Numbered from the stretch's first letter, positions 1 to 64,000 are shown. The stretch is 64,000 nt of DNA from IMGVR_UViG_3300027782_000025:186001-250000; one strand, 5' to 3'. Translations and numbers: made by a program. The notes: generated from the letters alone by a model not told the origin.

Positions 1-1
1 T

Positions 2-853
2 GGCAACCACGACATGTATCTCAGGCACAGCTGGAAATGTAATAGTTTAGATCCGATAAATGATAAATTAGTGGTTATTAACGATATAAAAGATCTTGTA
101 ATAGAAGGAAGACATTTCCATATCTTGCCGTATATGACCAAAGAAAGCACATATCGCAAAGTCTTAGAATTACTTTCACAAAAAGCTGATGCCGAAACTA
201 TACTTCTAACGCACATTGGTGTAAATGGCGCCACCTATAACACCTGCTTTACCCAAGCTTCGAATTCTTCTATAACATTTAACGACACACCATATAGGAA
301 GATCTTCACTGGGCATTATCACAATAGGCAATCGATAGGGGATAGGGTATATTATCCAGGGTCCCCAATACCTTTCAAACACGATGAAGGCGGTATTCCC
401 CATGGATTCTTGGTATTAGATACTGACACTTTAGAACAGAAGTTCGTTAACATCCAGAAAGCTGGTCAGAAGTTCTTCCCGACTGAAGCTCCACCACCGA
501 ATTTTTATACCATCATTCACACAGATGTTAATTCGACATCTGAAGAAGTAATTAAGAATAACCACATTCGTGTCGTGTTGGGTGAAACCATCGCGGAGAA
601 TGAGAAAGAATCGATTAGACTACTACTAGAAAACTACAATCCTAAAAGCATAAAGTTCATCACCCCGGTCGAAAAGATAACTGCTGGCAGAAAAGAAATA
701 AAAACTTACGGCATCAGCGATTACTTCGACAGATGGATTAAAAAAGATAAAAATTTTAAAGAGCTTGATGATAAACTGATATTAAAACTAAATCAGGAAA
801 TCATACAACTCGGCGATGAACAATACCTATCAGAATCCCAAGAAATAGAATAA
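2..853 (+). CDS. sbcD: Mre11/SbcD (T4 gp47-like) metallophosphoesterase nuclease, 5'-truncated by window
   Basis: In-frame codons upstream of ATG14 read G-N-H-D (phosphoesterase GNHD motif); also FTGHYH and YYPGSP motifs. The frame is open to the window start. Confidence 0.85.
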   Translation, partial: GNHDMYLRHSWKCNSLDPINDKLVVINDIKDLVIEGRHFHILPYMTKESTYRKVLELLSQKADAETILLTHIGVNGATYNTCFTQASNSSITFNDTPYRKIFTGHYHNRQSIGDRVYYPGSPIPFKHDEGGIPHGFLVLDTDTLEQKFVNIQKAGQKFFPTEAPPPNFYTIIHTDVNSTSEEVIKNNHIRVVLGETIAENEKESIRLLLENYNPKSIKFITPVEKITAGRKEIKTYGISDYFDRWIKKDKNFKELDDKLILKLNQEIIQLGDEQYLSESQEIE

Positions 854-869
854 GTGTATTATCACACAG

Positions 870-1310
870 TCAACAGTCTAGTGTTGACAACATAGCGACC
901 ACGTTTGTCGTAGGTTTTTTAAGCAGTTGGGAAACCAGATTCGGTCTTTTCAGGCAAGTTATCTCCATTGATCTGGTTTGTATAAATAAATGCCTGTAAC
1001 TCCCCAACCCGGCGATGAGCTATATCACTAGAGAAGGCGTGGCTTAACAGAGGACGGCATGTCTGCGAGCCATCAGTTGCCCCATATATAGTTCCTAACT
1101 CAAAGATCTGAGACACCAAACCTGATAGAGTGTACGGGTGACTGAACCTCACCGACGGCGGCAGATCCCATTATTATTGTTGACTATCGGCTAGCTCTAA
1201 ACCCCGCAAACCATAAGCGACTTGGTGAGCTGGACTGGTAGTGTTAAATAGTAAAACCGAGGCATTAGTAACATTTTGCACCTCTGGCCATTCTTTTGGT
1301 CTTTTTTTTT
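870..1310 (+). ncRNA. Candidate structured non-coding RNA (unassigned family)
   Basis: No credible ORF. Helices: 926-931/1003-1008, perfect 9-bp 932-940/971-979, crossing 951-956/991-996, 1061-1066/1161-1166, 1137-1141/1149-1153, plus a CTAGCTC/GAGCTGG stem. Ends at a hairpin plus T9. Confidence 0.4.
1286..1310 (+). terminator. Rho-independent terminator (putative)
   Basis: GGCCA-TTCTTT-TGGTC hairpin (one G-U pair) followed by 9 T. Confidence 0.55.
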
Positions 1311-1407
1311 AAAGACTTTTAGGGCGGGCGGGGAGGAGCTTGGTATATAATAAATGTGCCATTTAAAATAAAAATTAAAAGATAAAGGTCCACCGACAGG
1401 AAAACAA

Positions 1408-4400
1408 ATGGCAAAATTTACACCTCGTTTCCCTAGAAACGCTACTGACGGTCAAGAAGTTGCAGATAAGTATGGAAATGTTTGGAGATATTATTCTTCC
1501 ACTGACACCTGGGTATCAATCGGTTATCTTCAGCCTCCAATTATTGTCGATGAAAAGAATGATGGCTTTGTCTCCCCCGAAATTTATAAAAGAATACAAT
1601 ATTATAAAAACTTTAAAGAAGCTCTTAATCAAGCGCCCTTAAAGATATTGCCAGGTAGGGGAGCATACTATTATTACTTTAGATCTAATAATCGACTGAT
1701 TAAATTTAAGGCTGAATCTAAAAGCCAACTGCGTATAGAAGTCAATATGCAGCGGCTTTATCGTTTATTATATAATGAGAGATGCAAAGGCCCGACCGGT
1801 CAACGTGGACTAATTGGTGCGGCTGGAGTCGATGGTCTAGCAGCCCCCGCTGAACTCTCATTTAATCCAACATTTGACAATAATATAATGTCTTTTGCGG
1901 TCTACACCCCTCAGCCTTTAGAGGCTGGTGGAAAGATTTTTCTTCCGAATGGCCACGTACCAGATATAAGTGTTAGATTGGATGAGCTTGACCCCTCCTT
2001 CACTCCCTCTCTCCTCCCATCCTATGTCGAATTACCAATTTATCTGTTTACAATAAGCAATGAATACAAAGAATACATGAGGCTTCAAGCCGATATAAGA
2101 AATAAATGTGCGGCTGGTAACGGATTGTTCTATTTCTGTTTAAATGACGTTATTAAAAATCTTGACTTAGATTCGATAAATGCCCAAAGTGTGTTAGAAA
2201 TCAAGATTGACCCGACCGGCGCTGTTCCAGTTCGTTTTACAGGCGAGCTTTCTGCACTAATCGATGAGGGAGCATCAGCAGCGCTTATCGGTTATGATAA
2301 GGATTATCATATAGCCTATGGAAAAATAATCCTTAAGGTAGGTTCTTGGAACACTAATTATGCTGTAAAATCTAGACAATGTGGTCCAGACGGGGCTAGG
2401 GGTGACATTGGTTCTTCTAAATTAAGTATAAGCGAAGTGGTTATCGAGCCTGGTAGTACGGTCTTAGCTAAGAGGCCACTTATTGGTCTAAGATATGATA
2501 AAAGCTCATCTACTTTATTATCGTCATTTGGTGATCTTAGTATAGAGACGAATGTTGATAATATTTCTTTGGTTCCAGGATCTACAAATTTAGCTTTTGA
2601 AAGCCCAATTGATAGTGTTCTAGCGAGCGTTGAAACTACTGCTAATAGATATAAATCTCTAAGAATTCATGAGACCAGTATCGTTGGTTCTGAGACTCCT
2701 AAGACTAATTTTTTTGTCTGGCAGCCTCTACCAAACTGTGTTAGTAAGCATAATTATGAGAAGAATGTCTTTGATTGGGTGCCTTTAACTAGCAAGGAAC
2801 CTTGTGAAATTGGTGGTGTTACTTGGTATGGTGCTGATGGCCCTAAGAATGCTCAGTATCCATGGCAGATTTTAATACCTGCTTCTCCTGAGGTTGAAAA
2901 TTGCTGCCAGGAGCCTTTCTTCTATTGCCCTAATGTGCAGATGGGTGCTTGCAGCGATGTGGGTGGCGGTTCTGGGACTCCGGCCCCATCTACGCCCACT
3001 GCTTCACCAACACCAACAGCTTCACCGACGCCTACAGCTTCGCCCACTCCAACACCTACCCCAACACCAACACCTACCCCAACACCTACCCCAACACCTA
3101 CCCCAGCTGGGTCAGGTAGAGCCTTGTTTGGTTTTGGTATTACTACAGGAAATGTTTATGTCAGTTTAACCAACCATGTTTCGAATACCGGTGTTGTCGC
3201 ATCTGATACTACTGGTGTCGGTACCGCTAGAATGGGTCTGGCTGCTGCGGGTTATGGTGGTGATAAAGCTTTATTCGGATTTGGGATTTATAATGACCCT
3301 CTTGATGTTGTGGTCAGTACGACAAATCTTGTGTCGAATACTGGCGTGGTTGCGACCGACACAAATGGCGTTGGTACTCCAAGAATAGATCCGGCCGCTG
3401 CTGGTTATGGTACAGATAAGGCCATATTTGCATTCGGGAATACTGGAATTACTTTTACTTTTACCAGTTTAACTAATCTTGTATCTAATACTGGTGTTGT
3501 TGCGACCGATACGGCTAATGCTTCTAGTACTCCAAGAACTTCTGGCGCGGCAGCTGGTTATGGTGGTGATAAAGCTATTTTCGGATATGGGCTTTCGAAC
3601 ACAAATCCCTATGCATATATTAGTTTTACAAATCTTGTTTCTAACACCGGTGTTATGGCGTCTAATACCGCTGGCGTTGGTACTGCTAGGGCATATTTGG
3701 CGGCAGCAGGCTTCGGTGGTGATAAGGCCATATTTGGATATGGATCCACAAATAGCTCCACTTATGCTGAGACGAATATTGTTAATAATCTTGGTATAGT
3801 TTCAACTAATACTGTAATTGCTGGTTCTGTAAAGACGGAATCTTCCGCTACCATCTATGGTGGCAATAAAGCCGTATTTGGATATGGGTCCGGAAATGCT
3901 AGTAAGACTTATCTAAATCTCGCAAATTATGTTTCAAGCTTTGGCGTTGTTTCGGCGGATACAGCTATTGTTGGTACTGCTAGAAATAATTTAGCAGCGA
4001 CTAATTATGGTGGTAACCCAGCACCGACACCGACACCATGCTTAGACCTATTAGAAAAAGTCGGGCAATCACCATCAAACGTCGTATACCCACAAGACAA
4101 TGTCGTCTCACCAGACGGACGGACATTATATGTTTTAGGTGGTGGCCTTGGTAATACCCCCACCAAAGTGGCTATATTTTCAATAGACAAAAGCACTGGA
4201 CTTATAACCTTTGTAGAAGAAACAGCCGCTGGATACTCGCCTTATGGAATATGTGTTTCACCTGATTCAAAATATGTTTATATTTCTTCTATAACTGGTC
4301 CGCTCACAGATCCTACTTCAGTCTATGTGATCACAATGTATTCAAGAAATGCAGCCACAGGCAGTATAACATCGATAGGAACTGTTGGTCCAGTGGTTAC

Positions 4401-7400
4401 TAACGGTCAAATGGGTAAATTAATATTTTCTCCAAATGGGCTATTTGTCTATACTGCGACCTACAATACTATAATTTCTATTTATACTAGGAACGCTTCA
4501 ACAGGTGTTCTTGCCCCGCTTGGTTATGTCGTCGTAACCATACCTACATCTAACACTTTTTATATTCGTGGATTGTATATCTCGCCGGATGGCTTAAACT
4601 TATATGTTTCTCAAGATGAGACTTTTAATGCTGGCCGGCAGGTCATAGGTACTTCAATATCTAATTTTAGCATAAGCCAATCGACTGGACTGCTAACCTA
4701 TGTCGATAGAATAATAGGCAATGAAGTATTTTATAACGAAGGTATTGTTTCGCCGGACGGAAAAACCGTTTACACTTTAGGCACCAAAAATCCTTCCAAT
4801 ACCCTTGGAGCTGATGCTGTTACTATTTTTTCGAGATCTACTTCTACAGGTAGTCTTACACTCAGCGGTTCTATTGCTACAGCCGCAGTACCTACCGATA
4901 TTATAATATCTCCGGATGGTTCAAACGTCTATGTTAGCAGCGCAATTATAGTAGCTATAGGCTCCCTAGGCGCCCTTACGACATATCGTAGAAACATATC
5001 CACCGGAAGCTTGACATATTTAGGAGAAATACCTACTGGCGTCACGCCACGAGGTTTATCGATTTCGCCAGATGGTTCATATATCTATCAGGGAAATGCC
5101 TTAGATCCTTCTGTTTTTATATTTTTTAGGTGCGTCTCACTATCGCCGACACCGACTCCTACTCCGACACCCTCATATGTTACCGCTGGTCGAGCCGTAT
5201 TTGGATTTGGCGTTAGTGGCAGCCTTGCAACTTCGAGCGTTACTAATCTAGTTTCAAATACTGGTGTTGTCGCGACCGATTCTGCCGGTATTGGAACGGC
5301 CAGACATTATTTGGCTGCAGCTGGCTACGGCACAGATAAAGCTATATTTGGTTATGGGATTACATTTGGCGGCAGCATAAATACAAATTTAACGAATCTT
5401 GTTAGTAATATTGGAGTTATCGCGTCTGATACATCTGGCTTGGGAACCGCTAGAATGGGCTTAGCAGCAGCCGGCTATGGCACTGATAAAGCCATATTTG
5501 GCTATGGCTATACTACAGGTTATGTCGCTATTACTAACCTTGTTAATAACACTGGTCTCGTAGCGTCTGACACTGCCGGGGTCGGCTCGGTTAGGAATTT
5601 TTTAGCTGCTGCCGGTTATGGTGGTGATAAAGCAATTTTTGGCTTTGGGCAAAACAATACCTCAATATATTCGATGACTAACCTTGTTAGTAACACTGGA
5701 GTAGTCGCGTCAGACACAAATGGTGTTGGTAGCGGACGATCAGGCTCTTCAGCAGCCGGATATGGTAAAGATAAGGCGATTTTTGGCTTTGGTTTCTTTC
5801 AGAATGTTTATATCTCCTCGACTAATCTTATCAGTAGTATCGGTGTTGTTGCATCAGATACTTCCGGCATTGGTACCGCCAGAATGCTTAATGCAGCTGC
5901 CGGATATGGTGGTGATAAAGCGATTTTTGGATATGGAAGAACTAGTTCTACTGCAGCAGTAAGCATAACGAATCTTGTTAGTAGCACCGGCGTTGTCGCC
6001 ACTGATACAACTGGCATCGGCACTGAAAGATACGGGCTTGCCGCTGCTAGTGTTGGTGGTAATTCGTTGACACCTACACCTACACCTACACCAACACCAA
6101 CACCAACACCAACACCAACACCAACACCAATCAATCCATGCATAGTAACGAACTGGTCCGCTGTGCCGACGAAAGTCACGGGCGGCAGCTCTTACTATAT
6201 AACTTACGGTCAAGGTCGTTTCATAAATCTAATCACCACCGAATCAATTGAGATAGCAGATGGTGGAACTGTTTCTGTCCCCAGCTACTTGCAGACATCA
6301 ATCGATGGTACTAATTGGACAGATACTAAATTACCAAAAAATTATGTTTTTAATGGCTTTAATGCTTATCCTTACTTTTATTCTAAAATAGCAGTTAGCG
6401 ACAAAAGAATAATCTTTTGGGCAAACAATGATGTTTATACTCCTAACTACGATATTATTTATACAGATGATTTTGGCAGCACGTTTAATTCATATAAATT
6501 CGACGGAAAATATGGTTTCGAGTTTCCTCTGAGTATAGCTTACGGAAACAATAAATTCCTTCTAGTAACACAAGACATATACACCGCGATTGGAAGGAGT
6601 GTTAACTTTTATTTTTCTGATGATGGCTTAACTTTTGGCTCTGCCACTTATAGATTTTCTTTGCCCGGCCCTGATTGGAATGTAACGTTTACTAACGGCT
6701 TATTTTTTACATTTCCAGCAGGAACTATGACCGGCAGCCAAGTTTCGACAAAGGGGTATATGTCCGATGGCGGTCCCAATGCTTTTATCCCTTTTGATTT
6801 ACCTGTCGGAGCAGGCAATATTCGTAATCTAGTTTATGGTGCCGGAAGATATGTCTTGACTTCTGAAAAAGGCGTCTACTCTAGCCAAGGACCAAATCTT
6901 GGTCCTTGGGTTAAAGCTACATTGCCAACTACTATTACAACTGGTTATAGCGATAGCGCTTTCATTACTTTTGGATCTGGTACTTTCGTAATTATGCCTT
7001 TTAGAAAAAGCGTTCCTGATACACTTCAATATGCGCTTACTTCTCAAGATGGTATTAATTGGATCGTTACCGGTAGTCTTTTTACGTATCCTACTTCTCC
7101 TAACGCTCAACCAAGGGCCAACAATATAGCGTTTGGTTATACCTCACAAGATAAATCATCTTCTAAATTCATTATTAGTGCTATAACGACTACTCAAGGC
7201 ACGCTCGGCGCGCCATTAAATTATGGTAATGTTCTTGTCGCTCAATGTGTTACTACTCCAACACCTACACCAACTCCGACTGCTACGGCTTGTTCCTTTT
7301 TAACTTGGCCGCCATTTTTTGCTAATAGTAGTGCTGCTATGACTATTACTAGTATAAATACTGGTGCGGTTATGCAAGCTACCTTAGGAAATACTATAGT

Positions 7401-10400
7401 TGTAAAAGGTAATTTAAGTTATACACCACCACAAAACGACTACAGGGAATTTTACCAATACACTAGTAGTAGTGGCGCAATTATAATTGCTTCTCCATTT
7501 TCTGCCGGAGATAAAGTATTAATTAACGAAAATTCTGCATCACAAGGTACTAATGGTTACTATTTTATCTCTAAGATTATTAACGGTATCCACACGATCG
7601 TTTGTTCTCTTACACCAACACCTACTCCAACACCGACTCCGACACCAACTCCGACCACAGTTACTACTGCTTCAAACATTTGCGGATATCTCTGGGAAAG
7701 ATCAGATATCCCATCTGACAGGATAATTGTCGATGCTGCGACCTTCGGCCTTAATTATTACGCCATCACACACAATGATATCCTTGGTAATAGTTTACCA
7801 CTAGATGTAGGTTATAAGAGTAATTCCGGAAAGACATGGACTACGTTTACATTACCCTCGTTGTCAACAGGATACTGGAATAAGATAGCTTTTTTAGCTG
7901 GCGCAAGTACACCAGTGTTTGTGATCTACAGCACACCAGGCGTCGTCCGGCTATCGACCGACGATGGTAAAACTTGGGCCAAACCGTTTGACGCGGCTCA
8001 GGTAGGTATTGATCTGATTATCGTTTCTATTAGTTATAATACTTCTGCCAGCGTGCTAGTTGCTATTCATTCAGACGGCAAAGTGTATAAACATGGGATT
8101 CACTCTACAGATCCAACCCTGCTCACATTTACACTAATAAATCTACCTACGATCCCGAATAATGTCTGGCTAACAGTTAGTTTTAGTGATAAATTTTATC
8201 TGATTGGCAAGAACGCAGACGGCTCTTCATATGATACTTATTTAACATCAATAGATGGTGTTACTTGGGTCGTAGAGAAATTCCCACGTTCTGATAAATG
8301 GACAGGCATTGAGGGTCATAGCAATACGATTGTCGCTATTACGCTGGCCAATGGCGCGGCGGTTAAGACTGGTACACCATCGGCATGGCAGAATATTGTT
8401 TTACCAAATAATGTTTCTTCCTTTAGCTTTATTAGAAGTTCATCAACCGCCTCGTCTTTTTATCTTGGCGCTGCGTTTCTAGCAGCGGTAAAAGTCCCGA
8501 GTGGTGTAAACAATTCTGATATAGCCCATTCTACAGATGGTATAAATTGGTCGACCTCGACATTAACTTTTAATACTGCAGCCCCAGGCCTTAGCTTTAT
8601 AAATTTCTTTAAAGAAAACAACACCTTTTTAGTTATTTATAACGGCGGCGCCGATGGCGCTAAGGCTGCCGTATCATACTGTAACGAAATATCTTGTTTA
8701 ACATCTTGGACAGCGAGCAGAGCGCCAGACTTTACCAGCCCGCTTGGCGGTTTGCCGAATTACTCCGACTTGCTCTTTACATATGGTTCTAATTTTATGT
8801 TGCTTAATGCAACCACTTCTGACCTTAAGATATCTGATGATGGTATAACTTGGGCGTCTTTTAATGTCTATGGTGCTTCGACACCTGGGACCTCAGTTTG
8901 GAAAGATATTGCTGTTGGCCCGAATACGACATACTTGATACTTTCAGAGGAAAAAACAGTCGCTAAGTCTGTAGATGGTGGAAGAATTTGGCAAATATAC
9001 TCGACTTTACCGACACTCCCTAGTTCAGCAAGCAAAAACTGGCTTCAAGCATGCTACGGCGCTGGAAAATATGTGGCGTTAAGTTATTCTAACATAGGTG
9101 CATATTCTGTCGACAATGGTGCAACTTGGTCACAGATGACGTTGCCTGTATTCGCTGCATGGTCTGAATTGATTTACGCTAATGGCCAATTTGTGGCTAT
9201 AGCATCAAAAGAATTATCTAGTGGTGCTTTGGTAAATGCTGGATACGCGATGGTCTCTACTGATGGTATTAACTGGAGCATATTTAATCTGCCAGTTAAG
9301 ACAGATCCTTGGGTGGATATTGTTTATGGAAGCGATGTCTTTGTGGCTATACCTAGCGCACTAGATGCGAACTACGTCGCGGTTTCTTCTGATGCCAAAA
9401 AATGGACAAAGATATCGCTTCCAACACCAAGAATAACGCCATCCGTAAAATGGGTGCGGATATCATATGGGGCTGGCATCTTTCTTTTAACTTCTTCAGA
9501 TACTATACAGGCAGTATCTGCTGATGGGTTTAGCTGGTTTATTCGCAGTGCTGGTACTCTGTCCCCAATTAGTGATGCCATCGTAGCCTTTGGTAATAAT
9601 CGTTTTGTGGCGTTTTCATCGATACCTGAACGTGGTAATCCTGCTAACATTGCTATATCAATTTGCGATGCTACACCGCCCCCTTTCAGTAACCCTGACA
9701 TTAGCTGTTTTAAACAATGGCCAAGCAATGCTACTTCCGGCGATGCCTCTTATGTCAATACAGTGGTAACTGGCATGACATCTGGCGCAACGCAAATTAA
9801 TACGATTGTTAGCGAGCCATGCGTTTTAGGATTATATTTCCTTGATCCTAATAAAACCCAACAAAAACCCGTTTGGTATTATGGTCGATTTGCCTTTTTT
9901 AATAATGGAAGTATAACAGGTGTTAGCTCTAAATTTACGACTGCTAATACCCTTGGCAATCAGATGACATATGTTTATATAGATGAATCGACTTTCTTGT
10001 TTCGCACTGGTCTGCCTGATCCTAAACTAAATGATTATTTTAATAACGAAGACTTAACCGTTTACAATTTTAATGGTACTAATTCTATTTACCCAGGTGC
10101 TAAAATCGGCATCTCGGATGGGACATATAAGTATGTTGGATTAAGAGACTTAGGCGGCTTTACCTATTATGAAGCGACCTGTAAACCAAAGAATGTAATT
10201 GTCTATACTGTTTACTTAACTTATAAACATTCATTCTATGGTGGCCTATCCAATGGCCGTAACTTTATATTAAATGAAACTGTTAATATTGTAGGTGGTG
10301 TATCGAATTCCGCTGATTATGTAGTAACAGCCATAACACCTAGAAAAGGCTCGCCTGTCAATCCGCTCTGGGAAGGTGTAGAAGTGACTCTGGCGTGTCC

Positions 10401-13400
10401 TTTGATTACACCAACACCGACTCCGACTCCTACGCCGACTCCAACTCCGACCACATTTATAACTCCATCAATTTGCGGTAAATTACTTGCATGGGGATAT
10501 AATGGTCTAGAGTATCAGTTGGGGACGGGTTCAAAGGAATTGTTCGTTAGTGATCCTGATTTGGTGTTGATAGCAAATCCGATAACTTTTGATGGCACTA
10601 GTTATTTAACCACACCGATACCGGTTCCTGGTTCACCAGTAAGTTGTCTTTGCGCTCTAGATTATACGCAAGTCACTGAACCTAACGTACAGCTAGGAGA
10701 CAGAAAGACTGGGCCTTGCTCGCCAGGCTGTGATGGCTTATGCGAGTATATTGCTTGGGAAAACAGGGGGGTCTTATTTTGGAGGGCCTTGTCTTCTAGT
10801 TGTCAGATTACTCCAGTAAGTTCGCCGAATACACCGCCAGTGGCGACGCCGACACCACCGCCCGTTGCGACGCCGACACCGCCGCCAGTGGCGACACCAA
10901 CCCCAACACCGCCACCTTTAAATTGTACTCACGGTTGCAATGCTGGTCTTGGTTATCTCGCAATCACGGCGTTGGGTCCTAACAATACTAAGACAGTCAC
11001 TTTAACTGGCTCTAATGGCAAGAGTTTTAGTGCCGGTGAAACAATAATAATACAAGGTGTTGCGCCTGCTCCGGCGATTTGCTGGGATAATGTGAATGGC
11101 ACATATAAAATATTATCTGTCAATAATCGCCAAATTATTTTAGAATGTGTTTCTTTAGGATGCTTTAACGGATGGGCAAGTGGTAGTTTTAATGTTCCTG
11201 TATATGCTGGGATTACGGTGATCTCGTCTGGCGGCGCAGAAATAAGAGGTATAAAAACATCTGGAAGTACAGACTATTGGCTTGCTTTCGCTTGCAGTAC
11301 TATGTATTCCCCAATAACAGCGCCAATACTTACACCAAGCGATTCAAATGTTTATGTTGTAAATGATGTAATCCCACAAAACGTCGAATGTTTTGATAGA
11401 AATTCTACTAATGGTTCTTTACTTTCTAAAGGCATCATTGCTATCGGTCCCGCTACTGGAAATACTTCAAAGGGTATTTGCATCTCTGAAGATGGCACTA
11501 GTGTTTATGTCGGTACTAATTCATTAATAAAGATATACTCAAGAGATAAAACGACAGGCACACTAACAGATAATGGCACTATCTTATCGAATATAGCTGA
11601 CCAAATGTATTCGATCTGCATTTCTAAGGATGGCACCAGCGTTTATGCTGCTAGCCGATTAGGTAAACTTCACATGTTGAGTAGAAATACTACATCTGGA
11701 GCGCTTGCTGTATTGGGTGAAATTAGAACTTGGGGATTACAGGAGGGACTTTGCGTTTCAGAAGATGATAAGAGCGTTTATGTTATTAATTTGAATTCGC
11801 CAGCATTAGTTTCTATATATTCAAGAAATATTTCGACTGGCGTATTAACGGCGAATGGTCAAATAGGAGATTATAAACAGGGTGATAATTTTAATCCTCA
11901 TGGAATCTGTATTTCTAAAGATGGTAAAAATGTGTATGTGACGGCTTTTTATAAAGATTATGTTCTTTGGTATGATAGAGATGCTACCACTGGAGCTTTA
12001 GTGTTAAGGGGCACCGTTCCAACCCCCGCAAGCCAGCCTTGGGGGATATGTATATCTGCAGACGGTATAAGTGTTTATGTATCAAGTAATAGTGGCGCTG
12101 GTGTTTCGATATATAGCAGGAATGTTTCAACTGGTGCATTAGTACAAAATGGAAAGATTAACACACCACAAAGTTTAGCCTCATACGACATGTGCGTTTC
12201 AGCAGACGGGACTAGCGTATATGTGGTTTTTAACACTGGCTATGTAGGAGAGTACAGGAGAAATACTTCTACTGGCTTATTAACTTATGCTGGAGCTAAT
12301 AAAACAAATAGTACTAATCCACAGTCAGTCTGCATCTATCCTAAAACTTTTGGTCCAGCAACGACGCCGACTCCAACACCGACTCCAACACCAACACCAA
12401 CACCAACACCGACTCCAACACCAACACCAACACCAACACCAACACCAACACCAACACCAACACCAACACCAACACCAACACCAACACCAACACCAACACC
12501 AACACCAACACCAACACCCAAAAATGCTTGTACATTCATGACGATTTATTTTAATGAGTCTGGAAGTACAACCCAAGGCGGTCTAGCGCCACCCACTTGC
12601 GGAAGCACGATAACATATACCGTTGCTAACCCGACTGTCAATAATAATAATAAACTCGTTACAGCTTCAGTAAAGTTTTCGGATGTTCTTGAACCACACA
12701 CTCAAGGCGGCAGCGGTGAAAGATGCAAGCCACTCACTGCTATTATATATAATAATGGGCAATATTTTGGCACGATGTCATTCAATGACATTACTCTTGT
12801 ACCTGGGCATGCAGGTGCTAACGGTGCTTCTGTGTTTCAAGGCATATTAGGGATTTATTCGCTTTTCTTAGTTTGGACGTTTGAGTGTGCTCCCGCTGCT
12901 GCTCCAATAATAGTACCTCCTACACCTACTCCAACGCCGACACCAGCCCAAAGGGTTTTATGCAATATCTTGTATGGCGATACTTTTTCATATTTTGGTA
13001 TTAGTCATTTAGTGTCTGGTTCAAGCGGCATGCTGCTAATTAACCCTCCTAGTAGAGGTGGAGTTAGTTTCGACGGTTATTTATATGGTTCTGGTTATTG
13101 GGCTGGAAGGCCAAATACTTCGACACAGCTGAAAAGAATAGATGGAAAAGTAAATCCTGTAGTAGCTGCGCCTGGTCAGTGGAGATATGTTAATACATTC
13201 GGAAGCATGGCTTATGCAATCGATGCAAATAGCGATCTTTACACATGGGGTATCGATACATTTGGTGAATCGTGCTTGGATAGAAAGGGTGAGACAATAG
13301 CTGAGCCAACCAGAGTAACCGATGAATTTATGCCAAAACTTACAAAAATGAGTTATAATCAGATTGCCCCTGGTAACGGTTTTACAGCATTTTTAACTAA

Positions 13401-14664
13401 GCAAGGTGAGATTTACTATGTCGGCAAAAACAGTATGGAAGCCTACTTGGGCGTTAGTCTAAAATGGACATCTGACACTGCTTTCGAAAGAATAGATAAT
13501 AATGGCGTTGCCTATTTATATAAGCCAACATTAATAGCCAGTAGTCCAACATATAAACAGATTTATGCGTGTGATTCTGCACTGATCATTGTTGATGTTT
13601 CCGGCGGATTACATGTTATCGGTGAGAACAAATGTGGAGTGCTGGGGATAAACCAAAAGGAAGGTTATACCACTAACAAAGTAATCCCAATGTTAAATCC
13701 TATCCCAGTACAAACTTTAGGGTCAGGTGCTGGGCCTGGTGTGGAGGGAATAGGCTTAGGCGTTGGTGTCGGGTTTGGCGTCCGCACGTCAAGAACAAAT
13801 GCTATGGCTATCACACGCGACGGCGATTTATTGTTTTGGGGCGGTTTTGTCGGACAAAGCGGATTGCCTACAAACATATACAAGCCTACTAAATTGACTT
13901 TGCCAGAATCTGGCGTGATTGATTATCAGCCAAATACTTCTGGATGCCTAGTAGTATTTAAGAGCGGCAATGTGTACGCTTATGGTTATAGTATTATCGA
14001 TAATAACAATGCTCCTGATACATTCTCTTCAGATTTTGTCCAAGTTGGATTTGGGTCGATTAATGGTGCTTTGGTCCTAGCCCATGGCTCCCCAGAACGA
14101 AACGGATATGTCTTAGTAAAGGATTTTGTAAAACCGCAATTGCCGGTTGGCTTGGGCCTGTGTATGACTATATTCGATAAAATCGCAAATGCCGATACAA
14201 TAACTGACGCTAATGGTATTCAATTCTATATTGGCGACACTATAGAAGTAAAACTAGACGTCACAACTAACCCCTACAATGGCAAGTATACGATCACCAA
14301 CATTGAAAAATTTACGGTTGGTACTAAGATAACCAAACAGATGAGATTAACTTGCTTATCTGGTAATTGTTTGGCTGGCGGGTTCCCTGGGGTGCTAACG
14401 GTTCCGGCTGTGCTTCCAGATCTAAGAAGCCTAACATCTACCAGCGGCGCTTCAATTATTCCAGCTCCGGCCGGAACATCGCCTGTATACACTATTACTT
14501 TCAATCCTAGCTGCGGAACTAGCCCGACACCAACACCGACAACACCAACGCCGACACCGGCTACACCAACGCCGACACCGGCTACACCAACGCCGACACC
14601 GGCTACACCAACGCCAACGCCGACTACGTCTAAATTAAAAGTACTATACACAGCGTGGAAATAA
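1408..14664 (+). CDS. Giant modular virion fibre/adhesin protein (4418 aa)
   Basis: N-terminal FPRNATDGQ...W.Y...W motif and short Gly-X-Y stretches. Two clusters of six [10 protein letters not shown](F/Y)G Kelch-like repeats, two lactonase-like propellers (SPDG/SEDG repeats), Asp-box (S.DG..W) domains and RCC1-like segments, separated by Pro-Thr linkers. Confidence 0.75.
2977..3105 (+). repeat. Pro/Thr linker tandem repeat
   Basis: Degenerate ACNCCN hexamer array encoding [10 protein letters not shown]...(PT)n. Confidence 0.9.
6070..6129 (+). repeat. Pro/Thr linker tandem repeat
   Basis: ACACCT/ACACCA hexamer array encoding (TP)10. Confidence 0.9.
12364..12519 (+). repeat. (CCAACA)n microsatellite encoding a (TP)n linker
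   Basis: 17 perfect CCAACA copies at 12415-12516 within a longer degenerate array. Confidence 0.95.
14521..14625 (+). repeat. 21-bp tandem repeat encoding (TPTPTPA)n
   Basis: ACACCAACGCCGACACCGGCT repeated three times near the 3' end of the 4418-aa gene. Confidence 0.85.
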
Positions 14665-14676
14665 AAAAGGAAAACC

Positions 14677-17600
14677 ATGAGGCTTACTGATAATATAAAA
14701 GCTAAAATAGAGGAACTCTATAATCTTACACCAGAAGATATTCACGGTGTTAGCCTAGGATATAAGCATAAAAGCGGCGCTAACACTGGCGAGATAGGCA
14801 TAGTATTTAGCGTTCTTAAAAAACTAAGTAGAAGTGAGTTAAAACCATCAGATATCTTGCCATCTACTATTACTGTAGACGGCGTTGATATTATTACTGA
14901 TGTTATAGAGGCTAAGCCAATTAAGTTAGTCTCTTGCTATCCTAACATGAGCTCTACTCCGCTGACTTCTTATATTGGCACCGATACAAATATCACACGA
15001 TTGCAAGGGCATGATACAGCCCTTCTAACACCGATGAAAGGTGGTCAAGAATTAGTACAATTTCCTACTAATTGGACAGCTGTTAATAACAACGGCCAAA
15101 CGAGCTATAATTTCGATGTGGGCACATTATGCATGTTTTGTATCGATAGTTTAGATTTTAGGGTGGTTGGTCTTACGAATAGTCACGTTGCAATTGACAG
15201 AAGAAATATAGCCACAGACAGAGATATAGTATTAGAAACGCAAGATCCTTATAACATTTACGAAGACATGACGTGGGTTTATGATGGAAAGAAGCATCCG
15301 CCCAGTATGGCTGCCTTTAATACTTTTAATAACCTTAATCTGGTCGGTAGATTAAAGAGGTACATCCCTGTGACTTCAGGCATAAATTATGTAGACGCAG
15401 CTCTCTACATTCCTAACGATTCTTATATTGATGTGGCTTCATCTTATAACACCTGGCACCCTATTGGCAGCGATAATTACGCATTTAAACCAATACCTCC
15501 TTTCGCTTCAACCAGCGAGATTGACAGTCTATTGGCAAATGCTAGCACCACACCAATATACAGCACCGGCCGTACAACCGGGCCAAAAGGGTTTAGTCAG
15601 ACTGCATCATGTAAGCTCATAATTACGGGCATTGGTGCTACGGTTACGGTCAACAATAATGCAAATTCAGCTAATAGCTGGGGTGACCTCATAGTATTTA
15701 AAAATGCTGATTCATCTTATTGGCCTATAGCTGGTGGAGATTCTGGATCTCCAATGATAGCTGTTATCGGCGGTGTCGAAAAAATAATAGGAATAGCTTT
15801 TGCTGGTAGTCCAGACACGGCATACGCTTGCAGAATCGATAGAGTTGCGCAAGAGCTGAAGATCGAATCGTATAAAAGCTTTCACACGACTACCGTTGCA
15901 GTACCTGATACTTTTACTATAGACTACACCGATCCGAGAGCCAAGCAAGCGACCATAACAGTGAATGGTGCGGTATATTATCAAGCTGGCTTTACTTTGG
16001 TTCAAGTTGCTACACCAACACCGACAGCTACTCCGACAGCTACTCCGACAGCTACTCCGACAGCTACTCCGACAGCTACTCCGACAGCTACTCCGACAGC
16101 TACACCCACAGCTACACCCACAGCAACACCGACAGCTACACCGACAGCTACACCCACAGCTACACCCACAGCAACACCGACACCCACAAATTGTTTTTTA
16201 TCTTGGCCTCAAGCTACCTCTTATTCATTTGATTATATGACTATTACTAGTATTAATTCTGGTATGGTTTTAAAACCAATCTTTGGAACTTCTAATATAG
16301 TAATAAACAGCAATAGAGAATTTTATCAAAAGGACTTTACTAGCGGTAAGCCGGTGACTTGCACCCCATTTTCTGTCGGAGATAAAGTTCTAATAGCTCA
16401 GAACTCTACACCGATGCGGGGCTATGATGGCTATTATTATATTTCTAAGATCACAAGCGGTATCCACTCTCTTGTATGCACTCTTGCAGAAGTGTCAACA
16501 CTGTGCGTAGGCGAATTGACAGGCCCCTGTGAAACGGAAAGAAACGGCACTGTTTATTACTTAGCTGTATCTCCCGATGGCTTAAATGTATATGCAACAA
16601 TATTTCAAAATCCAACGATATTAGTTTATAACAGGTCTAAGACTACAGGCGCATTAACATTAAACAGTACCATAACTATGGTTGCTGCGCTCCCAGCAGA
16701 TATAATCGTATCTCCAGATGGTTTATATGTATATGTCACTAACGGTAGTAACGGCCTTACAAAAAGCGGACCATATATATCAATTTATAGGAGAGACAAA
16801 GCTACGGGTGCACTGACAAGCGCTGGTACCCAATACACAGGCATAGATTGGGATTTTACTCTTGGCATTGCCATTTCTCCAGATAATTTAAATGCATATA
16901 CTACAAATTATGGGTCTGGTACAGTATCGATTTATAATAGAAACATAATCACAGGAGCGTTGACAAGTGCCGGCACCATAGATGCAGCAGTTAAGCTCGC
17001 TGTTGGTATATCAGGCAGTCAACCACACGATGTGATCGTTTCTCCTGATAATTTGAATGTATATGTGACTAATACCATGCCGCCAACAAATGGTTGTGTA
17101 TTATCGATCTATAAAAGAAACACAACTACTGGCGCACTAACAAGTGCTGGCACTGTACCAACTGGTAGTAACGCTAAGCGCATGTGTATTTCTCCCGACG
17201 GTAAAAACGTATATGTGCTTCATGACGGCAGTCCCGGCAAATTAACTATTTTTAATAGAAACACGACCACGGGGGCGTTAACAAATGCCGGCGACATAGA
17301 TACAGGAAATTGGCCTTGGGGTGTTAATATCTCTCCAGACGGCTTAAATGTGTATGTGACAAAAAACGGTCCGAACGAAATGTTCATCTATAGTAGAAAT
17401 AAGGTCACAGGCACCTTGATTAAAACAGGCACCAGCCTTATAAGTCTGTTTAATGCGCCTACTGATGTGGTGGTTTCACCAGATGGCTTAAATGTATACT
17501 CAGGGCTATTCAGTGGGTCTTTTTCTAGCGCGATTCCCGGGGGCTATGGCGGATCAGTTTCAGTCTTTAATAGATGTTTACCAACGCCTACACCAACGCC

Positions 17601-20511
17601 TACACCTACACCTACATCCACGCCGACGCCAAGCATTATTCAATCATTCCCTTCTGATGGTGGTGAATATAAAGTTAAATATGCAGAAGAGAATTATGGC
17701 AAAGCACTAGCCGTCAGTGGTGATGGTAAGATCCTATTGGTTAGTGCTCCGATCGCCTCAACAGTATTTCAGAATACGACCATGACTAAGTGCGGAGCGG
17801 TTTATATTTATGAACGAAATGCTAACAATGTGTGGGTAGGTTTACAAAAAATATTCTCACCCAATCCAACAGCAAATGCAAGTTTTGGTGAAGGTTTAGC
17901 ATTATCACATAATGGCCAAAGAATATTCGTCGGCCAACCAAACGCTAACTCTGGCGCCATTATGGTTTACAATAGAGTCGGCAATGAATACATCTACGAT
18001 AGTGATTTGCCGATCACATCAGACATGCTATTACATTCGACATTTAATGCCGAGGTGGTTAATTGGGGATATCGTTTGAGCTGCACTCCTGACGGTCTAA
18101 CCGTAGCTGCTATTTCTCCAAACACAATAGCTCCTGGCGAATACACTAAGCAATTAGATAATTGGCCAACCGGATTTTACAATGGCTCGAATCCTACGGT
18201 ATTCACTGTCAGTATCTATCAGCCATCCAGTGGTGCTGAATGGCGCTCGACAAAGAATGATTATGGGATATCTTATATCAGAAGAAGCGGCGGCGGCATT
18301 GAGGTGACAGCAAATCAAAGCAAAGTATCGATAAAAGGGTATTTCAGACAAAATGAACCTGTCTATATTCAGGACATATCTGATATTCACCCTGAATATA
18401 CTGGGTTCTACACTACGACCCAGCCAGCGGTTACTAGCGGCATCTATTATACCATGAACATTTACCCATTAGGAAGCAACGGAATAAGAACAACTACAGA
18501 TCCTATGAGCTCATACGCTGGCAATGTTGCTGTGTTTAATTATCAGAATGCAGGGTCTAGTATGTCTTGGGTAAGACAAGGTTACATGTTGGCAGATTTT
18601 GCCGGATATTCTGAGGCCTCGTTATCATTTAGCGACGACGGTTTAAGATTATTAGCAAGTGTTAAGCGCTATGGAATGCTGATTTCATATGTATTCAAAA
18701 GCCCTTCACTATTATCGAGCTATGCGTTAACCAACATTTTGGCTCTAATCGACCCTTATCCTATCGATAACGCCGGTATCTTTGGTATCAGTGGTGATGG
18801 TAAAATGGCAATGCTAGACTATGCTTTATATTATCTTGACTCGTTGCCTATCCCAGATTATATTACAGCGACACCAAGTGCGGTACTAAAAAACATCACT
18901 TATAATGGCGTCGAGGATTTTGCTAGAAACGCGAACTATTTAGCCAAAGGCGCACCGCAGAAGTACCAGATCATATCAGATCAAAGCAGCAACGGTGCTA
19001 AGAAAAATACTACATTCAGTTATGCATTAGGTTATGGTGGTGAACCTGTTCCAGATGAATCATACATATCGCCAAGCTCAGCGCTCGACTATTCTGCAAT
19101 GTTTATCGGTGATGATAAAGCTGTTAGTAAGAATGGTGATGTGCTGGTAAGATCTTATAAAGATGGTGGCGTGAGATCTATATTATTCCATCAAAGCGAT
19201 AAACAAATTATTACAGCGCCGGCAGGCATGGTGTGGTTTGGTAACCAAGTCGAAATGAATCCAGATGGTACCTTCTTTACTTGTGTTTACGGAAAGCGTT
19301 CTGACACCGATAAGAGTATTAGCTATGGTAAATGTACCTATGTCAGAATGGGCCAACGTTTCTATAATCAGCTCGAAAATAGAATCATATATAATAACTT
19401 CCCAGCCGCAGTTTATCCTTTAACAAATCTCGCATTGCCGACCACATATGTTACGGACTCTAAGTGCATCCAGCAGATAACCAATGTTTATGGAACTGAC
19501 GCTAATTTATTAGGCATTTTTAGAGATTTAGACGAAGGTGTGTCGAAACGAACAACGACATCATGGAATAAGAATTGGCTTACAAATAATGCAGACAGGA
19601 GTCTTTTGTTTACTTCTAATACCACAGGAACGAACGGGCCAGTCACTGGAAAGAATAGTGTCGCTATTAGCGAAGATGGCGTTTCTTTTGTGGTTGGTTC
19701 GTTGTTTTCTAATAACGGCACTGGAGCCATTGAGCTTTATACTAGAGATGTGGCGCAAGATGGTACTTTTTACTCTGCTTGGTCAGCTGGTACATCGGTC
19801 TTTAAGGGTGCTGACTTCTTGTCTGTAACAGTTGATAAGGCTAATTTAAAATACCCATTATTTGGTTATTCTGTAACTATCCTAGGAACTGTTGGAAACA
19901 GATGGATCGCTGTTGGGGCTCCTAAAGCTTATGATGGCAAGGGCGTGGTGTGGATATGGAGAGTCGATGAGCGAGACCAAACGACACCCGACACTTATAT
20001 TTTAATGGGTGAGAATGCCAATGAAGGCTTCGGGACTGCTGTCAAGATTTACATAAACCCTGACACGACATATATGACTCTAGCTGTAGGTACTGATACT
20101 GGATTGGTAAAAATGTATGCTAAGACTGGGCCTAGCACTACTCCATTCGAACCAACCGGCATTATAGTGGCTCCAGACGGCAAAGATTCTGGCTTTGGTA
20201 AAGATATTAAAACGACCAGAGACGGACTCCAAAACATCATCATCACTGCGCCTTTAGCATCATATCAAGGCACTAAGCTTCAAGCTGGTGTAATATATGT
20301 TTATTCATCAGACGGAACGACATTGTTAAAAACATATAGGTCAGAATCACCACAAGCCAACGACCAAACAGGCTTTAGAGCTAGCGACCGATTTTATACT
20401 AACACTGGGGCAGTAGGATATGGTTTCAGGACTATCACTGCTATAGGTTCACCTGGTCGTAATAATGGCAATGGGCAAATCGAAATTACTTTTGAGAACC
20501 CTTATCCTTAA
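14677..20511 (+). CDS. Modular fibre protein with N-terminal trypsin-like (NAL1-type) serine protease, lactonase-like propeller and FG-GAP repeats (1944 aa)
   Basis: GVSLGYK...TDVIE prodomain-like N-terminus. Catalytic triad motifs TNSH(170)V, VD(240)AAL, GGDS(356)GSP. (TPTA)n linker, SPDG repeats, and FG.AL.VS...VSAP...GAVY.Y repeats. Confidence 0.75.
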   Translation: MRLTDNIKAKIEELYNLTPEDIHGVSLGYKHKSGANTGEIGIVFSVLKKLSRSELKPSDILPSTITVDGVDIITDVIEAKPIKLVSCYPNMSSTPLTSYIGTDTNITRLQGHDTALLTPMKGGQELVQFPTNWTAVNNNGQTSYNFDVGTLCMFCIDSLDFRVVGLTNSHVAIDRRNIATDRDIVLETQDPYNIYEDMTWVYDGKKHPPSMAAFNTFNNLNLVGRLKRYIPVTSGINYVDAALYIPNDSYIDVASSYNTWHPIGSDNYAFKPIPPFASTSEIDSLLANASTTPIYSTGRTTGPKGFSQTASCKLIITGIGATVTVNNNANSANSWGDLIVFKNADSSYWPIAGGDSGSPMIAVIGGVEKIIGIAFAGSPDTAYACRIDRVAQELKIESYKSFHTTTVAVPDTFTIDYTDPRAKQATITVNGAVYYQAGFTLVQVATPTPTATPTATPTATPTATPTATPTATPTATPTATPTATPTATPTATPTATPTATPTPTNCFLSWPQATSYSFDYMTITSINSGMVLKPIFGTSNIVINSNREFYQKDFTSGKPVTCTPFSVGDKVLIAQNSTPMRGYDGYYYISKITSGIHSLVCTLAEVSTLCVGELTGPCETERNGTVYYLAVSPDGLNVYATIFQNPTILVYNRSKTTGALTLNSTITMVAALPADIIVSPDGLYVYVTNGSNGLTKSGPYISIYRRDKATGALTSAGTQYTGIDWDFTLGIAISPDNLNAYTTNYGSGTVSIYNRNIITGALTSAGTIDAAVKLAVGISGSQPHDVIVSPDNLNVYVTNTMPPTNGCVLSIYKRNTTTGALTSAGTVPTGSNAKRMCISPDGKNVYVLHDGSPGKLTIFNRNTTTGALTNAGDIDTGNWPWGVNISPDGLNVYVTKNGPNEMFIYSRNKVTGTLIKTGTSLISLFNAPTDVVVSPDGLNVYSGLFSGSFSSAIPGGYGGSVSVFNRCLPTPTPTPTPTPTSTPTPSIIQSFPSDGGEYKVKYAEENYGKALAVSGDGKILLVSAPIASTVFQNTTMTKCGAVYIYERNANNVWVGLQKIFSPNPTANASFGEGLALSHNGQRIFVGQPNANSGAIMVYNRVGNEYIYDSDLPITSDMLLHSTFNAEVVNWGYRLSCTPDGLTVAAISPNTIAPGEYTKQLDNWPTGFYNGSNPTVFTVSIYQPSSGAEWRSTKNDYGISYIRRSGGGIEVTANQSKVSIKGYFRQNEPVYIQDISDIHPEYTGFYTTTQPAVTSGIYYTMNIYPLGSNGIRTTTDPMSSYAGNVAVFNYQNAGSSMSWVRQGYMLADFAGYSEASLSFSDDGLRLLASVKRYGMLISYVFKSPSLLSSYALTNILALIDPYPIDNAGIFGISGDGKMAMLDYALYYLDSLPIPDYITATPSAVLKNITYNGVEDFARNANYLAKGAPQKYQIISDQSSNGAKKNTTFSYALGYGGEPVPDESYISPSSALDYSAMFIGDDKAVSKNGDVLVRSYKDGGVRSILFHQSDKQIITAPAGMVWFGNQVEMNPDGTFFTCVYGKRSDTDKSISYGKCTYVRMGQRFYNQLENRIIYNNFPAAVYPLTNLALPTTYVTDSKCIQQITNVYGTDANLLGIFRDLDEGVSKRTTTSWNKNWLTNNADRSLLFTSNTTGTNGPVTGKNSVAISEDGVSFVVGSLFSNNGTGAIELYTRDVAQDGTFYSAWSAGTSVFKGADFLSVTVDKANLKYPLFGYSVTILGTVGNRWIAVGAPKAYDGKGVVWIWRVDERDQTTPDTYILMGENANEGFGTAVKIYINPDTTYMTLAVGTDTGLVKMYAKTGPSTTPFEPTGIIVAPDGKDSGFGKDIKTTRDGLQNIIITAPLASYQGTKLQAGVIYVYSSDGTTLLKTYRSESPQANDQTGFRASDRFYTNTGAVGYGFRTITAIGSPGRNNGNGQIEITFENPYP
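16009..16188 (+). repeat. 12-bp tandem repeat encoding (TPTA)n
   Basis: Perfect GCTACTCCGACA copies followed by GCTACACCCACA variants. Confidence 0.9.
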
Positions 20512-20523
20512 TAGAGTTTAACT

Positions 20524-22452
20524 ATGAAATATGGCCCATACAAATATTATGCATCGATACTTGGATATAGAACTTCATTTTATACTGGGAATAATTATCC
20601 AATCATAACAGCCACAGCCGGTTTATTTGACTTTACGAATTATTCCGCTGGTTTTTCTATTCCTTTTTTTAAGATGTCGGTCAAATTATTTTCTAGAAGC
20701 AATGGCCCTTTGCTCGGAAATACTGCAAATGGTCGCTGGCAAGAATTAAATTTATCATTTATGGCTGGTAAAGTCACGGCCGTGTCGCAAGTAGCTGATT
20801 TTATAAATTCAAAGCTAGTATTTGTGAAAGCATCTGTAGATTCTGATTCAAGGCTCGTACTTACTGCTGATAGATGTACATCTAATCCAGATGAAGAAGC
20901 AACTGTAGATTTTCTAGTGGTGGGCGGGGATACAAGACAATTTGATGCCCAAAGATCGAACTTATCAACTAATGCTATCATGTCCGCATCAGTTTTTCCC
21001 CTTTCTAAAATTGGTAACACAGACGTCGGTAACCAGAATATATGTAATTCTGGGTTTGGTTTTTCTACATCAGTGTTGGGTAATGTGGTGTGCCCAAGCA
21101 TTTTTCCGAGCAGTACATCTCAATCGCAAACAACTAACACTTTGGGCTATATTACATGTTGCGATGGTTATACGCCTAATACAATCCATCAAAGGGGCGT
21201 TTGGGATTTAGGGGGTCAGATAAACCCAATCATCTTTATAAAGATGCATAATAATAACACCATTACCTATAATAAAGACGCTCCAAATGGTTTAGTGATA
21301 CCGATTTACTCTGGCATTCTGGCAGTAAAGTTTACGGATAAAAAATATACTTCACAAGAAATAGTAGACACAATAAATCTTGCTCTAAGCGAAATATCTC
21401 CTTGCGACGGCGTGTTAAACTTTACGCAAGCATGTTCGACAGCCAATGGCACGATCCCTTTCAAGGCCACCGTTAGCCCAGATGGAAGAATATTAATCTG
21501 TCAATCATTTTATGAATTGGCGATAAGTGGTTCAAATAGTTATCTAGATTATATATTTTCATTTGATAAAATCGAAGAAGGTCAGACATGTAAAGCGAAA
21601 GTCGGTTATATGTTATCAGACATTCCAAAAGGCTGCGCGATGTATAATATAAGTGAAGCTAAGACAGAAGCAGAAATAAAATCGATTGTAGACACAAAAA
21701 TCGCTAGAATAGCTAATTTTCAGTATGATGTTTACGATTATACTCCTAAAGCTATTGTTGAAAAAATATCCGACTACACCGGCCGCGGTATAAGCTATGC
21801 CTTGGCGCCGACACTTACTGGGCCGCTATCCGATACTGCATTTGCGCTGGCCAATGAAGCAACATCTTTGTCTTCAGCGCTATGGACTACAAACCAATAC
21901 AATAACAAATCGAATTACGCTGAATTTTGGACTACTGTCAGTTTAAACGAAGAAGGCATAAAAGCCGCCATCGGCCATAATAAAACTATCATTAAAGTCT
22001 TATCTGTCTCAGCATCTATTAAAGCTTCTTGGAACTACTTTGGCCATATAGCTGGGGCCTATATAACGTATCCATTTTATAACTGGGCTCTTGTTTTAAA
22101 CACGAGCACATACTGTAAAGTCCAGCCTTTAAAAAATTCTGACACGATTCATTTTTCACAAAATGGAATACAATGTAGAGATTACGGAGCAGACTCGTCG
22201 AACAATGTCTTGCCATCTTGGGATGGAAATACAGAGTGTTTGGATTACATTAGATCTAGAAATAAATCTTGTAACACCGATCTGGCTCAGATTAGCACAG
22301 TAGAAATACCAAGAATATATGGTGAATATCGCGTCGGTGTTGTGTTTGATTATAAATTATGGTCAAGATATAATCCAAATGGGGTAAATAGTCTAGATTT
22401 CGCCGGCGCTTTTGCCATACCGACTATTACTTTTAAAGTAGCTTACTACTAG
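20524..22452 (+). CDS. Putative virion structural protein, Cys-rich (642 aa)
   Basis: Directly downstream of the fibre genes. Two internal segments of type T..E(I/V)...IN..L...A.V..D.R(L/I), a pattern seen in tail proteins. Confidence 0.45.
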   Translation: MKYGPYKYYASILGYRTSFYTGNNYPIITATAGLFDFTNYSAGFSIPFFKMSVKLFSRSNGPLLGNTANGRWQELNLSFMAGKVTAVSQVADFINSKLVFVKASVDSDSRLVLTADRCTSNPDEEATVDFLVVGGDTRQFDAQRSNLSTNAIMSASVFPLSKIGNTDVGNQNICNSGFGFSTSVLGNVVCPSIFPSSTSQSQTTNTLGYITCCDGYTPNTIHQRGVWDLGGQINPIIFIKMHNNNTITYNKDAPNGLVIPIYSGILAVKFTDKKYTSQEIVDTINLALSEISPCDGVLNFTQACSTANGTIPFKATVSPDGRILICQSFYELAISGSNSYLDYIFSFDKIEEGQTCKAKVGYMLSDIPKGCAMYNISEAKTEAEIKSIVDTKIARIANFQYDVYDYTPKAIVEKISDYTGRGISYALAPTLTGPLSDTAFALANEATSLSSALWTTNQYNNKSNYAEFWTTVSLNEEGIKAAIGHNKTIIKVLSVSASIKASWNYFGHIAGAYITYPFYNWALVLNTSTYCKVQPLKNSDTIHFSQNGIQCRDYGADSSNNVLPSWDGNTECLDYIRSRNKSCNTDLAQISTVEIPRIYGEYRVGVVFDYKLWSRYNPNGVNSLDFAGAFAIPTITFKVAYY

Positions 22453-22460
22453 GTTTAACT

Positions 22461-23843
22461 GTGCTAACCATAATACAATATTTCGATGGTAAAATAGATT
22501 ATACAAGCATATTTAACATATTATCTGTGTTTGGTCAAGAAGAACGTCAAGAAATAATTATCGTCCATAAAACTGATCATAAACCGAAGATAGTTCTAAA
22601 AGGCATACAGTTCATAGAAATAAAGGACCATGACGCCACAAATTCTGCATCGTTAAACCACATTATTAATAGCCGAGCTGCTAATTTTATTCTTTTTATA
22701 AATGGTTCAGCATATTTTTTGCCCGGTTTTTACGAAAACATATTAAATTTCATAGCTACTAATAAATCAGATATTGTCTCTATCGACTCCACGATCATTG
22801 ATATCGCCTTTAATTGCGACACTGAAGGCACGAGAACTGGTAGGCTTACTTTTGATCCTGATTTCAAGATAGTTAGGGAAAAAAATAAAGATTCTAATCA
22901 TACCATTATTAACCCTTCGGCTTTTATATTTGATATTAGTGTTTTTAGAGAAGCAGAAGGCTTCGATGTACCTTTAGAGCTAGGAGCAGAGACCGCAATA
23001 GCACTATCGATTGACATTGTTAGGAGAGGATACGAGATTACATTTTACGATGCTTTGCCTATTAAAACGGACTCAAAACCATTCTTTAAGAATGAAGAAA
23101 ACGTAAAATATTTAAAATCACAATATGGCTTTGACATGGCTGGCGAGATATTATCACATCCTATGGCCGAGAGAAAACGCAGCGCTGATTACAGCATGCA
23201 CTTGGATGATTATTATATAAGGCATTTCCCGAATTTTATTATTGATAGAGATTTAAAGCGAAAATTTCGTAATAAAAATATCGTGATTCTATACCCAGGC
23301 GTCTCCTTGGAAGATATAGCGCCGATTAATATTTATCATTATGATTATGTCATAGGAATCGATTTCGCCGGCAGGATTTTTAAATGTGATTTTGTTTTTA
23401 CCCAAGAACTACATATACTCTCTGACCTTCTCAGCACATATAGCAAGCAATCTTTAATAGCGCCTGATTACATATATGACAAGATGCAAAATAAATTCGT
23501 ATTGCTTAAAGATGTGACTAATAAAGTCGCTGCTATTGACACTACCACTGACAAAAATAGTATCATGACTACTGGGCTGTATTTTCTTGATAGTAATCCA
23601 CTTATTTGCCTAACCCATATGTTAATATCAGCCAAGCCAAAGAAGATACAAATATTGGGGGCTGACTTCAAGTGGTCTAAAGGTAAAAGTCATATCGCCA
23701 GCAGTTACTATAATAATGGGTATGCTCTTGCTGAAAATGAATACCATCGCGAAGACTATGCTAATTCTTTAAAATTATTAGAGAGTCTCGGCAATTTGGC
23801 TGAGAACCTTGGCGTAGCTTTGATGAGGAATCATTATGTCTGA
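22461..23843 (+). CDS. Glycosyltransferase: degenerate GT2-like N-domain plus DUF115/Maf (MptE-like) C-domain
   Basis: GTG start. N-terminal GT-A-like pattern (EIIIV...N...FILFIN...FREAEGFD). C-terminal KNIVILYPGVSL...VIGID...KKIQILGADF resembles the DUF115/MAF_flag10 signature. Confidence 0.5.
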   Translation: MLTIIQYFDGKIDYTSIFNILSVFGQEERQEIIIVHKTDHKPKIVLKGIQFIEIKDHDATNSASLNHIINSRAANFILFINGSAYFLPGFYENILNFIATNKSDIVSIDSTIIDIAFNCDTEGTRTGRLTFDPDFKIVREKNKDSNHTIINPSAFIFDISVFREAEGFDVPLELGAETAIALSIDIVRRGYEITFYDALPIKTDSKPFFKNEENVKYLKSQYGFDMAGEILSHPMAERKRSADYSMHLDDYYIRHFPNFIIDRDLKRKFRNKNIVILYPGVSLEDIAPINIYHYDYVIGIDFAGRIFKCDFVFTQELHILSDLLSTYSKQSLIAPDYIYDKMQNKFVLLKDVTNKVAAIDTTTDKNSIMTTGLYFLDSNPLICLTHMLISAKPKKIQILGADFKWSKGKSHIASSYYNNGYALAENEYHREDYANSLKLLESLGNLAENLGVALMRNHYV

Positions 23844-24144
23844 TCCAACTATCATGATTATTATATCGATGCTGATGATTATGATGTCACTGATTATGAT
23901 ATTACTAGTACAATCGACCATATTACTTAATAAGATTATTAATGCTGAGGAAAAGCAGCCGAAGCTTGTTGATAAACAACAAATTATAGGCTATCAACAA
24001 TCATCGCTTGAAAAAGAACCTGTAAAAAAATTCGATACTTTAAAAGTGCCAGATTTGGATCCATTTTCTATAGCGCCTAATTTAAAAAAACCACCAAAAT
24101 CAGCTGGTGGTTTTGGAAATAAAACAGATCAAAATGATCCATGA
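23836..24144 (+). CDS. Hypothetical single-pass membrane protein
   Basis: Strongly hydrophobic N-terminal ~28 aa followed by a Lys/Pro-rich tail; overlaps both neighbours. Confidence 0.6.
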   Translation: MSDPTIMIIISMLMIMMSLIMILLVQSTILLNKIINAEEKQPKLVDKQQIIGYQQSSLEKEPVKKFDTLKVPDLDPFSIAPNLKKPPKSAGGFGNKTDQNDP

Positions 24145-25657
24145 TTTTTCGATAAAAAAACAGGTAAATGATTCTAAGCTGATTACTCAAAAACCGAAAG
24201 TTCCAGAGTTAATTATTAAGGCACCTGTTCATATCATACCTGTCATTGCGCCGATCAAAATCGAAGCCAAGCCCACAATATTGAATGAAAAAACCATTCA
24301 AAAACCGATTCCTATTGTGCCCATCGATAAACCAGCCGAAAAGCCGGAAAAAACAAAGCACTTGCTATCAGGCGACATAATCCCCGATGAAAAATATGCC
24401 GAATATCATAAAAACATTTATGACAAGAAATATTATGAAGCAGTTAAGACAAAAGATGACTTAGTGTTAGGCACATTTGAGACCCCTCCTAAGATCAAAT
24501 CTTTAACTAAAGATGGTGTAGTATATAGAATGGGCGATTTAATTTCTCTCGAAAGGAAACCTATCATGCCGCATCTTGGCCTTGACATTGGCACTAAAAC
24601 GATCGTAGCTTCATTTAAGAACAAGAACGGTGATATAAATTATATATCTGAAATTAATGGGTTTTGGCCTTTCGAAAGAGCCACAGCATTTATTGAAAAC
24701 ATGCTTAAAGATCCAACTAAAGTTAGATCCGACGGCACCAGTAGGCCAGCACATTATTTTAAGCATGAAGAATCAAATCAACTAATCGTGCTTGGACGAG
24801 ATGCTGAAGAATTAGCCTATTCAAAGAATGATACGATGAAAAGACCAATGGCTGAAGGCGGAATTACACCAGATGAAATGTCTATGACGGTGCTGAGCAG
24901 CATCATCCATGGGATCTTAGAGACCGCAGAACGCGATGTTGGTAAGTTTGATAATAATTTGACATTGTGTTATTGCACGACAGCACCGGCTTTAAATAAA
25001 ACAAATAATATTGAATATCACGAAAGAGTTATCGATATCATCCTTAAGAGTTATAACTCACAGAGTGCTATAAAACTTCAAAAGATAAAAGAAAGTCATG
25101 CGATAGTTCTAAACCAAAGCCCAGACGGCTCTGGGATCGGCATCAGCTGGGGAGCAGGCACGGTAACGGTGACATATGTTAAGTATGGCTTAGAAGTTTA
25201 TAGTTTCTGCTGGGTTGGCGCTGGTGACTGGATAGACGAGAATGTAGCGATTAGACATGGCTATGATGCACATGCTATGAAAAGCATGAAAAAGAACAGT
25301 AAGGAAACTCCAACCACAGTATCAAAAGTCAAAATGGACATAGATCTTACCCCCGGCATACAGTATGCCGACAGGCTTCAGTTAGATATATCGCTGCACT
25401 ATGACGTGCTTATTAATCAAGTAGTGTCAGGTATCGTGGCCGGTTTTAAGGAAAATGAGGCGCAGGCAAGAATCGAAAATGGCATTAATGTTTATATGGC
25501 TGGCGGCACTAGCAGTCCGAAGGGCTTTGCTGAGCGTGTGGCTTTAATATTCAATAATAATGAATTACCTTTTGTTTTAAATAAAGTATCTGTGGCAGAA
25601 AAGCCACTATTTACCGTTGCGGCAGGGTGCTTGACAGCAGCAGAGATGTTCGAATAA
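24107..25657 (+). CDS. Actin-fold ATPase (MreB/MamK/ParM-like) with Lys/Pro-rich N-terminal extension
   Basis: Phosphate-1 LGLDIGTKTI, connect-1 ESHAIV, phosphate-2 GIGISWGAGTVTV, adenosine VYMAGGTS, connect-2 VAAGCL. Alternative start at ATG 24134. Confidence 0.75.
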   Translation: MVLEIKQIKMIHDFSIKKQVNDSKLITQKPKVPELIIKAPVHIIPVIAPIKIEAKPTILNEKTIQKPIPIVPIDKPAEKPEKTKHLLSGDIIPDEKYAEYHKNIYDKKYYEAVKTKDDLVLGTFETPPKIKSLTKDGVVYRMGDLISLERKPIMPHLGLDIGTKTIVASFKNKNGDINYISEINGFWPFERATAFIENMLKDPTKVRSDGTSRPAHYFKHEESNQLIVLGRDAEELAYSKNDTMKRPMAEGGITPDEMSMTVLSSIIHGILETAERDVGKFDNNLTLCYCTTAPALNKTNNIEYHERVIDIILKSYNSQSAIKLQKIKESHAIVLNQSPDGSGIGISWGAGTVTVTYVKYGLEVYSFCWVGAGDWIDENVAIRHGYDAHAMKSMKKNSKETPTTVSKVKMDIDLTPGIQYADRLQLDISLHYDVLINQVVSGIVAGFKENEAQARIENGINVYMAGGTSSPKGFAERVALIFNNNELPFVLNKVSVAEKPLFTVAAGCLTAAEMFE

Positions 25658-26337
25658 TGAATATAATTCATGTCGATGGTAGTTTGGTAGCTATTTTAAT
25701 AAAAGAAACTATATATATCATCGACATGGATAATTTTACGGTCCATGACCAGATTGGTGCACGGCTAGCTATCCAAAACATTGATGACTGGTTATTTAAA
25801 AACACCTTATGGGCTCATGGCATTTTTAATTTAAAGCTTTTTGTTAATTTCTTCTTACAAGGACGTGAATCTATAGTAATTAAAGACTTAGGCGTTTTAC
25901 TGTCAGAATTTATCGCTCACCTTTTTAAAAATGATCAGATCGGCCAATTGTTGAAAATGTATGATGTTGAATTACTAAATTTAGAAACAATTGACAGAGT
26001 AGTCTTACCTAATCTTAGAGATAATTTTGAAGCACACCGTCTAAAAAATGGTGAATTAGGTCTCGAATTGTTCCTTAGAAGACTAAGAGACCGAATCGCT
26101 ATATTAAATCCAAACGAAACCAGAGTCATTGATAGCTTTCTAAGTAGGTTAAAAGAGCAGCATGTCGATATAAAGATGGCTATACCCGATGGCCTTTTAG
26201 AACTAGCGAATAATTTTTTATGCACGCAAGATGTTTATACTTCTAACATAAGATACCCCAATATCATCGAATCTTTTGAGAAAATTAAAGCTCCAAAAGG
26301 TAAGAGAAATGGATTAGAAACCGTATTATCTTCATAG
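25627..26337 (+). CDS. Hypothetical protein
   Basis: 236-aa ORF (ATG at 25657 likely) filling the gap before dnaE-N. Confidence 0.6.
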   Translation: MLDSSRDVRIMNIIHVDGSLVAILIKETIYIIDMDNFTVHDQIGARLAIQNIDDWLFKNTLWAHGIFNLKLFVNFFLQGRESIVIKDLGVLLSEFIAHLFKNDQIGQLLKMYDVELLNLETIDRVVLPNLRDNFEAHRLKNGELGLELFLRRLRDRIAILNPNETRVIDSFLSRLKEQHVDIKMAIPDGLLELANNFLCTQDVYTSNIRYPNIIESFEKIKAPKGKRNGLETVLSS

Positions 26338-26350
26338 TATAGGAGATAAT

Positions 26351-27751
26351 ATGGAATATCAAGGTTCATCAGATTTTGTTCATCTTCACTCTCACACACT
26401 TTATAGCATGCTTGATGGTGTGGCCTCTCCGGCCCAATATGCCGAAGCTTGTTATAAAAGGAAGTACCAAGCGATGGCTATCACCGAACACGGCCATATG
26501 GCCAGTGTTCCTGAAGCTTACGCTGCTTTTAAACAATATGGTATCAAATACATCCCTGGGTGCGAAATATACTATAATGATTTTGAACTAAAAAGGCAAG
26601 AGCTTTTGGCAAGCGGAATAAATGTCAGATCGCTAGAATGGAGAAAAGAGAATCCAGAGCTAGCAGGAAGAATTATCAGAAATAGACATCTCACAGTAAT
26701 TTGCAAAAACAAGACCGGATTTGAAAATCTCTTAAAGTTAACAACTCAAGCATATGAGACAGGCCTGTTCGGCGTATCTATTAAACAGTATAATCGCATA
26801 TGGTTTGAAAAGTTATGTGAATATCGCGAAGGACTTATTATATTATCAGGATGTCTAAATGGACCTATAAGTCATGAATTGCGTACTAAATCGATAGTAA
26901 ATAAAGCAGGCGATGTCATCAGAGAAATAAGCCGAAAAGAAAGGCTTGAAAACGCTATCGCCAATATAAAAAAATTTAAAGAAGCGTTTGGAGAAGACTA
27001 CTACATAGAACTACAGATGCCTGGTGTTGAAGGCGACATGTTTGTGTTTCAGACATCTATTATGCTGGCAGACCATTTCAAGATTAAGACCGTGCTGGCT
27101 AATGATTCTCATTACATGGAAAGAAAAGATTTTCAAATCCAAAAGATCATGATGGCGATAGCTCAAGACGTAACTGTTGACTCTCCTGATTTATTTCATA
27201 CAAACAGCGACGAGCAATACTTCAAACAGCGTAGTGAATTATGGAGTAGATATAATGAGACTGAATATTCCAAAGGGTATACGGCTAGAGAATTCGAACT
27301 AATGTGTGATCATACTTTAGAAATAGCCGACAAATGCGAAAATATCGAATTTGATACGGATCCAAAAATACCGACCATCGTAGACGCTGATAATGAATTA
27401 CGGCGCTTGGTCGCATCAAAGCTTATATCGTTAGGACTTCATAAAAATGAACAAAAACACTTGATCGATGGTAGAGAAGTTACCTATCTAGACCAAGCTA
27501 AAATCGAATTAAATCGTTTTATAGAAAAAGGTTTCGCCAGCTATTTTCTCATTACTAAGAATATTATAGAGTACGGTAAAGAACAAGGTTGGCCGTTCAC
27601 TGCTAGAGGTAGCGCTGGAGGCTCCTTAATTTGCTACTTATTAAATATTACATCAGTCGACCCTCTTTCGTGGGGTCTTTCTTTTGATAGATTTCTTGCA
27701 CCGAGCCGCGGTGGCTATATGCTTAATGTCAAGATGACTAAAGGAGATTAG
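26351..27751 (+). CDS. dnaE: DNA polymerase III alpha, N-terminal half (PHP domain + thumb/RGS segment)
   Basis: FVHLHSHTLYSMLDG, ITEHG, PGCE, ANDSHY, RGSAGGSLICYLLNITSVDPL, FDRFLAPSR. Stops just before the catalytic PDIDID. AGGAG RBS upstream. Confidence 0.9.
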   Translation: MEYQGSSDFVHLHSHTLYSMLDGVASPAQYAEACYKRKYQAMAITEHGHMASVPEAYAAFKQYGIKYIPGCEIYYNDFELKRQELLASGINVRSLEWRKENPELAGRIIRNRHLTVICKNKTGFENLLKLTTQAYETGLFGVSIKQYNRIWFEKLCEYREGLIILSGCLNGPISHELRTKSIVNKAGDVIREISRKERLENAIANIKKFKEAFGEDYYIELQMPGVEGDMFVFQTSIMLADHFKIKTVLANDSHYMERKDFQIQKIMMAIAQDVTVDSPDLFHTNSDEQYFKQRSELWSRYNETEYSKGYTAREFELMCDHTLEIADKCENIEFDTDPKIPTIVDADNELRRLVASKLISLGLHKNEQKHLIDGREVTYLDQAKIELNRFIEKGFASYFLITKNIIEYGKEQGWPFTARGSAGGSLICYLLNITSVDPLSWGLSFDRFLAPSRGGYMLNVKMTKGD

Positions 27752-27752
27752 C

Positions 27753-28184
27753 TTGCAGAAGTATTTATTACACGCTTTGAACACACATTTAAAAGTCATG
27801 CAAAAGCCTACTGAAACATTATGTGTATTCTCGCTTAAATTCATCGATGTTCTTATAGATGACGATAAAGTCAGAGCTGAGAAAGAATCACTAGATTTGT
27901 TAATAAATATTCAAAATAATATAATTTCTAGCATTGTCGAAACTATTGACCGCCTAGAGAAAGAAGCTACCGATTCTACTAAAGTACTGGGATCGGCGAT
28001 GCTTAATACAAGAAAATCTATTTATTCTCATACAATAAATTTAAAATTAGTAGATGTAAGTAATCTAGAAGATAGATATAACAAAGCTATAGTTGAAATC
28101 GCTAAAGCGATGAGGTTATTTAATCTTTGTGGTCTTTCTGAAGCAATTAAAATAAATGATGTAAATGGGAACCAGATATGTTAG
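27753..28184 (+). CDS. Hypothetical protein (between the dnaE halves)
   Basis: 143-aa helical ORF, tightly packed; start codon uncertain. Confidence 0.5.
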   Translation: MQKYLLHALNTHLKVMQKPTETLCVFSLKFIDVLIDDDKVRAEKESLDLLINIQNNIISSIVETIDRLEKEATDSTKVLGSAMLNTRKSIYSHTINLKLVDVSNLEDRYNKAIVEIAKAMRLFNLCGLSEAIKINDVNGNQIC

Positions 28185-28624
28185 AGATGCAAATAAATAG
28201 ATTAGATAATTCCAAGATTAATTCTAAAATCGTCGTTACTTTAATAAAAAATAATGGCAAAAAAATGAAGACCCAACGGCGTGATATCGCTTTTAAATTG
28301 AAAATGACTGATGATACCATATATAAGTATCAAGCTATCCTAGTTGGTCTATCTGCGATAAAAGATGTTAATCAATCGATAAGAATCAGCATGTTGGGGT
28401 TTGAATCGAATGATTTATATGGTACATCAAACGATAAACAGCTATATTTCGACGAATTAAAAAGACGTATTATCAAAATATGCCAACGTCATAATAATGT
28501 ATTTTTTGATGCTAATATGATAGCTTTAGATAATGATTATGTCAATATAATTAAAAAGTATTTAGTATCACAATCAGAGTACCATGATACCGGTACAGTC
28601 TTAATCGATAAATCTAAGGTTTAA
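28178..28624 (+). CDS. Hypothetical protein (between the dnaE halves)
   Basis: 148-aa ORF overlapping the previous stop codon. Confidence 0.55.
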   Translation: MLEMQINRLDNSKINSKIVVTLIKNNGKKMKTQRRDIAFKLKMTDDTIYKYQAILVGLSAIKDVNQSIRISMLGFESNDLYGTSNDKQLYFDELKRRIIKICQRHNNVFFDANMIALDNDYVNIIKKYLVSQSEYHDTGTVLIDKSKV

Positions 28625-28686
28625 TACTATGGCTGTTTGGCACAACACAAGCTTAGATCTTTTTATGTATATTGAGATATAAAATT

Positions 28687-29031
28687 ATGGATCATAAAGG
28701 TGAATATGATAAATATGCTTTCATTATAATGGAAGCGCAAACCGATAATATTGTCAACATAGTACGATTAAAGTCGAACGAAGAAAGACTGAAAACCATT
28801 AAAAGCATACGTTCTAAAGGGCAATATTTATTTTACGCTATGACGCACCAAGACGAAAAAACCAAGAGGGTCACTATAAAAAGGCCCTTTGTCGTCGATT
28901 TTGATTCAGTTCCTTCAGCTGAGGAATCAAAATGTATTGAAAATGATATAAAGAAGCTTAGCTGCAAAAAATGTGGCAAAAGTTTTACTTCTACTTCTGG
29001 GCTAACGAACCATCTAAATGCAAAACATTAA
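28687..29031 (+). CDS. Protein with C-terminal classical C2H2 zinc finger
   Basis: CKKCGKSFTSTSGLTNHLNAKH matches C-x2-C-x3-F-x5-L-x2-H-x4-H; overlaps the dnaE-C start. Confidence 0.7.
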   Translation: MDHKGEYDKYAFIIMEAQTDNIVNIVRLKSNEERLKTIKSIRSKGQYLFYAMTHQDEKTKRVTIKRPFVVDFDSVPSAEESKCIENDIKKLSCKKCGKSFTSTSGLTNHLNAKH

Positions 29032-31741
29032 ATCTTGGGAAGAAATTGTCGAAAAGGCTGGAGAGTTGGTTACCGATAAACCGAAGATTTATAAAGACAG
29101 ACTAAAATTCGAAATATATGAAATCGAAAAGCAAGGGGCAGAACGCTACTGGTTAGAATTAGTGACTGATGGAACGACTTTCGATGCAAACCCGAATCGT
29201 CTATTACTACCATACCTTTTAAATCTAGTTTCTGTCGACCCAATCTCCACAGACCATAGCGGCATCATGACAAGCATATCTGCCAATGATGTTTTAAAAT
29301 ACAAAGACCATAACAATGGTAAAATGCCAACAGGAATCTACAGAGATTCTGACATGCCGGACATCGATATAGATTGCTTGCCTGGGGCCAGAGATCATTT
29401 AAAAGAATACGTAATTTCTAAATATGGCCAGAATTCAGAAGATAGTTATGGATCTGTATGTAGCGTTGGCACATGGCAAACTTATAAATTCAAATCTGCA
29501 ATAATCGATGTCTCTGTGGCTCTTGGAATAATGTCTAGATTTGATGCCGAAAGAACGACCACACAATTACCAGAGCACGCAGATGATTTGCCGGAAAATG
29601 GTATATCAGTCTGCAGAGGTAAATATTTAAAGGAAGGTGTCGAGATAGAATGTGGCACTATTCACGGTGATGCTACTTGCCCATCTTGTAAGCAATCCAT
29701 CACGGATGCTCCGACTATTGGTCAGCTTATTGAAGAACTACCAGTTCTCAAAGAATTCGCGATAAAAAACCCTGAGATCATAGCATCAGCGATCAAACTA
29801 GTAGGCAGAATTAGAAACATGGGCATGCACGCCGGTGCTTTACTAATAACAGACAGAGCGTTGTTTGGCAATATACCTATGGCCAAGAGCAGTAATAAGG
29901 GCTATTGGGTAAGCATGTGGACAGAAGGTAGAAGCACCCAGCTCTCAAAATTTGGGTATGTGAAATGGGACTGGCTTGGTCTTAAAACCTTAGAATATAT
30001 ATTTAGGTGTTGCGAGATGGTTAAACTTAACCGCGACATCAATTTTGGCGAAAATTTGTCTGGCTGGGAAGACATCGATCCTAAGCAACGTAAAGCCGGC
30101 TTTTTTATCGATGCTTCTGGTGTTAAACACATTATCAGCCTCGACGACGAAGGGGCTCTAAAGCTAGCAAATAAGCAGAAATGCGATGGTATTTTTCAGT
30201 TCGACACTGAATTAGCCATGTCTTTGCTGGCTCATGGCGTTAGGAATTTCGAAGACTTAATGTTAATCAATGCGATGGGCCACCCAGGGCCAATTGCCGC
30301 TCTACCAGAGACAATGGCAAATCGTGACGATCCCACGATGGCATGGAAAAAACGCATGCATCCAGAAGTCTATAATATTCTTAAAGAAACTTATGGACAA
30401 CTGGTTTATCAAGAGCAATTAACGCAGCTTTGGCAGAGATTAGCTGGATTTACTGCGCCTGAAGCTCAAGAAACGAGGAAGGCCGTTGCTAAGAAATGGA
30501 CACACAAATTAAGAAGCGTAGAACAGAAATGGGTCGCTGGTGCTTCTAAAACCATCGGCGAAGACGAAGCTCGCACTATTTGGTCCAAAATGGTATCATT
30601 CGGTCGTTATGCATTTAATAAATCACATTCTGTAGCTTATTGTTTGGTAACCCTACGATGCTTGTTCCTAAAAGCGCATTTTGCGCCTGAGTTTTGGGCA
30701 TCTGTCATGAATGATTGCCATCCAGATAAGCTGGTACGTTATATGGGTGTTGCAAGATCAGAAGAATGGAAACCGACAGCAATCACTAAACTCGGTTCGA
30801 GCAGATCAGATGATCCATTGCGCTTTGAAGCTATCGACATTAACAATTTATCATTAAAGTTTATAGTAAAAGATAACACGATATTTGTTGGTGTCAGTAG
30901 CATAAAAGGCTTTGGCGAAAAAATAGCTGAGTGCTTAATCACTGCACACAAATATATAAACATGGATGATTTTATTTTAAAGACCGGGATAAAATCTAAA
31001 ACAGTGTTAGAACGGTTAATTAAACTTGGGGCCTTTAGAAATCTTGAAAGACACAATAATAGCAAGGCTTTGTGGGTTTATTATCAAACGAAGTATGGCA
31101 ATGGGCCAGATGCAAAAGAGACTAAAAGCTTCATCTCCAACCTCATTATTTCTAAACAAGGATGGAATGATGGCTCTATTGCGGCTGAGAGGGAAAGACT
31201 CGCCAGTGAATACAGATTGATCTATCCAAAGAAAAAAGTTATACCTAAAAAATTACTTAATTGGAACCCTGAACCGATCATCGATTTTGATGCCGTTCTT
31301 GGCGCTATCGGAGATGATTTTAGTTTTGAAGAAAGACTACAATTTCAGAACGATTACTTAGGATATTACATCGACTCGCCTCTAGGATTATTTAGTTGCA
31401 GGGGTGATCTAACGATTGCTGCAGCAAAGACAAATGCTAAGTCCGGCCAAGACATCATAGCTATCGAAGGAATAATTGTAAATATAGAATATGCTACATC
31501 AAAGAATAATAAACCGTACGCTAAAATATCGACATCAGATGGTATGTTAAAAACCAGTATTATGGTGTGGTCCAAAGAATTGTCGGGGTTAGATAAAACC
31601 AAATTGATGATTGGCGCCGGAATTAGAGTGATCGTGGATTATGATGGCGAGCGAAATAGTTTTTCATTACGACGCAATACTTCGATAAACATACTGAAGA
31701 GAAAGCCAACTAATGCAACTGCCGACGAAAGACGGGATTAA
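29018..31741 (+). CDS. dnaE: DNA polymerase III alpha, C-terminal half (palm/fingers/HhH/OB)
   Basis: MPDIDIDC, GMHAGALLI, VKWDWLGLKTL, DGIFQF, LVYQEQL, YAFNKSHS, IKGFGEK, and a C-terminal OB fold. Confidence 0.9.
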   Translation: MQNIKSWEEIVEKAGELVTDKPKIYKDRLKFEIYEIEKQGAERYWLELVTDGTTFDANPNRLLLPYLLNLVSVDPISTDHSGIMTSISANDVLKYKDHNNGKMPTGIYRDSDMPDIDIDCLPGARDHLKEYVISKYGQNSEDSYGSVCSVGTWQTYKFKSAIIDVSVALGIMSRFDAERTTTQLPEHADDLPENGISVCRGKYLKEGVEIECGTIHGDATCPSCKQSITDAPTIGQLIEELPVLKEFAIKNPEIIASAIKLVGRIRNMGMHAGALLITDRALFGNIPMAKSSNKGYWVSMWTEGRSTQLSKFGYVKWDWLGLKTLEYIFRCCEMVKLNRDINFGENLSGWEDIDPKQRKAGFFIDASGVKHIISLDDEGALKLANKQKCDGIFQFDTELAMSLLAHGVRNFEDLMLINAMGHPGPIAALPETMANRDDPTMAWKKRMHPEVYNILKETYGQLVYQEQLTQLWQRLAGFTAPEAQETRKAVAKKWTHKLRSVEQKWVAGASKTIGEDEARTIWSKMVSFGRYAFNKSHSVAYCLVTLRCLFLKAHFAPEFWASVMNDCHPDKLVRYMGVARSEEWKPTAITKLGSSRSDDPLRFEAIDINNLSLKFIVKDNTIFVGVSSIKGFGEKIAECLITAHKYINMDDFILKTGIKSKTVLERLIKLGAFRNLERHNNSKALWVYYQTKYGNGPDAKETKSFISNLIISKQGWNDGSIAAERERLASEYRLIYPKKKVIPKKLLNWNPEPIIDFDAVLGAIGDDFSFEERLQFQNDYLGYYIDSPLGLFSCRGDLTIAAAKTNAKSGQDIIAIEGIIVNIEYATSKNNKPYAKISTSDGMLKTSIMVWSKELSGLDKTKLMIGAGIRVIVDYDGERNSFSLRRNTSINILKRKPTNATADERRD

Positions 31742-32255
31742 ATGCGACGGCTGCGGGCTTCAGTTTCATGAAGATTTTACTTATTATTCGATAGATTTTA
31801 GAAGCGCTAAATCAAAATTTGGGCAACACTTATCATTGAGAGATCTAGACTCAGCACCAATGGTCGACACTTTTGATTATTGCAGTATGTGTTATGAGAA
31901 ACTCCAAGACAAGATAGTAGAAATAAACCAAAAAACATCTCAGAAAACTGGCTCAAGATATTGTGATCTTTCTGGACAAGATCTGATGCAGTTAAAAACA
32001 TATTACTATGCTACCATAACTGGAGCTACAGTCAAACAAACAGGTGTACCATTTACTTGTGAACAGTGCGGCCTTCAAGCGCACACCCCGACAACAGTAT
32101 GTAAGTGCGGGTCGGTTAAATATGTTAGGAAAGCCGACGTACATACTGATAAAAAATTAATAGAAATCTTCATAACACCAGATATATTTAATAGCTTTGC
32201 CGTTAGAAGAGAAAAGCATAAACAAGAAGGAAGTAATTGGAATGTTACCAGCTAA
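31713..32255 (+). CDS. Multi-CxxC zinc-binding hypothetical protein
   Basis: CDGC, CSMC, CDLSG, CEQC and CKCG motifs. Confidence 0.6.
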   Translation: MQLPTKDGIKCDGCGLQFHEDFTYYSIDFRSAKSKFGQHLSLRDLDSAPMVDTFDYCSMCYEKLQDKIVEINQKTSQKTGSRYCDLSGQDLMQLKTYYYATITGATVKQTGVPFTCEQCGLQAHTPTTVCKCGSVKYVRKADVHTDKKLIEIFITPDIFNSFAVRREKHKQEGSNWNVTS

Positions 32256-32757
32256 CCCATATGATTTGCATGAAATACTCTTAAATAACGTCTTAATGCA
32301 TGCGAGACCGATAGAGTGGAATTCTCACATGGTCGATCAGCATACTAACAAGAGTGCGCTTGGCGATCAAGTAAGAGCCACAAAGGCCGTCCTTACATGT
32401 CCTGATTGTGCATCTTTAGTCGAAATATTGGATATGTATGATCTTAATGGTTATTATTATTGCGAATGTTTTAAAGGTTATAAAAAGACTAGAGATCAGC
32501 TGCAGACAGACGAAATAAATTATGAAGACCCATTTCAGAATCCATTTTCAGAAGATCTGAATCTAGAATCCTTTCTATACCCACAGATAGCTAGTACACC
32601 GGTGAAAACTGGAACCATTAAAGCTGATAAAAAAGTAAAGCCCAAAAAATTATGTAAGGTAGATATCAAAGCTAAGAATAATGATGTCATCGCTAATGAA
32701 GATAACATCATGAAATTGGCGAGTGAACCATTCAATGACGAAGATCTATTAGAATAA
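32197..32757 (+). CDS. Hypothetical zinc-ribbon protein
   Basis: CPDC and CEC motifs; acidic C-terminus; start codon uncertain. Confidence 0.5.
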   Translation: MPLEEKSINKKEVIGMLPANPYDLHEILLNNVLMHARPIEWNSHMVDQHTNKSALGDQVRATKAVLTCPDCASLVEILDMYDLNGYYYCECFKGYKKTRDQLQTDEINYEDPFQNPFSEDLNLESFLYPQIASTPVKTGTIKADKKVKPKKLCKVDIKAKNNDVIANEDNIMKLASEPFNDEDLLE

Positions 32758-32761
32758 GCAT

Positions 32762-33691
32762 ATGAACTACATTTTAGGGTCAGGCATAGTTGGTCTAACT
32801 GCTCGACACATCCTAGGAGCTGATTGGCAAGTAGTTCCATTTTATAAAAGCAGATTTTTTTCGAGCAATCCACCATTAGATGATAACTTCTTGTGTAGAC
32901 ATGAGCGGTTGGACTATATTATTGATAAATTATTGCCAGGTAAAATAGTTAATTCTATATTTTATAAAAGATCTTGGTCGATGAATGGCATATTATCAAC
33001 GAACGGCGATAAGATAGTTATTAATGATTGGCTCGACAAAGTTTATGGCAATGATGTGCCAGGACAAAGTTTACCTTACTATTTGCAAAAAGACATATTT
33101 CAGATTTATAATAATGTCAGGATCAGCGAAATTTACAAGGCACTGTTAGACTTATACTTACCGGTCCTAAAACAGAACGCTACTGCCGGCTTGCCGACTT
33201 CAATCAGAGATGGATACATATATTTTGGCGAAGAAAGAAAGCCATATGATAATATAATTAGCACAATCCCAGCCGATGTTTTATATAACCTTACTGGACG
33301 TACAAGTTTATTAAAATCTAAGGATATGCATTATGTGCATTTGTTTACCGAGGAATTAGATTTTGAAGGCGCTAATCAAATGATGGTCGCTGATAGAGAT
33401 ATCGAATTTTTTAAAGTATCGAACATAGCTCCAAGTCGATATTTGTTTTATTTTTTAAAAGACATGTTACACCCTGGCATATATATGCAAAATTTTCTTA
33501 AGAAATTCGAAATTATAGACGGTACTATGGTTAAACAGGCTTTAACACTAGGAAATACGATAGATATAAGCGTATTCAAGAAAGAGAATATACATCCGAT
33601 AGGTAGCTATGCTATATGGGACCCTTGCTTGGATGTTGCGAGCTGTTTTTTAAGATTATTAAATACCCTTGACACCGGATTTAAAAAATGA
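32762..33691 (+). CDS. FAD/NAD(P)-binding oxidoreductase (UDP-galactopyranose mutase/protoporphyrinogen oxidase-like fold)
   Basis: N-terminal ILGSGIVG dinucleotide-binding motif, YDNIISTIP, and C-terminal IGSYAIW. Confidence 0.55.
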   Translation: MNYILGSGIVGLTARHILGADWQVVPFYKSRFFSSNPPLDDNFLCRHERLDYIIDKLLPGKIVNSIFYKRSWSMNGILSTNGDKIVINDWLDKVYGNDVPGQSLPYYLQKDIFQIYNNVRISEIYKALLDLYLPVLKQNATAGLPTSIRDGYIYFGEERKPYDNIISTIPADVLYNLTGRTSLLKSKDMHYVHLFTEELDFEGANQMMVADRDIEFFKVSNIAPSRYLFYFLKDMLHPGIYMQNFLKKFEIIDGTMVKQALTLGNTIDISVFKKENIHPIGSYAIWDPCLDVASCFLRLLNTLDTGFKK

Positions 33692-34404
33692 TTAAATCGA
33701 ATGCTATAATAATTCCAGCAAGATTAAAATCGACTAGGCTCAAGAAAAAATTACTTATCGAAGTTAAAGGCAAACCAATTATCCAATACACTATTGAGAA
33801 TGCTCTAGCGAGTAAGAAGAAAAATCGTATTATTGTAGCGACAGAGGATTTAGATATTAAAAGATTCGTCGATAGTCTCGGATATGATGTCGACTGTGTT
33901 CGGACACCCCAATTTAATAACGGCACGGAACGAGTGCGACACATATCAAAAGAATTACTTAATGGTTATGCTAGAGTGGTAAATCTTCAAGCTGATGAGC
34001 CATTGTTTAACGCAGATAGTATCGACGCCGTGTTTGGTGAAATAAGCAATGACATTGTCTTGACTAGCGCATACTCCTTTATTAAGAGTGAAGCTGAATA
34101 TAATGATCCGAATACCGTAAAAGTGGTATTAAACGTATTCGACATGGCGCTATATTTTAGTAGATCATCAATACCACACGGTGGTTTTACTTCAGCATGC
34201 AAACATATCGGCATATATGGTTACAAGAGAGACGTACTTGCTGATTTACCAACCAGTAGCAATTATCAAAAATCAGAAAATCTTGAACAATTGTCTTGGT
34301 TAGAGAACGGCTACGCTATAAAAATGGTTAGAATCAATTATGAGACAATAGGTATTGACACGCCAGAAAATATCGAAGCTTTTAAGGCTACTCTTGAGAA
34401 GTAA
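33688..34404 (+). CDS. kdsB: 3-deoxy-manno-octulosonate cytidylyltransferase (CMP-Kdo synthetase family)
   Basis: IIPARLKSTRL..K.L..V.GKPII, NGTERV, VNLQADEP, VKVV, LYFSRSSIP, KHIGIYGY, LEQL, GIDTPE. Confidence 0.88.
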   Translation: MIKSNAIIIPARLKSTRLKKKLLIEVKGKPIIQYTIENALASKKKNRIIVATEDLDIKRFVDSLGYDVDCVRTPQFNNGTERVRHISKELLNGYARVVNLQADEPLFNADSIDAVFGEISNDIVLTSAYSFIKSEAEYNDPNTVKVVLNVFDMALYFSRSSIPHGGFTSACKHIGIYGYKRDVLADLPTSSNYQKSENLEQLSWLENGYAIKMVRINYETIGIDTPENIEAFKATLEK

Positions 34405-34798
34405 GCGTATCGCTGTCCGACGGCATACTTTCAAGATAATAAGCAAATTCATCCTTATTTTCGACCTTGCGAAGATATTCAAACTCGCCCTTCCTTCTTA
34501 GATAATTTCCGAACCTCATAATCATCGTCGAAAATGTTTTGAATCTAGAAGGAATATATTGCGAAAGATCGGTTTTTGATAATCTGCAATTATTATCTTT
34601 AAATAATTTATAAATGAAATCATTATCGACATCTTTTTCTTTTTTCTTGTCTTCAACAGCGCCGGCTAAATCTTTAATGTCTTGAATTGTGTCCTTTAGG
34701 ATTTCGCCGGCTTTACCGGTTAGATGTAAAGCATTTTCTGTCGCTAATTCATCTATATTAATATTTAGATCAATGTCGATGATAGTGTACTTAGTCAT
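34388..34798 (-). CDS. Hypothetical protein
   Basis: 136-aa ORF with AAAGGA RBS; overlaps kdsB tail-to-tail. Confidence 0.65.
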   Translation of the reverse strand: MTKYTIIDIDLNINIDELATENALHLTGKAGEILKDTIQDIKDLAGAVEDKKKEKDVDNDFIYKLFKDNNCRLSKTDLSQYIPSRFKTFSTMIMRFGNYLRRKGEFEYLRKVENKDEFAYYLESMPSDSDTLTSQE

Positions 34799-34809
34799 GG
34801 AGGTCCTTT
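34799..34809. promoter_or_regulatory. 11-bp spacer holding ribosome-binding sites for two divergent genes
   Basis: GGAGGTCCTTT: GGAGG 6 nt before ATG34810 (+), and AAAGGA 5 nt before ATG34798 (-). Confidence 0.55.
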
Positions 34810-35610
34810 ATGAAATGTTTTTTATGTACCAGCGATGCTTTCGATAATTCTCAATTAACAATACAGATGGAAGACGGCAAGAAAGTCGATATCTATCTAT
34901 GCGAAGTACATTCTGAATCCTCTATTAAACAGCTTAAGGAAGCCTATGTCCAAAAGAAAGTAGATTTAGATAATTTAATAAAACAAGCCAAAGAGCTAGG
35001 ATATAGTATAGATCTGGACAGTCTCTTGAATCCATCTAGCAGATCTATCCTGACGGCCACGGAGATACACGTAGCACCAGAAGTTTTACAGATTCCTATT
35101 AAACCGGCTACCCAGCCTGCTAAAGTACAAATTAGGCAAGAAATAATAACGGAAGACGACGAAAACATGATTCCGACCGAAATTATAGACAAAAAGGTAA
35201 TGCGGTCAGTCGGTGGTAATACTGAAATGGGTAATGTGTCGGCGCATCAATCTTATGATTTTAATAGTCTCGGAGACAAGCTGCCAGAAAACGCTAGAAT
35301 TGGTAAAGTAAAAATGGCTATGGTCGAAGGGCGCGGTGGCCAGCCCATCGCCATACCACAGAAGCGGGTTGATGGGCTTGGCGAAACGCATATCATGATA
35401 AATAAAGCAGAAAACGATGATAAGTTACAAGCACGATTTAAAAAGATGGCTCAGGAGAGCAAATCAGATAAATTCGCTAACTTCTCCCAGAATGGATATG
35501 CAGACACGACTAGACCTTGTCCGATTTGCAGGGGCAGTGGGTTGGTTAGGAACGGTAAAAATGAATCAAGTTGTCCAAAATGCGCTGGCGGTGGTATGAT
35601 ATCTATCTAA
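34810..35610 (+). CDS. Zinc-binding protein with C-terminal DnaJ-type CxxCxGxG motifs
   Basis: N-terminal CFLC...CEVH; C-terminal CPICRGSG and CPKCAGGG. Confidence 0.6.
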   Translation: MKCFLCTSDAFDNSQLTIQMEDGKKVDIYLCEVHSESSIKQLKEAYVQKKVDLDNLIKQAKELGYSIDLDSLLNPSSRSILTATEIHVAPEVLQIPIKPATQPAKVQIRQEIITEDDENMIPTEIIDKKVMRSVGGNTEMGNVSAHQSYDFNSLGDKLPENARIGKVKMAMVEGRGGQPIAIPQKRVDGLGETHIMINKAENDDKLQARFKKMAQESKSDKFANFSQNGYADTTRPCPICRGSGLVRNGKNESSCPKCAGGGMISI

Positions 35611-35824
35611 TAGTATAAGGTCTATTACCCATACCAAAGAATTGGCGGTGTCTTTCACTTACTGGCACCCCTGTTGAATATGAAGTATCACCCTTCTGAC
35701 TATTTCCCATATCAAAACCAGACGAAGGATTAAACCCTGAAGGCTGTCGCCCAGAATTAAAATAATTCTCGCTGTTTAAGACTTCACGCATTTTTTGCCC
35801 TAGAAAGCCTTCATTCAAATTCAT
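35603..35824 (-). CDS. Hypothetical protein (possible capsid-internal protein)
   Basis: 73-aa ORF coupled to the upstream minus-strand gene; N-terminus MNLNE-G. Confidence 0.45.
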   Translation of the reverse strand: MNLNEGFLGQKMREVLNSENYFNSGRQPSGFNPSSGFDMGNSQKGDTSYSTGVPVSERHRQFFGMGNRPYTIR

Positions 35825-36329
35825 CGTGTATATCCTTTACATTTTTCTTGTTAAGGTCGGTCTTGATGATGTCGAATTCAGAAGCTTGTTCTGGCTGCGA
35901 TACCTCTTTAATACCATCCATATCAGAATTTAATCCTGAGTCCTGCTCTGCCCAAGCATCGCGACCATCTCTTAACTCTTCTAATAATTTGTCTGCTAGA
36001 TCTAGAGCTTTTGCGATTTCAGAGGAATCAATAGCTTGGGCTGTAAGCTCTTTTTCCATAGCGCTATTAAATGTAGTTGATCCAAAATTCTTATAACTAT
36101 GCGCCTTATTAAAAGCCTGCAATATGGGCCCTATATAAATTAATTTAGCGTTAAACAATTTGTCTCGATATTTGGAATAAATATCATTATGAATAAATTC
36201 TAAGCCATTTACACGCTCTAGATCATTAAGATCATCTTTATCATGACCTTTGAGGCCTAATTGGGCATCTTGATTCAGGTAAATATCAAGTGCTTCTAAA
36301 AAAGTCTTTTGTTTCTTATTAAGGCTCAT
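35811..36329 (-). CDS. Hypothetical acidic protein (possible capsid-internal protein)
   Basis: GAGG RBS before ATG36329; N-terminus MSLNKKQKTFLE-A. Confidence 0.6.
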   Translation of the reverse strand: MSLNKKQKTFLEALDIYLNQDAQLGLKGHDKDDLNDLERVNGLEFIHNDIYSKYRDKLFNAKLIYIGPILQAFNKAHSYKNFGSTTFNSAMEKELTAQAIDSSEIAKALDLADKLLEELRDGRDAWAEQDSGLNSDMDGIKEVSQPEQASEFDIIKTDLNKKNVKDIHDEFE

Positions 36330-36359
36330 ATTCATTCCTCACTTAAATTTTAAATTTGA

Positions 36360-36701
36360 TTGTCATATATTGGTATTTATCTGATGGAAAACGAAGAAAG
36401 AATTAGCAGATTCGATCAGGTTACTATTAATACTACCCGTAGAGTAAGTTATCTATCTGCACCTGAGGGTCAACAGCTTAATCCGAATGGTATGTGGATG
36501 GTAGCTGCAGCTATAGGAAATGAATTATTATTAACTAAAGAATCAATAGTAATACGGATACCTGCGGCAGATGTTAAGAAAGTATTAGATTATCATAGGA
36601 CATTTACAAACATCTTAGACTCTTTAGGAAAGTTTAACAATTATGAAAGCAGAAAAGAAAGACCCACCGAAGACCCTCCAAGACCTGATGAAGAGGATTG
36701 A
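36360..36701 (+). CDS. Hypothetical protein
   Basis: ORF overlapping the recA start (ATG at 36384 possible). Confidence 0.5.
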   Translation: MSYIGIYLMENEERISRFDQVTINTTRRVSYLSAPEGQQLNPNGMWMVAAAIGNELLLTKESIVIRIPAADVKKVLDYHRTFTNILDSLGKFNNYESRKERPTEDPPRPDEED

Positions 36702-37755
36702 TAAGGACTTCGGCCCAGGGACAATCATGCGTGGCAGAAGCAGCATAGTTAATGTTAGCATAGTCCCGACTGGAATCCCCTCTATCGACAAGGCATTAGG
36801 AGCTGGTGGTGTGCCTATCGGCCGTACTTTGGAAATATTCGGGCCAGAAAGTAGCGGAAAGACAACTACATGCCTACACATCGCCTCTGCATTCCAGAAG
36901 CATTATTTCAAGGGTAAGGAACGTGATGGTGTTGTAGCATATATCGATGCTGAACATGCCCTAGATATAGAATGGGCGAGAAGATTAGGAGTCAATACGG
37001 AAACACTTTGTATTTCTCAACCAGATAGTGGTGAAGATGCGTTTCGACTTATAGAAGTGTTGGTAGAGTCTGGCCAAGTTGATCTAGTCGTGGTTGATTC
37101 CGTGGCTGCACTTATACCTAAGGCTATATTAGAAGAGGATATCGGTAAAGCCACCATGGGTGCTCTAGCCCAACTCATGTCTAAAGCATTAAGCAAATTA
37201 AAGGGCAAATGCAATAATAGCGGCACCACTTTAGTATTCGTTAATCAGCTTAGAGAGAAGGTCGGTATGGTTTTTGGAAACCCAGAAGTGACACCTGGCG
37301 GCCGTGCACTTAAATATTATGCTTCGGTGAGAGCAGAAATCAAACGCAGCACCGCTATAAAATCTTCTGATGACACTGTTATCGGACATCACACTACTAT
37401 GAAAATAGTTAAAAACAAAGTCGCAGCTCCTTTTAGAGTCGCTGAGTTCGACATATTCTATGGCACAAAATCATACCCGATTGCAGGTATTGATGCAGTT
37501 TCGTCCCTTTTAGATGTCGGCCTTGATGTCGGCGTTATATCTAAGAGCGGATCATTCTTTAATTATGATGGTAAAAGTTTGGGCAATGGTGCTCAAAACG
37601 CTTCTAAAGCCTTAAGGAATGATGACGTTCTGTTTAAAAAGATAAAAGATGAAATATACTTAAAGGCCTTCGGCCCTGATTTCGGCCAAGTAAAGGTCGA
37701 TGATGATTTAGAAGACAAATACCTTGATGATGAGGAAGACCCAAATGGCAAATAG
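36643..37755 (+). CDS. recA: Recombinase RecA
   Basis: IFGPESSGKTT Walker A, YIDAEHALD, SQPDSGE, VVVDSVAAL, FVNQLREK, TPGGRALKYYAS, KNKVAAPF. Confidence 0.97.
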   Translation: MKAEKKDPPKTLQDLMKRIDKDFGPGTIMRGRSSIVNVSIVPTGIPSIDKALGAGGVPIGRTLEIFGPESSGKTTTCLHIASAFQKHYFKGKERDGVVAYIDAEHALDIEWARRLGVNTETLCISQPDSGEDAFRLIEVLVESGQVDLVVVDSVAALIPKAILEEDIGKATMGALAQLMSKALSKLKGKCNNSGTTLVFVNQLREKVGMVFGNPEVTPGGRALKYYASVRAEIKRSTAIKSSDDTVIGHHTTMKIVKNKVAAPFRVAEFDIFYGTKSYPIAGIDAVSSLLDVGLDVGVISKSGSFFNYDGKSLGNGAQNASKALRNDDVLFKKIKDEIYLKAFGPDFGQVKVDDDLEDKYLDDEEDPNGK

Positions 37756-38077
37756 TCCAAAGTATGATGTAAATGACATAGTTTATTTTAAAGCCTCTGC
37801 TGCTAGAGGCTTTATAGAACCGGTAAAAATAGGTATCGTTGCAAAAATCGATACTACTTGGGTGTATGGTCTAAAATATAAGACCGCTGAGCCTAGCGCG
37901 CCTAGAGTTTTTGGCGACAGAATAAACTTCGGAAACCTTGGGGCCCAACAGGTATACTACACTGAGGACGAATTCCAAACGTATTGTGAAGCTTTAGGGG
38001 TCGCTGAAAAATACTTGACTGGCCAATTAACAGCGATTCAAACACTTATCGCCGCAAGTTGCGGAGTCACGGGCTGA
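37724..38077 (+). CDS. Hypothetical protein
   Basis: ORF between recA and the helicase (ATG at 37745 likely). Confidence 0.55.
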   Translation: MMMRKTQMANSPKYDVNDIVYFKASAARGFIEPVKIGIVAKIDTTWVYGLKYKTAEPSAPRVFGDRINFGNLGAQQVYYTEDEFQTYCEALGVAEKYLTGQLTAIQTLIAASCGVTG

Positions 38078-38080
38078 TAA

Positions 38081-39421
38081 ATGACACAAATCGTTTCTTA
38101 TGATGCTGGCAACATAAATGATAATGAAGATGAAAAACCATTTGGAAAATACCAAGAAGAAGCGATAATTTCATTAGCTCTTGATCACCCAGAATTCTTC
38201 TCCAACGTCGGAAGATACCTTAAGCCAGACATGTTTGGTCGAACCGAATGCAAGTATGTTATGGCTGTTCTTCTTAATTATTACGAAAAATTTAACATTA
38301 TCCCCACTAGGCCACTGCTTAGAGATATAGTCGAAAAACAATTAACGTCTGATCAGCCTTTTGAGATAGTGTTCAAATTACTTGATAGGAAATCAGACCC
38401 CAGAGAAGTTCCGATCATCAAAGACACTTTAATGAAGTGGGCCAAAAATCGAGCATATGGTTTAATTTATAGCGAAGAAGCTATACAAGCTTATGAATCA
38501 GGTCGTTTTGAAGAATTAGAGAAAATAGTCTCAGAGGCAAATAAGGTAACAGACATAGGTGAAGGTGGCTTTTGGCTGCTAGAACAGTTTGAAAAATTAT
38601 TCCAATCAGACGCCATAGATCATAGAACTACGGGATTTCCGAGACTTGATCGAATCCTTAATAATGGCGGACCATCACCAAAAGAAGTGTTATGTTGGTT
38701 AGCGCCGACAAACACCGGTAAATCGATATTGTTGGTTAATAATGCGATTTCATCTCTTAAAGGCGCTAATAATGATGGGACAAATGGTCAGGACGTACTC
38801 CTTGTTACCTTTGAGCTAGACACTATTAAAACCGCTCTAAGATGCCTTTCGGCTACGACAGGTATACCTCAAGATCAAGTAGCTAATAATCAAGATTACA
38901 TTAGAAGAGTCATTAACACTATCAAAGACACCTATAATAAAAAGCTATTAATATATGAATTTCCCCCTGACGAATGTAGCGTGGATCATATATATGCTTT
39001 AATAGATAATCTTAAACGAAAAGAAGGATGGCGACCAGACGTTGTTGTGGTTGATTATCTTGATTTAATGGTCAGTCGTAATGCAGCATATAACAAGGAT
39101 GATTATACCAGACAGAAGCATATCGCTACTGAGCTACGTGGTTTAGCTAAAAACGAAAACGTATTAGTCTTTACTGCTACCCAAACCAATCGTAGCGGTG
39201 GGGAAGGGTCGGAACCAATCGATCTATCAAAAACCGCCGAAAGCTATGGTAAGCAATTTGCACTTGACTATGTAATTAGTTTAAACCAATCTATCGAGGA
39301 TAAGTTGGAAAAACCGCCTAGGATTAGGTTTTATGTCGCTAAAAATAGAAATGGTCCTAAAAATGAATTAATCACCTGTGAGATTAATTATGACACTATG
39401 GTAGTTAAGGAGATGGCCTGA
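38081..39421 (+). CDS. dnaB: Replicative DNA helicase, DnaB/T4 gp41 family
   Basis: LAPTNTGKS Walker A, VTFEL, VVVDYLDLM Walker B, TATQTNR, KNRNG. Confidence 0.9.
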   Translation: MTQIVSYDAGNINDNEDEKPFGKYQEEAIISLALDHPEFFSNVGRYLKPDMFGRTECKYVMAVLLNYYEKFNIIPTRPLLRDIVEKQLTSDQPFEIVFKLLDRKSDPREVPIIKDTLMKWAKNRAYGLIYSEEAIQAYESGRFEELEKIVSEANKVTDIGEGGFWLLEQFEKLFQSDAIDHRTTGFPRLDRILNNGGPSPKEVLCWLAPTNTGKSILLVNNAISSLKGANNDGTNGQDVLLVTFELDTIKTALRCLSATTGIPQDQVANNQDYIRRVINTIKDTYNKKLLIYEFPPDECSVDHIYALIDNLKRKEGWRPDVVVVDYLDLMVSRNAAYNKDDYTRQKHIATELRGLAKNENVLVFTATQTNRSGGEGSEPIDLSKTAESYGKQFALDYVISLNQSIEDKLEKPPRIRFYVAKNRNGPKNELITCEINYDTMVVKEMA

Positions 39422-39630
39422 TGAAGATGCGCATCATAATTGATGTCAATGTTTCGAAAACATTGGCGCAAACGATGGAAAGGAATGGCTTTAATGTTAT
39501 TCCAGAGGGAACTGGGTTAGGGATAAGAATTCCAAATAGTCCTGCGATCACCAAGAGCAAAAGCAAAATAACGTTTACAGAGATTTTTACAGAGATTACA
39601 GATGAACCAAGTACAAAGGAGATAAGATGA
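39421..39630 (+). CDS. Hypothetical protein
   Basis: 69-aa ORF coupled to both neighbours; ends in an AGGAG RBS for groES. Confidence 0.55.
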   Translation: MKMRIIIDVNVSKTLAQTMERNGFNVIPEGTGLGIRIPNSPAITKSKSKITFTEIFTEITDEPSTKEIR

Positions 39631-40064
39631 TACCGAAGACTGCTAAGCTAATAAAAGAAGAAACCGCATCAAACACCAAGGCCAACGTCGATGAGCCTAA
39701 AGTATGCTCAAAAGCCAAGAAATGCTGCGATAGCGAGCCAGAAAATTACCAAGAAATAGAAATACGTGAAATCAAATGCCTTAATGATTTCGTTGCTATA
39801 TTGAGATTCGAAGAAGAATCGGTAATCGAAATACCCGATCATCAACGTCTTAAAAATGAAGGTATGGTTATTGGCGTTGGGCCTGGTGTCCCTCCAACTA
39901 TAAATGCACAAGTTATAATAGGCGATGTTGTAGCTTTTATGCCGCGTAATATAATCACCGAGATTAAAGGTACAAAATACCCCTACGAAGGCAAGACTAT
40001 TACCATCGTTTCAGAACGCAATATTATTATGACATTAGATCCAATCATCCACAGGTTCGTATAA
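39627..40064 (+). CDS. groES: Co-chaperonin GroES (Cpn10)
   Basis: IKCLNDFVAI...EGMVIGVGPG...IGDVVAF...Y.G....IVSERNII pattern, with an N-terminal extension. Confidence 0.75.
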   Translation: MIPKTAKLIKEETASNTKANVDEPKVCSKAKKCCDSEPENYQEIEIREIKCLNDFVAILRFEEESVIEIPDHQRLKNEGMVIGVGPGVPPTINAQVIIGDVVAFMPRNIITEIKGTKYPYEGKTITIVSERNIIMTLDPIIHRFV

Positions 40065-40471
40065 TGCCAGAATACATTTATAGATGCGTTCCATGTGAAG
40101 AAAAGCTAGCTGAAGATAATTCTAGTGTCGATGCTGATACGTATGATGCTCAAGTTCTTTTTGAGACAAGTCATAGCATGTCAGCTGCTGGTAAAGAATT
40201 ATCTGAAGCCCTAAAATGTCCACGCTGCGGCGCATCAAGGGCAGAAAGGTTCTATGGTTATGATAATATCATATCATATGTCAGAGGCAATGGTTATTTA
40301 GATCGCGCTGGCGCTAGAAGAGACATGCATAAGCATACATTAGTTAATAATGACCCATACGGTCATATGCGCCAGCCAGGAGAAGTCGAAGATTTAAAGA
40401 TCAAGCTAGACCAAGCAGGAAAACACGACCCGAAACCTAGGCATTTCGTAATGGGCGCAAAAACGACATAA
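40064..40471 (+). CDS. FmdB-family zinc-ribbon protein
   Basis: MPEYIYRCVPC...HSM...CPRCG. Confidence 0.75.
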   Translation: MPEYIYRCVPCEEKLAEDNSSVDADTYDAQVLFETSHSMSAAGKELSEALKCPRCGASRAERFYGYDNIISYVRGNGYLDRAGARRDMHKHTLVNNDPYGHMRQPGEVEDLKIKLDQAGKHDPKPRHFVMGAKTT

Positions 40472-40485
40472 TGTATTGATTCATT

Positions 40486-41685
40486 ATGAAGCCAATTCTA
40501 TTCGCTATCAAAAGAGGAAGACAAGTCGCATATCCAGCCATCATAGGTATTAAACGCGACCAAAAGATTTACAAGCAAATCCTTTTTGATAATAGCAACG
40601 CAAAATCTATAAGCGATATAAGGATTGACCAGTCCAAGATAAAAGCATTATTCGACCATGCGGTTAGCACCAGATGCGCGATAGTCACCAACGATCGCGC
40701 ATCACTGATCGCCGCTATGGGTTATAACAATAGAGCTATCGCCGACAACATCTTCGATCATAACGAAATAATTCATGAAACAAGTGCCCTCGATGAATTT
40801 TTAGCATCAACAGATGCTTCCGTTCAAGAACCATATAAAAAGCTATTGTTTGACGCTGGGTGCGTTTATGATAAACTCTCTGACTTGCCAATTTATGTAA
40901 ATTACACTCCTCTTAAGTCATCTTGGTCACATGACACATTTACTGGCAGGAGCAAGTGCACAGGTTTTAATATTCAAGGCTATAACATGCCTGATTTTAT
41001 CACAAGGGACGGGATCTTCGAAGATAAAGTATTACTGCATTTCGACTGGATCTGCGCTGATCTAAGAATAGCATCAGTTGTATCAGGAGATGATGAATTA
41101 GAATCAGCTTTTAGGCATGGTGATCCATACGAGTATCTTTTTGATCGCGCAGGGGACATGTTTACTGATCGCAAGGATAGCAAAATAGCTCTACTTAAGG
41201 CAATAAATTCTCTGAATTTTGATAGTAGCATATTTGATATATGCTATGGAGATCTTAGAACTTGGCTTATAGAGTGCGCCCATAAGCTTACTGAGAGTGA
41301 ACCCTTGGAGACATTGCTGGGCCGTAAATTTATTATCCCAAAGGAAAAGACCATATTATCAGGTATTAATGGTGTTCTGCAAGGATCTATAGCCCATGCT
41401 ATGCAGAACACCATTACGAAAGTTAATGCTTTATTTCCAAGACATATTATATGTGACATCCATGATTCTCTAGTAATGTCTTGTGAAAACGACCGAAGTA
41501 GCATACAATATATGATAAATAGTGTAAAATCGATAATGTCGAAACCGCTTGAAGGGCTGATAGATAGGGATATATATTTTCCGTTAAGATACGGCATTGG
41601 CAAGAAATGGCGAGAATATAAATATAGTAATATACAGAGGGAACATGAACAACAAGAAACTGCAGAAGATACGTCAGAGGGCTAA
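40486..41685 (+). CDS. Minimal family-A DNA polymerase-like protein
   Basis: TGRS, motif A FDWICADLRIA, ETLLGR, NGVLQGSIAH, motif C DIHDSLV, GIGKKW. Motif B is degenerate and no exonuclease domain is evident. Confidence 0.7.
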   Translation: MKPILFAIKRGRQVAYPAIIGIKRDQKIYKQILFDNSNAKSISDIRIDQSKIKALFDHAVSTRCAIVTNDRASLIAAMGYNNRAIADNIFDHNEIIHETSALDEFLASTDASVQEPYKKLLFDAGCVYDKLSDLPIYVNYTPLKSSWSHDTFTGRSKCTGFNIQGYNMPDFITRDGIFEDKVLLHFDWICADLRIASVVSGDDELESAFRHGDPYEYLFDRAGDMFTDRKDSKIALLKAINSLNFDSSIFDICYGDLRTWLIECAHKLTESEPLETLLGRKFIIPKEKTILSGINGVLQGSIAHAMQNTITKVNALFPRHIICDIHDSLVMSCENDRSSIQYMINSVKSIMSKPLEGLIDRDIYFPLRYGIGKKWREYKYSNIQREHEQQETAEDTSEG

Positions 41686-41926
41686 AGAAAAGTCTCTTTT
41701 ACGAGCAAAACGCAAGATCGAAGCGGAGCGTCGATTTCAAGAAGGGCGCAAAGAACATATAAGAAAAACGATCAGGAATAGTATCGTCAATGAGATCACC
41801 AATAAATCATTTAGTAAAAGTAATTGGTCTGGAGATAAATCATCTAATAATGATGATGTATTATCAAAGCATAGGACGGTAGGTTTTAACAAGGAATTAT
41901 TCAACGATGGAAAACGAGAACCGTGA
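41645..41926 (+). CDS. Small basic hypothetical protein
   Basis: Lys/Arg-rich ORF; ATG41645 preceded by AGAGGG. Confidence 0.5.
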   Translation: MNNKKLQKIRQRAKEKSLLRAKRKIEAERRFQEGRKEHIRKTIRNSIVNEITNKSFSKSNWSGDKSSNNDDVLSKHRTVGFNKELFNDGKREP

Positions 41927-42425
41927 TTGGGTACTGGCAAATGTACCCCGCGAGCTTATTAATTCATCATTGTTTAAATTCAATGTGAAGCTACAAGTCA
42001 TAGAAAGGCTAGATGACAGCAACAAGCCAGTCTATAAAGTGATCACTGTCGACATGTTGGCAAATGTCGACATCGATTATGAGACTCTCGAAGAGAATAT
42101 CTGTGATATTCCAGCCCAATTCGCTTTCTGGTCTGCTGTGTATTCAGAAGTTAGATTGGGTGTGGCGATTGCTGAACGTAAACTCAAAGTAAGGAGGGCA
42201 GAAGCGACAAAAGCGGTTCTGGAAGAAGCCAGGACAAATAATGTAAAATTGACTGTTGATCAGATTAAAAGTATCGTTGAAGCCGATACATTATTAACCA
42301 AAGCTGAGATCTCGTATAGTGAAATACAGATGAAAGCCGGTAAGCTGTATAACATGGTCGAAGCTATAAAAATGAAAGCCGAATTGGCAAGAACACTGGC
42401 TGGTTTTAAAAAATTAGAAAGATAA
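41907..42425 (+). CDS. uvsY: UvsY-like recombination mediator
   Basis: Helical protein with T.D.IKS.VEAD... and EAIKMK segments, immediately upstream of the gp32-like SSB. Confidence 0.55.
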   Translation: MENENRDWVLANVPRELINSSLFKFNVKLQVIERLDDSNKPVYKVITVDMLANVDIDYETLEENICDIPAQFAFWSAVYSEVRLGVAIAERKLKVRRAEATKAVLEEARTNNVKLTVDQIKSIVEADTLLTKAEISYSEIQMKAGKLYNMVEAIKMKAELARTLAGFKKLER

Positions 42426-42433
42426 GGTGCAAT

Positions 42434-43387
42434 ATGGCATATGATATTGATGCAATGCGCAAAAAGTTAAATCAGATGACTGGTAAGCAAATGGATGCGG
42501 ATGAATTCCGCCCCAAAAAGAACGAAAGCACGACAGAACCTATTAAGTATAGATTCTATGTCTTGCCACCACTTCTTGAGGGTGATGCGCTTAAGAGCGG
42601 TGTGGTGAAAAAACCAATGGATTTGTTTTATATTAAACACGGTTCCCATTGGATCAACAACCGACCTCACCCATGTCCAAGAGCAGCAGGATCGGCTGAA
42701 AAATGCCCAGTCTGCCAGTTCGGGTTTGATCAAATGCGTGATGAAAAAGACGAGGACAAGCGACGAAAAATCCGATCTGATTGGATGCCTTCTGAGAATT
42801 ATCTTGTCAACGTTTACTTCACCAACTGGAAAGGTAATCCAGAAGAACTAAGAGGCAAAGTAAAATTCTTCAATGCCACTTCTACCTGTTTTAAGCTATG
42901 GTCACAGGCATTAGAACGTGAAGATTGTGGCGATCCTGACGAACCAGAAGCATTTGGTGCTTTCTTCGACGAAAACAATGGTAGTCTATTCGAATTATCT
43001 GTCCTTAAACAAGGCAAGAATAATAGTTATGCTACTAGCGCTTTCAGAAAAGAAAAATCTGGGCCGATGGTTGTCGATGCCGATGGTAAGCCAAATCCAA
43101 AGGGGTTAGCAGCTCTTCTAAAGCTGAGAGTCAATCTTTGGGAAAAAGTCCAGATGCCTGACGCTGATGCTCTAAAATCACTCCTCAATAGTGTTATCAA
43201 TGGTGATGAATATACCCCTCCTAGCAACAACAAAGCAGATACCAGTTTTGATGTTGATGAGTTGGAAGGTAAGGCACCAGCGAAGCCAACACTAGCGAAG
43301 GGTGCAGGGGAAAAAATAAGTAAACCCAGCAGTGCGACTTCCGATACGGAAATCGATAATCTGCTTGGGCAGCTTAATGACGATTAA
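42434..43387 (+). CDS. Single-stranded DNA-binding protein, T4 gp32-like
   Basis: YRFYVLPP, H...CP......CPVC zinc site, GKVKFF, and acidic tail DTEIDNLLGQLNDD. Confidence 0.8.
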   Translation: MAYDIDAMRKKLNQMTGKQMDADEFRPKKNESTTEPIKYRFYVLPPLLEGDALKSGVVKKPMDLFYIKHGSHWINNRPHPCPRAAGSAEKCPVCQFGFDQMRDEKDEDKRRKIRSDWMPSENYLVNVYFTNWKGNPEELRGKVKFFNATSTCFKLWSQALEREDCGDPDEPEAFGAFFDENNGSLFELSVLKQGKNNSYATSAFRKEKSGPMVVDADGKPNPKGLAALLKLRVNLWEKVQMPDADALKSLLNSVINGDEYTPPSNNKADTSFDVDELEGKAPAKPTLAKGAGEKISKPSSATSDTEIDNLLGQLNDD

Positions 43388-43398
43388 GAGGTCCGACA

Positions 43399-43674
43399 AT
43401 GGCTATCGGTGTACATTTTGTACGTTTGGGTTTATTCACAGTTGATATCAACGGCGCTAGGATCGACAAAAGCGGTCTTGGCGCCTCTATCAATACCATG
43501 AAATCTACTAGTATGGAATTTCTGGTTATCCCTGACGCAGCTGTTCCTAATTCGTCTGGTTATCCTACGATGAAGGAATTTATAAAGCTAGAAGCAGACG
43601 ATAACTTCGTAGTAAGTCACATCGACCAATCAATTATAATCACATATAATCAGTCACAAGTTAATTCCGCTTGA
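43399..43674 (+). CDS. Hypothetical protein
   Basis: 91-aa ORF with GAGG RBS. Confidence 0.65.
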   Translation: MAIGVHFVRLGLFTVDINGARIDKSGLGASINTMKSTSMEFLVIPDAAVPNSSGYPTMKEFIKLEADDNFVVSHIDQSIIITYNQSQVNSA

Positions 43675-43691
43675 TGTAAGTAATTAAGAAT

Positions 43692-43733
43692 TAATTCCGT
43701 ATTATTTCATTGGTGACACCGATGGCGGAATTA
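43692..43733. terminator. Intergenic stem-loop (possible terminator or processing site)
   Basis: TAATTCCG/CGGAATTA outer stem with an inner CATTGGT/ACCGATG stem, in an AT-rich gap. Confidence 0.35.
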
Positions 43734-43781
43734 TTATATCATTTATTTAATCACGGACATCACCGAAAAGGCTAGTGCTAA

Positions 43782-44450
43782 ATGTCAGAAGAAGTGACCA
43801 AAAAACCAGATAGGTCGAGAATAGGTAAATCTAATGTTAGAAAGGGTAAGACATTAGAAAGAAGAGTAGCTCACCTTTTAACTGACTGGACAGGGGTCGA
43901 GTTCAGAAGGCGAAGAGTCGAAGGTCGAGACGCCACAGTGGTTGAGCGTGAATCGACTGCTGATGTTATACCTGTAAAAGGGATGGTACATTGCTCCATC
44001 GAGGCCAAATCTGGTCATGGCTTTAGTCTTGATGCACTGTTAAGTAGCCATGAAACTACAATTTTTACGAGTTGGTGGCACCAAGCAACATATGATTGCA
44101 CGATTTTAGAAACAGTATTTAAACGCTTATTTTTTCCGATGCTTTTCTTTAAGCCGCACGCGAATTTTGATTGGGTCGCTGTTGACCAGCGATTATTCCT
44201 ATATAACATCTTAAAGCCAAGTGTCACCGCAGCTGCAAATTATGCAAAAGCAATCGAAGTCAATCAACCGATATGGTTTCCGAGTATTTCATATGGGTAT
44301 TACCATATAGCGCCTAAAATATCCTTAAACGTTAGTCATTCTAAGAACAATAAAGTATTCGAATCTCTGCAGCTGCCATCTTTGTTTTTTTGCAGATGGA
44401 AAGACTTTGCTGCAAACATAGACCCCACTTCATTTTTCGTGGAAACATAA
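43782..44450 (+). CDS. Holliday junction resolvase, PD-(D/E)XK family
   Basis: KGKTLERRVA...ADVIP...SIEAK...PMLFFK. Confidence 0.7.
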   Translation: MSEEVTKKPDRSRIGKSNVRKGKTLERRVAHLLTDWTGVEFRRRRVEGRDATVVERESTADVIPVKGMVHCSIEAKSGHGFSLDALLSSHETTIFTSWWHQATYDCTILETVFKRLFFPMLFFKPHANFDWVAVDQRLFLYNILKPSVTAAANYAKAIEVNQPIWFPSISYGYYHIAPKISLNVSHSKNNKVFESLQLPSLFFCRWKDFAANIDPTSFFVET

Positions 44451-44465
44451 TGTAGGAGATGCACT

Positions 44466-44615
44466 ATGGGCTGCTGCGGAAATAAAACCAGAGTTATACC
44501 GATTAATAATATTGAGAGAGTGTCTGCAGCTAAACATAAACCAGTTATTGATCGTATAAATGTTAGACAAACACCACCGAAATACCCAACTAAAATCGAT
44601 AGGCATAGGGTGTAA
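44466..44615 (+). CDS. Small protein MGCCG... (49 aa; not in the ORF track)
   Basis: AGGAG RBS 7 nt before ATG44466; reads MGCCGNKTRVIP...IDRHRV*; fills the gap exactly. Confidence 0.6.
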   Translation: MGCCGNKTRVIPINNIERVSAAKHKPVIDRINVRQTPPKYPTKIDRHRV

Positions 44616-44617
44616 TT

Positions 44618-44884
44618 ATGGGATGTGGATGCGGATCTAGCGGTGTACAAAGGTCACAACCAGTGACTGAACAAGTTCGGCCACAAGCTGCCGAACAAGC
44701 CAGACCGCAGAAAGTCATACAAATCAGAAGTGCTTCTCGGCCAGAAATTGCGCCGATAGCATCAGCAGCAGCTCCAAACATTATAAAGTGCCCTAAATGC
44801 GATAGCCATACAATTCGTGTAAATATTTCTGGACGTCAAAGAATACAATGTTCTAACAGCAACTGCAGGAAAATCCTATCGTGA
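44618..44884 (+). CDS. Small Cys-rich protein MGCGCG... with C-terminal zinc ribbon
   Basis: MGCGCG start; CPKC...CSNSNC. Confidence 0.65.
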   Translation: MGCGCGSSGVQRSQPVTEQVRPQAAEQARPQKVIQIRSASRPEIAPIASAAAPNIIKCPKCDSHTIRVNISGRQRIQCSNSNCRKILS

Positions 44885-45267
44885 TAGCAGATATAATTAG
44901 CTTAGCACTTATAAGTGTGGCTGCCGAAAGAATAACCGAGATATTAGTAGCCAGTAAATTAGTCCAGCCTTTTAGGGACATATTAAGAGATAAAAACATA
45001 AACAGTATGTCTAATTATGGTTTATGGTGGTTTTTAGACAGTGTATTTCAGTGTGGTTATTGTATGTCAGTCTGGGTAAGCATTTCATTGTCTTGGCTGA
45101 CACCAGCTTTAATCAATGACAATTTTTATATAAATTATATATTAATGATATTTGTGGTTCATGGTTTTGCTAATTTTTATCATGTTTTTTTTGAATATGC
45201 TAGAAGAGGTCGAGCTAAATATTTTGAAGTTAATCTTGGGTACAAAAGGGTCAATGAAGATGGATGA
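44881..45267 (+). CDS. DUF1360-like membrane protein
   Basis: Hydrophobic helices with QCGYCMSVWV motif. Confidence 0.55.
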   Translation: MIADIISLALISVAAERITEILVASKLVQPFRDILRDKNINSMSNYGLWWFLDSVFQCGYCMSVWVSISLSWLTPALINDNFYINYILMIFVVHGFANFYHVFFEYARRGRAKYFEVNLGYKRVNEDG

Positions 45268-45760
45268 AATAGAACAATTAAAGAGTAGAGAAGAAAATCG
45301 GCTATCGCCCGAAGTCCTCAGGCCAACGGTGGTTAGAACTATCGATGATATTAAAATTATATTATCAGAAATAGACCCAACAAGAGCAACAGCTAGTAAA
45401 GAATTAGATATAGTAACGCTAATGGACGTACCAAATGGTATGCCTAACCAACGCTACCAAGTAACAGCTAAAACAAGATCTAAGACTAAACGCGAATATC
45501 TCATAGAAGGCATGGAGATAGTTAAAAAGACTATCGAATTTTCTAAAGAAGAACCGATATCAACAATGGTTAACGGTATCGAAGTAAAGCCTGCAAGGAT
45601 GCTTGATCGCACTACCATGAGAGCTTGGGTAGATAATTTGATCAGTCATTGGTTAGGGGCAGCAAGAGAAGGTCTTTTGATAACTTGGAAATTAGAAGAC
45701 GGTTATCAATACAACTATGAGATTTATGGCCACAAACTCACCAGAACCAAAATCGCGTGA
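45254..45760 (+). CDS. Hypothetical protein
   Basis: ORF whose likely ATG (45254 or 45260) overlaps the previous stop. Confidence 0.6.
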   Translation: MKMDEIEQLKSREENRLSPEVLRPTVVRTIDDIKIILSEIDPTRATASKELDIVTLMDVPNGMPNQRYQVTAKTRSKTKREYLIEGMEIVKKTIEFSKEEPISTMVNGIEVKPARMLDRTTMRAWVDNLISHWLGAAREGLLITWKLEDGYQYNYEIYGHKLTRTKIA

Positions 45761-46067
45761 AGTGGTTTTACCACCACTCATACAGTATCGTGATCTTGCT
45801 AATTATGTCCCAGCTTACGGTGACTTCTTAGTATGGTCGGGCTGGCTTTCAACTTGGTGCGGTGTGGTCACTAATTATAATAAAGAAACTAAAGACTTGT
45901 CGATTATTTTTAATAGCGTACCTTTTGTCCTTTTTACTCTATCTCCTTCTGAACAGGAGAAAGAAACCAAAGTCATTAAACTAGAGGCTATAAAAAATGC
46001 GCCGAAAGGGAAGTACGCCGTCCAACAAAGAGATTATTCCTCAAGTGCGGCCATCTGGTATATCTAA
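45717..46067 (+). CDS. Hypothetical protein
   Basis: 116-aa ORF in a tightly packed run. Confidence 0.55.
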   Translation: MRFMATNSPEPKSREVVLPPLIQYRDLANYVPAYGDFLVWSGWLSTWCGVVTNYNKETKDLSIIFNSVPFVLFTLSPSEQEKETKVIKLEAIKNAPKGKYAVQQRDYSSSAAIWYI

Positions 46068-46674
46068 CCAGCCTAACGCTACAGCACCGATGCCAAAACC
46101 GCCAGCGGTTCTAAGGTATCCGGAAATGCTTGGCGAAGACTACTTACCAGCCATTAAAGATACTTTGGCTTACGTTATAAAGCCATATGCTTTAGAAGGC
46201 TTATCGGTTATAATATCAAAAGACGAAAAATCTGACAATATTATGATATTATTTGCCGATTGGTTTGGAAATAAATTAGACTTATTAGAAAAAACGAATA
46301 AATTAGTGATAATGGCAGACGCATTCTTAGCTAACAATGTGCAAATTCTAATAAATTTCATGAAAATGATAAAAGTAAAACAAGCACAATACTTTTTCTC
46401 AGGTACAACTTATGAAGAAATGATACTGGTCGATATGCAGACCTCTATAAATAAAATGTGCGGACCAGGGATGATTAGAGATTTATTCAGCAAGATAATG
46501 AAGACGCAAGAAGTTTTAAAAGTAGAACCGATCGATGAGAGGGCTATAAGCGCTATAAACACCGGCAATGGTATCTATGAAGGAGATATCATTTTAAAAC
46601 CTTCTAGATTTAGACAATACCATAATCTAGAAAAGGGGCTTTATACTCCGTTATATGTGAAAATAACCAGATGA
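45997..46674 (+). CDS. Hypothetical protein
   Basis: 225-aa ORF coupled (ATGA) to the downstream glycosyltransferase; start uncertain. Confidence 0.55.
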   Translation: MRRKGSTPSNKEIIPQVRPSGISNQPNATAPMPKPPAVLRYPEMLGEDYLPAIKDTLAYVIKPYALEGLSVIISKDEKSDNIMILFADWFGNKLDLLEKTNKLVIMADAFLANNVQILINFMKMIKVKQAQYFFSGTTYEEMILVDMQTSINKMCGPGMIRDLFSKIMKTQEVLKVEPIDERAISAINTGNGIYEGDIILKPSRFRQYHNLEKGLYTPLYVKITR

Positions 46675-48635
46675 AACTATTTGTAAATAATCACCAAGAT
46701 ATCCAAAAATTAACAGATGCTCAGGGCAAAGTTGTTCAGGTACGACCAAATCAAAAAATCCTGTTGCCAGATTATTTTGATAAATACGTCACATCTGGGC
46801 ATTTAGTTCACGCTAGAGCGCCTACATCAGGAACTCGCAGCGCCGCTAGCCACACTAAAAACAGACAGTCAAACAGCCTATTAGAACGAAGAAACAAAAA
46901 AACCGAAACTAACATAATAAACCCCGAAAACAATCCATCGATACCAACGACTAAAAATAATCGCCAAAATATGCAAAGAGCCGAAATCCAAAGGCCGCAA
47001 GTACGCAGCCAAAGGCAGAATGCTGTCAGGCAAAAGAAAATACACACGTCGCCAAGGCAGGTCGATAGCCAAAATAAATTTAAAGGTAAATCTATACCCA
47101 ATCCAAGGGAGCAACATATTTATGATCAATCAGACAATCTGTCTGGAATTATAAACATCAGTAATGATATCGGAGTCGGAATACTATCATATAATAGACA
47201 GCAAAGCTTAAAAAGACTAGTTGATTCTATTATAAAAAACACTAATTTATCGAAGACCACTATCTTCATAAGCGATGATGGTAGCACAGAACCGGAAACA
47301 ATAAGTTATCTAAGCAAATTAGCAGCGACGAACCGATTTTGTATCATCATGAATGATAAGAATTTAGGAATAGCCGGCAATAGCAATCGACTTTTGCAAT
47401 GTCTCCAAAGATTTAAATACGGCATTATTTTAAATGATGATGTTGAAATCACCAGTTCTGGCTGGGAATATTTCTATCCTGACGCCATGCAAATTACTCA
47501 ATTTAAGCATTTCATATATAGAGAAAAAAACATATACGGCGCCACCATAGGCGACCCATATAATGTCAAAGGCATAAATCTTTTAAAAAGCGACAATCAA
47601 CCACAGGGTGCTGTTCTTGCATATGAGACATCTGCAGTAGAGAAGATCGGATTCTTCAACGAGGCTTATGGGCAGTATGGCATGGAGCATGTTGATTGGT
47701 CGACTAAGTTTAATGATTTTAGTCTACACGATGTTAATGGATTTTTTGATGTCTATGGTTCGAGTCGTTATTTCTTATTACATAATGAAAAATCATCTGT
47801 ACCAGAAAGAAGCGAAAAATTGCAATTCGCTAGAAATCTTTTCAGAAATCGAGAAATAAAGAAGTATAATCACTCTGAAGATTCTAAAACCGATTCTATT
47901 AGCGTTGTAATACCTTATAGGTCACAAGACCGATCAGCATCAGTTATTACCGTTATAGATAGTATAAAAGGACAATTATTCCCAACGATCAATATAATAT
48001 TATCAGAGCACGATCATAAAGCCACCATTGATACGACTGCTATTTTACCATCGATATGTCTCCATATTCACGCAGAATCTGAAGAACCATTTAATAAATC
48101 AAAAGCTTTCAATGGTGGTGTCGACATAGCAAAAGATGATTATCTTATATTGCATGACGCTGACATGCTAGTACCAAATTATTATGTGTCAGAAGTCTAT
48201 AAGACTTTATTATTTAACAGTAGTTGCCATCTAGGGAAAGATGTGAGTTACTATGATAATAATGACACAGACATAATCAATCGTGAAAAGCGTGTGTTCA
48301 AGCCGCAGAATTTTGAGCGTTACGTATCATACTTTGAAGGTGGATCATTAGCATGTACCAAAAAATATTACAGCGAAATAGGTGGTTTTTATGAGGCCTA
48401 TTCAGGATATGGCTGCGAAGATTGCGACTTTTATGCTAGATTAATCGCTGGTGGAAATTTTAAAGATGATCGTCGCATATCGCTTTACCATTTAAACCAT
48501 CCAAGAAGCGATAAATGGCAAAAATTTCACGACCAAAATGTAAAGCTAGAGACTACGCTTAAAACATTATCAAATATTGCAAGAATCGCTGATGCTAAAA
48601 ATTTATTAATACGAAAAGGATATAAAACAATATGA
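46671..48635 (+). CDS. Two-domain GT2/GT7-like glycosyltransferase
   Basis: Domain 1: VGILSYNR, ISDDGS, ILNDDV. Domain 2: SVVIPYR, FNKSKAFNGG, LHDADM, GGF.E.Y.GYGCEDCDF. Basic low-complexity N-terminal region. Confidence 0.8.
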   Translation: MKLFVNNHQDIQKLTDAQGKVVQVRPNQKILLPDYFDKYVTSGHLVHARAPTSGTRSAASHTKNRQSNSLLERRNKKTETNIINPENNPSIPTTKNNRQNMQRAEIQRPQVRSQRQNAVRQKKIHTSPRQVDSQNKFKGKSIPNPREQHIYDQSDNLSGIINISNDIGVGILSYNRQQSLKRLVDSIIKNTNLSKTTIFISDDGSTEPETISYLSKLAATNRFCIIMNDKNLGIAGNSNRLLQCLQRFKYGIILNDDVEITSSGWEYFYPDAMQITQFKHFIYREKNIYGATIGDPYNVKGINLLKSDNQPQGAVLAYETSAVEKIGFFNEAYGQYGMEHVDWSTKFNDFSLHDVNGFFDVYGSSRYFLLHNEKSSVPERSEKLQFARNLFRNREIKKYNHSEDSKTDSISVVIPYRSQDRSASVITVIDSIKGQLFPTINIILSEHDHKATIDTTAILPSICLHIHAESEEPFNKSKAFNGGVDIAKDDYLILHDADMLVPNYYVSEVYKTLLFNSSCHLGKDVSYYDNNDTDIINREKRVFKPQNFERYVSYFEGGSLACTKKYYSEIGGFYEAYSGYGCEDCDFYARLIAGGNFKDDRRISLYHLNHPRSDKWQKFHDQNVKLETTLKTLSNIARIADAKNLLIRKGYKTI

Positions 48636-49585
48636 GAATTCTAATGGTACGCCGAGTTAGCGGGGCATTTGGGTATATCACAGATGGTATGGTCAATGCT
48701 TTGCGATCTAAGGGGCATGAAGTTAAGCGATTCGATGGCGAAATGAGCACTTGGAACGAGTTCGATCCTGATATCTATATTGGATGTTCAGGCCACAGAG
48801 AAAGTATTCCCATCGAAGGGCGAAGAGCTAAAGTTGCTATACATGTTAACCCTTATGGCCCTGTTTCGATACCTGGCGGAATTAATGAAAGCCAAGACAG
48901 CGTTGATTGGGTTAAAAAGCAAAAACCAGATGTGGTCTTTGGTTATGGTTTCGATGAAGATGCTATACTTTGGAGCTATTGGCATCAAAGGGCTAACACA
49001 CGTTGGATACCAATGCCCACCGCAGCAGATGCTACTATATTCTCAGATTTAGGCCAAGATAGAAGAAACCAAATCATTTACCTCGGTGGAAGATGGACAT
49101 ATAAAGCAAAGACTATCGATTCGTACCTTCTACCAGTGTTAAATTCTTTTAGGGGAAAGTGGAAGTTATATGGCTGGGGCGAATGGCCAGAAGGAATGTC
49201 ATCGGGTGAACTGCCGCAACATGAAGCAAATGAGTTTTATAACACCGGAAAAGTAGCTCCATGTATTTCAGAAATTCATACTCATACACATAATATAGAT
49301 ATACCAGAACGAGTTTTTAAAGCTTGCTTGGCTGGTTGCTTGCCGATCCACGACACCGTTCCGGTATTATCAAGAGTTATACCAGGCCTCCCAGTCGCAA
49401 AAGATCCAAATGACTTTCTTGCACTGCACGCGCATTATCTTGCTCCTATAACAGAAAAAGAACTTAAAGAAAAAAGCGCAAGATTAAGAGATTGTGTGGC
49501 TAAAAACCACACATACCACCAAAGAATGCACAGACTATTGCACGGATTGGGTTTTCCAGCAGAGGCAAATGATATAATAATATAA
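48632..49585 (+). CDS. CgeB/Glyco_trans_1_2-like glycosyltransferase
   Basis: IIYLGG, ERVFKA, HTYHQR motifs. Confidence 0.65.
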   Translation: MRILMVRRVSGAFGYITDGMVNALRSKGHEVKRFDGEMSTWNEFDPDIYIGCSGHRESIPIEGRRAKVAIHVNPYGPVSIPGGINESQDSVDWVKKQKPDVVFGYGFDEDAILWSYWHQRANTRWIPMPTAADATIFSDLGQDRRNQIIYLGGRWTYKAKTIDSYLLPVLNSFRGKWKLYGWGEWPEGMSSGELPQHEANEFYNTGKVAPCISEIHTHTHNIDIPERVFKACLAGCLPIHDTVPVLSRVIPGLPVAKDPNDFLALHAHYLAPITEKELKEKSARLRDCVAKNHTYHQRMHRLLHGLGFPAEANDIII

Positions 49586-49586
49586 T

Positions 49587-50231
49587 ATGGCGCTCTTAAC
49601 TGATAAATTTTTGTTTTTACACATACCAAAAACTGGTGGTTCATATATAAGAAAAGTCATCGATCTTATACATATAAAATGGGTTGAAAAAAGCCACCAC
49701 CATAGCTGTTTCCCTGGATTGTTAGATCATTTATCATCGAATGATCTCTTAGGAAAAACCGTTATCTGCTTTATCAGGCATCCATTAACTTGGTATCAAT
49801 CACGCTGGGCTTTTAGATTGTCGCACCAAAGTGGTTGGCAAGGTAATGGTCTTGACCTAGCATGTGGGTCTAATGATTTTAACATGTTCGTTAACAATTG
49901 TATAGATTATACCGGTAGCGATAAGGGTTGGGCATCGTATAAAATGACTAAATTTATCGATAATATACCAAGCGGATTAAAGACCTTTATCGGCAAGCAA
50001 GAGAATCTTCGTAATGATCTTATATCGGCTCTGATAGAATGCGGAGCGGTTATAGCTGAAACCGAACTGCCGCTATCGCCAAAATTTAACATGTCCTTGA
50101 ATGATGGTAAACAGTCCCACATTATAGCCAAATACGACATAAAGACATATGAGCGTGTAATGCAGTTTGATGGCGAATTTATGAATAAATACTATAAAGA
50201 TTATAACGTTGACCATAAAATCCTTTTTTGA
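49587..50231 (+). CDS. Sulfotransferase family 2-like protein
   Basis: FLHIPKTGGS (5'-PSB-like), FIRHPLTWYQS, FIGKQENL. Confidence 0.6.
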   Translation: MALLTDKFLFLHIPKTGGSYIRKVIDLIHIKWVEKSHHHSCFPGLLDHLSSNDLLGKTVICFIRHPLTWYQSRWAFRLSHQSGWQGNGLDLACGSNDFNMFVNNCIDYTGSDKGWASYKMTKFIDNIPSGLKTFIGKQENLRNDLISALIECGAVIAETELPLSPKFNMSLNDGKQSHIIAKYDIKTYERVMQFDGEFMNKYYKDYNVDHKILF

Positions 50232-51121
50232 GTCCGGTAGCACCTGAGCTCGGTCGATGGTATGTAACCATGGCTGGACGAATAGGAGCATCCGTGAATA
50301 AACCCATATACAGTATAATAACGTGTGTTTCTAATTTTGACATTTATAATGAATGCGTTGTAAATTCATTTTATAATAGCAAGATCAACAAAGAACACTA
50401 TGAACTAATACCAATAGACAATAGAATGTCGATATATACAGCACCACAAGCCCTTAATTATGGTCTAATTATTGCTAAATCTGACTTAATTATATGCTGC
50501 CATCAGGATATTTCATTCCTGCCAGGATTCTTCGATGAGGTAGAAAAATCGGTAAAAAAAGCTGGAGGCGATTGGGGAATAATTGGTAGTTCAGGCCGAT
50601 CAATAGAAATAGATGAAGTTAGTAAGAAACCAGATTGGGTAGGTGTGGTATACAATGGTCACCCAAATCAGCTTGGAGATGATTTTGACAATAAACTTAT
50701 TAAATGCTGGGATGGTAAAAAAGAAATGAAAGAAGTGCATTGTGTCGATGAATGCTTATTCATGATAAATAAGCGACACAATATCACATTTAATCCTGAG
50801 ATAAATGGTTTTCATTTTTACGGAGCTGATTTAGCGCTCTCTATGAGATCAGCTGGGCACAAAGTATATGCCACATATCTTCCAAGCATTCACCATGGTG
50901 CTTATTCAGGCAGCCTTAAAGCGAAGGATGATTATTGGCCTTTGTTTAGAAAACTACTTAACATGTGGTCTACAATTTTTCCAGAATGCTATGGCACTCA
51001 TTTCCACTGGACCACGTCCGAAGTAGGCATGGAAATAGCATCTTACATCTCAATAGAATCTGATACCGAGAGTTTTAGAGCTTCAACGACCAACATAAAA
51101 ATAAGAGAAAATAGAAAATGA
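50228..51121 (+). CDS. GT2-like glycosyltransferase (Glyco_tranf_2_5-like)
   Basis: YSIITCV, LNYGL, CCHQDI, VDECL, FHFYGADL. Start may be ATG50270. Confidence 0.7.
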   Translation: MSPVAPELGRWYVTMAGRIGASVNKPIYSIITCVSNFDIYNECVVNSFYNSKINKEHYELIPIDNRMSIYTAPQALNYGLIIAKSDLIICCHQDISFLPGFFDEVEKSVKKAGGDWGIIGSSGRSIEIDEVSKKPDWVGVVYNGHPNQLGDDFDNKLIKCWDGKKEMKEVHCVDECLFMINKRHNITFNPEINGFHFYGADLALSMRSAGHKVYATYLPSIHHGAYSGSLKAKDDYWPLFRKLLNMWSTIFPECYGTHFHWTTSEVGMEIASYISIESDTESFRASTTNIKIRENRK

Positions 51122-51930
51122 TCGATTTGTTTATTAACTGTCATACTGCAGGTTATGATTGTCTTGATGATAGCATATTTGAACATAAATCGATTAACGC
51201 CAAGAGAATCGCCTGTGGCATGACCAGGCCGCCAAAATATGATTTATCTGAAGTATCAGATTTTTTTCCAACCTATGCTTCCTTAAATTCATCGATTTTT
51301 GAAAGTTCTATAATATTGACAATCTGGGAACATATAGAAAATATTAGCGATAATGAATATATTGGTTTTTTACATACAGATATCGAACCTTACTTTACGA
51401 AAGATGAATTATGGGCTAAGATTATCGACTCTTTATCGCCAAATGATGTAGCTTTAGGTGTTTCATTTCCAGCAGAGTACAAAATCACTCAATGCGGTGA
51501 GTGGGACTTAAAAAATGATTTTGTCCTTAGACCATCATTAGACCCAATGGTGCGCAATAAATTCGACTTAGAGAGATCGATTTGGGATACTATTAAGAGA
51601 CTTGATCGTCCAATCTATGAGTTTGCAATGTCTAAAAATCCGCCAATGATTTACTCGCATATGTTTATAACCACTAGAGAGATTTTTAATAAACTTGGGA
51701 TGAGAATGCGTAATATGTTAGATAGATTATTAGCATCAGAAATGGGTCTTTGGACACCGCATTTATTCGAACGTCTTGTAGGACTTTACCTATCCGAAAT
51801 ATGCAGTGTAAAAAATGTCGCTGCATTTATACATCATGCGGGATCTAGTCCTACTAAACCGGGCGCTTTAAATCTTTATGGGACTGCAGGATATAAATAT
51901 TATAAAACTTCAAGAAAGATTTTTGTTTAA
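51118..51930 (+). CDS. Glycan-cluster protein, DUF4422-like
   Basis: IGFLH, HMFITTREIF, LFERLV patterns; last gene of the GT run. Confidence 0.4.
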   Translation: MIDLFINCHTAGYDCLDDSIFEHKSINAKRIACGMTRPPKYDLSEVSDFFPTYASLNSSIFESSIILTIWEHIENISDNEYIGFLHTDIEPYFTKDELWAKIIDSLSPNDVALGVSFPAEYKITQCGEWDLKNDFVLRPSLDPMVRNKFDLERSIWDTIKRLDRPIYEFAMSKNPPMIYSHMFITTREIFNKLGMRMRNMLDRLLASEMGLWTPHLFERLVGLYLSEICSVKNVAAFIHHAGSSPTKPGALNLYGTAGYKYYKTSRKIFV

Positions 51931-52215
51931 ATATTTATCAATTACAAGAGCGAAAGTCGCTTCAATATATTCAAACCATTCTGACGGTATATCGCTAAAA
52001 TTGCTCATGCTATCGTTAAGCCCTGCCTTCATTGTGATAAATATCGTATTTTCTTTTATGTTTAGAACTATAGGCGTTAAATTAAGATTTAAGTCATTGG
52101 TTTTACTTTTAAAATTAATATCTGTGGCTATATTACCGATATCGACAGCTCTAACAAGAATACTTGATAATTGGCTTGATATGCGATATTTTTTGGTGAT
52201 ATCTGTAGTCGGCAT
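51910..52215 (-). CDS. Hypothetical protein
   Basis: 101-aa ORF, 1 bp downstream of the preceding minus-strand gene. Confidence 0.5.
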   Translation of the reverse strand: MPTTDITKKYRISSQLSSILVRAVDIGNIATDINFKSKTNDLNLNLTPIVLNIKENTIFITMKAGLNDSMSNFSDIPSEWFEYIEATFALVIDKYLNKNLS

Positions 52216-52216
52216 T

Positions 52217-52786
52217 TTAGAATTTCTTCTTTAAAGTAGCTCCGGGGAAGTTTTTAGTAACATCTTGAGATATCTTTTTACCTTCGTCGCTTATCTTTTT
52301 TCTTACTTCTTTTAGCTGGCTTTTCGATACACCATCGGTGTTAGAAAGCATCGCCACCCAACCGCTAGGCTGTAATGCCAACATTGTTTTAGCTGTGTCT
52401 TGGGTGCTCTGCGCCAGAGATTTTAAATCAGTCTTTAATAGATATCTAGGCTCGATAGCATAAAGAGCTGATGTGATAATGCTTGGTGCATATGTTTTTA
52501 GCTCGGTCATGGATTTTTTTAAATCTTTGTACTTATTTGCGTTTTTCTTGTCGGAATCTAATATTTTTAAAAAGCCTGAGATAAAGTCATCACTAATTGT
52601 CGACCACGTATCAGAGCTAGGTTGCTTGAAATATGATCTCAATAGTTTAGCTGGCTCAGAGTCTTTATATCGGTCATCATTAAAAAGTATATCGATTAGC
52701 TGGCCAAATATCTGGCTGATATTTAAGACAGGAGTGCCGCCGCTAGAGATACTACCAGCAGCTTCATAAATATTTAATAATTTCAT
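52217..52786 (-). CDS. Hypothetical protein (possible capsid-internal protein)
   Basis: 189 aa; GAGG RBS; N-terminus MKLLNIYE-A. Confidence 0.6.
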   Translation of the reverse strand: MKLLNIYEAAGSISSGGTPVLNISQIFGQLIDILFNDDRYKDSEPAKLLRSYFKQPSSDTWSTISDDFISGFLKILDSDKKNANKYKDLKKSMTELKTYAPSIITSALYAIEPRYLLKTDLKSLAQSTQDTAKTMLALQPSGWVAMLSNTDGVSKSQLKEVRKKISDEGKKISQDVTKNFPGATLKKKF

Positions 52787-52787
52787 T

Positions 52788-53864
<1,077 letters not shown>

Positions 53865-53888
53865 TTACCGGTTTTAGAAAGGGATATC

Positions 53889-54149
53889 ATGAAGACTTTT
53901 GTTTTGGCCTGCGTATTGCTCGGGACTATTGGTGTGTTTGAAGCTGAGGCCGGTTGTGGTCAGCGTTCAAACGGGTCTTGTGGCAATAGCCGTGCTAAGT
54001 TATTCGAAGGGCGCACTCGCGGAGGCCTCTCCTGTGGTAAGACTCGCGTTTCTTCTTGTTTTGCGGCTCCAAAGGCTTCTGCCTGCACAGCTTGCGACAA
54101 GGCTAACGAGAAAGCCGCTCCTGCTGCGTCTAAGTCTGAAAATAAGTAA
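53889..54149 (+). CDS. Small secreted Cys/Gly-rich protein
   Basis: AAAGGG RBS; signal peptide MKTFVLACVLLGTIGVFEAEA followed by a mature part with six Cys. Confidence 0.6.
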   Translation: MKTFVLACVLLGTIGVFEAEAGCGQRSNGSCGNSRAKLFEGRTRGGLSCGKTRVSSCFAAPKASACTACDKANEKAAPAASKSENK

Positions 54150-54244
54150 TTGATTAATTAATCATCGCCAGATTGCGTAGACTATTACTTTCCCTTCAAA
54201 TATACATTAGAAATTTGGCTACTTATATTGAAAGGAGACAGAAA

Positions 54245-54649
54245 ATGTCTGCGCAACCTGCCAATTCTTCGATTTCGGTGTTTATGAACCTGAGGTCCTA
54301 TAGGCGGGATCTCAGACATGAGTCTCTGGCTGCTATTTGCAAGAGGCTTCGTCCTCTTGTGATGACCATCCCAGGAGAAGAAATTCTCGTGGGCGTTCTT
54401 AACAGAGATACCGGCGTCAAAGACATGAGTTCTTATATGGGCGAAGCACGTTTTAATGCTGGTCGTGGCTTCCCAATTGTAATCGGCACCTTCGGTCAAA
54501 CTAGCTTCGCTGAAGCTCAGACCAATCTTGCTGATATCAATTTTGCATTCCAAATCGGCTCTGATAAATTCTTGTCCAACACCGCAGCTGGCCTAACTGG
54601 CGATCTGTTTGGTGATGCACGAGGCCTAGCATCTGATATAACCACTTAA
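54245..54649 (+). CDS. Hypothetical protein (possibly an abundant virion protein)
   Basis: AAAGGAG RBS before ATG54245; followed by a perfect hairpin. Confidence 0.65.
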   Translation: MSAQPANSSISVFMNLRSYRRDLRHESLAAICKRLRPLVMTIPGEEILVGVLNRDTGVKDMSSYMGEARFNAGRGFPIVIGTFGQTSFAEAQTNLADINFAFQIGSDKFLSNTAAGLTGDLFGDARGLASDITT

Positions 54650-54678
54650 TAATCCTTAATCGGATTATCGAGAATTAA

Positions 54679-54717
54679 AAGAAGACGGGGAGATCGATAA
54701 AATCTCCCCGTCTTCTT
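54679..54717. terminator. Perfect 16-bp stem-loop
   Basis: AAGAAGACGGGGAGAT-cgataaa-ATCTCCCCGTCTTCTT. Confidence 0.75.
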
Positions 54718-54781
54718 ATATAAACCATATCCGAATATAAATTAAGCCACAAATATATTATATAACTCAAGGAGACAGACT

Positions 54782-55312
54782 ATGCGCTGGGTCCCATTTA
54801 CAGCCTTCATAAAAATTGTGCCATCATTAGCGAACGGAAAAAGATTCGAAATTATAAGAAATGCTCAAAAACTATCAGTAGCATTATTCGAAGAAATCCC
54901 TAATTATGATGGTGGGAAATTCCAGCTATCGTCGCCTAGTGGCGGACAACAAAACAGCCAAACAAATGGGGCTGCGTTGAGTTCCTTCGCCAACGGCACC
55001 GCATATAAACCACAATTTGGGCAATCGCCAGCCCAACTGACAATGTCTGGATTCTATAAATCAGAGGCTAAAAACGCATACACGCAGCCTGAAGTTATGC
55101 GATTCTCTGGCAATGAAAAATATTCAGGCATGGGCTCGCATTTAAATGAATTGATGCCAACAGGCACAGTATATTCAGAAGTATCAGACATTCTATCGAT
55201 TCTTCGAGACGCTTGCGATGCAGCGTTTCCAGCATCAGTTCCTTATAGCGTATTTCGTTTAGAATACAATGGCTTAGTATTTGGGGACAGGGGATTAACC
55301 TTCCCTGATTAA
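54782..55312 (+). CDS. Hypothetical protein
   Basis: AAGGAG RBS; 176 aa; directly upstream of the neck gene. Confidence 0.65.
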   Translation: MRWVPFTAFIKIVPSLANGKRFEIIRNAQKLSVALFEEIPNYDGGKFQLSSPSGGQQNSQTNGAALSSFANGTAYKPQFGQSPAQLTMSGFYKSEAKNAYTQPEVMRFSGNEKYSGMGSHLNELMPTGTVYSEVSDILSILRDACDAAFPASVPYSVFRLEYNGLVFGDRGLTFPD

Positions 55313-55314
55313 AT

Positions 55315-56097
55315 ATGGCTATTTTTGGACCAGCAGATCTACCCTCTATATTAAAACTACGTTCTGAACCAATGAAAAAGTATATCCTGACCAAATTAGG
55401 ATATCCAAATGTAGATGTAGAGATACAAGAAGATCAATTCGAAACGATTTGGAGAGTGGCTGGAGATTTTATAGCTAGCTATTTCCCCAGAGAGCAGAAA
55501 TTAGCTGTTTTTTGGACCAACCCATTGCAACCAACATACCCTCTTCCAGAAGACGCTTATTGGGTCCAAGAAGTGCATTGGGACCCAGCAACAACCAGAA
55601 TAAACGATGTATTTGGGGCTGAAAGCTTTTTATTTAATGTCGGGCAGGTGTCCGGCATACAAAATATGCTTTTAGATTACCACCTTCTTCAAGCATATAG
55701 AAAATTCTCCCAAAAAATACTTGGCACTGAAGGCCACTGGGAAGTGATTAACGAAAACAATAAATTTACACAAGGTGATTCATTAAGTTCTAAAGATCAA
55801 AAAATACGGTTATATCCGACACCAAAAGGCGCTTTCCCAGTGACTGTTCTTTACATCCCTGTCGTCAATAGTTTTAGAAGCCCGCAAGCTAGACAGCTAT
55901 GCTATGATATGATGCTTGCTGAAGCTAAAACCTCGCTGGGTGCTGCAAGAAGAAAAATCTCAGGATTACCAACACCAGATGGTGGTACAATATCTTATGA
56001 TGGTGATGCTCTCATGAACGAAGGCATCAAAATGAAAGAAGAGATAATTAAATCTGCTATTGATCTCGGTGAACCATATGGAGTATGGCTATGGTAA
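55315..56097 (+). CDS. Neck protein, T4 gp13-like
   Basis: MKKYILTKLGYPNVDVEIQEDQ closely parallels T4 gp13 [22 protein letters not shown]; C-terminal LP..DGGTI.YDG..L..EG pattern. Confidence 0.75.
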   Translation: MAIFGPADLPSILKLRSEPMKKYILTKLGYPNVDVEIQEDQFETIWRVAGDFIASYFPREQKLAVFWTNPLQPTYPLPEDAYWVQEVHWDPATTRINDVFGAESFLFNVGQVSGIQNMLLDYHLLQAYRKFSQKILGTEGHWEVINENNKFTQGDSLSSKDQKIRLYPTPKGAFPVTVLYIPVVNSFRSPQARQLCYDMMLAEAKTSLGAARRKISGLPTPDGGTISYDGDALMNEGIKMKEEIIKSAIDLGEPYGVWLW

Positions 56098-56681
56098 TAG
56101 AACCGATTGAAATTAGCTTCCAATTACAGGTACTACCTGACCATAGCGTCATTATACCTGGCTGTGAACCAACATCGGCAATATCAAGTGCGTCTCTGTC
56201 TTATTCTATGGCACTTAATGGATGTGAACAACCGAAAGTACCAATTAAATTAATATTAGATAAAATCCCAGGTAGCTATATAAAGTATGGGTGGAATTTT
56301 AACCTTGGCTATAACCAGACTTGGTTGGTGTTTCCTCCTTATTTGGCAGGCTGCCCATGCGATGATAGACCCGATTGGTATAACATGCTGAGATGTATAG
56401 CTAGTGAAATAACTGACCCGATTGTAGTTGAAAAAAACTGCGATGTTCTAGAACGCGAATTTTGTAACCCAGAAATAAAACCAGGGCCAAGCGGCGGCGG
56501 TGATGCTTATGTGAATCCTCCAGAAGGTCCATCTGCCTTAGGCTATGGTGGTATTTTACCACCGATTCCACCTTGGGCGCGGAAAAAAGTTAATTTCTGT
56601 AAATTAGCGGGCATGGACAAGGAAATGAAGATGATGGCTCCGCACGATACTAATATACTGGATTCTATTTTAGGAACTTAA
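56085..56681 (+). CDS. Hypothetical Cys/Pro-rich protein
   Basis: 198-aa ORF between the neck and fibre genes. Confidence 0.55.
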   Translation: MAMVIEPIEISFQLQVLPDHSVIIPGCEPTSAISSASLSYSMALNGCEQPKVPIKLILDKIPGSYIKYGWNFNLGYNQTWLVFPPYLAGCPCDDRPDWYNMLRCIASEITDPIVVEKNCDVLEREFCNPEIKPGPSGGGDAYVNPPEGPSALGYGGILPPIPPWARKKVNFCKLAGMDKEMKMMAPHDTNILDSILGT

Positions 56682-59600
56682 ATGGATATTGGAACTATAT
56701 TAAGGCTGCAAGGCCCAGTACCGACTAATTTAGCTCCAAATAAGTTTTATTCTGGAACCATCTTTTTTTTCGAAGATGACGCTTTCTTGTTTTATGCTGG
56801 CGGCAATAACGGCTACAATAGAGCCACATATATAAGCAAAATAAATATTGGCGCCGGAAGCGTAAATGGGTTTAACTTCGATACAAACACGTTAGCCTTG
56901 AGCGGCGGCCCAATAACTAGAACTGGCACGATAAAAATAGATCTTATCGAGAATCTGGCTGTGGTGGGGCAGTACGGTTCATCGACCACGATACCAATCA
57001 TAACCGCTAATTCGCTTGGATTCGTTACTAGAATGAGCGAAGTGCAAAACGATACGGCTGGCGGTACTGTCACGCTCATGGAAATGGATTCAGATGATTT
57101 AGAAATATATGGATTACCAACACAATTACCGACATGTCCTCCACCAGCCGTGCCGCCGCCGGTCCAATGTGATGAGTTAACTGAATTAGGATTTTTAGCA
57201 ACCGACACTAAGCCAGCTGACATCTGCATAAGCCCAGACGATGGTTTTTTATATGTCGCTAATAATGGTAGTATTTCAATCTATAAGCGTATAACAGGAA
57301 CCGGCTTGCTGCAAGCATTAAGCCCTGTGATTATTTCTGGGATTGGTAATGCTATTATTATAAGCTCCGATGGTAAAAACATATACGTTATTAACGACAC
57401 AAATAGTATCGACATGTTTTGGCGAAATACCACTAACGGCTTATTGACATCAATCGGATCCATTGCTACTGGCAACACGCCGGTTGATATGTGCATATCT
57501 GCTGATGGTAAGAATGTTTATGCTGTAAACCTTCTGGATGACACTATTTCAGTATTTGGGCGTGATGACACGACAGGCTTGCTAACATCATTAGGCGACA
57601 TCGCTGCTGGCACCGAACCGAATTACATTGCAGTAAGCCCTGATGGCAAGAATGTTTATGTTATCCACCGTGGCTCAGCGTCGCGCACGATATCTATTTA
57701 TGCACGCAATACTACATCTGGTTTGTTAACTATAACAACGTCTATCGCTACTGGCGTTGCGCGTGGTATCGCGATTAGTCCAAATGGTAAAAATGTATAC
57801 GTTTCTGATCTCGATAATGTCATAGTTAACTATGGTAGAAACACCACGACAGGTCTTCTGACTAAAAAAGAAACCTTTGCATCTAATGCGCCTTGGGGTA
57901 TTGTGATTAGCGCTGATGGCACAAGCGCTTATATTAGCAGTATGAATAATAGCATAAGCATTTTTAGACGTAATGTCACCACTGGCTCATTCTCCGCAGT
58001 TGGGCAAATAGCAGCTAGGGGTGGTTATAACCTTTGCATTAGCTATGATGGTTTAAATGTTTATGTGCCAAATGTGAATTTAGATTCGATAACAATGTTC
58101 TCAAGGAAGAATTGCACGCCACCTAGCACTCCGACACCGACACAGGTAGATCTTAGACGCTATCTTGTTAGAGCGACTCGCGGAGGTACTGCTGAGCAAG
58201 CATCAGATGTGGAATATTGGTCGTCTGGTGATGGCTATGGAGGCACCACATGCATGATAGATCTGGTCGCCAATAATATTTATACAACTGGAGCTAATCC
58301 AGAATTCGCAGGTCTGCCGCCGTTGCCAGCTTTTAATTCGATTATAAATGCCAAAAAGGTAACGAAATATTCAGCCAAACCATATGATACATATGCTTGG
58401 AAAAAACTCGCGACTGGTCACGGCATGGTGGCTGTAGTTAAGACCGATGGCTCTTTATGGGTCGGCGATGAAAGTATATCTAAAGGCACTGGACTTAGGA
58501 AGATTACCAGTTTTAAACGTTTAAATAATGGGGTTGTAGTTAATGTCATTCCAGCGCCATCTAATTTTATAGATGTTAGGACCACAAAATGGCCAGATCA
58601 AAGCACAACTGATTTTGTCAAGTTAAGAGCTTTCACTTCTGATGGTGCTACATATTCTAGTTCATATGGCTGGAATACTAGCACTGCGCCAGACACTATG
58701 ACTTTGGAATCCGGACCAGGCGGACTACCAATCACGGAAGTGCCGAATTATTCCTATAATGGCTATACTCATTATTTCGAAACTTATTTAATGACACTAA
58801 CATCAAGGAGGTGGGTGGCCTACGGCAATAACACTAACGGCCAATGTGGTACAAGCACTATAGTATCACCGATAAGAAATTTCTACATTAAAGATCTTGA
58901 TAATGCACTGGTAGTATCAGCTGGTCAGTTGCATACAATGGCTATATTACCAGGCGGAATATTAGTTGGCTGCGGAGATAGCATTCAAGGTCAGTTGGGT
59001 AATAACTCTAAATTTACAGCTAATTCTAAATTTACCCAAATAGGCACTGATAGAGATTGGAAGTCAGTTTATGCAGGTGATAGTTTTAGCATAGCCATAA
59101 AAAATGACGGCACAGCGTATGCGACTGGCTTTAACCCGCCAGGCTTGCCAGTATACAGCAATAAGACATTATTTAATTTCACTCAAATACCAAATATTAC
59201 TGGTGCAGTGGAAGCGTTTGGCTTTAACGATCCATTTATATTCTGCAGCACTGCACCCCGACGAACTGATTGCTTTGCCGGTTGGAGCCCAAGCCTCAGC
59301 ACTCTGACAATTCCATTATATAGTGGCGACACTGTTTTATCAAATAATGGAGCGGGCTTTTTCGGCTATGCATCGAGCGGCACGTCGCTATATTCGATCG
59401 TTTTAAACAATCTTGGTTCTGGTATTTTCTCTATTGCATTCTTGAACAATGGTCAGTTGACACTTAACAGTAATATATCTGCTACTAATACAAAATTGTT
59501 TGCTAATGGCGACATTATTACGATTAACATCCCATCATTAAAAGGTGACACAACAAGTTGGGATACTGTTAATGGCAGATACCTTGTAACTGACACTAGC

Positions 59601-61988
59601 GATTTGAGATACGTTAAACTATTATGTGCGCCGGCCCCAACGCCTGTGCCTACACCAACACCGACACCACCGACGCCAACTCCAACTTGCTTTGATCGGT
59701 GGGGTGGAGAACCGAAAGGCTTTTTCGGTCCGTTTACTTATTCGGAATATAATCCGTTTTATATCTTAGCCCCTAGGAGGCCACCATACATTCCTAGCGA
59801 TCCAATACCAATGCTGCAGGCACCTTTAGCTGAAAGTACGGTAAATCCAATTAGGCCATATAATGGCGAATTAGTTATTACTAGCAGGCTTTATAATTTA
59901 TACGCACGTGGGTTAATTTACGATGATGGTCTCAGATTTTTTTGGCTAAACGACAAGAATGGTAAAGTAGAAACTACCCCATTTATTGTGGGAGACCTAG
60001 TTACTTTCCGTAATGACGCTAACAATAATGAACGAAACCCGCCAACTAACTGGATAAACACAGAATACCTTATCACTAACATAGAGCTGGGCGTGCATAC
60101 TATAATTTGCCGCCCCACGCCGACGCCAACACCGGCTCCAACGCTTGAATGCGGTAAATTAACACTAAGGCAGACTGCATCTTTTGGCGGTAATCATCAA
60201 GCTATGATAGTTTCTGAGAAATATGAGGTTAAGATTTTATGCACAGCTGATGCTGTTACTAATGCAGTATCTGTTTTTGTTATAAATTCAGATGGATCAT
60301 TAACCTTTTATAATTCATATTTAGCCGGCCTAAACCCACGTGATATAGTGATGTCATCAAATAATCAATATATCTATGTGATCACACAGAGTGGTTTAGT
60401 TACCTTTCTTAGACCAGCAGGAACCTCGCCAGTTATAAATTTAATCGATACTGATACTAGATTTACTTCATTTAATGGAGCAAGGCTTTACATTTCGCCT
60501 GATAATTCATTCTTATATATTTCTATCTTAAATGCTATAAAAATAGTTAAACTTAACGGCATACCTGATAAGACTAGCGTAGTATTAACAACACCTATCG
60601 CAGGCGAAGTATGTTATATGCTTGGGTCTAGTGATGGAAAGTATCTCTACCATGTTTCTTCAGATGCAAATAAGATATCGGCTTTCATAAGAAATTCTAG
60701 CAATGGATCGCTGATCTTAATTAGAGAATTAAATATTGAAGGCACACAACCACGACATGCGACTTTAGCTTTCTCCGAAAAGTTCATATTTATTTCTAGC
60801 ATTGGTACTAGTCTAATATCAGCTTTCATGAGAGACCCAACTAGCGGAGACATTAATTATGCCTCAACACCAAGCACAAGTATCGGCTTGGCAGGCACGC
60901 GAACTAATGGGATACTTGCCACAGCCGATAACTCTTTATATATCGCCGATTTCCAATTCAGCACTTTATATGAATACAAAATAGATCCCGGCACAGGCAA
61001 TATCACCTCATCGGGACAAACGTTGCCAAATGTGGTTTATGGAAATGACATAAAAATTAATGCTGCTAATAAAACGCTTTACGTCTTAAGCGGCGCTGGT
61101 GCTATTGGTGATATAATAGTTTACGACAGAGTATATTGTCCACCGACCCCTACGCCAACACCATTAACACCTTCCCAAACACCAACGCCATTGACATTTC
61201 CTTCTTTAGGTGGCAAAAGGTTAGTGGTAAGTTATTCTGCTACTCAAGCGACTACATCTAAACTGTTTACGATCAATGAAATGAATGGTGATAAAATAGC
61301 AGAGTCAGTTATTAATCTACCATATAACGCTTTGCGTCGTATCTCAGCATACGACGGTACATTATATGCTTCTGCTGTTCCTTCAAATAGTGCTATTGTT
61401 TTAAATAAAGAACAAATTGGTATAATTGATACAAATGGTGTTTTTAGTTCTCTGAATGATACTTCAAGCGCATATGTTTTGTCAGGAAAGTTTTGCATGG
61501 TTGGCTACCATTCTTATATAGCTATAATATATAACACTATCTTCCAGGCATCATATTTTGCTTCTAAAACGCAATTCTACGGTGGAGCTACAAAACTAGG
61601 CGCCAACTTTAATAATAACCAAGTAATAAACGATTTCACCGTTAGCCCGAGTGGTGAAATATTCTTTGTAAGCCCTAGTTGGGGCAATGATCCAAAGTCG
61701 CCAACAGGTCAATTATACGTTTATTATACGAATACATCCATCAATCCAGTCCAGATCGGACTTACCCAATATGGCGGTCTATCATTTATGTGTTGGGCTG
61801 GGAGTAGTCTTTCTTTTGATGGCAGGATGAATGACGCTATTTATTATTTAATCGGCCCACAACTACACTACCTAGAAATATTTAGAGATAATAATGGAAC
61901 TCCAATTTCTGTTAAAGATTACTTTATAGATAGAATGACAGGTTTTGACATCACAGGTGTTGGTATCACAGGTATCACAGTTATATAG
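56682..61988 (+). CDS. Modular tail fibre/adhesin (1768 aa)
   Basis: N-terminal tail-fibre motif GQYGSSTTIPIIT.N..G.VT; two lactonase-like propellers (SPDG/SADG repeats); RCC1 repeats (GNNTNGQCG, GDSIQGQLG); PT linkers. Confidence 0.75.
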   Translation: MDIGTILRLQGPVPTNLAPNKFYSGTIFFFEDDAFLFYAGGNNGYNRATYISKINIGAGSVNGFNFDTNTLALSGGPITRTGTIKIDLIENLAVVGQYGSSTTIPIITANSLGFVTRMSEVQNDTAGGTVTLMEMDSDDLEIYGLPTQLPTCPPPAVPPPVQCDELTELGFLATDTKPADICISPDDGFLYVANNGSISIYKRITGTGLLQALSPVIISGIGNAIIISSDGKNIYVINDTNSIDMFWRNTTNGLLTSIGSIATGNTPVDMCISADGKNVYAVNLLDDTISVFGRDDTTGLLTSLGDIAAGTEPNYIAVSPDGKNVYVIHRGSASRTISIYARNTTSGLLTITTSIATGVARGIAISPNGKNVYVSDLDNVIVNYGRNTTTGLLTKKETFASNAPWGIVISADGTSAYISSMNNSISIFRRNVTTGSFSAVGQIAARGGYNLCISYDGLNVYVPNVNLDSITMFSRKNCTPPSTPTPTQVDLRRYLVRATRGGTAEQASDVEYWSSGDGYGGTTCMIDLVANNIYTTGANPEFAGLPPLPAFNSIINAKKVTKYSAKPYDTYAWKKLATGHGMVAVVKTDGSLWVGDESISKGTGLRKITSFKRLNNGVVVNVIPAPSNFIDVRTTKWPDQSTTDFVKLRAFTSDGATYSSSYGWNTSTAPDTMTLESGPGGLPITEVPNYSYNGYTHYFETYLMTLTSRRWVAYGNNTNGQCGTSTIVSPIRNFYIKDLDNALVVSAGQLHTMAILPGGILVGCGDSIQGQLGNNSKFTANSKFTQIGTDRDWKSVYAGDSFSIAIKNDGTAYATGFNPPGLPVYSNKTLFNFTQIPNITGAVEAFGFNDPFIFCSTAPRRTDCFAGWSPSLSTLTIPLYSGDTVLSNNGAGFFGYASSGTSLYSIVLNNLGSGIFSIAFLNNGQLTLNSNISATNTKLFANGDIITINIPSLKGDTTSWDTVNGRYLVTDTSDLRYVKLLCAPAPTPVPTPTPTPPTPTPTCFDRWGGEPKGFFGPFTYSEYNPFYILAPRRPPYIPSDPIPMLQAPLAESTVNPIRPYNGELVITSRLYNLYARGLIYDDGLRFFWLNDKNGKVETTPFIVGDLVTFRNDANNNERNPPTNWINTEYLITNIELGVHTIICRPTPTPTPAPTLECGKLTLRQTASFGGNHQAMIVSEKYEVKILCTADAVTNAVSVFVINSDGSLTFYNSYLAGLNPRDIVMSSNNQYIYVITQSGLVTFLRPAGTSPVINLIDTDTRFTSFNGARLYISPDNSFLYISILNAIKIVKLNGIPDKTSVVLTTPIAGEVCYMLGSSDGKYLYHVSSDANKISAFIRNSSNGSLILIRELNIEGTQPRHATLAFSEKFIFISSIGTSLISAFMRDPTSGDINYASTPSTSIGLAGTRTNGILATADNSLYIADFQFSTLYEYKIDPGTGNITSSGQTLPNVVYGNDIKINAANKTLYVLSGAGAIGDIIVYDRVYCPPTPTPTPLTPSQTPTPLTFPSLGGKRLVVSYSATQATTSKLFTINEMNGDKIAESVINLPYNALRRISAYDGTLYASAVPSNSAIVLNKEQIGIIDTNGVFSSLNDTSSAYVLSGKFCMVGYHSYIAIIYNTIFQASYFASKTQFYGGATKLGANFNNNQVINDFTVSPSGEIFFVSPSWGNDPKSPTGQLYVYYTNTSINPVQIGLTQYGGLSFMCWAGSSLSFDGRMNDAIYYLIGPQLHYLEIFRDNNGTPISVKDYFIDRMTGFDITGVGITGITVI

Positions 61989-61996
61989 AGCAATAT

Positions 61997-64000
61997 ATGA
62001 TCATCAATACCGTATTTAATCTGAAAACAGTTAATTTTGTGTCGCCGCCACAAAAGGATCCAAACAATCCATATTACCAGTTAGATCTTAAATGCTCTGG
62101 CGTAAATTCTGGGACATTTGGATCAATCGGTACTGTGCCGATGATAAGAATAAACACAAAAGGATTAGTGACTCTTGCCGGGGCTACAACTGGGATCGTC
62201 ATACCTCCATTTATAACAGATTTTACGATAAAAGGACAAAACAGCTCATCGAATCCATTATACACAAACCTTGAAAATTATAATCCAAATCAAGATGAAG
62301 TCGAAAACATATCCGGATTTATTGGAAATTACGGTAAATCTTTATATTCTTCCAATAACCTTATGTATGACAAAGCATCAGGATCTATCAGTATCGGCGT
62401 TAAAAGCAACAGTACAAATGCGGTAAATGAAAATAATGTCGCTATTGGCCAAAGAGCTATGGAAGATGCTTATTCTGCAAAAACCGTAGCTATAGGAAGC
62501 TATACAGCATCTAATACTTTATTAAACAATAATACTATATGTGTTGGTTATGGTGCTCCAGTCGTCGGTGGCAATACGCCGATTAATTCTGACAATATAG
62601 TTATAGGTAGCGGCCTATTTAATAGCTCTGGCACCAAATCGATATTTATAAATAATAATAAAGTTTTGCAAATCACAGGTAACGCGACAAGCAATTCTAT
62701 AAGCATAGGTGGTTTCCCACACTTTGGGTCAGTACCAGATTATTCTGGCATCTTAATCGGTCAGACATACGGCTTTGAAGGATTAAGCATTACGCTGCAG
62801 CAATCTATATTGATTGGAAACCCGTTTACCGCTGTTAATCAAACAAGGACAAGTTTAACCTATAAAACATCTGTCGCTATCATCCAATCTGGCACGCAAT
62901 CTTATAACGCCCTCCGAACCATAGGGCTAGAATCATCGGTTTTAATAAGTAACGAGGCGCCGCCGTCAAAATACTACAGAGATCAAATCGACGGTGCTGG
63001 TCATGTTATATTAGGAAACGGCGCAGGAATAGTGAAACCAAGCATAGTTAGTACAGATAATCCAACAGATTGTATAGCAATTGGCGTGTATTCTACTGGA
63101 TCTTCAAAGGGCATTTCAATAGGTTATAAATCTGGGTCTTTTCTACCGCCTCAGAATAACTCTTTACCTGGTGTTGGGACACTTGGAGGCGCATTTACTG
63201 GTGGTCCTGGGGCTTCCTTATATGGTGCCGGACCGCCTGACGGGAAGAGTAATCCGTATGGTATTATGGGTAAGATAGTACCCGATAATGAATATGTAAC
63301 AGGCGATAATATAACTATCTTAGCAGGTGGTCAATCGCACAGCGCAGCCCTTGTAAACCAAGGAAGAATGTATGTATGTGGCCTTAATGATGCTGGACAA
63401 TTGGGGCTTGGTGACAACACACCAAGATATACGTATACTTTGGTGCCTTGGTCTAACAGCTTTACCTTCGGGATTAAAATAACGCAAATCTGCGCTTATT
63501 ATAATGGCACATTTGTCATCCTAAACGATGGAAGACTATATGGCAGCGGACAAATAAATCCGACTTCTACCACTTCGAGTTTTACTTTAATAGATTCTGG
63601 GCCTTGGACAGTGATATCGGCGGCACGCGATTACGTTACAGGAAAGACAACGTGGGCTGGTATCAAAGGTGGTAAGCTCTATACGATGGGTGATAACACA
63701 TATGGCCAATTGGGCAATGGTACTACCGGCGGTTCTACTAGCACTTTTGCTATGGTAGGATCTTCTACTTATACTAAGGTAGAATGCGGTAAATCTTTTG
63801 TACTAGCAGTGAGAAGCGATAATCGTTTAATAGTGTGGGGAAGAAATAATGTAGGCCAACTCGGCATGGGAAATACTAGCGATTTTAATACTCCACAAAT
63901 AGTGCCGCTGTTCGTTCGTGCTATCCTTGGCGGTTCTCCGGAGTATGATACTTCTAATATAGTATCAATATCAGCTGGTCATGAATGCATAGTAGTGGTA
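61997..64000 (+). CDS. Tail fibre-like protein with RCC1 repeats, 3'-truncated (not in the ORF track)
   Basis: ATG61997 reads MIINTVFNLK...GVNSGTFGSIGTVPMIRINTKGLVT (tail-fibre motif), then N.AIG-type repeats, then RCC1 repeats GLNDAGQLGLG, GDNTYGQLGNG, GRNNVGQLGMG. No stop in the portions I translated by eye. Confidence 0.75.
   Translation, partial: MIINTVFNLKTVNFVSPPQKDPNNPYYQLDLKCSGVNSGTFGSIGTVPMIRINTKGLVTLAGATTGIVIPPFITDFTIKGQNSSSNPLYTNLENYNPNQDEVENISGFIGNYGKSLYSSNNLMYDKASGSISIGVKSNSTNAVNENNVAIGQRAMEDAYSAKTVAIGSYTASNTLLNNNTICVGYGAPVVGGNTPINSDNIVIGSGLFNSSGTKSIFINNNKVLQITGNATSNSISIGGFPHFGSVPDYSGILIGQTYGFEGLSITLQQSILIGNPFTAVNQTRTSLTYKTSVAIIQSGTQSYNALRTIGLESSVLISNEAPPSKYYRDQIDGAGHVILGNGAGIVKPSIVSTDNPTDCIAIGVYSTGSSKGISIGYKSGSFLPPQNNSLPGVGTLGGAFTGGPGASLYGAGPPDGKSNPYGIMGKIVPDNEYVTGDNITILAGGQSHSAALVNQGRMYVCGLNDAGQLGLGDNTPRYTYTLVPWSNSFTFGIKITQICAYYNGTFVILNDGRLYGSGQINPTSTTSSFTLIDSGPWTVISAARDYVTGKTTWAGIKGGKLYTMGDNTYGQLGNGTTGGSTSTFAMVGSSTYTKVECGKSFVLAVRSDNRLIVWGRNNVGQLGMGNTSDFNTPQIVPLFVRAILGGSPEYDTSNIVSISAGHECIVVV

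Follow-up and report, generated by a model that had tools for sequence, protein, structure and literature searches.

A phage DnaE-type replicative DNA polymerase encoded by two genes and cut inside its active site

How is a replicative DNA polymerase made when its gene is cut inside the active site? The question is raised by the window, a stretch of 64,000 nucleotides (IMGVR_UViG_3300027782_000025:186001-250000) from a freshwater jumbo phage. In this phage and in hundreds of uncultured relatives the DnaE-type replicative DNA polymerase is encoded by two separate genes, the cut falls inside the active site, and about 100 residues beside the cut are common to both halves. All parts of this polymerase locus lie on the + strand. 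The gene for the N-terminal subunit, dnaE-N (26351..27751; 466 aa), encodes a complete PHP domain (Pfam, residues 11-222) followed by the start of the palm, where residues 370-453 match DNA_pol3_alpha profile positions 14-98. It is followed by ORF1 (27753..28184; 143 aa), ORF2 (28178..28624; 148 aa) and ORF3 (28672..29031; 119 aa), the last with a C-terminal C2H2 zinc finger (Pfam zf-C2H2, E 1.4e-5), and then by dnaE-C (29018..31741; 907 aa), the gene for the C-terminal subunit, which was assigned by Pfam and by PDB matches to Pol III alpha and comprises a head, the catalytic palm, thumb, fingers, HhH and OB fold. In place of a single-polypeptide catalytic subunit there is a stop codon at 27749-27751, then 1266 nt holding the three ORFs, and a new start at 29018. 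The Pfam DNA_pol3_alpha profile is cut exactly at position 98|99, with dnaE-N ending at 98 and dnaE-C starting at 99 with MPDIDID, and the phrog_405 profile is cut between the two genes at 439|440. The first-pass annotation had described a dnaE-N that ends in FDRFLAPSR, GGYMLNVKMTKGD and a stop, a split before PDxDxD, three ORFs between the halves and a dnaE-C leading into MPDIDID; all of these elements are found in the sequence. No DNA_pol3_alpha match beyond dnaE-N and dnaE-C, and no PolB, was found in the 274-kb record. At 40486-41685 there is also a small ORF that resembles a family-A polymerase.

The product of dnaE-N aligns to residues 7-417 of M. tuberculosis (Mtb) DnaE1 and has 606 relatives, about 470 aa long and 60-84% identical to it. 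Its PHP domain (26381..27016; PF02811, E 7e-36) aligns with the PHP motifs of Mtb DnaE1, and its metal-ligand motifs, already read as intact in the first-pass annotation, are so in full, with all nine ligands (H13, H15, D22, H47, E72, H113, C168, D252 and H254) invariant in 49 relatives. The palm N-terminal segment that follows, copy 1 (27386..27709; residues about 346-453), is supported by DNA_pol3_alpha positions 14-98 and by hhalign, which places the dnaE-C head family on residues 346-446, and it keeps the RGS loop. This loop, RGSAGGS (27605..27625; residues 419-425), is the G-S motif of the Pol-beta-like palm; R419, G420, S421, A422, G424 and S425 are invariant across about 50 N-half relatives (60-84% identity), in which the whole palm segment is invariant or nearly so. 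The chain then runs 13 residues beyond FDRFLAPSR, in a tail with its stop (27710..27751) just past the point where an intact DnaE runs into PDxDxD, and the GGYMLN core of this tail is conserved in 109 relatives.

The catalytic half resumes where the first one stops. In dnaE-C, Pfam recognises DNA_pol3_alpha positions 99-260, DNA_pol3_finger (PF17657) and HHH_6 (PF14579), the predicted model matches Pol III alpha chains in the PDB at Z 19-23, and more than 2000 relatives were found. The catalytic strand MPDIDID (29354..29374) carries D115 and D117, equivalent to E. coli D401 and D403, with model residue 118 aligned to E. coli 404; PDIDID is invariant in C-half relatives, including D115, D117 and D119. 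The third catalytic aspartate, D318, lies in KWDWLGL (29963..29983), aligned to the Taq K-x-D-F-L-G-L motif, and K316, W317, D318, L320, G321 and L322 are likewise invariant. Between the two motifs is a four-cysteine insert (C199, C212, C221 and C224; 29612..29689), all four invariant in 50 relatives, which is probably a zinc ribbon. Fingers (residues 357-511), HhH (604-680) and a C-terminal OB fold (about 796-897; OB-fold matches Z 10-11.6) were placed at 30086..31708 by Pfam and fold matches. The two products together thus have everything expected of a DnaE-type enzyme, namely PHP, the G-S loop with three Asp, fingers, HhH and OB, but on two chains. Compared with bacterial DnaE proteins that have an active PHP proofreader (M. 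tuberculosis DnaE1, Thermus aquaticus alpha), the domains and their order are the same; here, however, the break separates the G-S loop from the DxD strand and leaves two polypeptides, some 100 palm residues occur twice, a Cys4 insert is present, and identity is only 20-30%.

The residues that occur twice form the head of dnaE-C (residues 1-110; 29018..29347), which fold and profile matches show to be copy 2 of the palm N-terminal segment, with a conserved NPN loop in place of RGS. Folded alone, the head reaches an AF2 pLDDT of 88 and matches E. coli alpha 280-385, Mtb DnaE1 309-405 and PolC 825-914 (Z 6.0-7.2). The head family of this phage joins a wider head family at E 1.6e-34; the wider family aligns with the N-half family in profile-profile comparison (hhalign, E 4.9e-6, 86% probability, 80 columns), mapping to N-half residues 346-446 in the register of the first-pass annotation, and its profile aligns in one piece to E. 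coli alpha 316-465 (E 1.3e-15), the alignment gap coinciding exactly with the RGS loop. The sequence S-N-P-N is conserved at that position, and RGSAGGS is absent from every head inspected, in accordance with the earlier reading that the second copy has lost it. Several searches were negative: plain BLASTP within this genome missed the second copy (7 residues, E 0.32), the head is unmatched by Pfam, the head profile has no match among PDB sequences, and a rigid alignment failed to superpose the head, within the whole C-half model, on the palm-N of alpha. Direct tail-to-head similarity is weak in this phage's own clade (E 0.32 by BLASTP, 0.032 by hhalign), where the duplication rests on transitive profile evidence and on fold. 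In L021, a distant relative, the N-half matches DNA_pol3_alpha positions 2-100 and the C-half positions 3-260, and N-tail and C-head match each other directly (E 2e-5). The duplicated junction first proposed therefore stands on profile, fold and L021, but its length is about 100 residues and not about 55. The head has a mean column identity of 41% (46% for the whole C-half) and invariant residues; of the 150 matches listed for it from 1.84 billion proteins, 148 lie in the first ~25 residues of the protein and the remainder in the first ~135.

A split gene in a metagenome assembly could be an artefact or a sign of decay, either an error of contig assembly or a polymerase gene disrupted by an insertion, and the fall of G+C to 0.30 in 28001-29000 could suggest foreign DNA. 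Contigs of an independent sample (X4), however, span 27407-28293 and 28827-29272, crossing both gene junctions with zero differences, and a contig from a 2024 lake sample (X6) spans 27699-27936, so that the region is reproduced across samples, contrary to the misassembly that the first-pass annotation had named as fatal to its reading. Decay of one half, another of its stated risks, is contradicted by hundreds of freshwater and marine relatives in which both halves are intact and every catalytic residue is invariant. Such an origin of the split is accordingly extremely improbable. A survey of relatives for the same breakpoint and duplication, proposed at the outset, found the split in every relative examined, down to 42% identity. 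None of the 120 best among more than 2000 C-half relatives has the PHP domain of an unsplit protein. The same two-gene order was found in 9/9 distinct loci (the window, L002, L004, L005, L006, L015, L016, L017 and L021; L019 is a partial tenth, cut at a contig end), with the halves adjacent or 1-5 small ORFs apart.

The genes between the halves are not simply the three unrelated ORFs described earlier: there are three, but the families of ORF1 and ORF3 recur between the halves in relatives. ORF1 homologues lie there in L002, L004, L005, L006, L015 and L017, with no Pfam, PHROG or Atlas family assigned, and ORF3 homologues stand directly upstream of dnaE-C in L002, L004, L005, L006, L016 (fused) and L017. 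ORF2 is 88% identical in L004 and has matches in close relatives only, with none significant in more distant loci. An RNase H-fold protein lies between the halves in several relatives. For ORF1-3, no GIY-YIG, HNH, LAGLIDADG or other nuclease match was obtained in Pfam or PHROGs, the C2H2 finger being the sole domain match of ORF3.

Could the halves nevertheless be joined into a single alpha chain, through a degenerate intron, trans-splicing, an unrecognised intein, read-through or frameshifting? Precedents exist. Both cyanobacterial split-intein DnaE and metagenomic "fractured" DnaE loci have dnaE in two genes (PMC2677866; PMC3919608 for context), and the fractured loci have an ORF between the halves, as here (PMC2677866). 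Split-intein DnaE has N- and C-intein halves and ends up as one ligated chain; in this phage no intein was detected, and the break is at the PDxDxD strand, a different point from that of the cyanobacterial protein. The cyanobacterial break is in the fingers region. Furthermore, Alicyclobacillus phage KKP_3916 has a homing site in the same codon region: its dnaE contains a group I intron (Rfam, 70.6 bits) and a LAGLIDADG ORF at about DNA_pol3_alpha position 99, right in front of the catalytic strand. That gene has no duplicated segment and its exons are presumably spliced; no group I intron or LAGLIDADG ORF was detected in the present locus. The Rfam search that finds introns in KKP_3916 found none at E <= 1 in 25500-32500. 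Pfam detected no intein or Hint domain in the window ORFs, the N-tail has only the 13 residues mentioned, the His-Asn expected before MPDIDID is absent (the sequence reads ...YRDSD), and the head is helical and palm-like, not a Hint fold, which bears out the intein-free split of the first-pass annotation. The gap of just 3 nt between the L021 genes might favour joining. A join at the canonical junction, however, would mean losing a conserved and confidently folded head, and the ORFs in between also encode conserved proteins. No joint was seen in the RNA-library contigs that cover the head and the stretch between the halves, one of them spanning 29158-29362 in the head region, a thin line of evidence in which DNA carry-over is possible. 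Joining of the two halves into one chain is thus highly improbable.

What remains is to explain how two chains work. The prediction of an N-half plus C-half complex, which the first-pass annotation had suggested as a check, gave an ipSAE of 0.85 against 0.00 for the best control, a mark reached by 58/80 solved complexes and 2/110 mismatched pairs, a calibration that holds only roughly, since alignments made for this analysis were used and the prediction model may have drawn on intact Pol III alpha structures that it had learned. The predicted interface has about 300 contacts, including N-half 408-422 and 451-462 and C-half 31-93 and 106-121, so that it takes in the N-tail and the region of the RGS loop on one side and the catalytic strand and the head on the other. 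Folded alone, the C-half is confident except in the palm core strands, where pLDDT is below 50. The two chains might instead be autonomous enzymes: the N-half a stand-alone PHP exonuclease or phosphoesterase, and the C-half a self-sufficient polymerase using the head as its palm N-terminal segment and binding dNTP without a G-S loop. For this speak the well-folded, homologous head with its own conserved S-N-P-N loop, and the L021 C-half that spans the whole DNA_pol3_alpha domain. Pol-beta-like nucleotidyltransferases characteristically carry the G-S motif, yet every head inspected lacks it, and the N-half has kept RGSAGGS and the palm segment, of which a pure exonuclease would have no need. 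The low confidence of the lone palm core, the strong predicted interface and the linkage of the two genes at every locus examined also argue against autonomy. Of the two readings offered initially, a stand-alone PHP proofreader beside a polymerase with a remodelled active site is therefore unlikely, and the heterodimeric family-C polymerase is favoured.

The phage DnaE is probably an obligate two-subunit enzyme, two polypeptides that join non-covalently around a shared active site and that arose by partial duplication and complementary loss. The N subunit would supply 3'-5' proofreading through its PHP exonuclease, together with the first palm segment, whose RGSAGGS loop would hold the triphosphate of the incoming dNTP; the C subunit would bring catalytic D115, D117 and D318 with thumb, fingers, HhH and OB. 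With the G-S motif and DxD carried by different chains, the Pol-beta-like active site would be composite. The predicted complex, with tail and head in its interface, is in favour of halves that would be translated separately and would reassemble non-covalently with the help of their new terminal sequences, and the tight spacing or overlap of the genes (the ORF3 stop overlaps the dnaE-C start by 14 nt) makes it probable that they are co-transcribed and translationally coupled. In the proposed history, the palm N-terminal segment (E. coli alpha 280-385) would have undergone a partial duplication of about 100 codons, with a stop between the copies; the upstream copy would then have kept RGS and lost everything downstream, and the downstream copy would have lost RGS to become the helical head that packs against the N subunit. 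Judged by which motif each kept, the copies may be called subfunctionalised, as the first-pass annotation did.

Enzymes in pieces have been described elsewhere. In Aeromonas phage Aeh1, NrdA is split by mobE, an essential enzyme whose break falls at the active site and is mended by neither RNA nor protein splicing; its halves are encoded in one operon, translated separately and reassembled, and extra terminal sequences are needed for function ("genes in pieces", PMC3045599). In contrast to Aeh1, no homing endonuclease was recognised by Pfam or PHROGs between the present halves, the added N-terminal sequence was copied from the enzyme itself and is not foreign DNA, and the split is ancient and family-wide, that of Aeh1 being confined to one phage. 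Split family-B polymerases are known from T4-related gp43A/B and Methanothermobacter PolB, as cited in PMC2677866, and from a chimallivirus (PMC13648687). Like the present enzyme they are replicative polymerases of two separately encoded chains without splicing, but they belong to another family and fold and have other break points. They are not known to have an overlapping duplication at the junction. A two-subunit DnaE of this kind was not found described in the searchable literature.

A further proposal, tentative and rather doubtful, is that the duplicated palm is kept on purpose as a docking module and the split replicase is a multi-subunit machine, with the ORF1 family, the RNase H-fold protein and the C2H2 protein coupled to dnaE-C as new accessory subunits. 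If true, a separate proofreading and dNTP-loop subunit would allow its regulation or exchange by the phage, for example in assembly-controlled fidelity or in resistance to host factors that target alpha.

The source IMG/VR virus record, of which the window covers bases 186001-250000, is a 274,625-bp jumbo phage genome estimated to be ~70% complete, and the runs containing the stretch are freshwater and lake metagenomes. A DnaE-type polymerase is encoded in two pieces on the plus strand: dnaE-N (26351-27751) specifies an N-half of 466 aa and dnaE-C (29018-31741) a C-half of 907 aa, with three plus-strand ORFs between them, ORF1 (27753-28184), ORF2 (28178-28624) and ORF3 (28672-29031). ORF1 starts a single base after the dnaE-N stop, ORF1 and ORF2 share 7 nt and ORF3 and dnaE-C share 14 nt, and terminator-like sites in the interval between the halves are not in excess of shuffled sequence. 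Pfam places a PHP domain at N-half residues 11-222 and DNA_pol3_alpha profile positions 14-98 at residues 370-453; the rest of the profile, from position 99 on, begins at C-half residue 111, and the finger and HHH_6 domains come after it. The phrog_405 (PHROG 405) profile is split between the halves at positions 439 and 440, the N-half aligns with M. tuberculosis DnaE1 residues 7-417, and the alignment of the C-half with Thermus and E. coli alpha begins at the catalytic strand. These boundaries locate the cut in the Pol-beta-like palm, with the G-S loop (RGSAGGS, N-half 419-425) on one side of it and the DxD strand (MPDIDID, C-half 113-119) on the other. In the thumb region, the C-half also carries a Cys4 insert (C199, C212, C221 and C224, within C-half 199-224; 29612-29689), a probable zinc ribbon, which is invariant in 50 relatives but is not found in the matched bacterial alpha sequences. 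The end of dnaE-C is overlapped by a 180-aa Cys-rich ORF (31713-32255) that lies directly downstream in all close relatives; family searches returned no match for it, and its N-terminus, MQL..KDGI.CD.CG, was also found at loci L002, L004, L005 and L006 of relatives.

Several trivial origins of such an arrangement were considered. Misassembly, raised as a possible refutation in the first-pass annotation, is contradicted by contigs of an independent sample (run X4), which cross both junctions with zero differences, one running from dnaE-N past its stop into ORF1 (27407-28293) and the other through the ORF3/dnaE-C junction (28827-29272). A 2024 lake sample (X6) covers 27699-27936, and the probable source run (X1) holds a single 55-kb contig across the entire stretch. 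No intron was found by Rfam at a permissive threshold in 25500-32500. In the RNA library X9, contigs lie over 28519-28746, in the intervening region, and over 29158-29362, in the start of dnaE-C, and contain no joints, although this evidence is weak because DNA carry-over is possible. Around 26967 in dnaE-N, where X9 has a single contig, that contig shows two additional A's after this position; they would cause a frameshift and may stem from strain variation, from a slip in assembly or from slippage of a polymerase. The halves had been described as free of inteins, and this is borne out: Pfam found no intein or Hint domain at the split, the N-half extends just 13 residues beyond homology, and no His-Asn precedes MPDIDID. 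Inteins have invaded dnaE-C in some relatives, though not at the split; full inteins with LAGLIDADG occur at other sites (e.g. the YAFNK motif) in the C-halves P0075, P0083, P0113, P0116, P0262 and P0264.

The two-gene form is shared widely. More than 2000 relatives of the C-half were found, of which the best 120 are 42-95% identical and ~900 aa long save for a few longer ones, several of these carrying intein domains; the PHP domain is absent from these best 120. Relatives of the N-half number 606, with ~470 aa and 60-84% identity. A survey of loci for the same breakpoint (L002/L003, L004, L005, L006, L015, L016, L017, L019, which is partial, and L021) returned the order dnaE-N, 0-5 small ORFs, dnaE-C in every locus examined. 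Invariant residues comprise the PHP metal ligands H13, H15, D22, H47, E72, H113, C168, D252 and H254 and the loop residues R419, G420, S421, A422, G424 and S425 of the N-half, together with D115, D117, D119, K316, W317, D318, L320, G321 and L322 of the C-half. This indicates purifying selection on both genes, so that neither is a decaying pseudogene, contrary to another refutation first considered. Megablast found nothing in the phage collection, and among cultured phages no relative exceeding ~32% identity was found. The split is both ancient and shared across the family.

The ORF1 family is present in L002, L004, L005, L006, L015 and L017, and the zinc-finger ORF3 family in L002, L004, L005, L006, L016 (fused, in a 327-aa protein) and L017. 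In L006 (6956-7408), L005 (6224-6730), L015 (5513-5983) and L017 (5076-5483), the interval between the halves includes an ORF with an RNase H fold, whose structure matches RNase_H clusters of the Atlas at TM 0.83; by eye, certain catalytic carboxylates look replaced. ORF2, at the corresponding position of the window, shows no significant similarity to it, and the L005 interval also holds an FkbM-type methyltransferase. Apart from the zinc finger, the intervening ORFs match no Pfam or PHROG family, the Atlas gave no match for ORF1 and zinc-finger clusters only for ORF3, and no homing-endonuclease domain was recognisable by Pfam or PHROGs. The intervening ORFs may be accessory factors or long-resident passengers. 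Upstream, a 516-aa actin-fold protein (24107-25657) matches Pfam Volactin (PF25216, E 7e-38); in relatives, its homologue precedes dnaE-N by one or two genes, which links a phage actin-like gene to the replicase.

The C-half begins with a head of 110 residues, and its start had been described as a second, degenerate copy of the segment at the end of the N-half. Within the window, BLASTP of the N-half tail against the head aligned 7 residues only (E 0.32), Pfam on 35 heads gave a single weak DNA_pol3_alpha match (E 0.17), a head profile against PDB sequences gave nothing at E <= 10, and hhalign of window-clade heads against N-tails gave a marginal E of 0.032 in the register first proposed. Pairwise, the C-half aligns with the unsplit phage DnaEs of GBK1 and ZY21 in register through the head, with a gap at the RGS loop; a head-only profile matches GBK1 DnaE residues 316-384 as the top non-self match among 810 decoy ORFs (E 1.9e-4), and with the same profile both blocks are collinear in the unsplit 1179-aa DnaE of megaphage LR756511. 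Rigidly aligned, the model of the whole C-half matches only from residue 118 onward and leaves the head unplaced on the alpha palm-N, so the head had to be folded alone, which gave a confident model (pLDDT 88). A Foldseek search of 350,542 PDB chains with this model ranks C-family polymerases in all eight top places, at weak E (0.9-4.5) and with no other fold among them. By VIA-align, residues 2-79 of the head fall on E. coli alpha 280-385, Mtb DnaE1 309-405 and PolC 825-914 (Z 6.0-7.2, rmsd ~3 A), the very segment already carried by the N-half.

A search of 1.84 billion proteins with the head profile returned 177 matches at E <= 0.001; among the 150 matches listed, all fall in the N-terminal ~135 residues of the protein and 148 in its first ~25. 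The search found no unsplit DnaE, only head-first C-halves, and revealed a wider family through which decisive alignments became possible. In many of its members 12-17 residues separate the head from PDIDxD, and a profile of 60 wider-family proteins (residues 1-170) aligns as a single HMMER domain with E. coli alpha 316-465 (E 1.3e-15), a 10-residue gap falling exactly at the G-R-G-S loop of alpha. The wider head profile also matches the window clade's N-half family over 80 columns (N-half 346-446, E 4.9e-6, 86% probability), and the window and wider head families match each other at E 1.6e-34. In the distant relative L021, DNA_pol3_alpha covers positions 2-100 in the N-half and 3-260 in one piece in the C-half; its head alone scores E 4.1e-5, and BLASTP of its N-tail against its C-head gives E 2e-5. 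The unsplit DnaEs, the fold, the protein search, the profile-profile alignments and L021 thus establish that ~100 palm residues are encoded twice. RGS is kept in the upstream copy and replaced in the downstream one by a conserved S-N-P-N loop; mean column identity is 41% for the head versus 46% for the C-half. The duplication therefore stands in the register of the first-pass annotation, which was right in essentials but understated the extent of both duplication and family. A separate candidate, the N-half tail (GGYMLNV...) as a degenerate MPDIDID strand, was dropped, as the residues do not correspond. One subgroup (P0277, P0281 and P0308) has a beta-rich insert of ~80 residues between head and PDIDxD, and the ~30 head-only matches of ~130 aa in the protein search look like the same beta-insert genes cut at contig ends rather than stand-alone heads or split-intein fragments.

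Two loci bear on how the split arose. In Alicyclobacillus phage KKP_3916 (OQ846916.1), dnaE (4468-9660) has at least three exons, and all of its pieces carry hypothetical-protein annotations only; a group I intron (6805-7138, Rfam 70.6 bits) together with a LAGLIDADG ORF interrupts it at Pfam position ~99, and it is broken again further on by a second intron-like match (41.7 bits, against an Rfam gathering score of 50) with an HNH-repeat ORF. The codon region of the split is thus a homing site elsewhere. In L021 (contig Ga0366829_1000347, 4780-8610), the two halves lie 3 nt apart with no intervening ORF, so a mobile insertion is not needed to explain the split. The simplest account would be a partial tandem duplication with a stop between the copies, followed by complementary loss. 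The usual C-terminus is replaced in the C-half of L021 by a weak match to a uracil-DNA-glycosylase-like domain (PF03167, E 1.9e-6).

The PHP domain is the proofreader in DnaE1-type enzymes that retain all nine ligands. The halves probably act as an obligate two-subunit replicase, in which the active site would be composite, proofreading would fall to PHP, and head and tail may serve as docking elements. Complex prediction paired N-half 1-466 and C-half 1-530 and scored ipSAE 0.85 over three runs, while the best of three controls stayed at 0.00. In the calibration of the tool, 58 of 80 solved complexes attained that mark, as did 2 of 110 mismatched pairs; since intact alpha structures are known, this score shows likeness to intact alpha and is not proof of binding. 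Among the ~300 predicted contacts are the RGS loop region (408-422) and the tail (451-462) of the N-half, and the head (31-93) and the catalytic strand (106-121) of the C-half. Folded alone, the C-half is confident except for the palm core strands 109-122, 149-153 and 268-320, a model that fits a palm needing the other chain. The main rival is that the halves are two autonomous enzymes, a stand-alone PHP proofreader and a polymerase with a remodelled active site; it is considered unlikely, and a heterodimer with a composite active site is probable. The two halves are the only DNA_pol3_alpha matches in the record, and Pfam found no PolB, DnaQ-type exonuclease or beta-clamp, absences that are not conclusive because the record is ~70% complete. 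A 399-aa family-A polymerase-like ORF (40486-41685) matches only positions 248-381, the last third, of PF00476 (E 5.6e-10); this minimal PolA-like ORF shares a replication module with RecA (36643-37755), a DnaB-like helicase (38081-39421) and a Cpn10-like ORF (39627-40064).

Family-C polymerases are bacterial replicases treated as single-chain catalytic subunits, and the only well-known natural split among them is, to our knowledge, repaired by an intein. The break points of cyanobacterial and 'fractured' DnaE differ from the PDxDxD-strand position. Cyanobacterial split-intein and 'fractured' DnaE loci are joined into one chain through protein splicing (PMC2677866), whereas no intein was detected in the phage halves. 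The nearest functional counterpart is Aeh1 NrdA, which is split by mobE and whose halves reassemble without splicing, the new terminal tails being essential (PMC3045599). Among family-B polymerases, too, split forms are known (cited in PMC2677866; PMC13648687). Surveys of C-family polymerases and jumbo phages (PMC3919608, PMC12926913, PMC7824862, PMC9123017) do not describe the arrangement, and no description of this split was found in the literature searched. PHROGs includes N-half-sized families (phrog_7513 and phrog_13169), so genomes of cultured phages do contain dnaE pieces, introns accounting for at least some, as in KKP_3916. The split is real and extends the 'genes in pieces' kind to a family-C replicase, with the junction duplicated from the enzyme itself.

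In a large and widespread group of freshwater and marine uncultured jumbo phages, the replicase active site appears divided, with the G-S loop and the catalytic aspartates on separate chains. The ~470-aa and ~900-aa 'DNA polymerase III alpha' calls in phage metagenomes would accordingly be annotated as partners, not fragments. The arrangement offers a means of uncoupling catalysis in vitro from proofreading and dNTP binding, and it appears to be a clear example of gene fission through partial duplication and complementary loss, in which the overlap is retained as a folded domain. In conclusion, these phages provide a natural experiment on how much of a Pol-beta-like palm needs covalent continuity.
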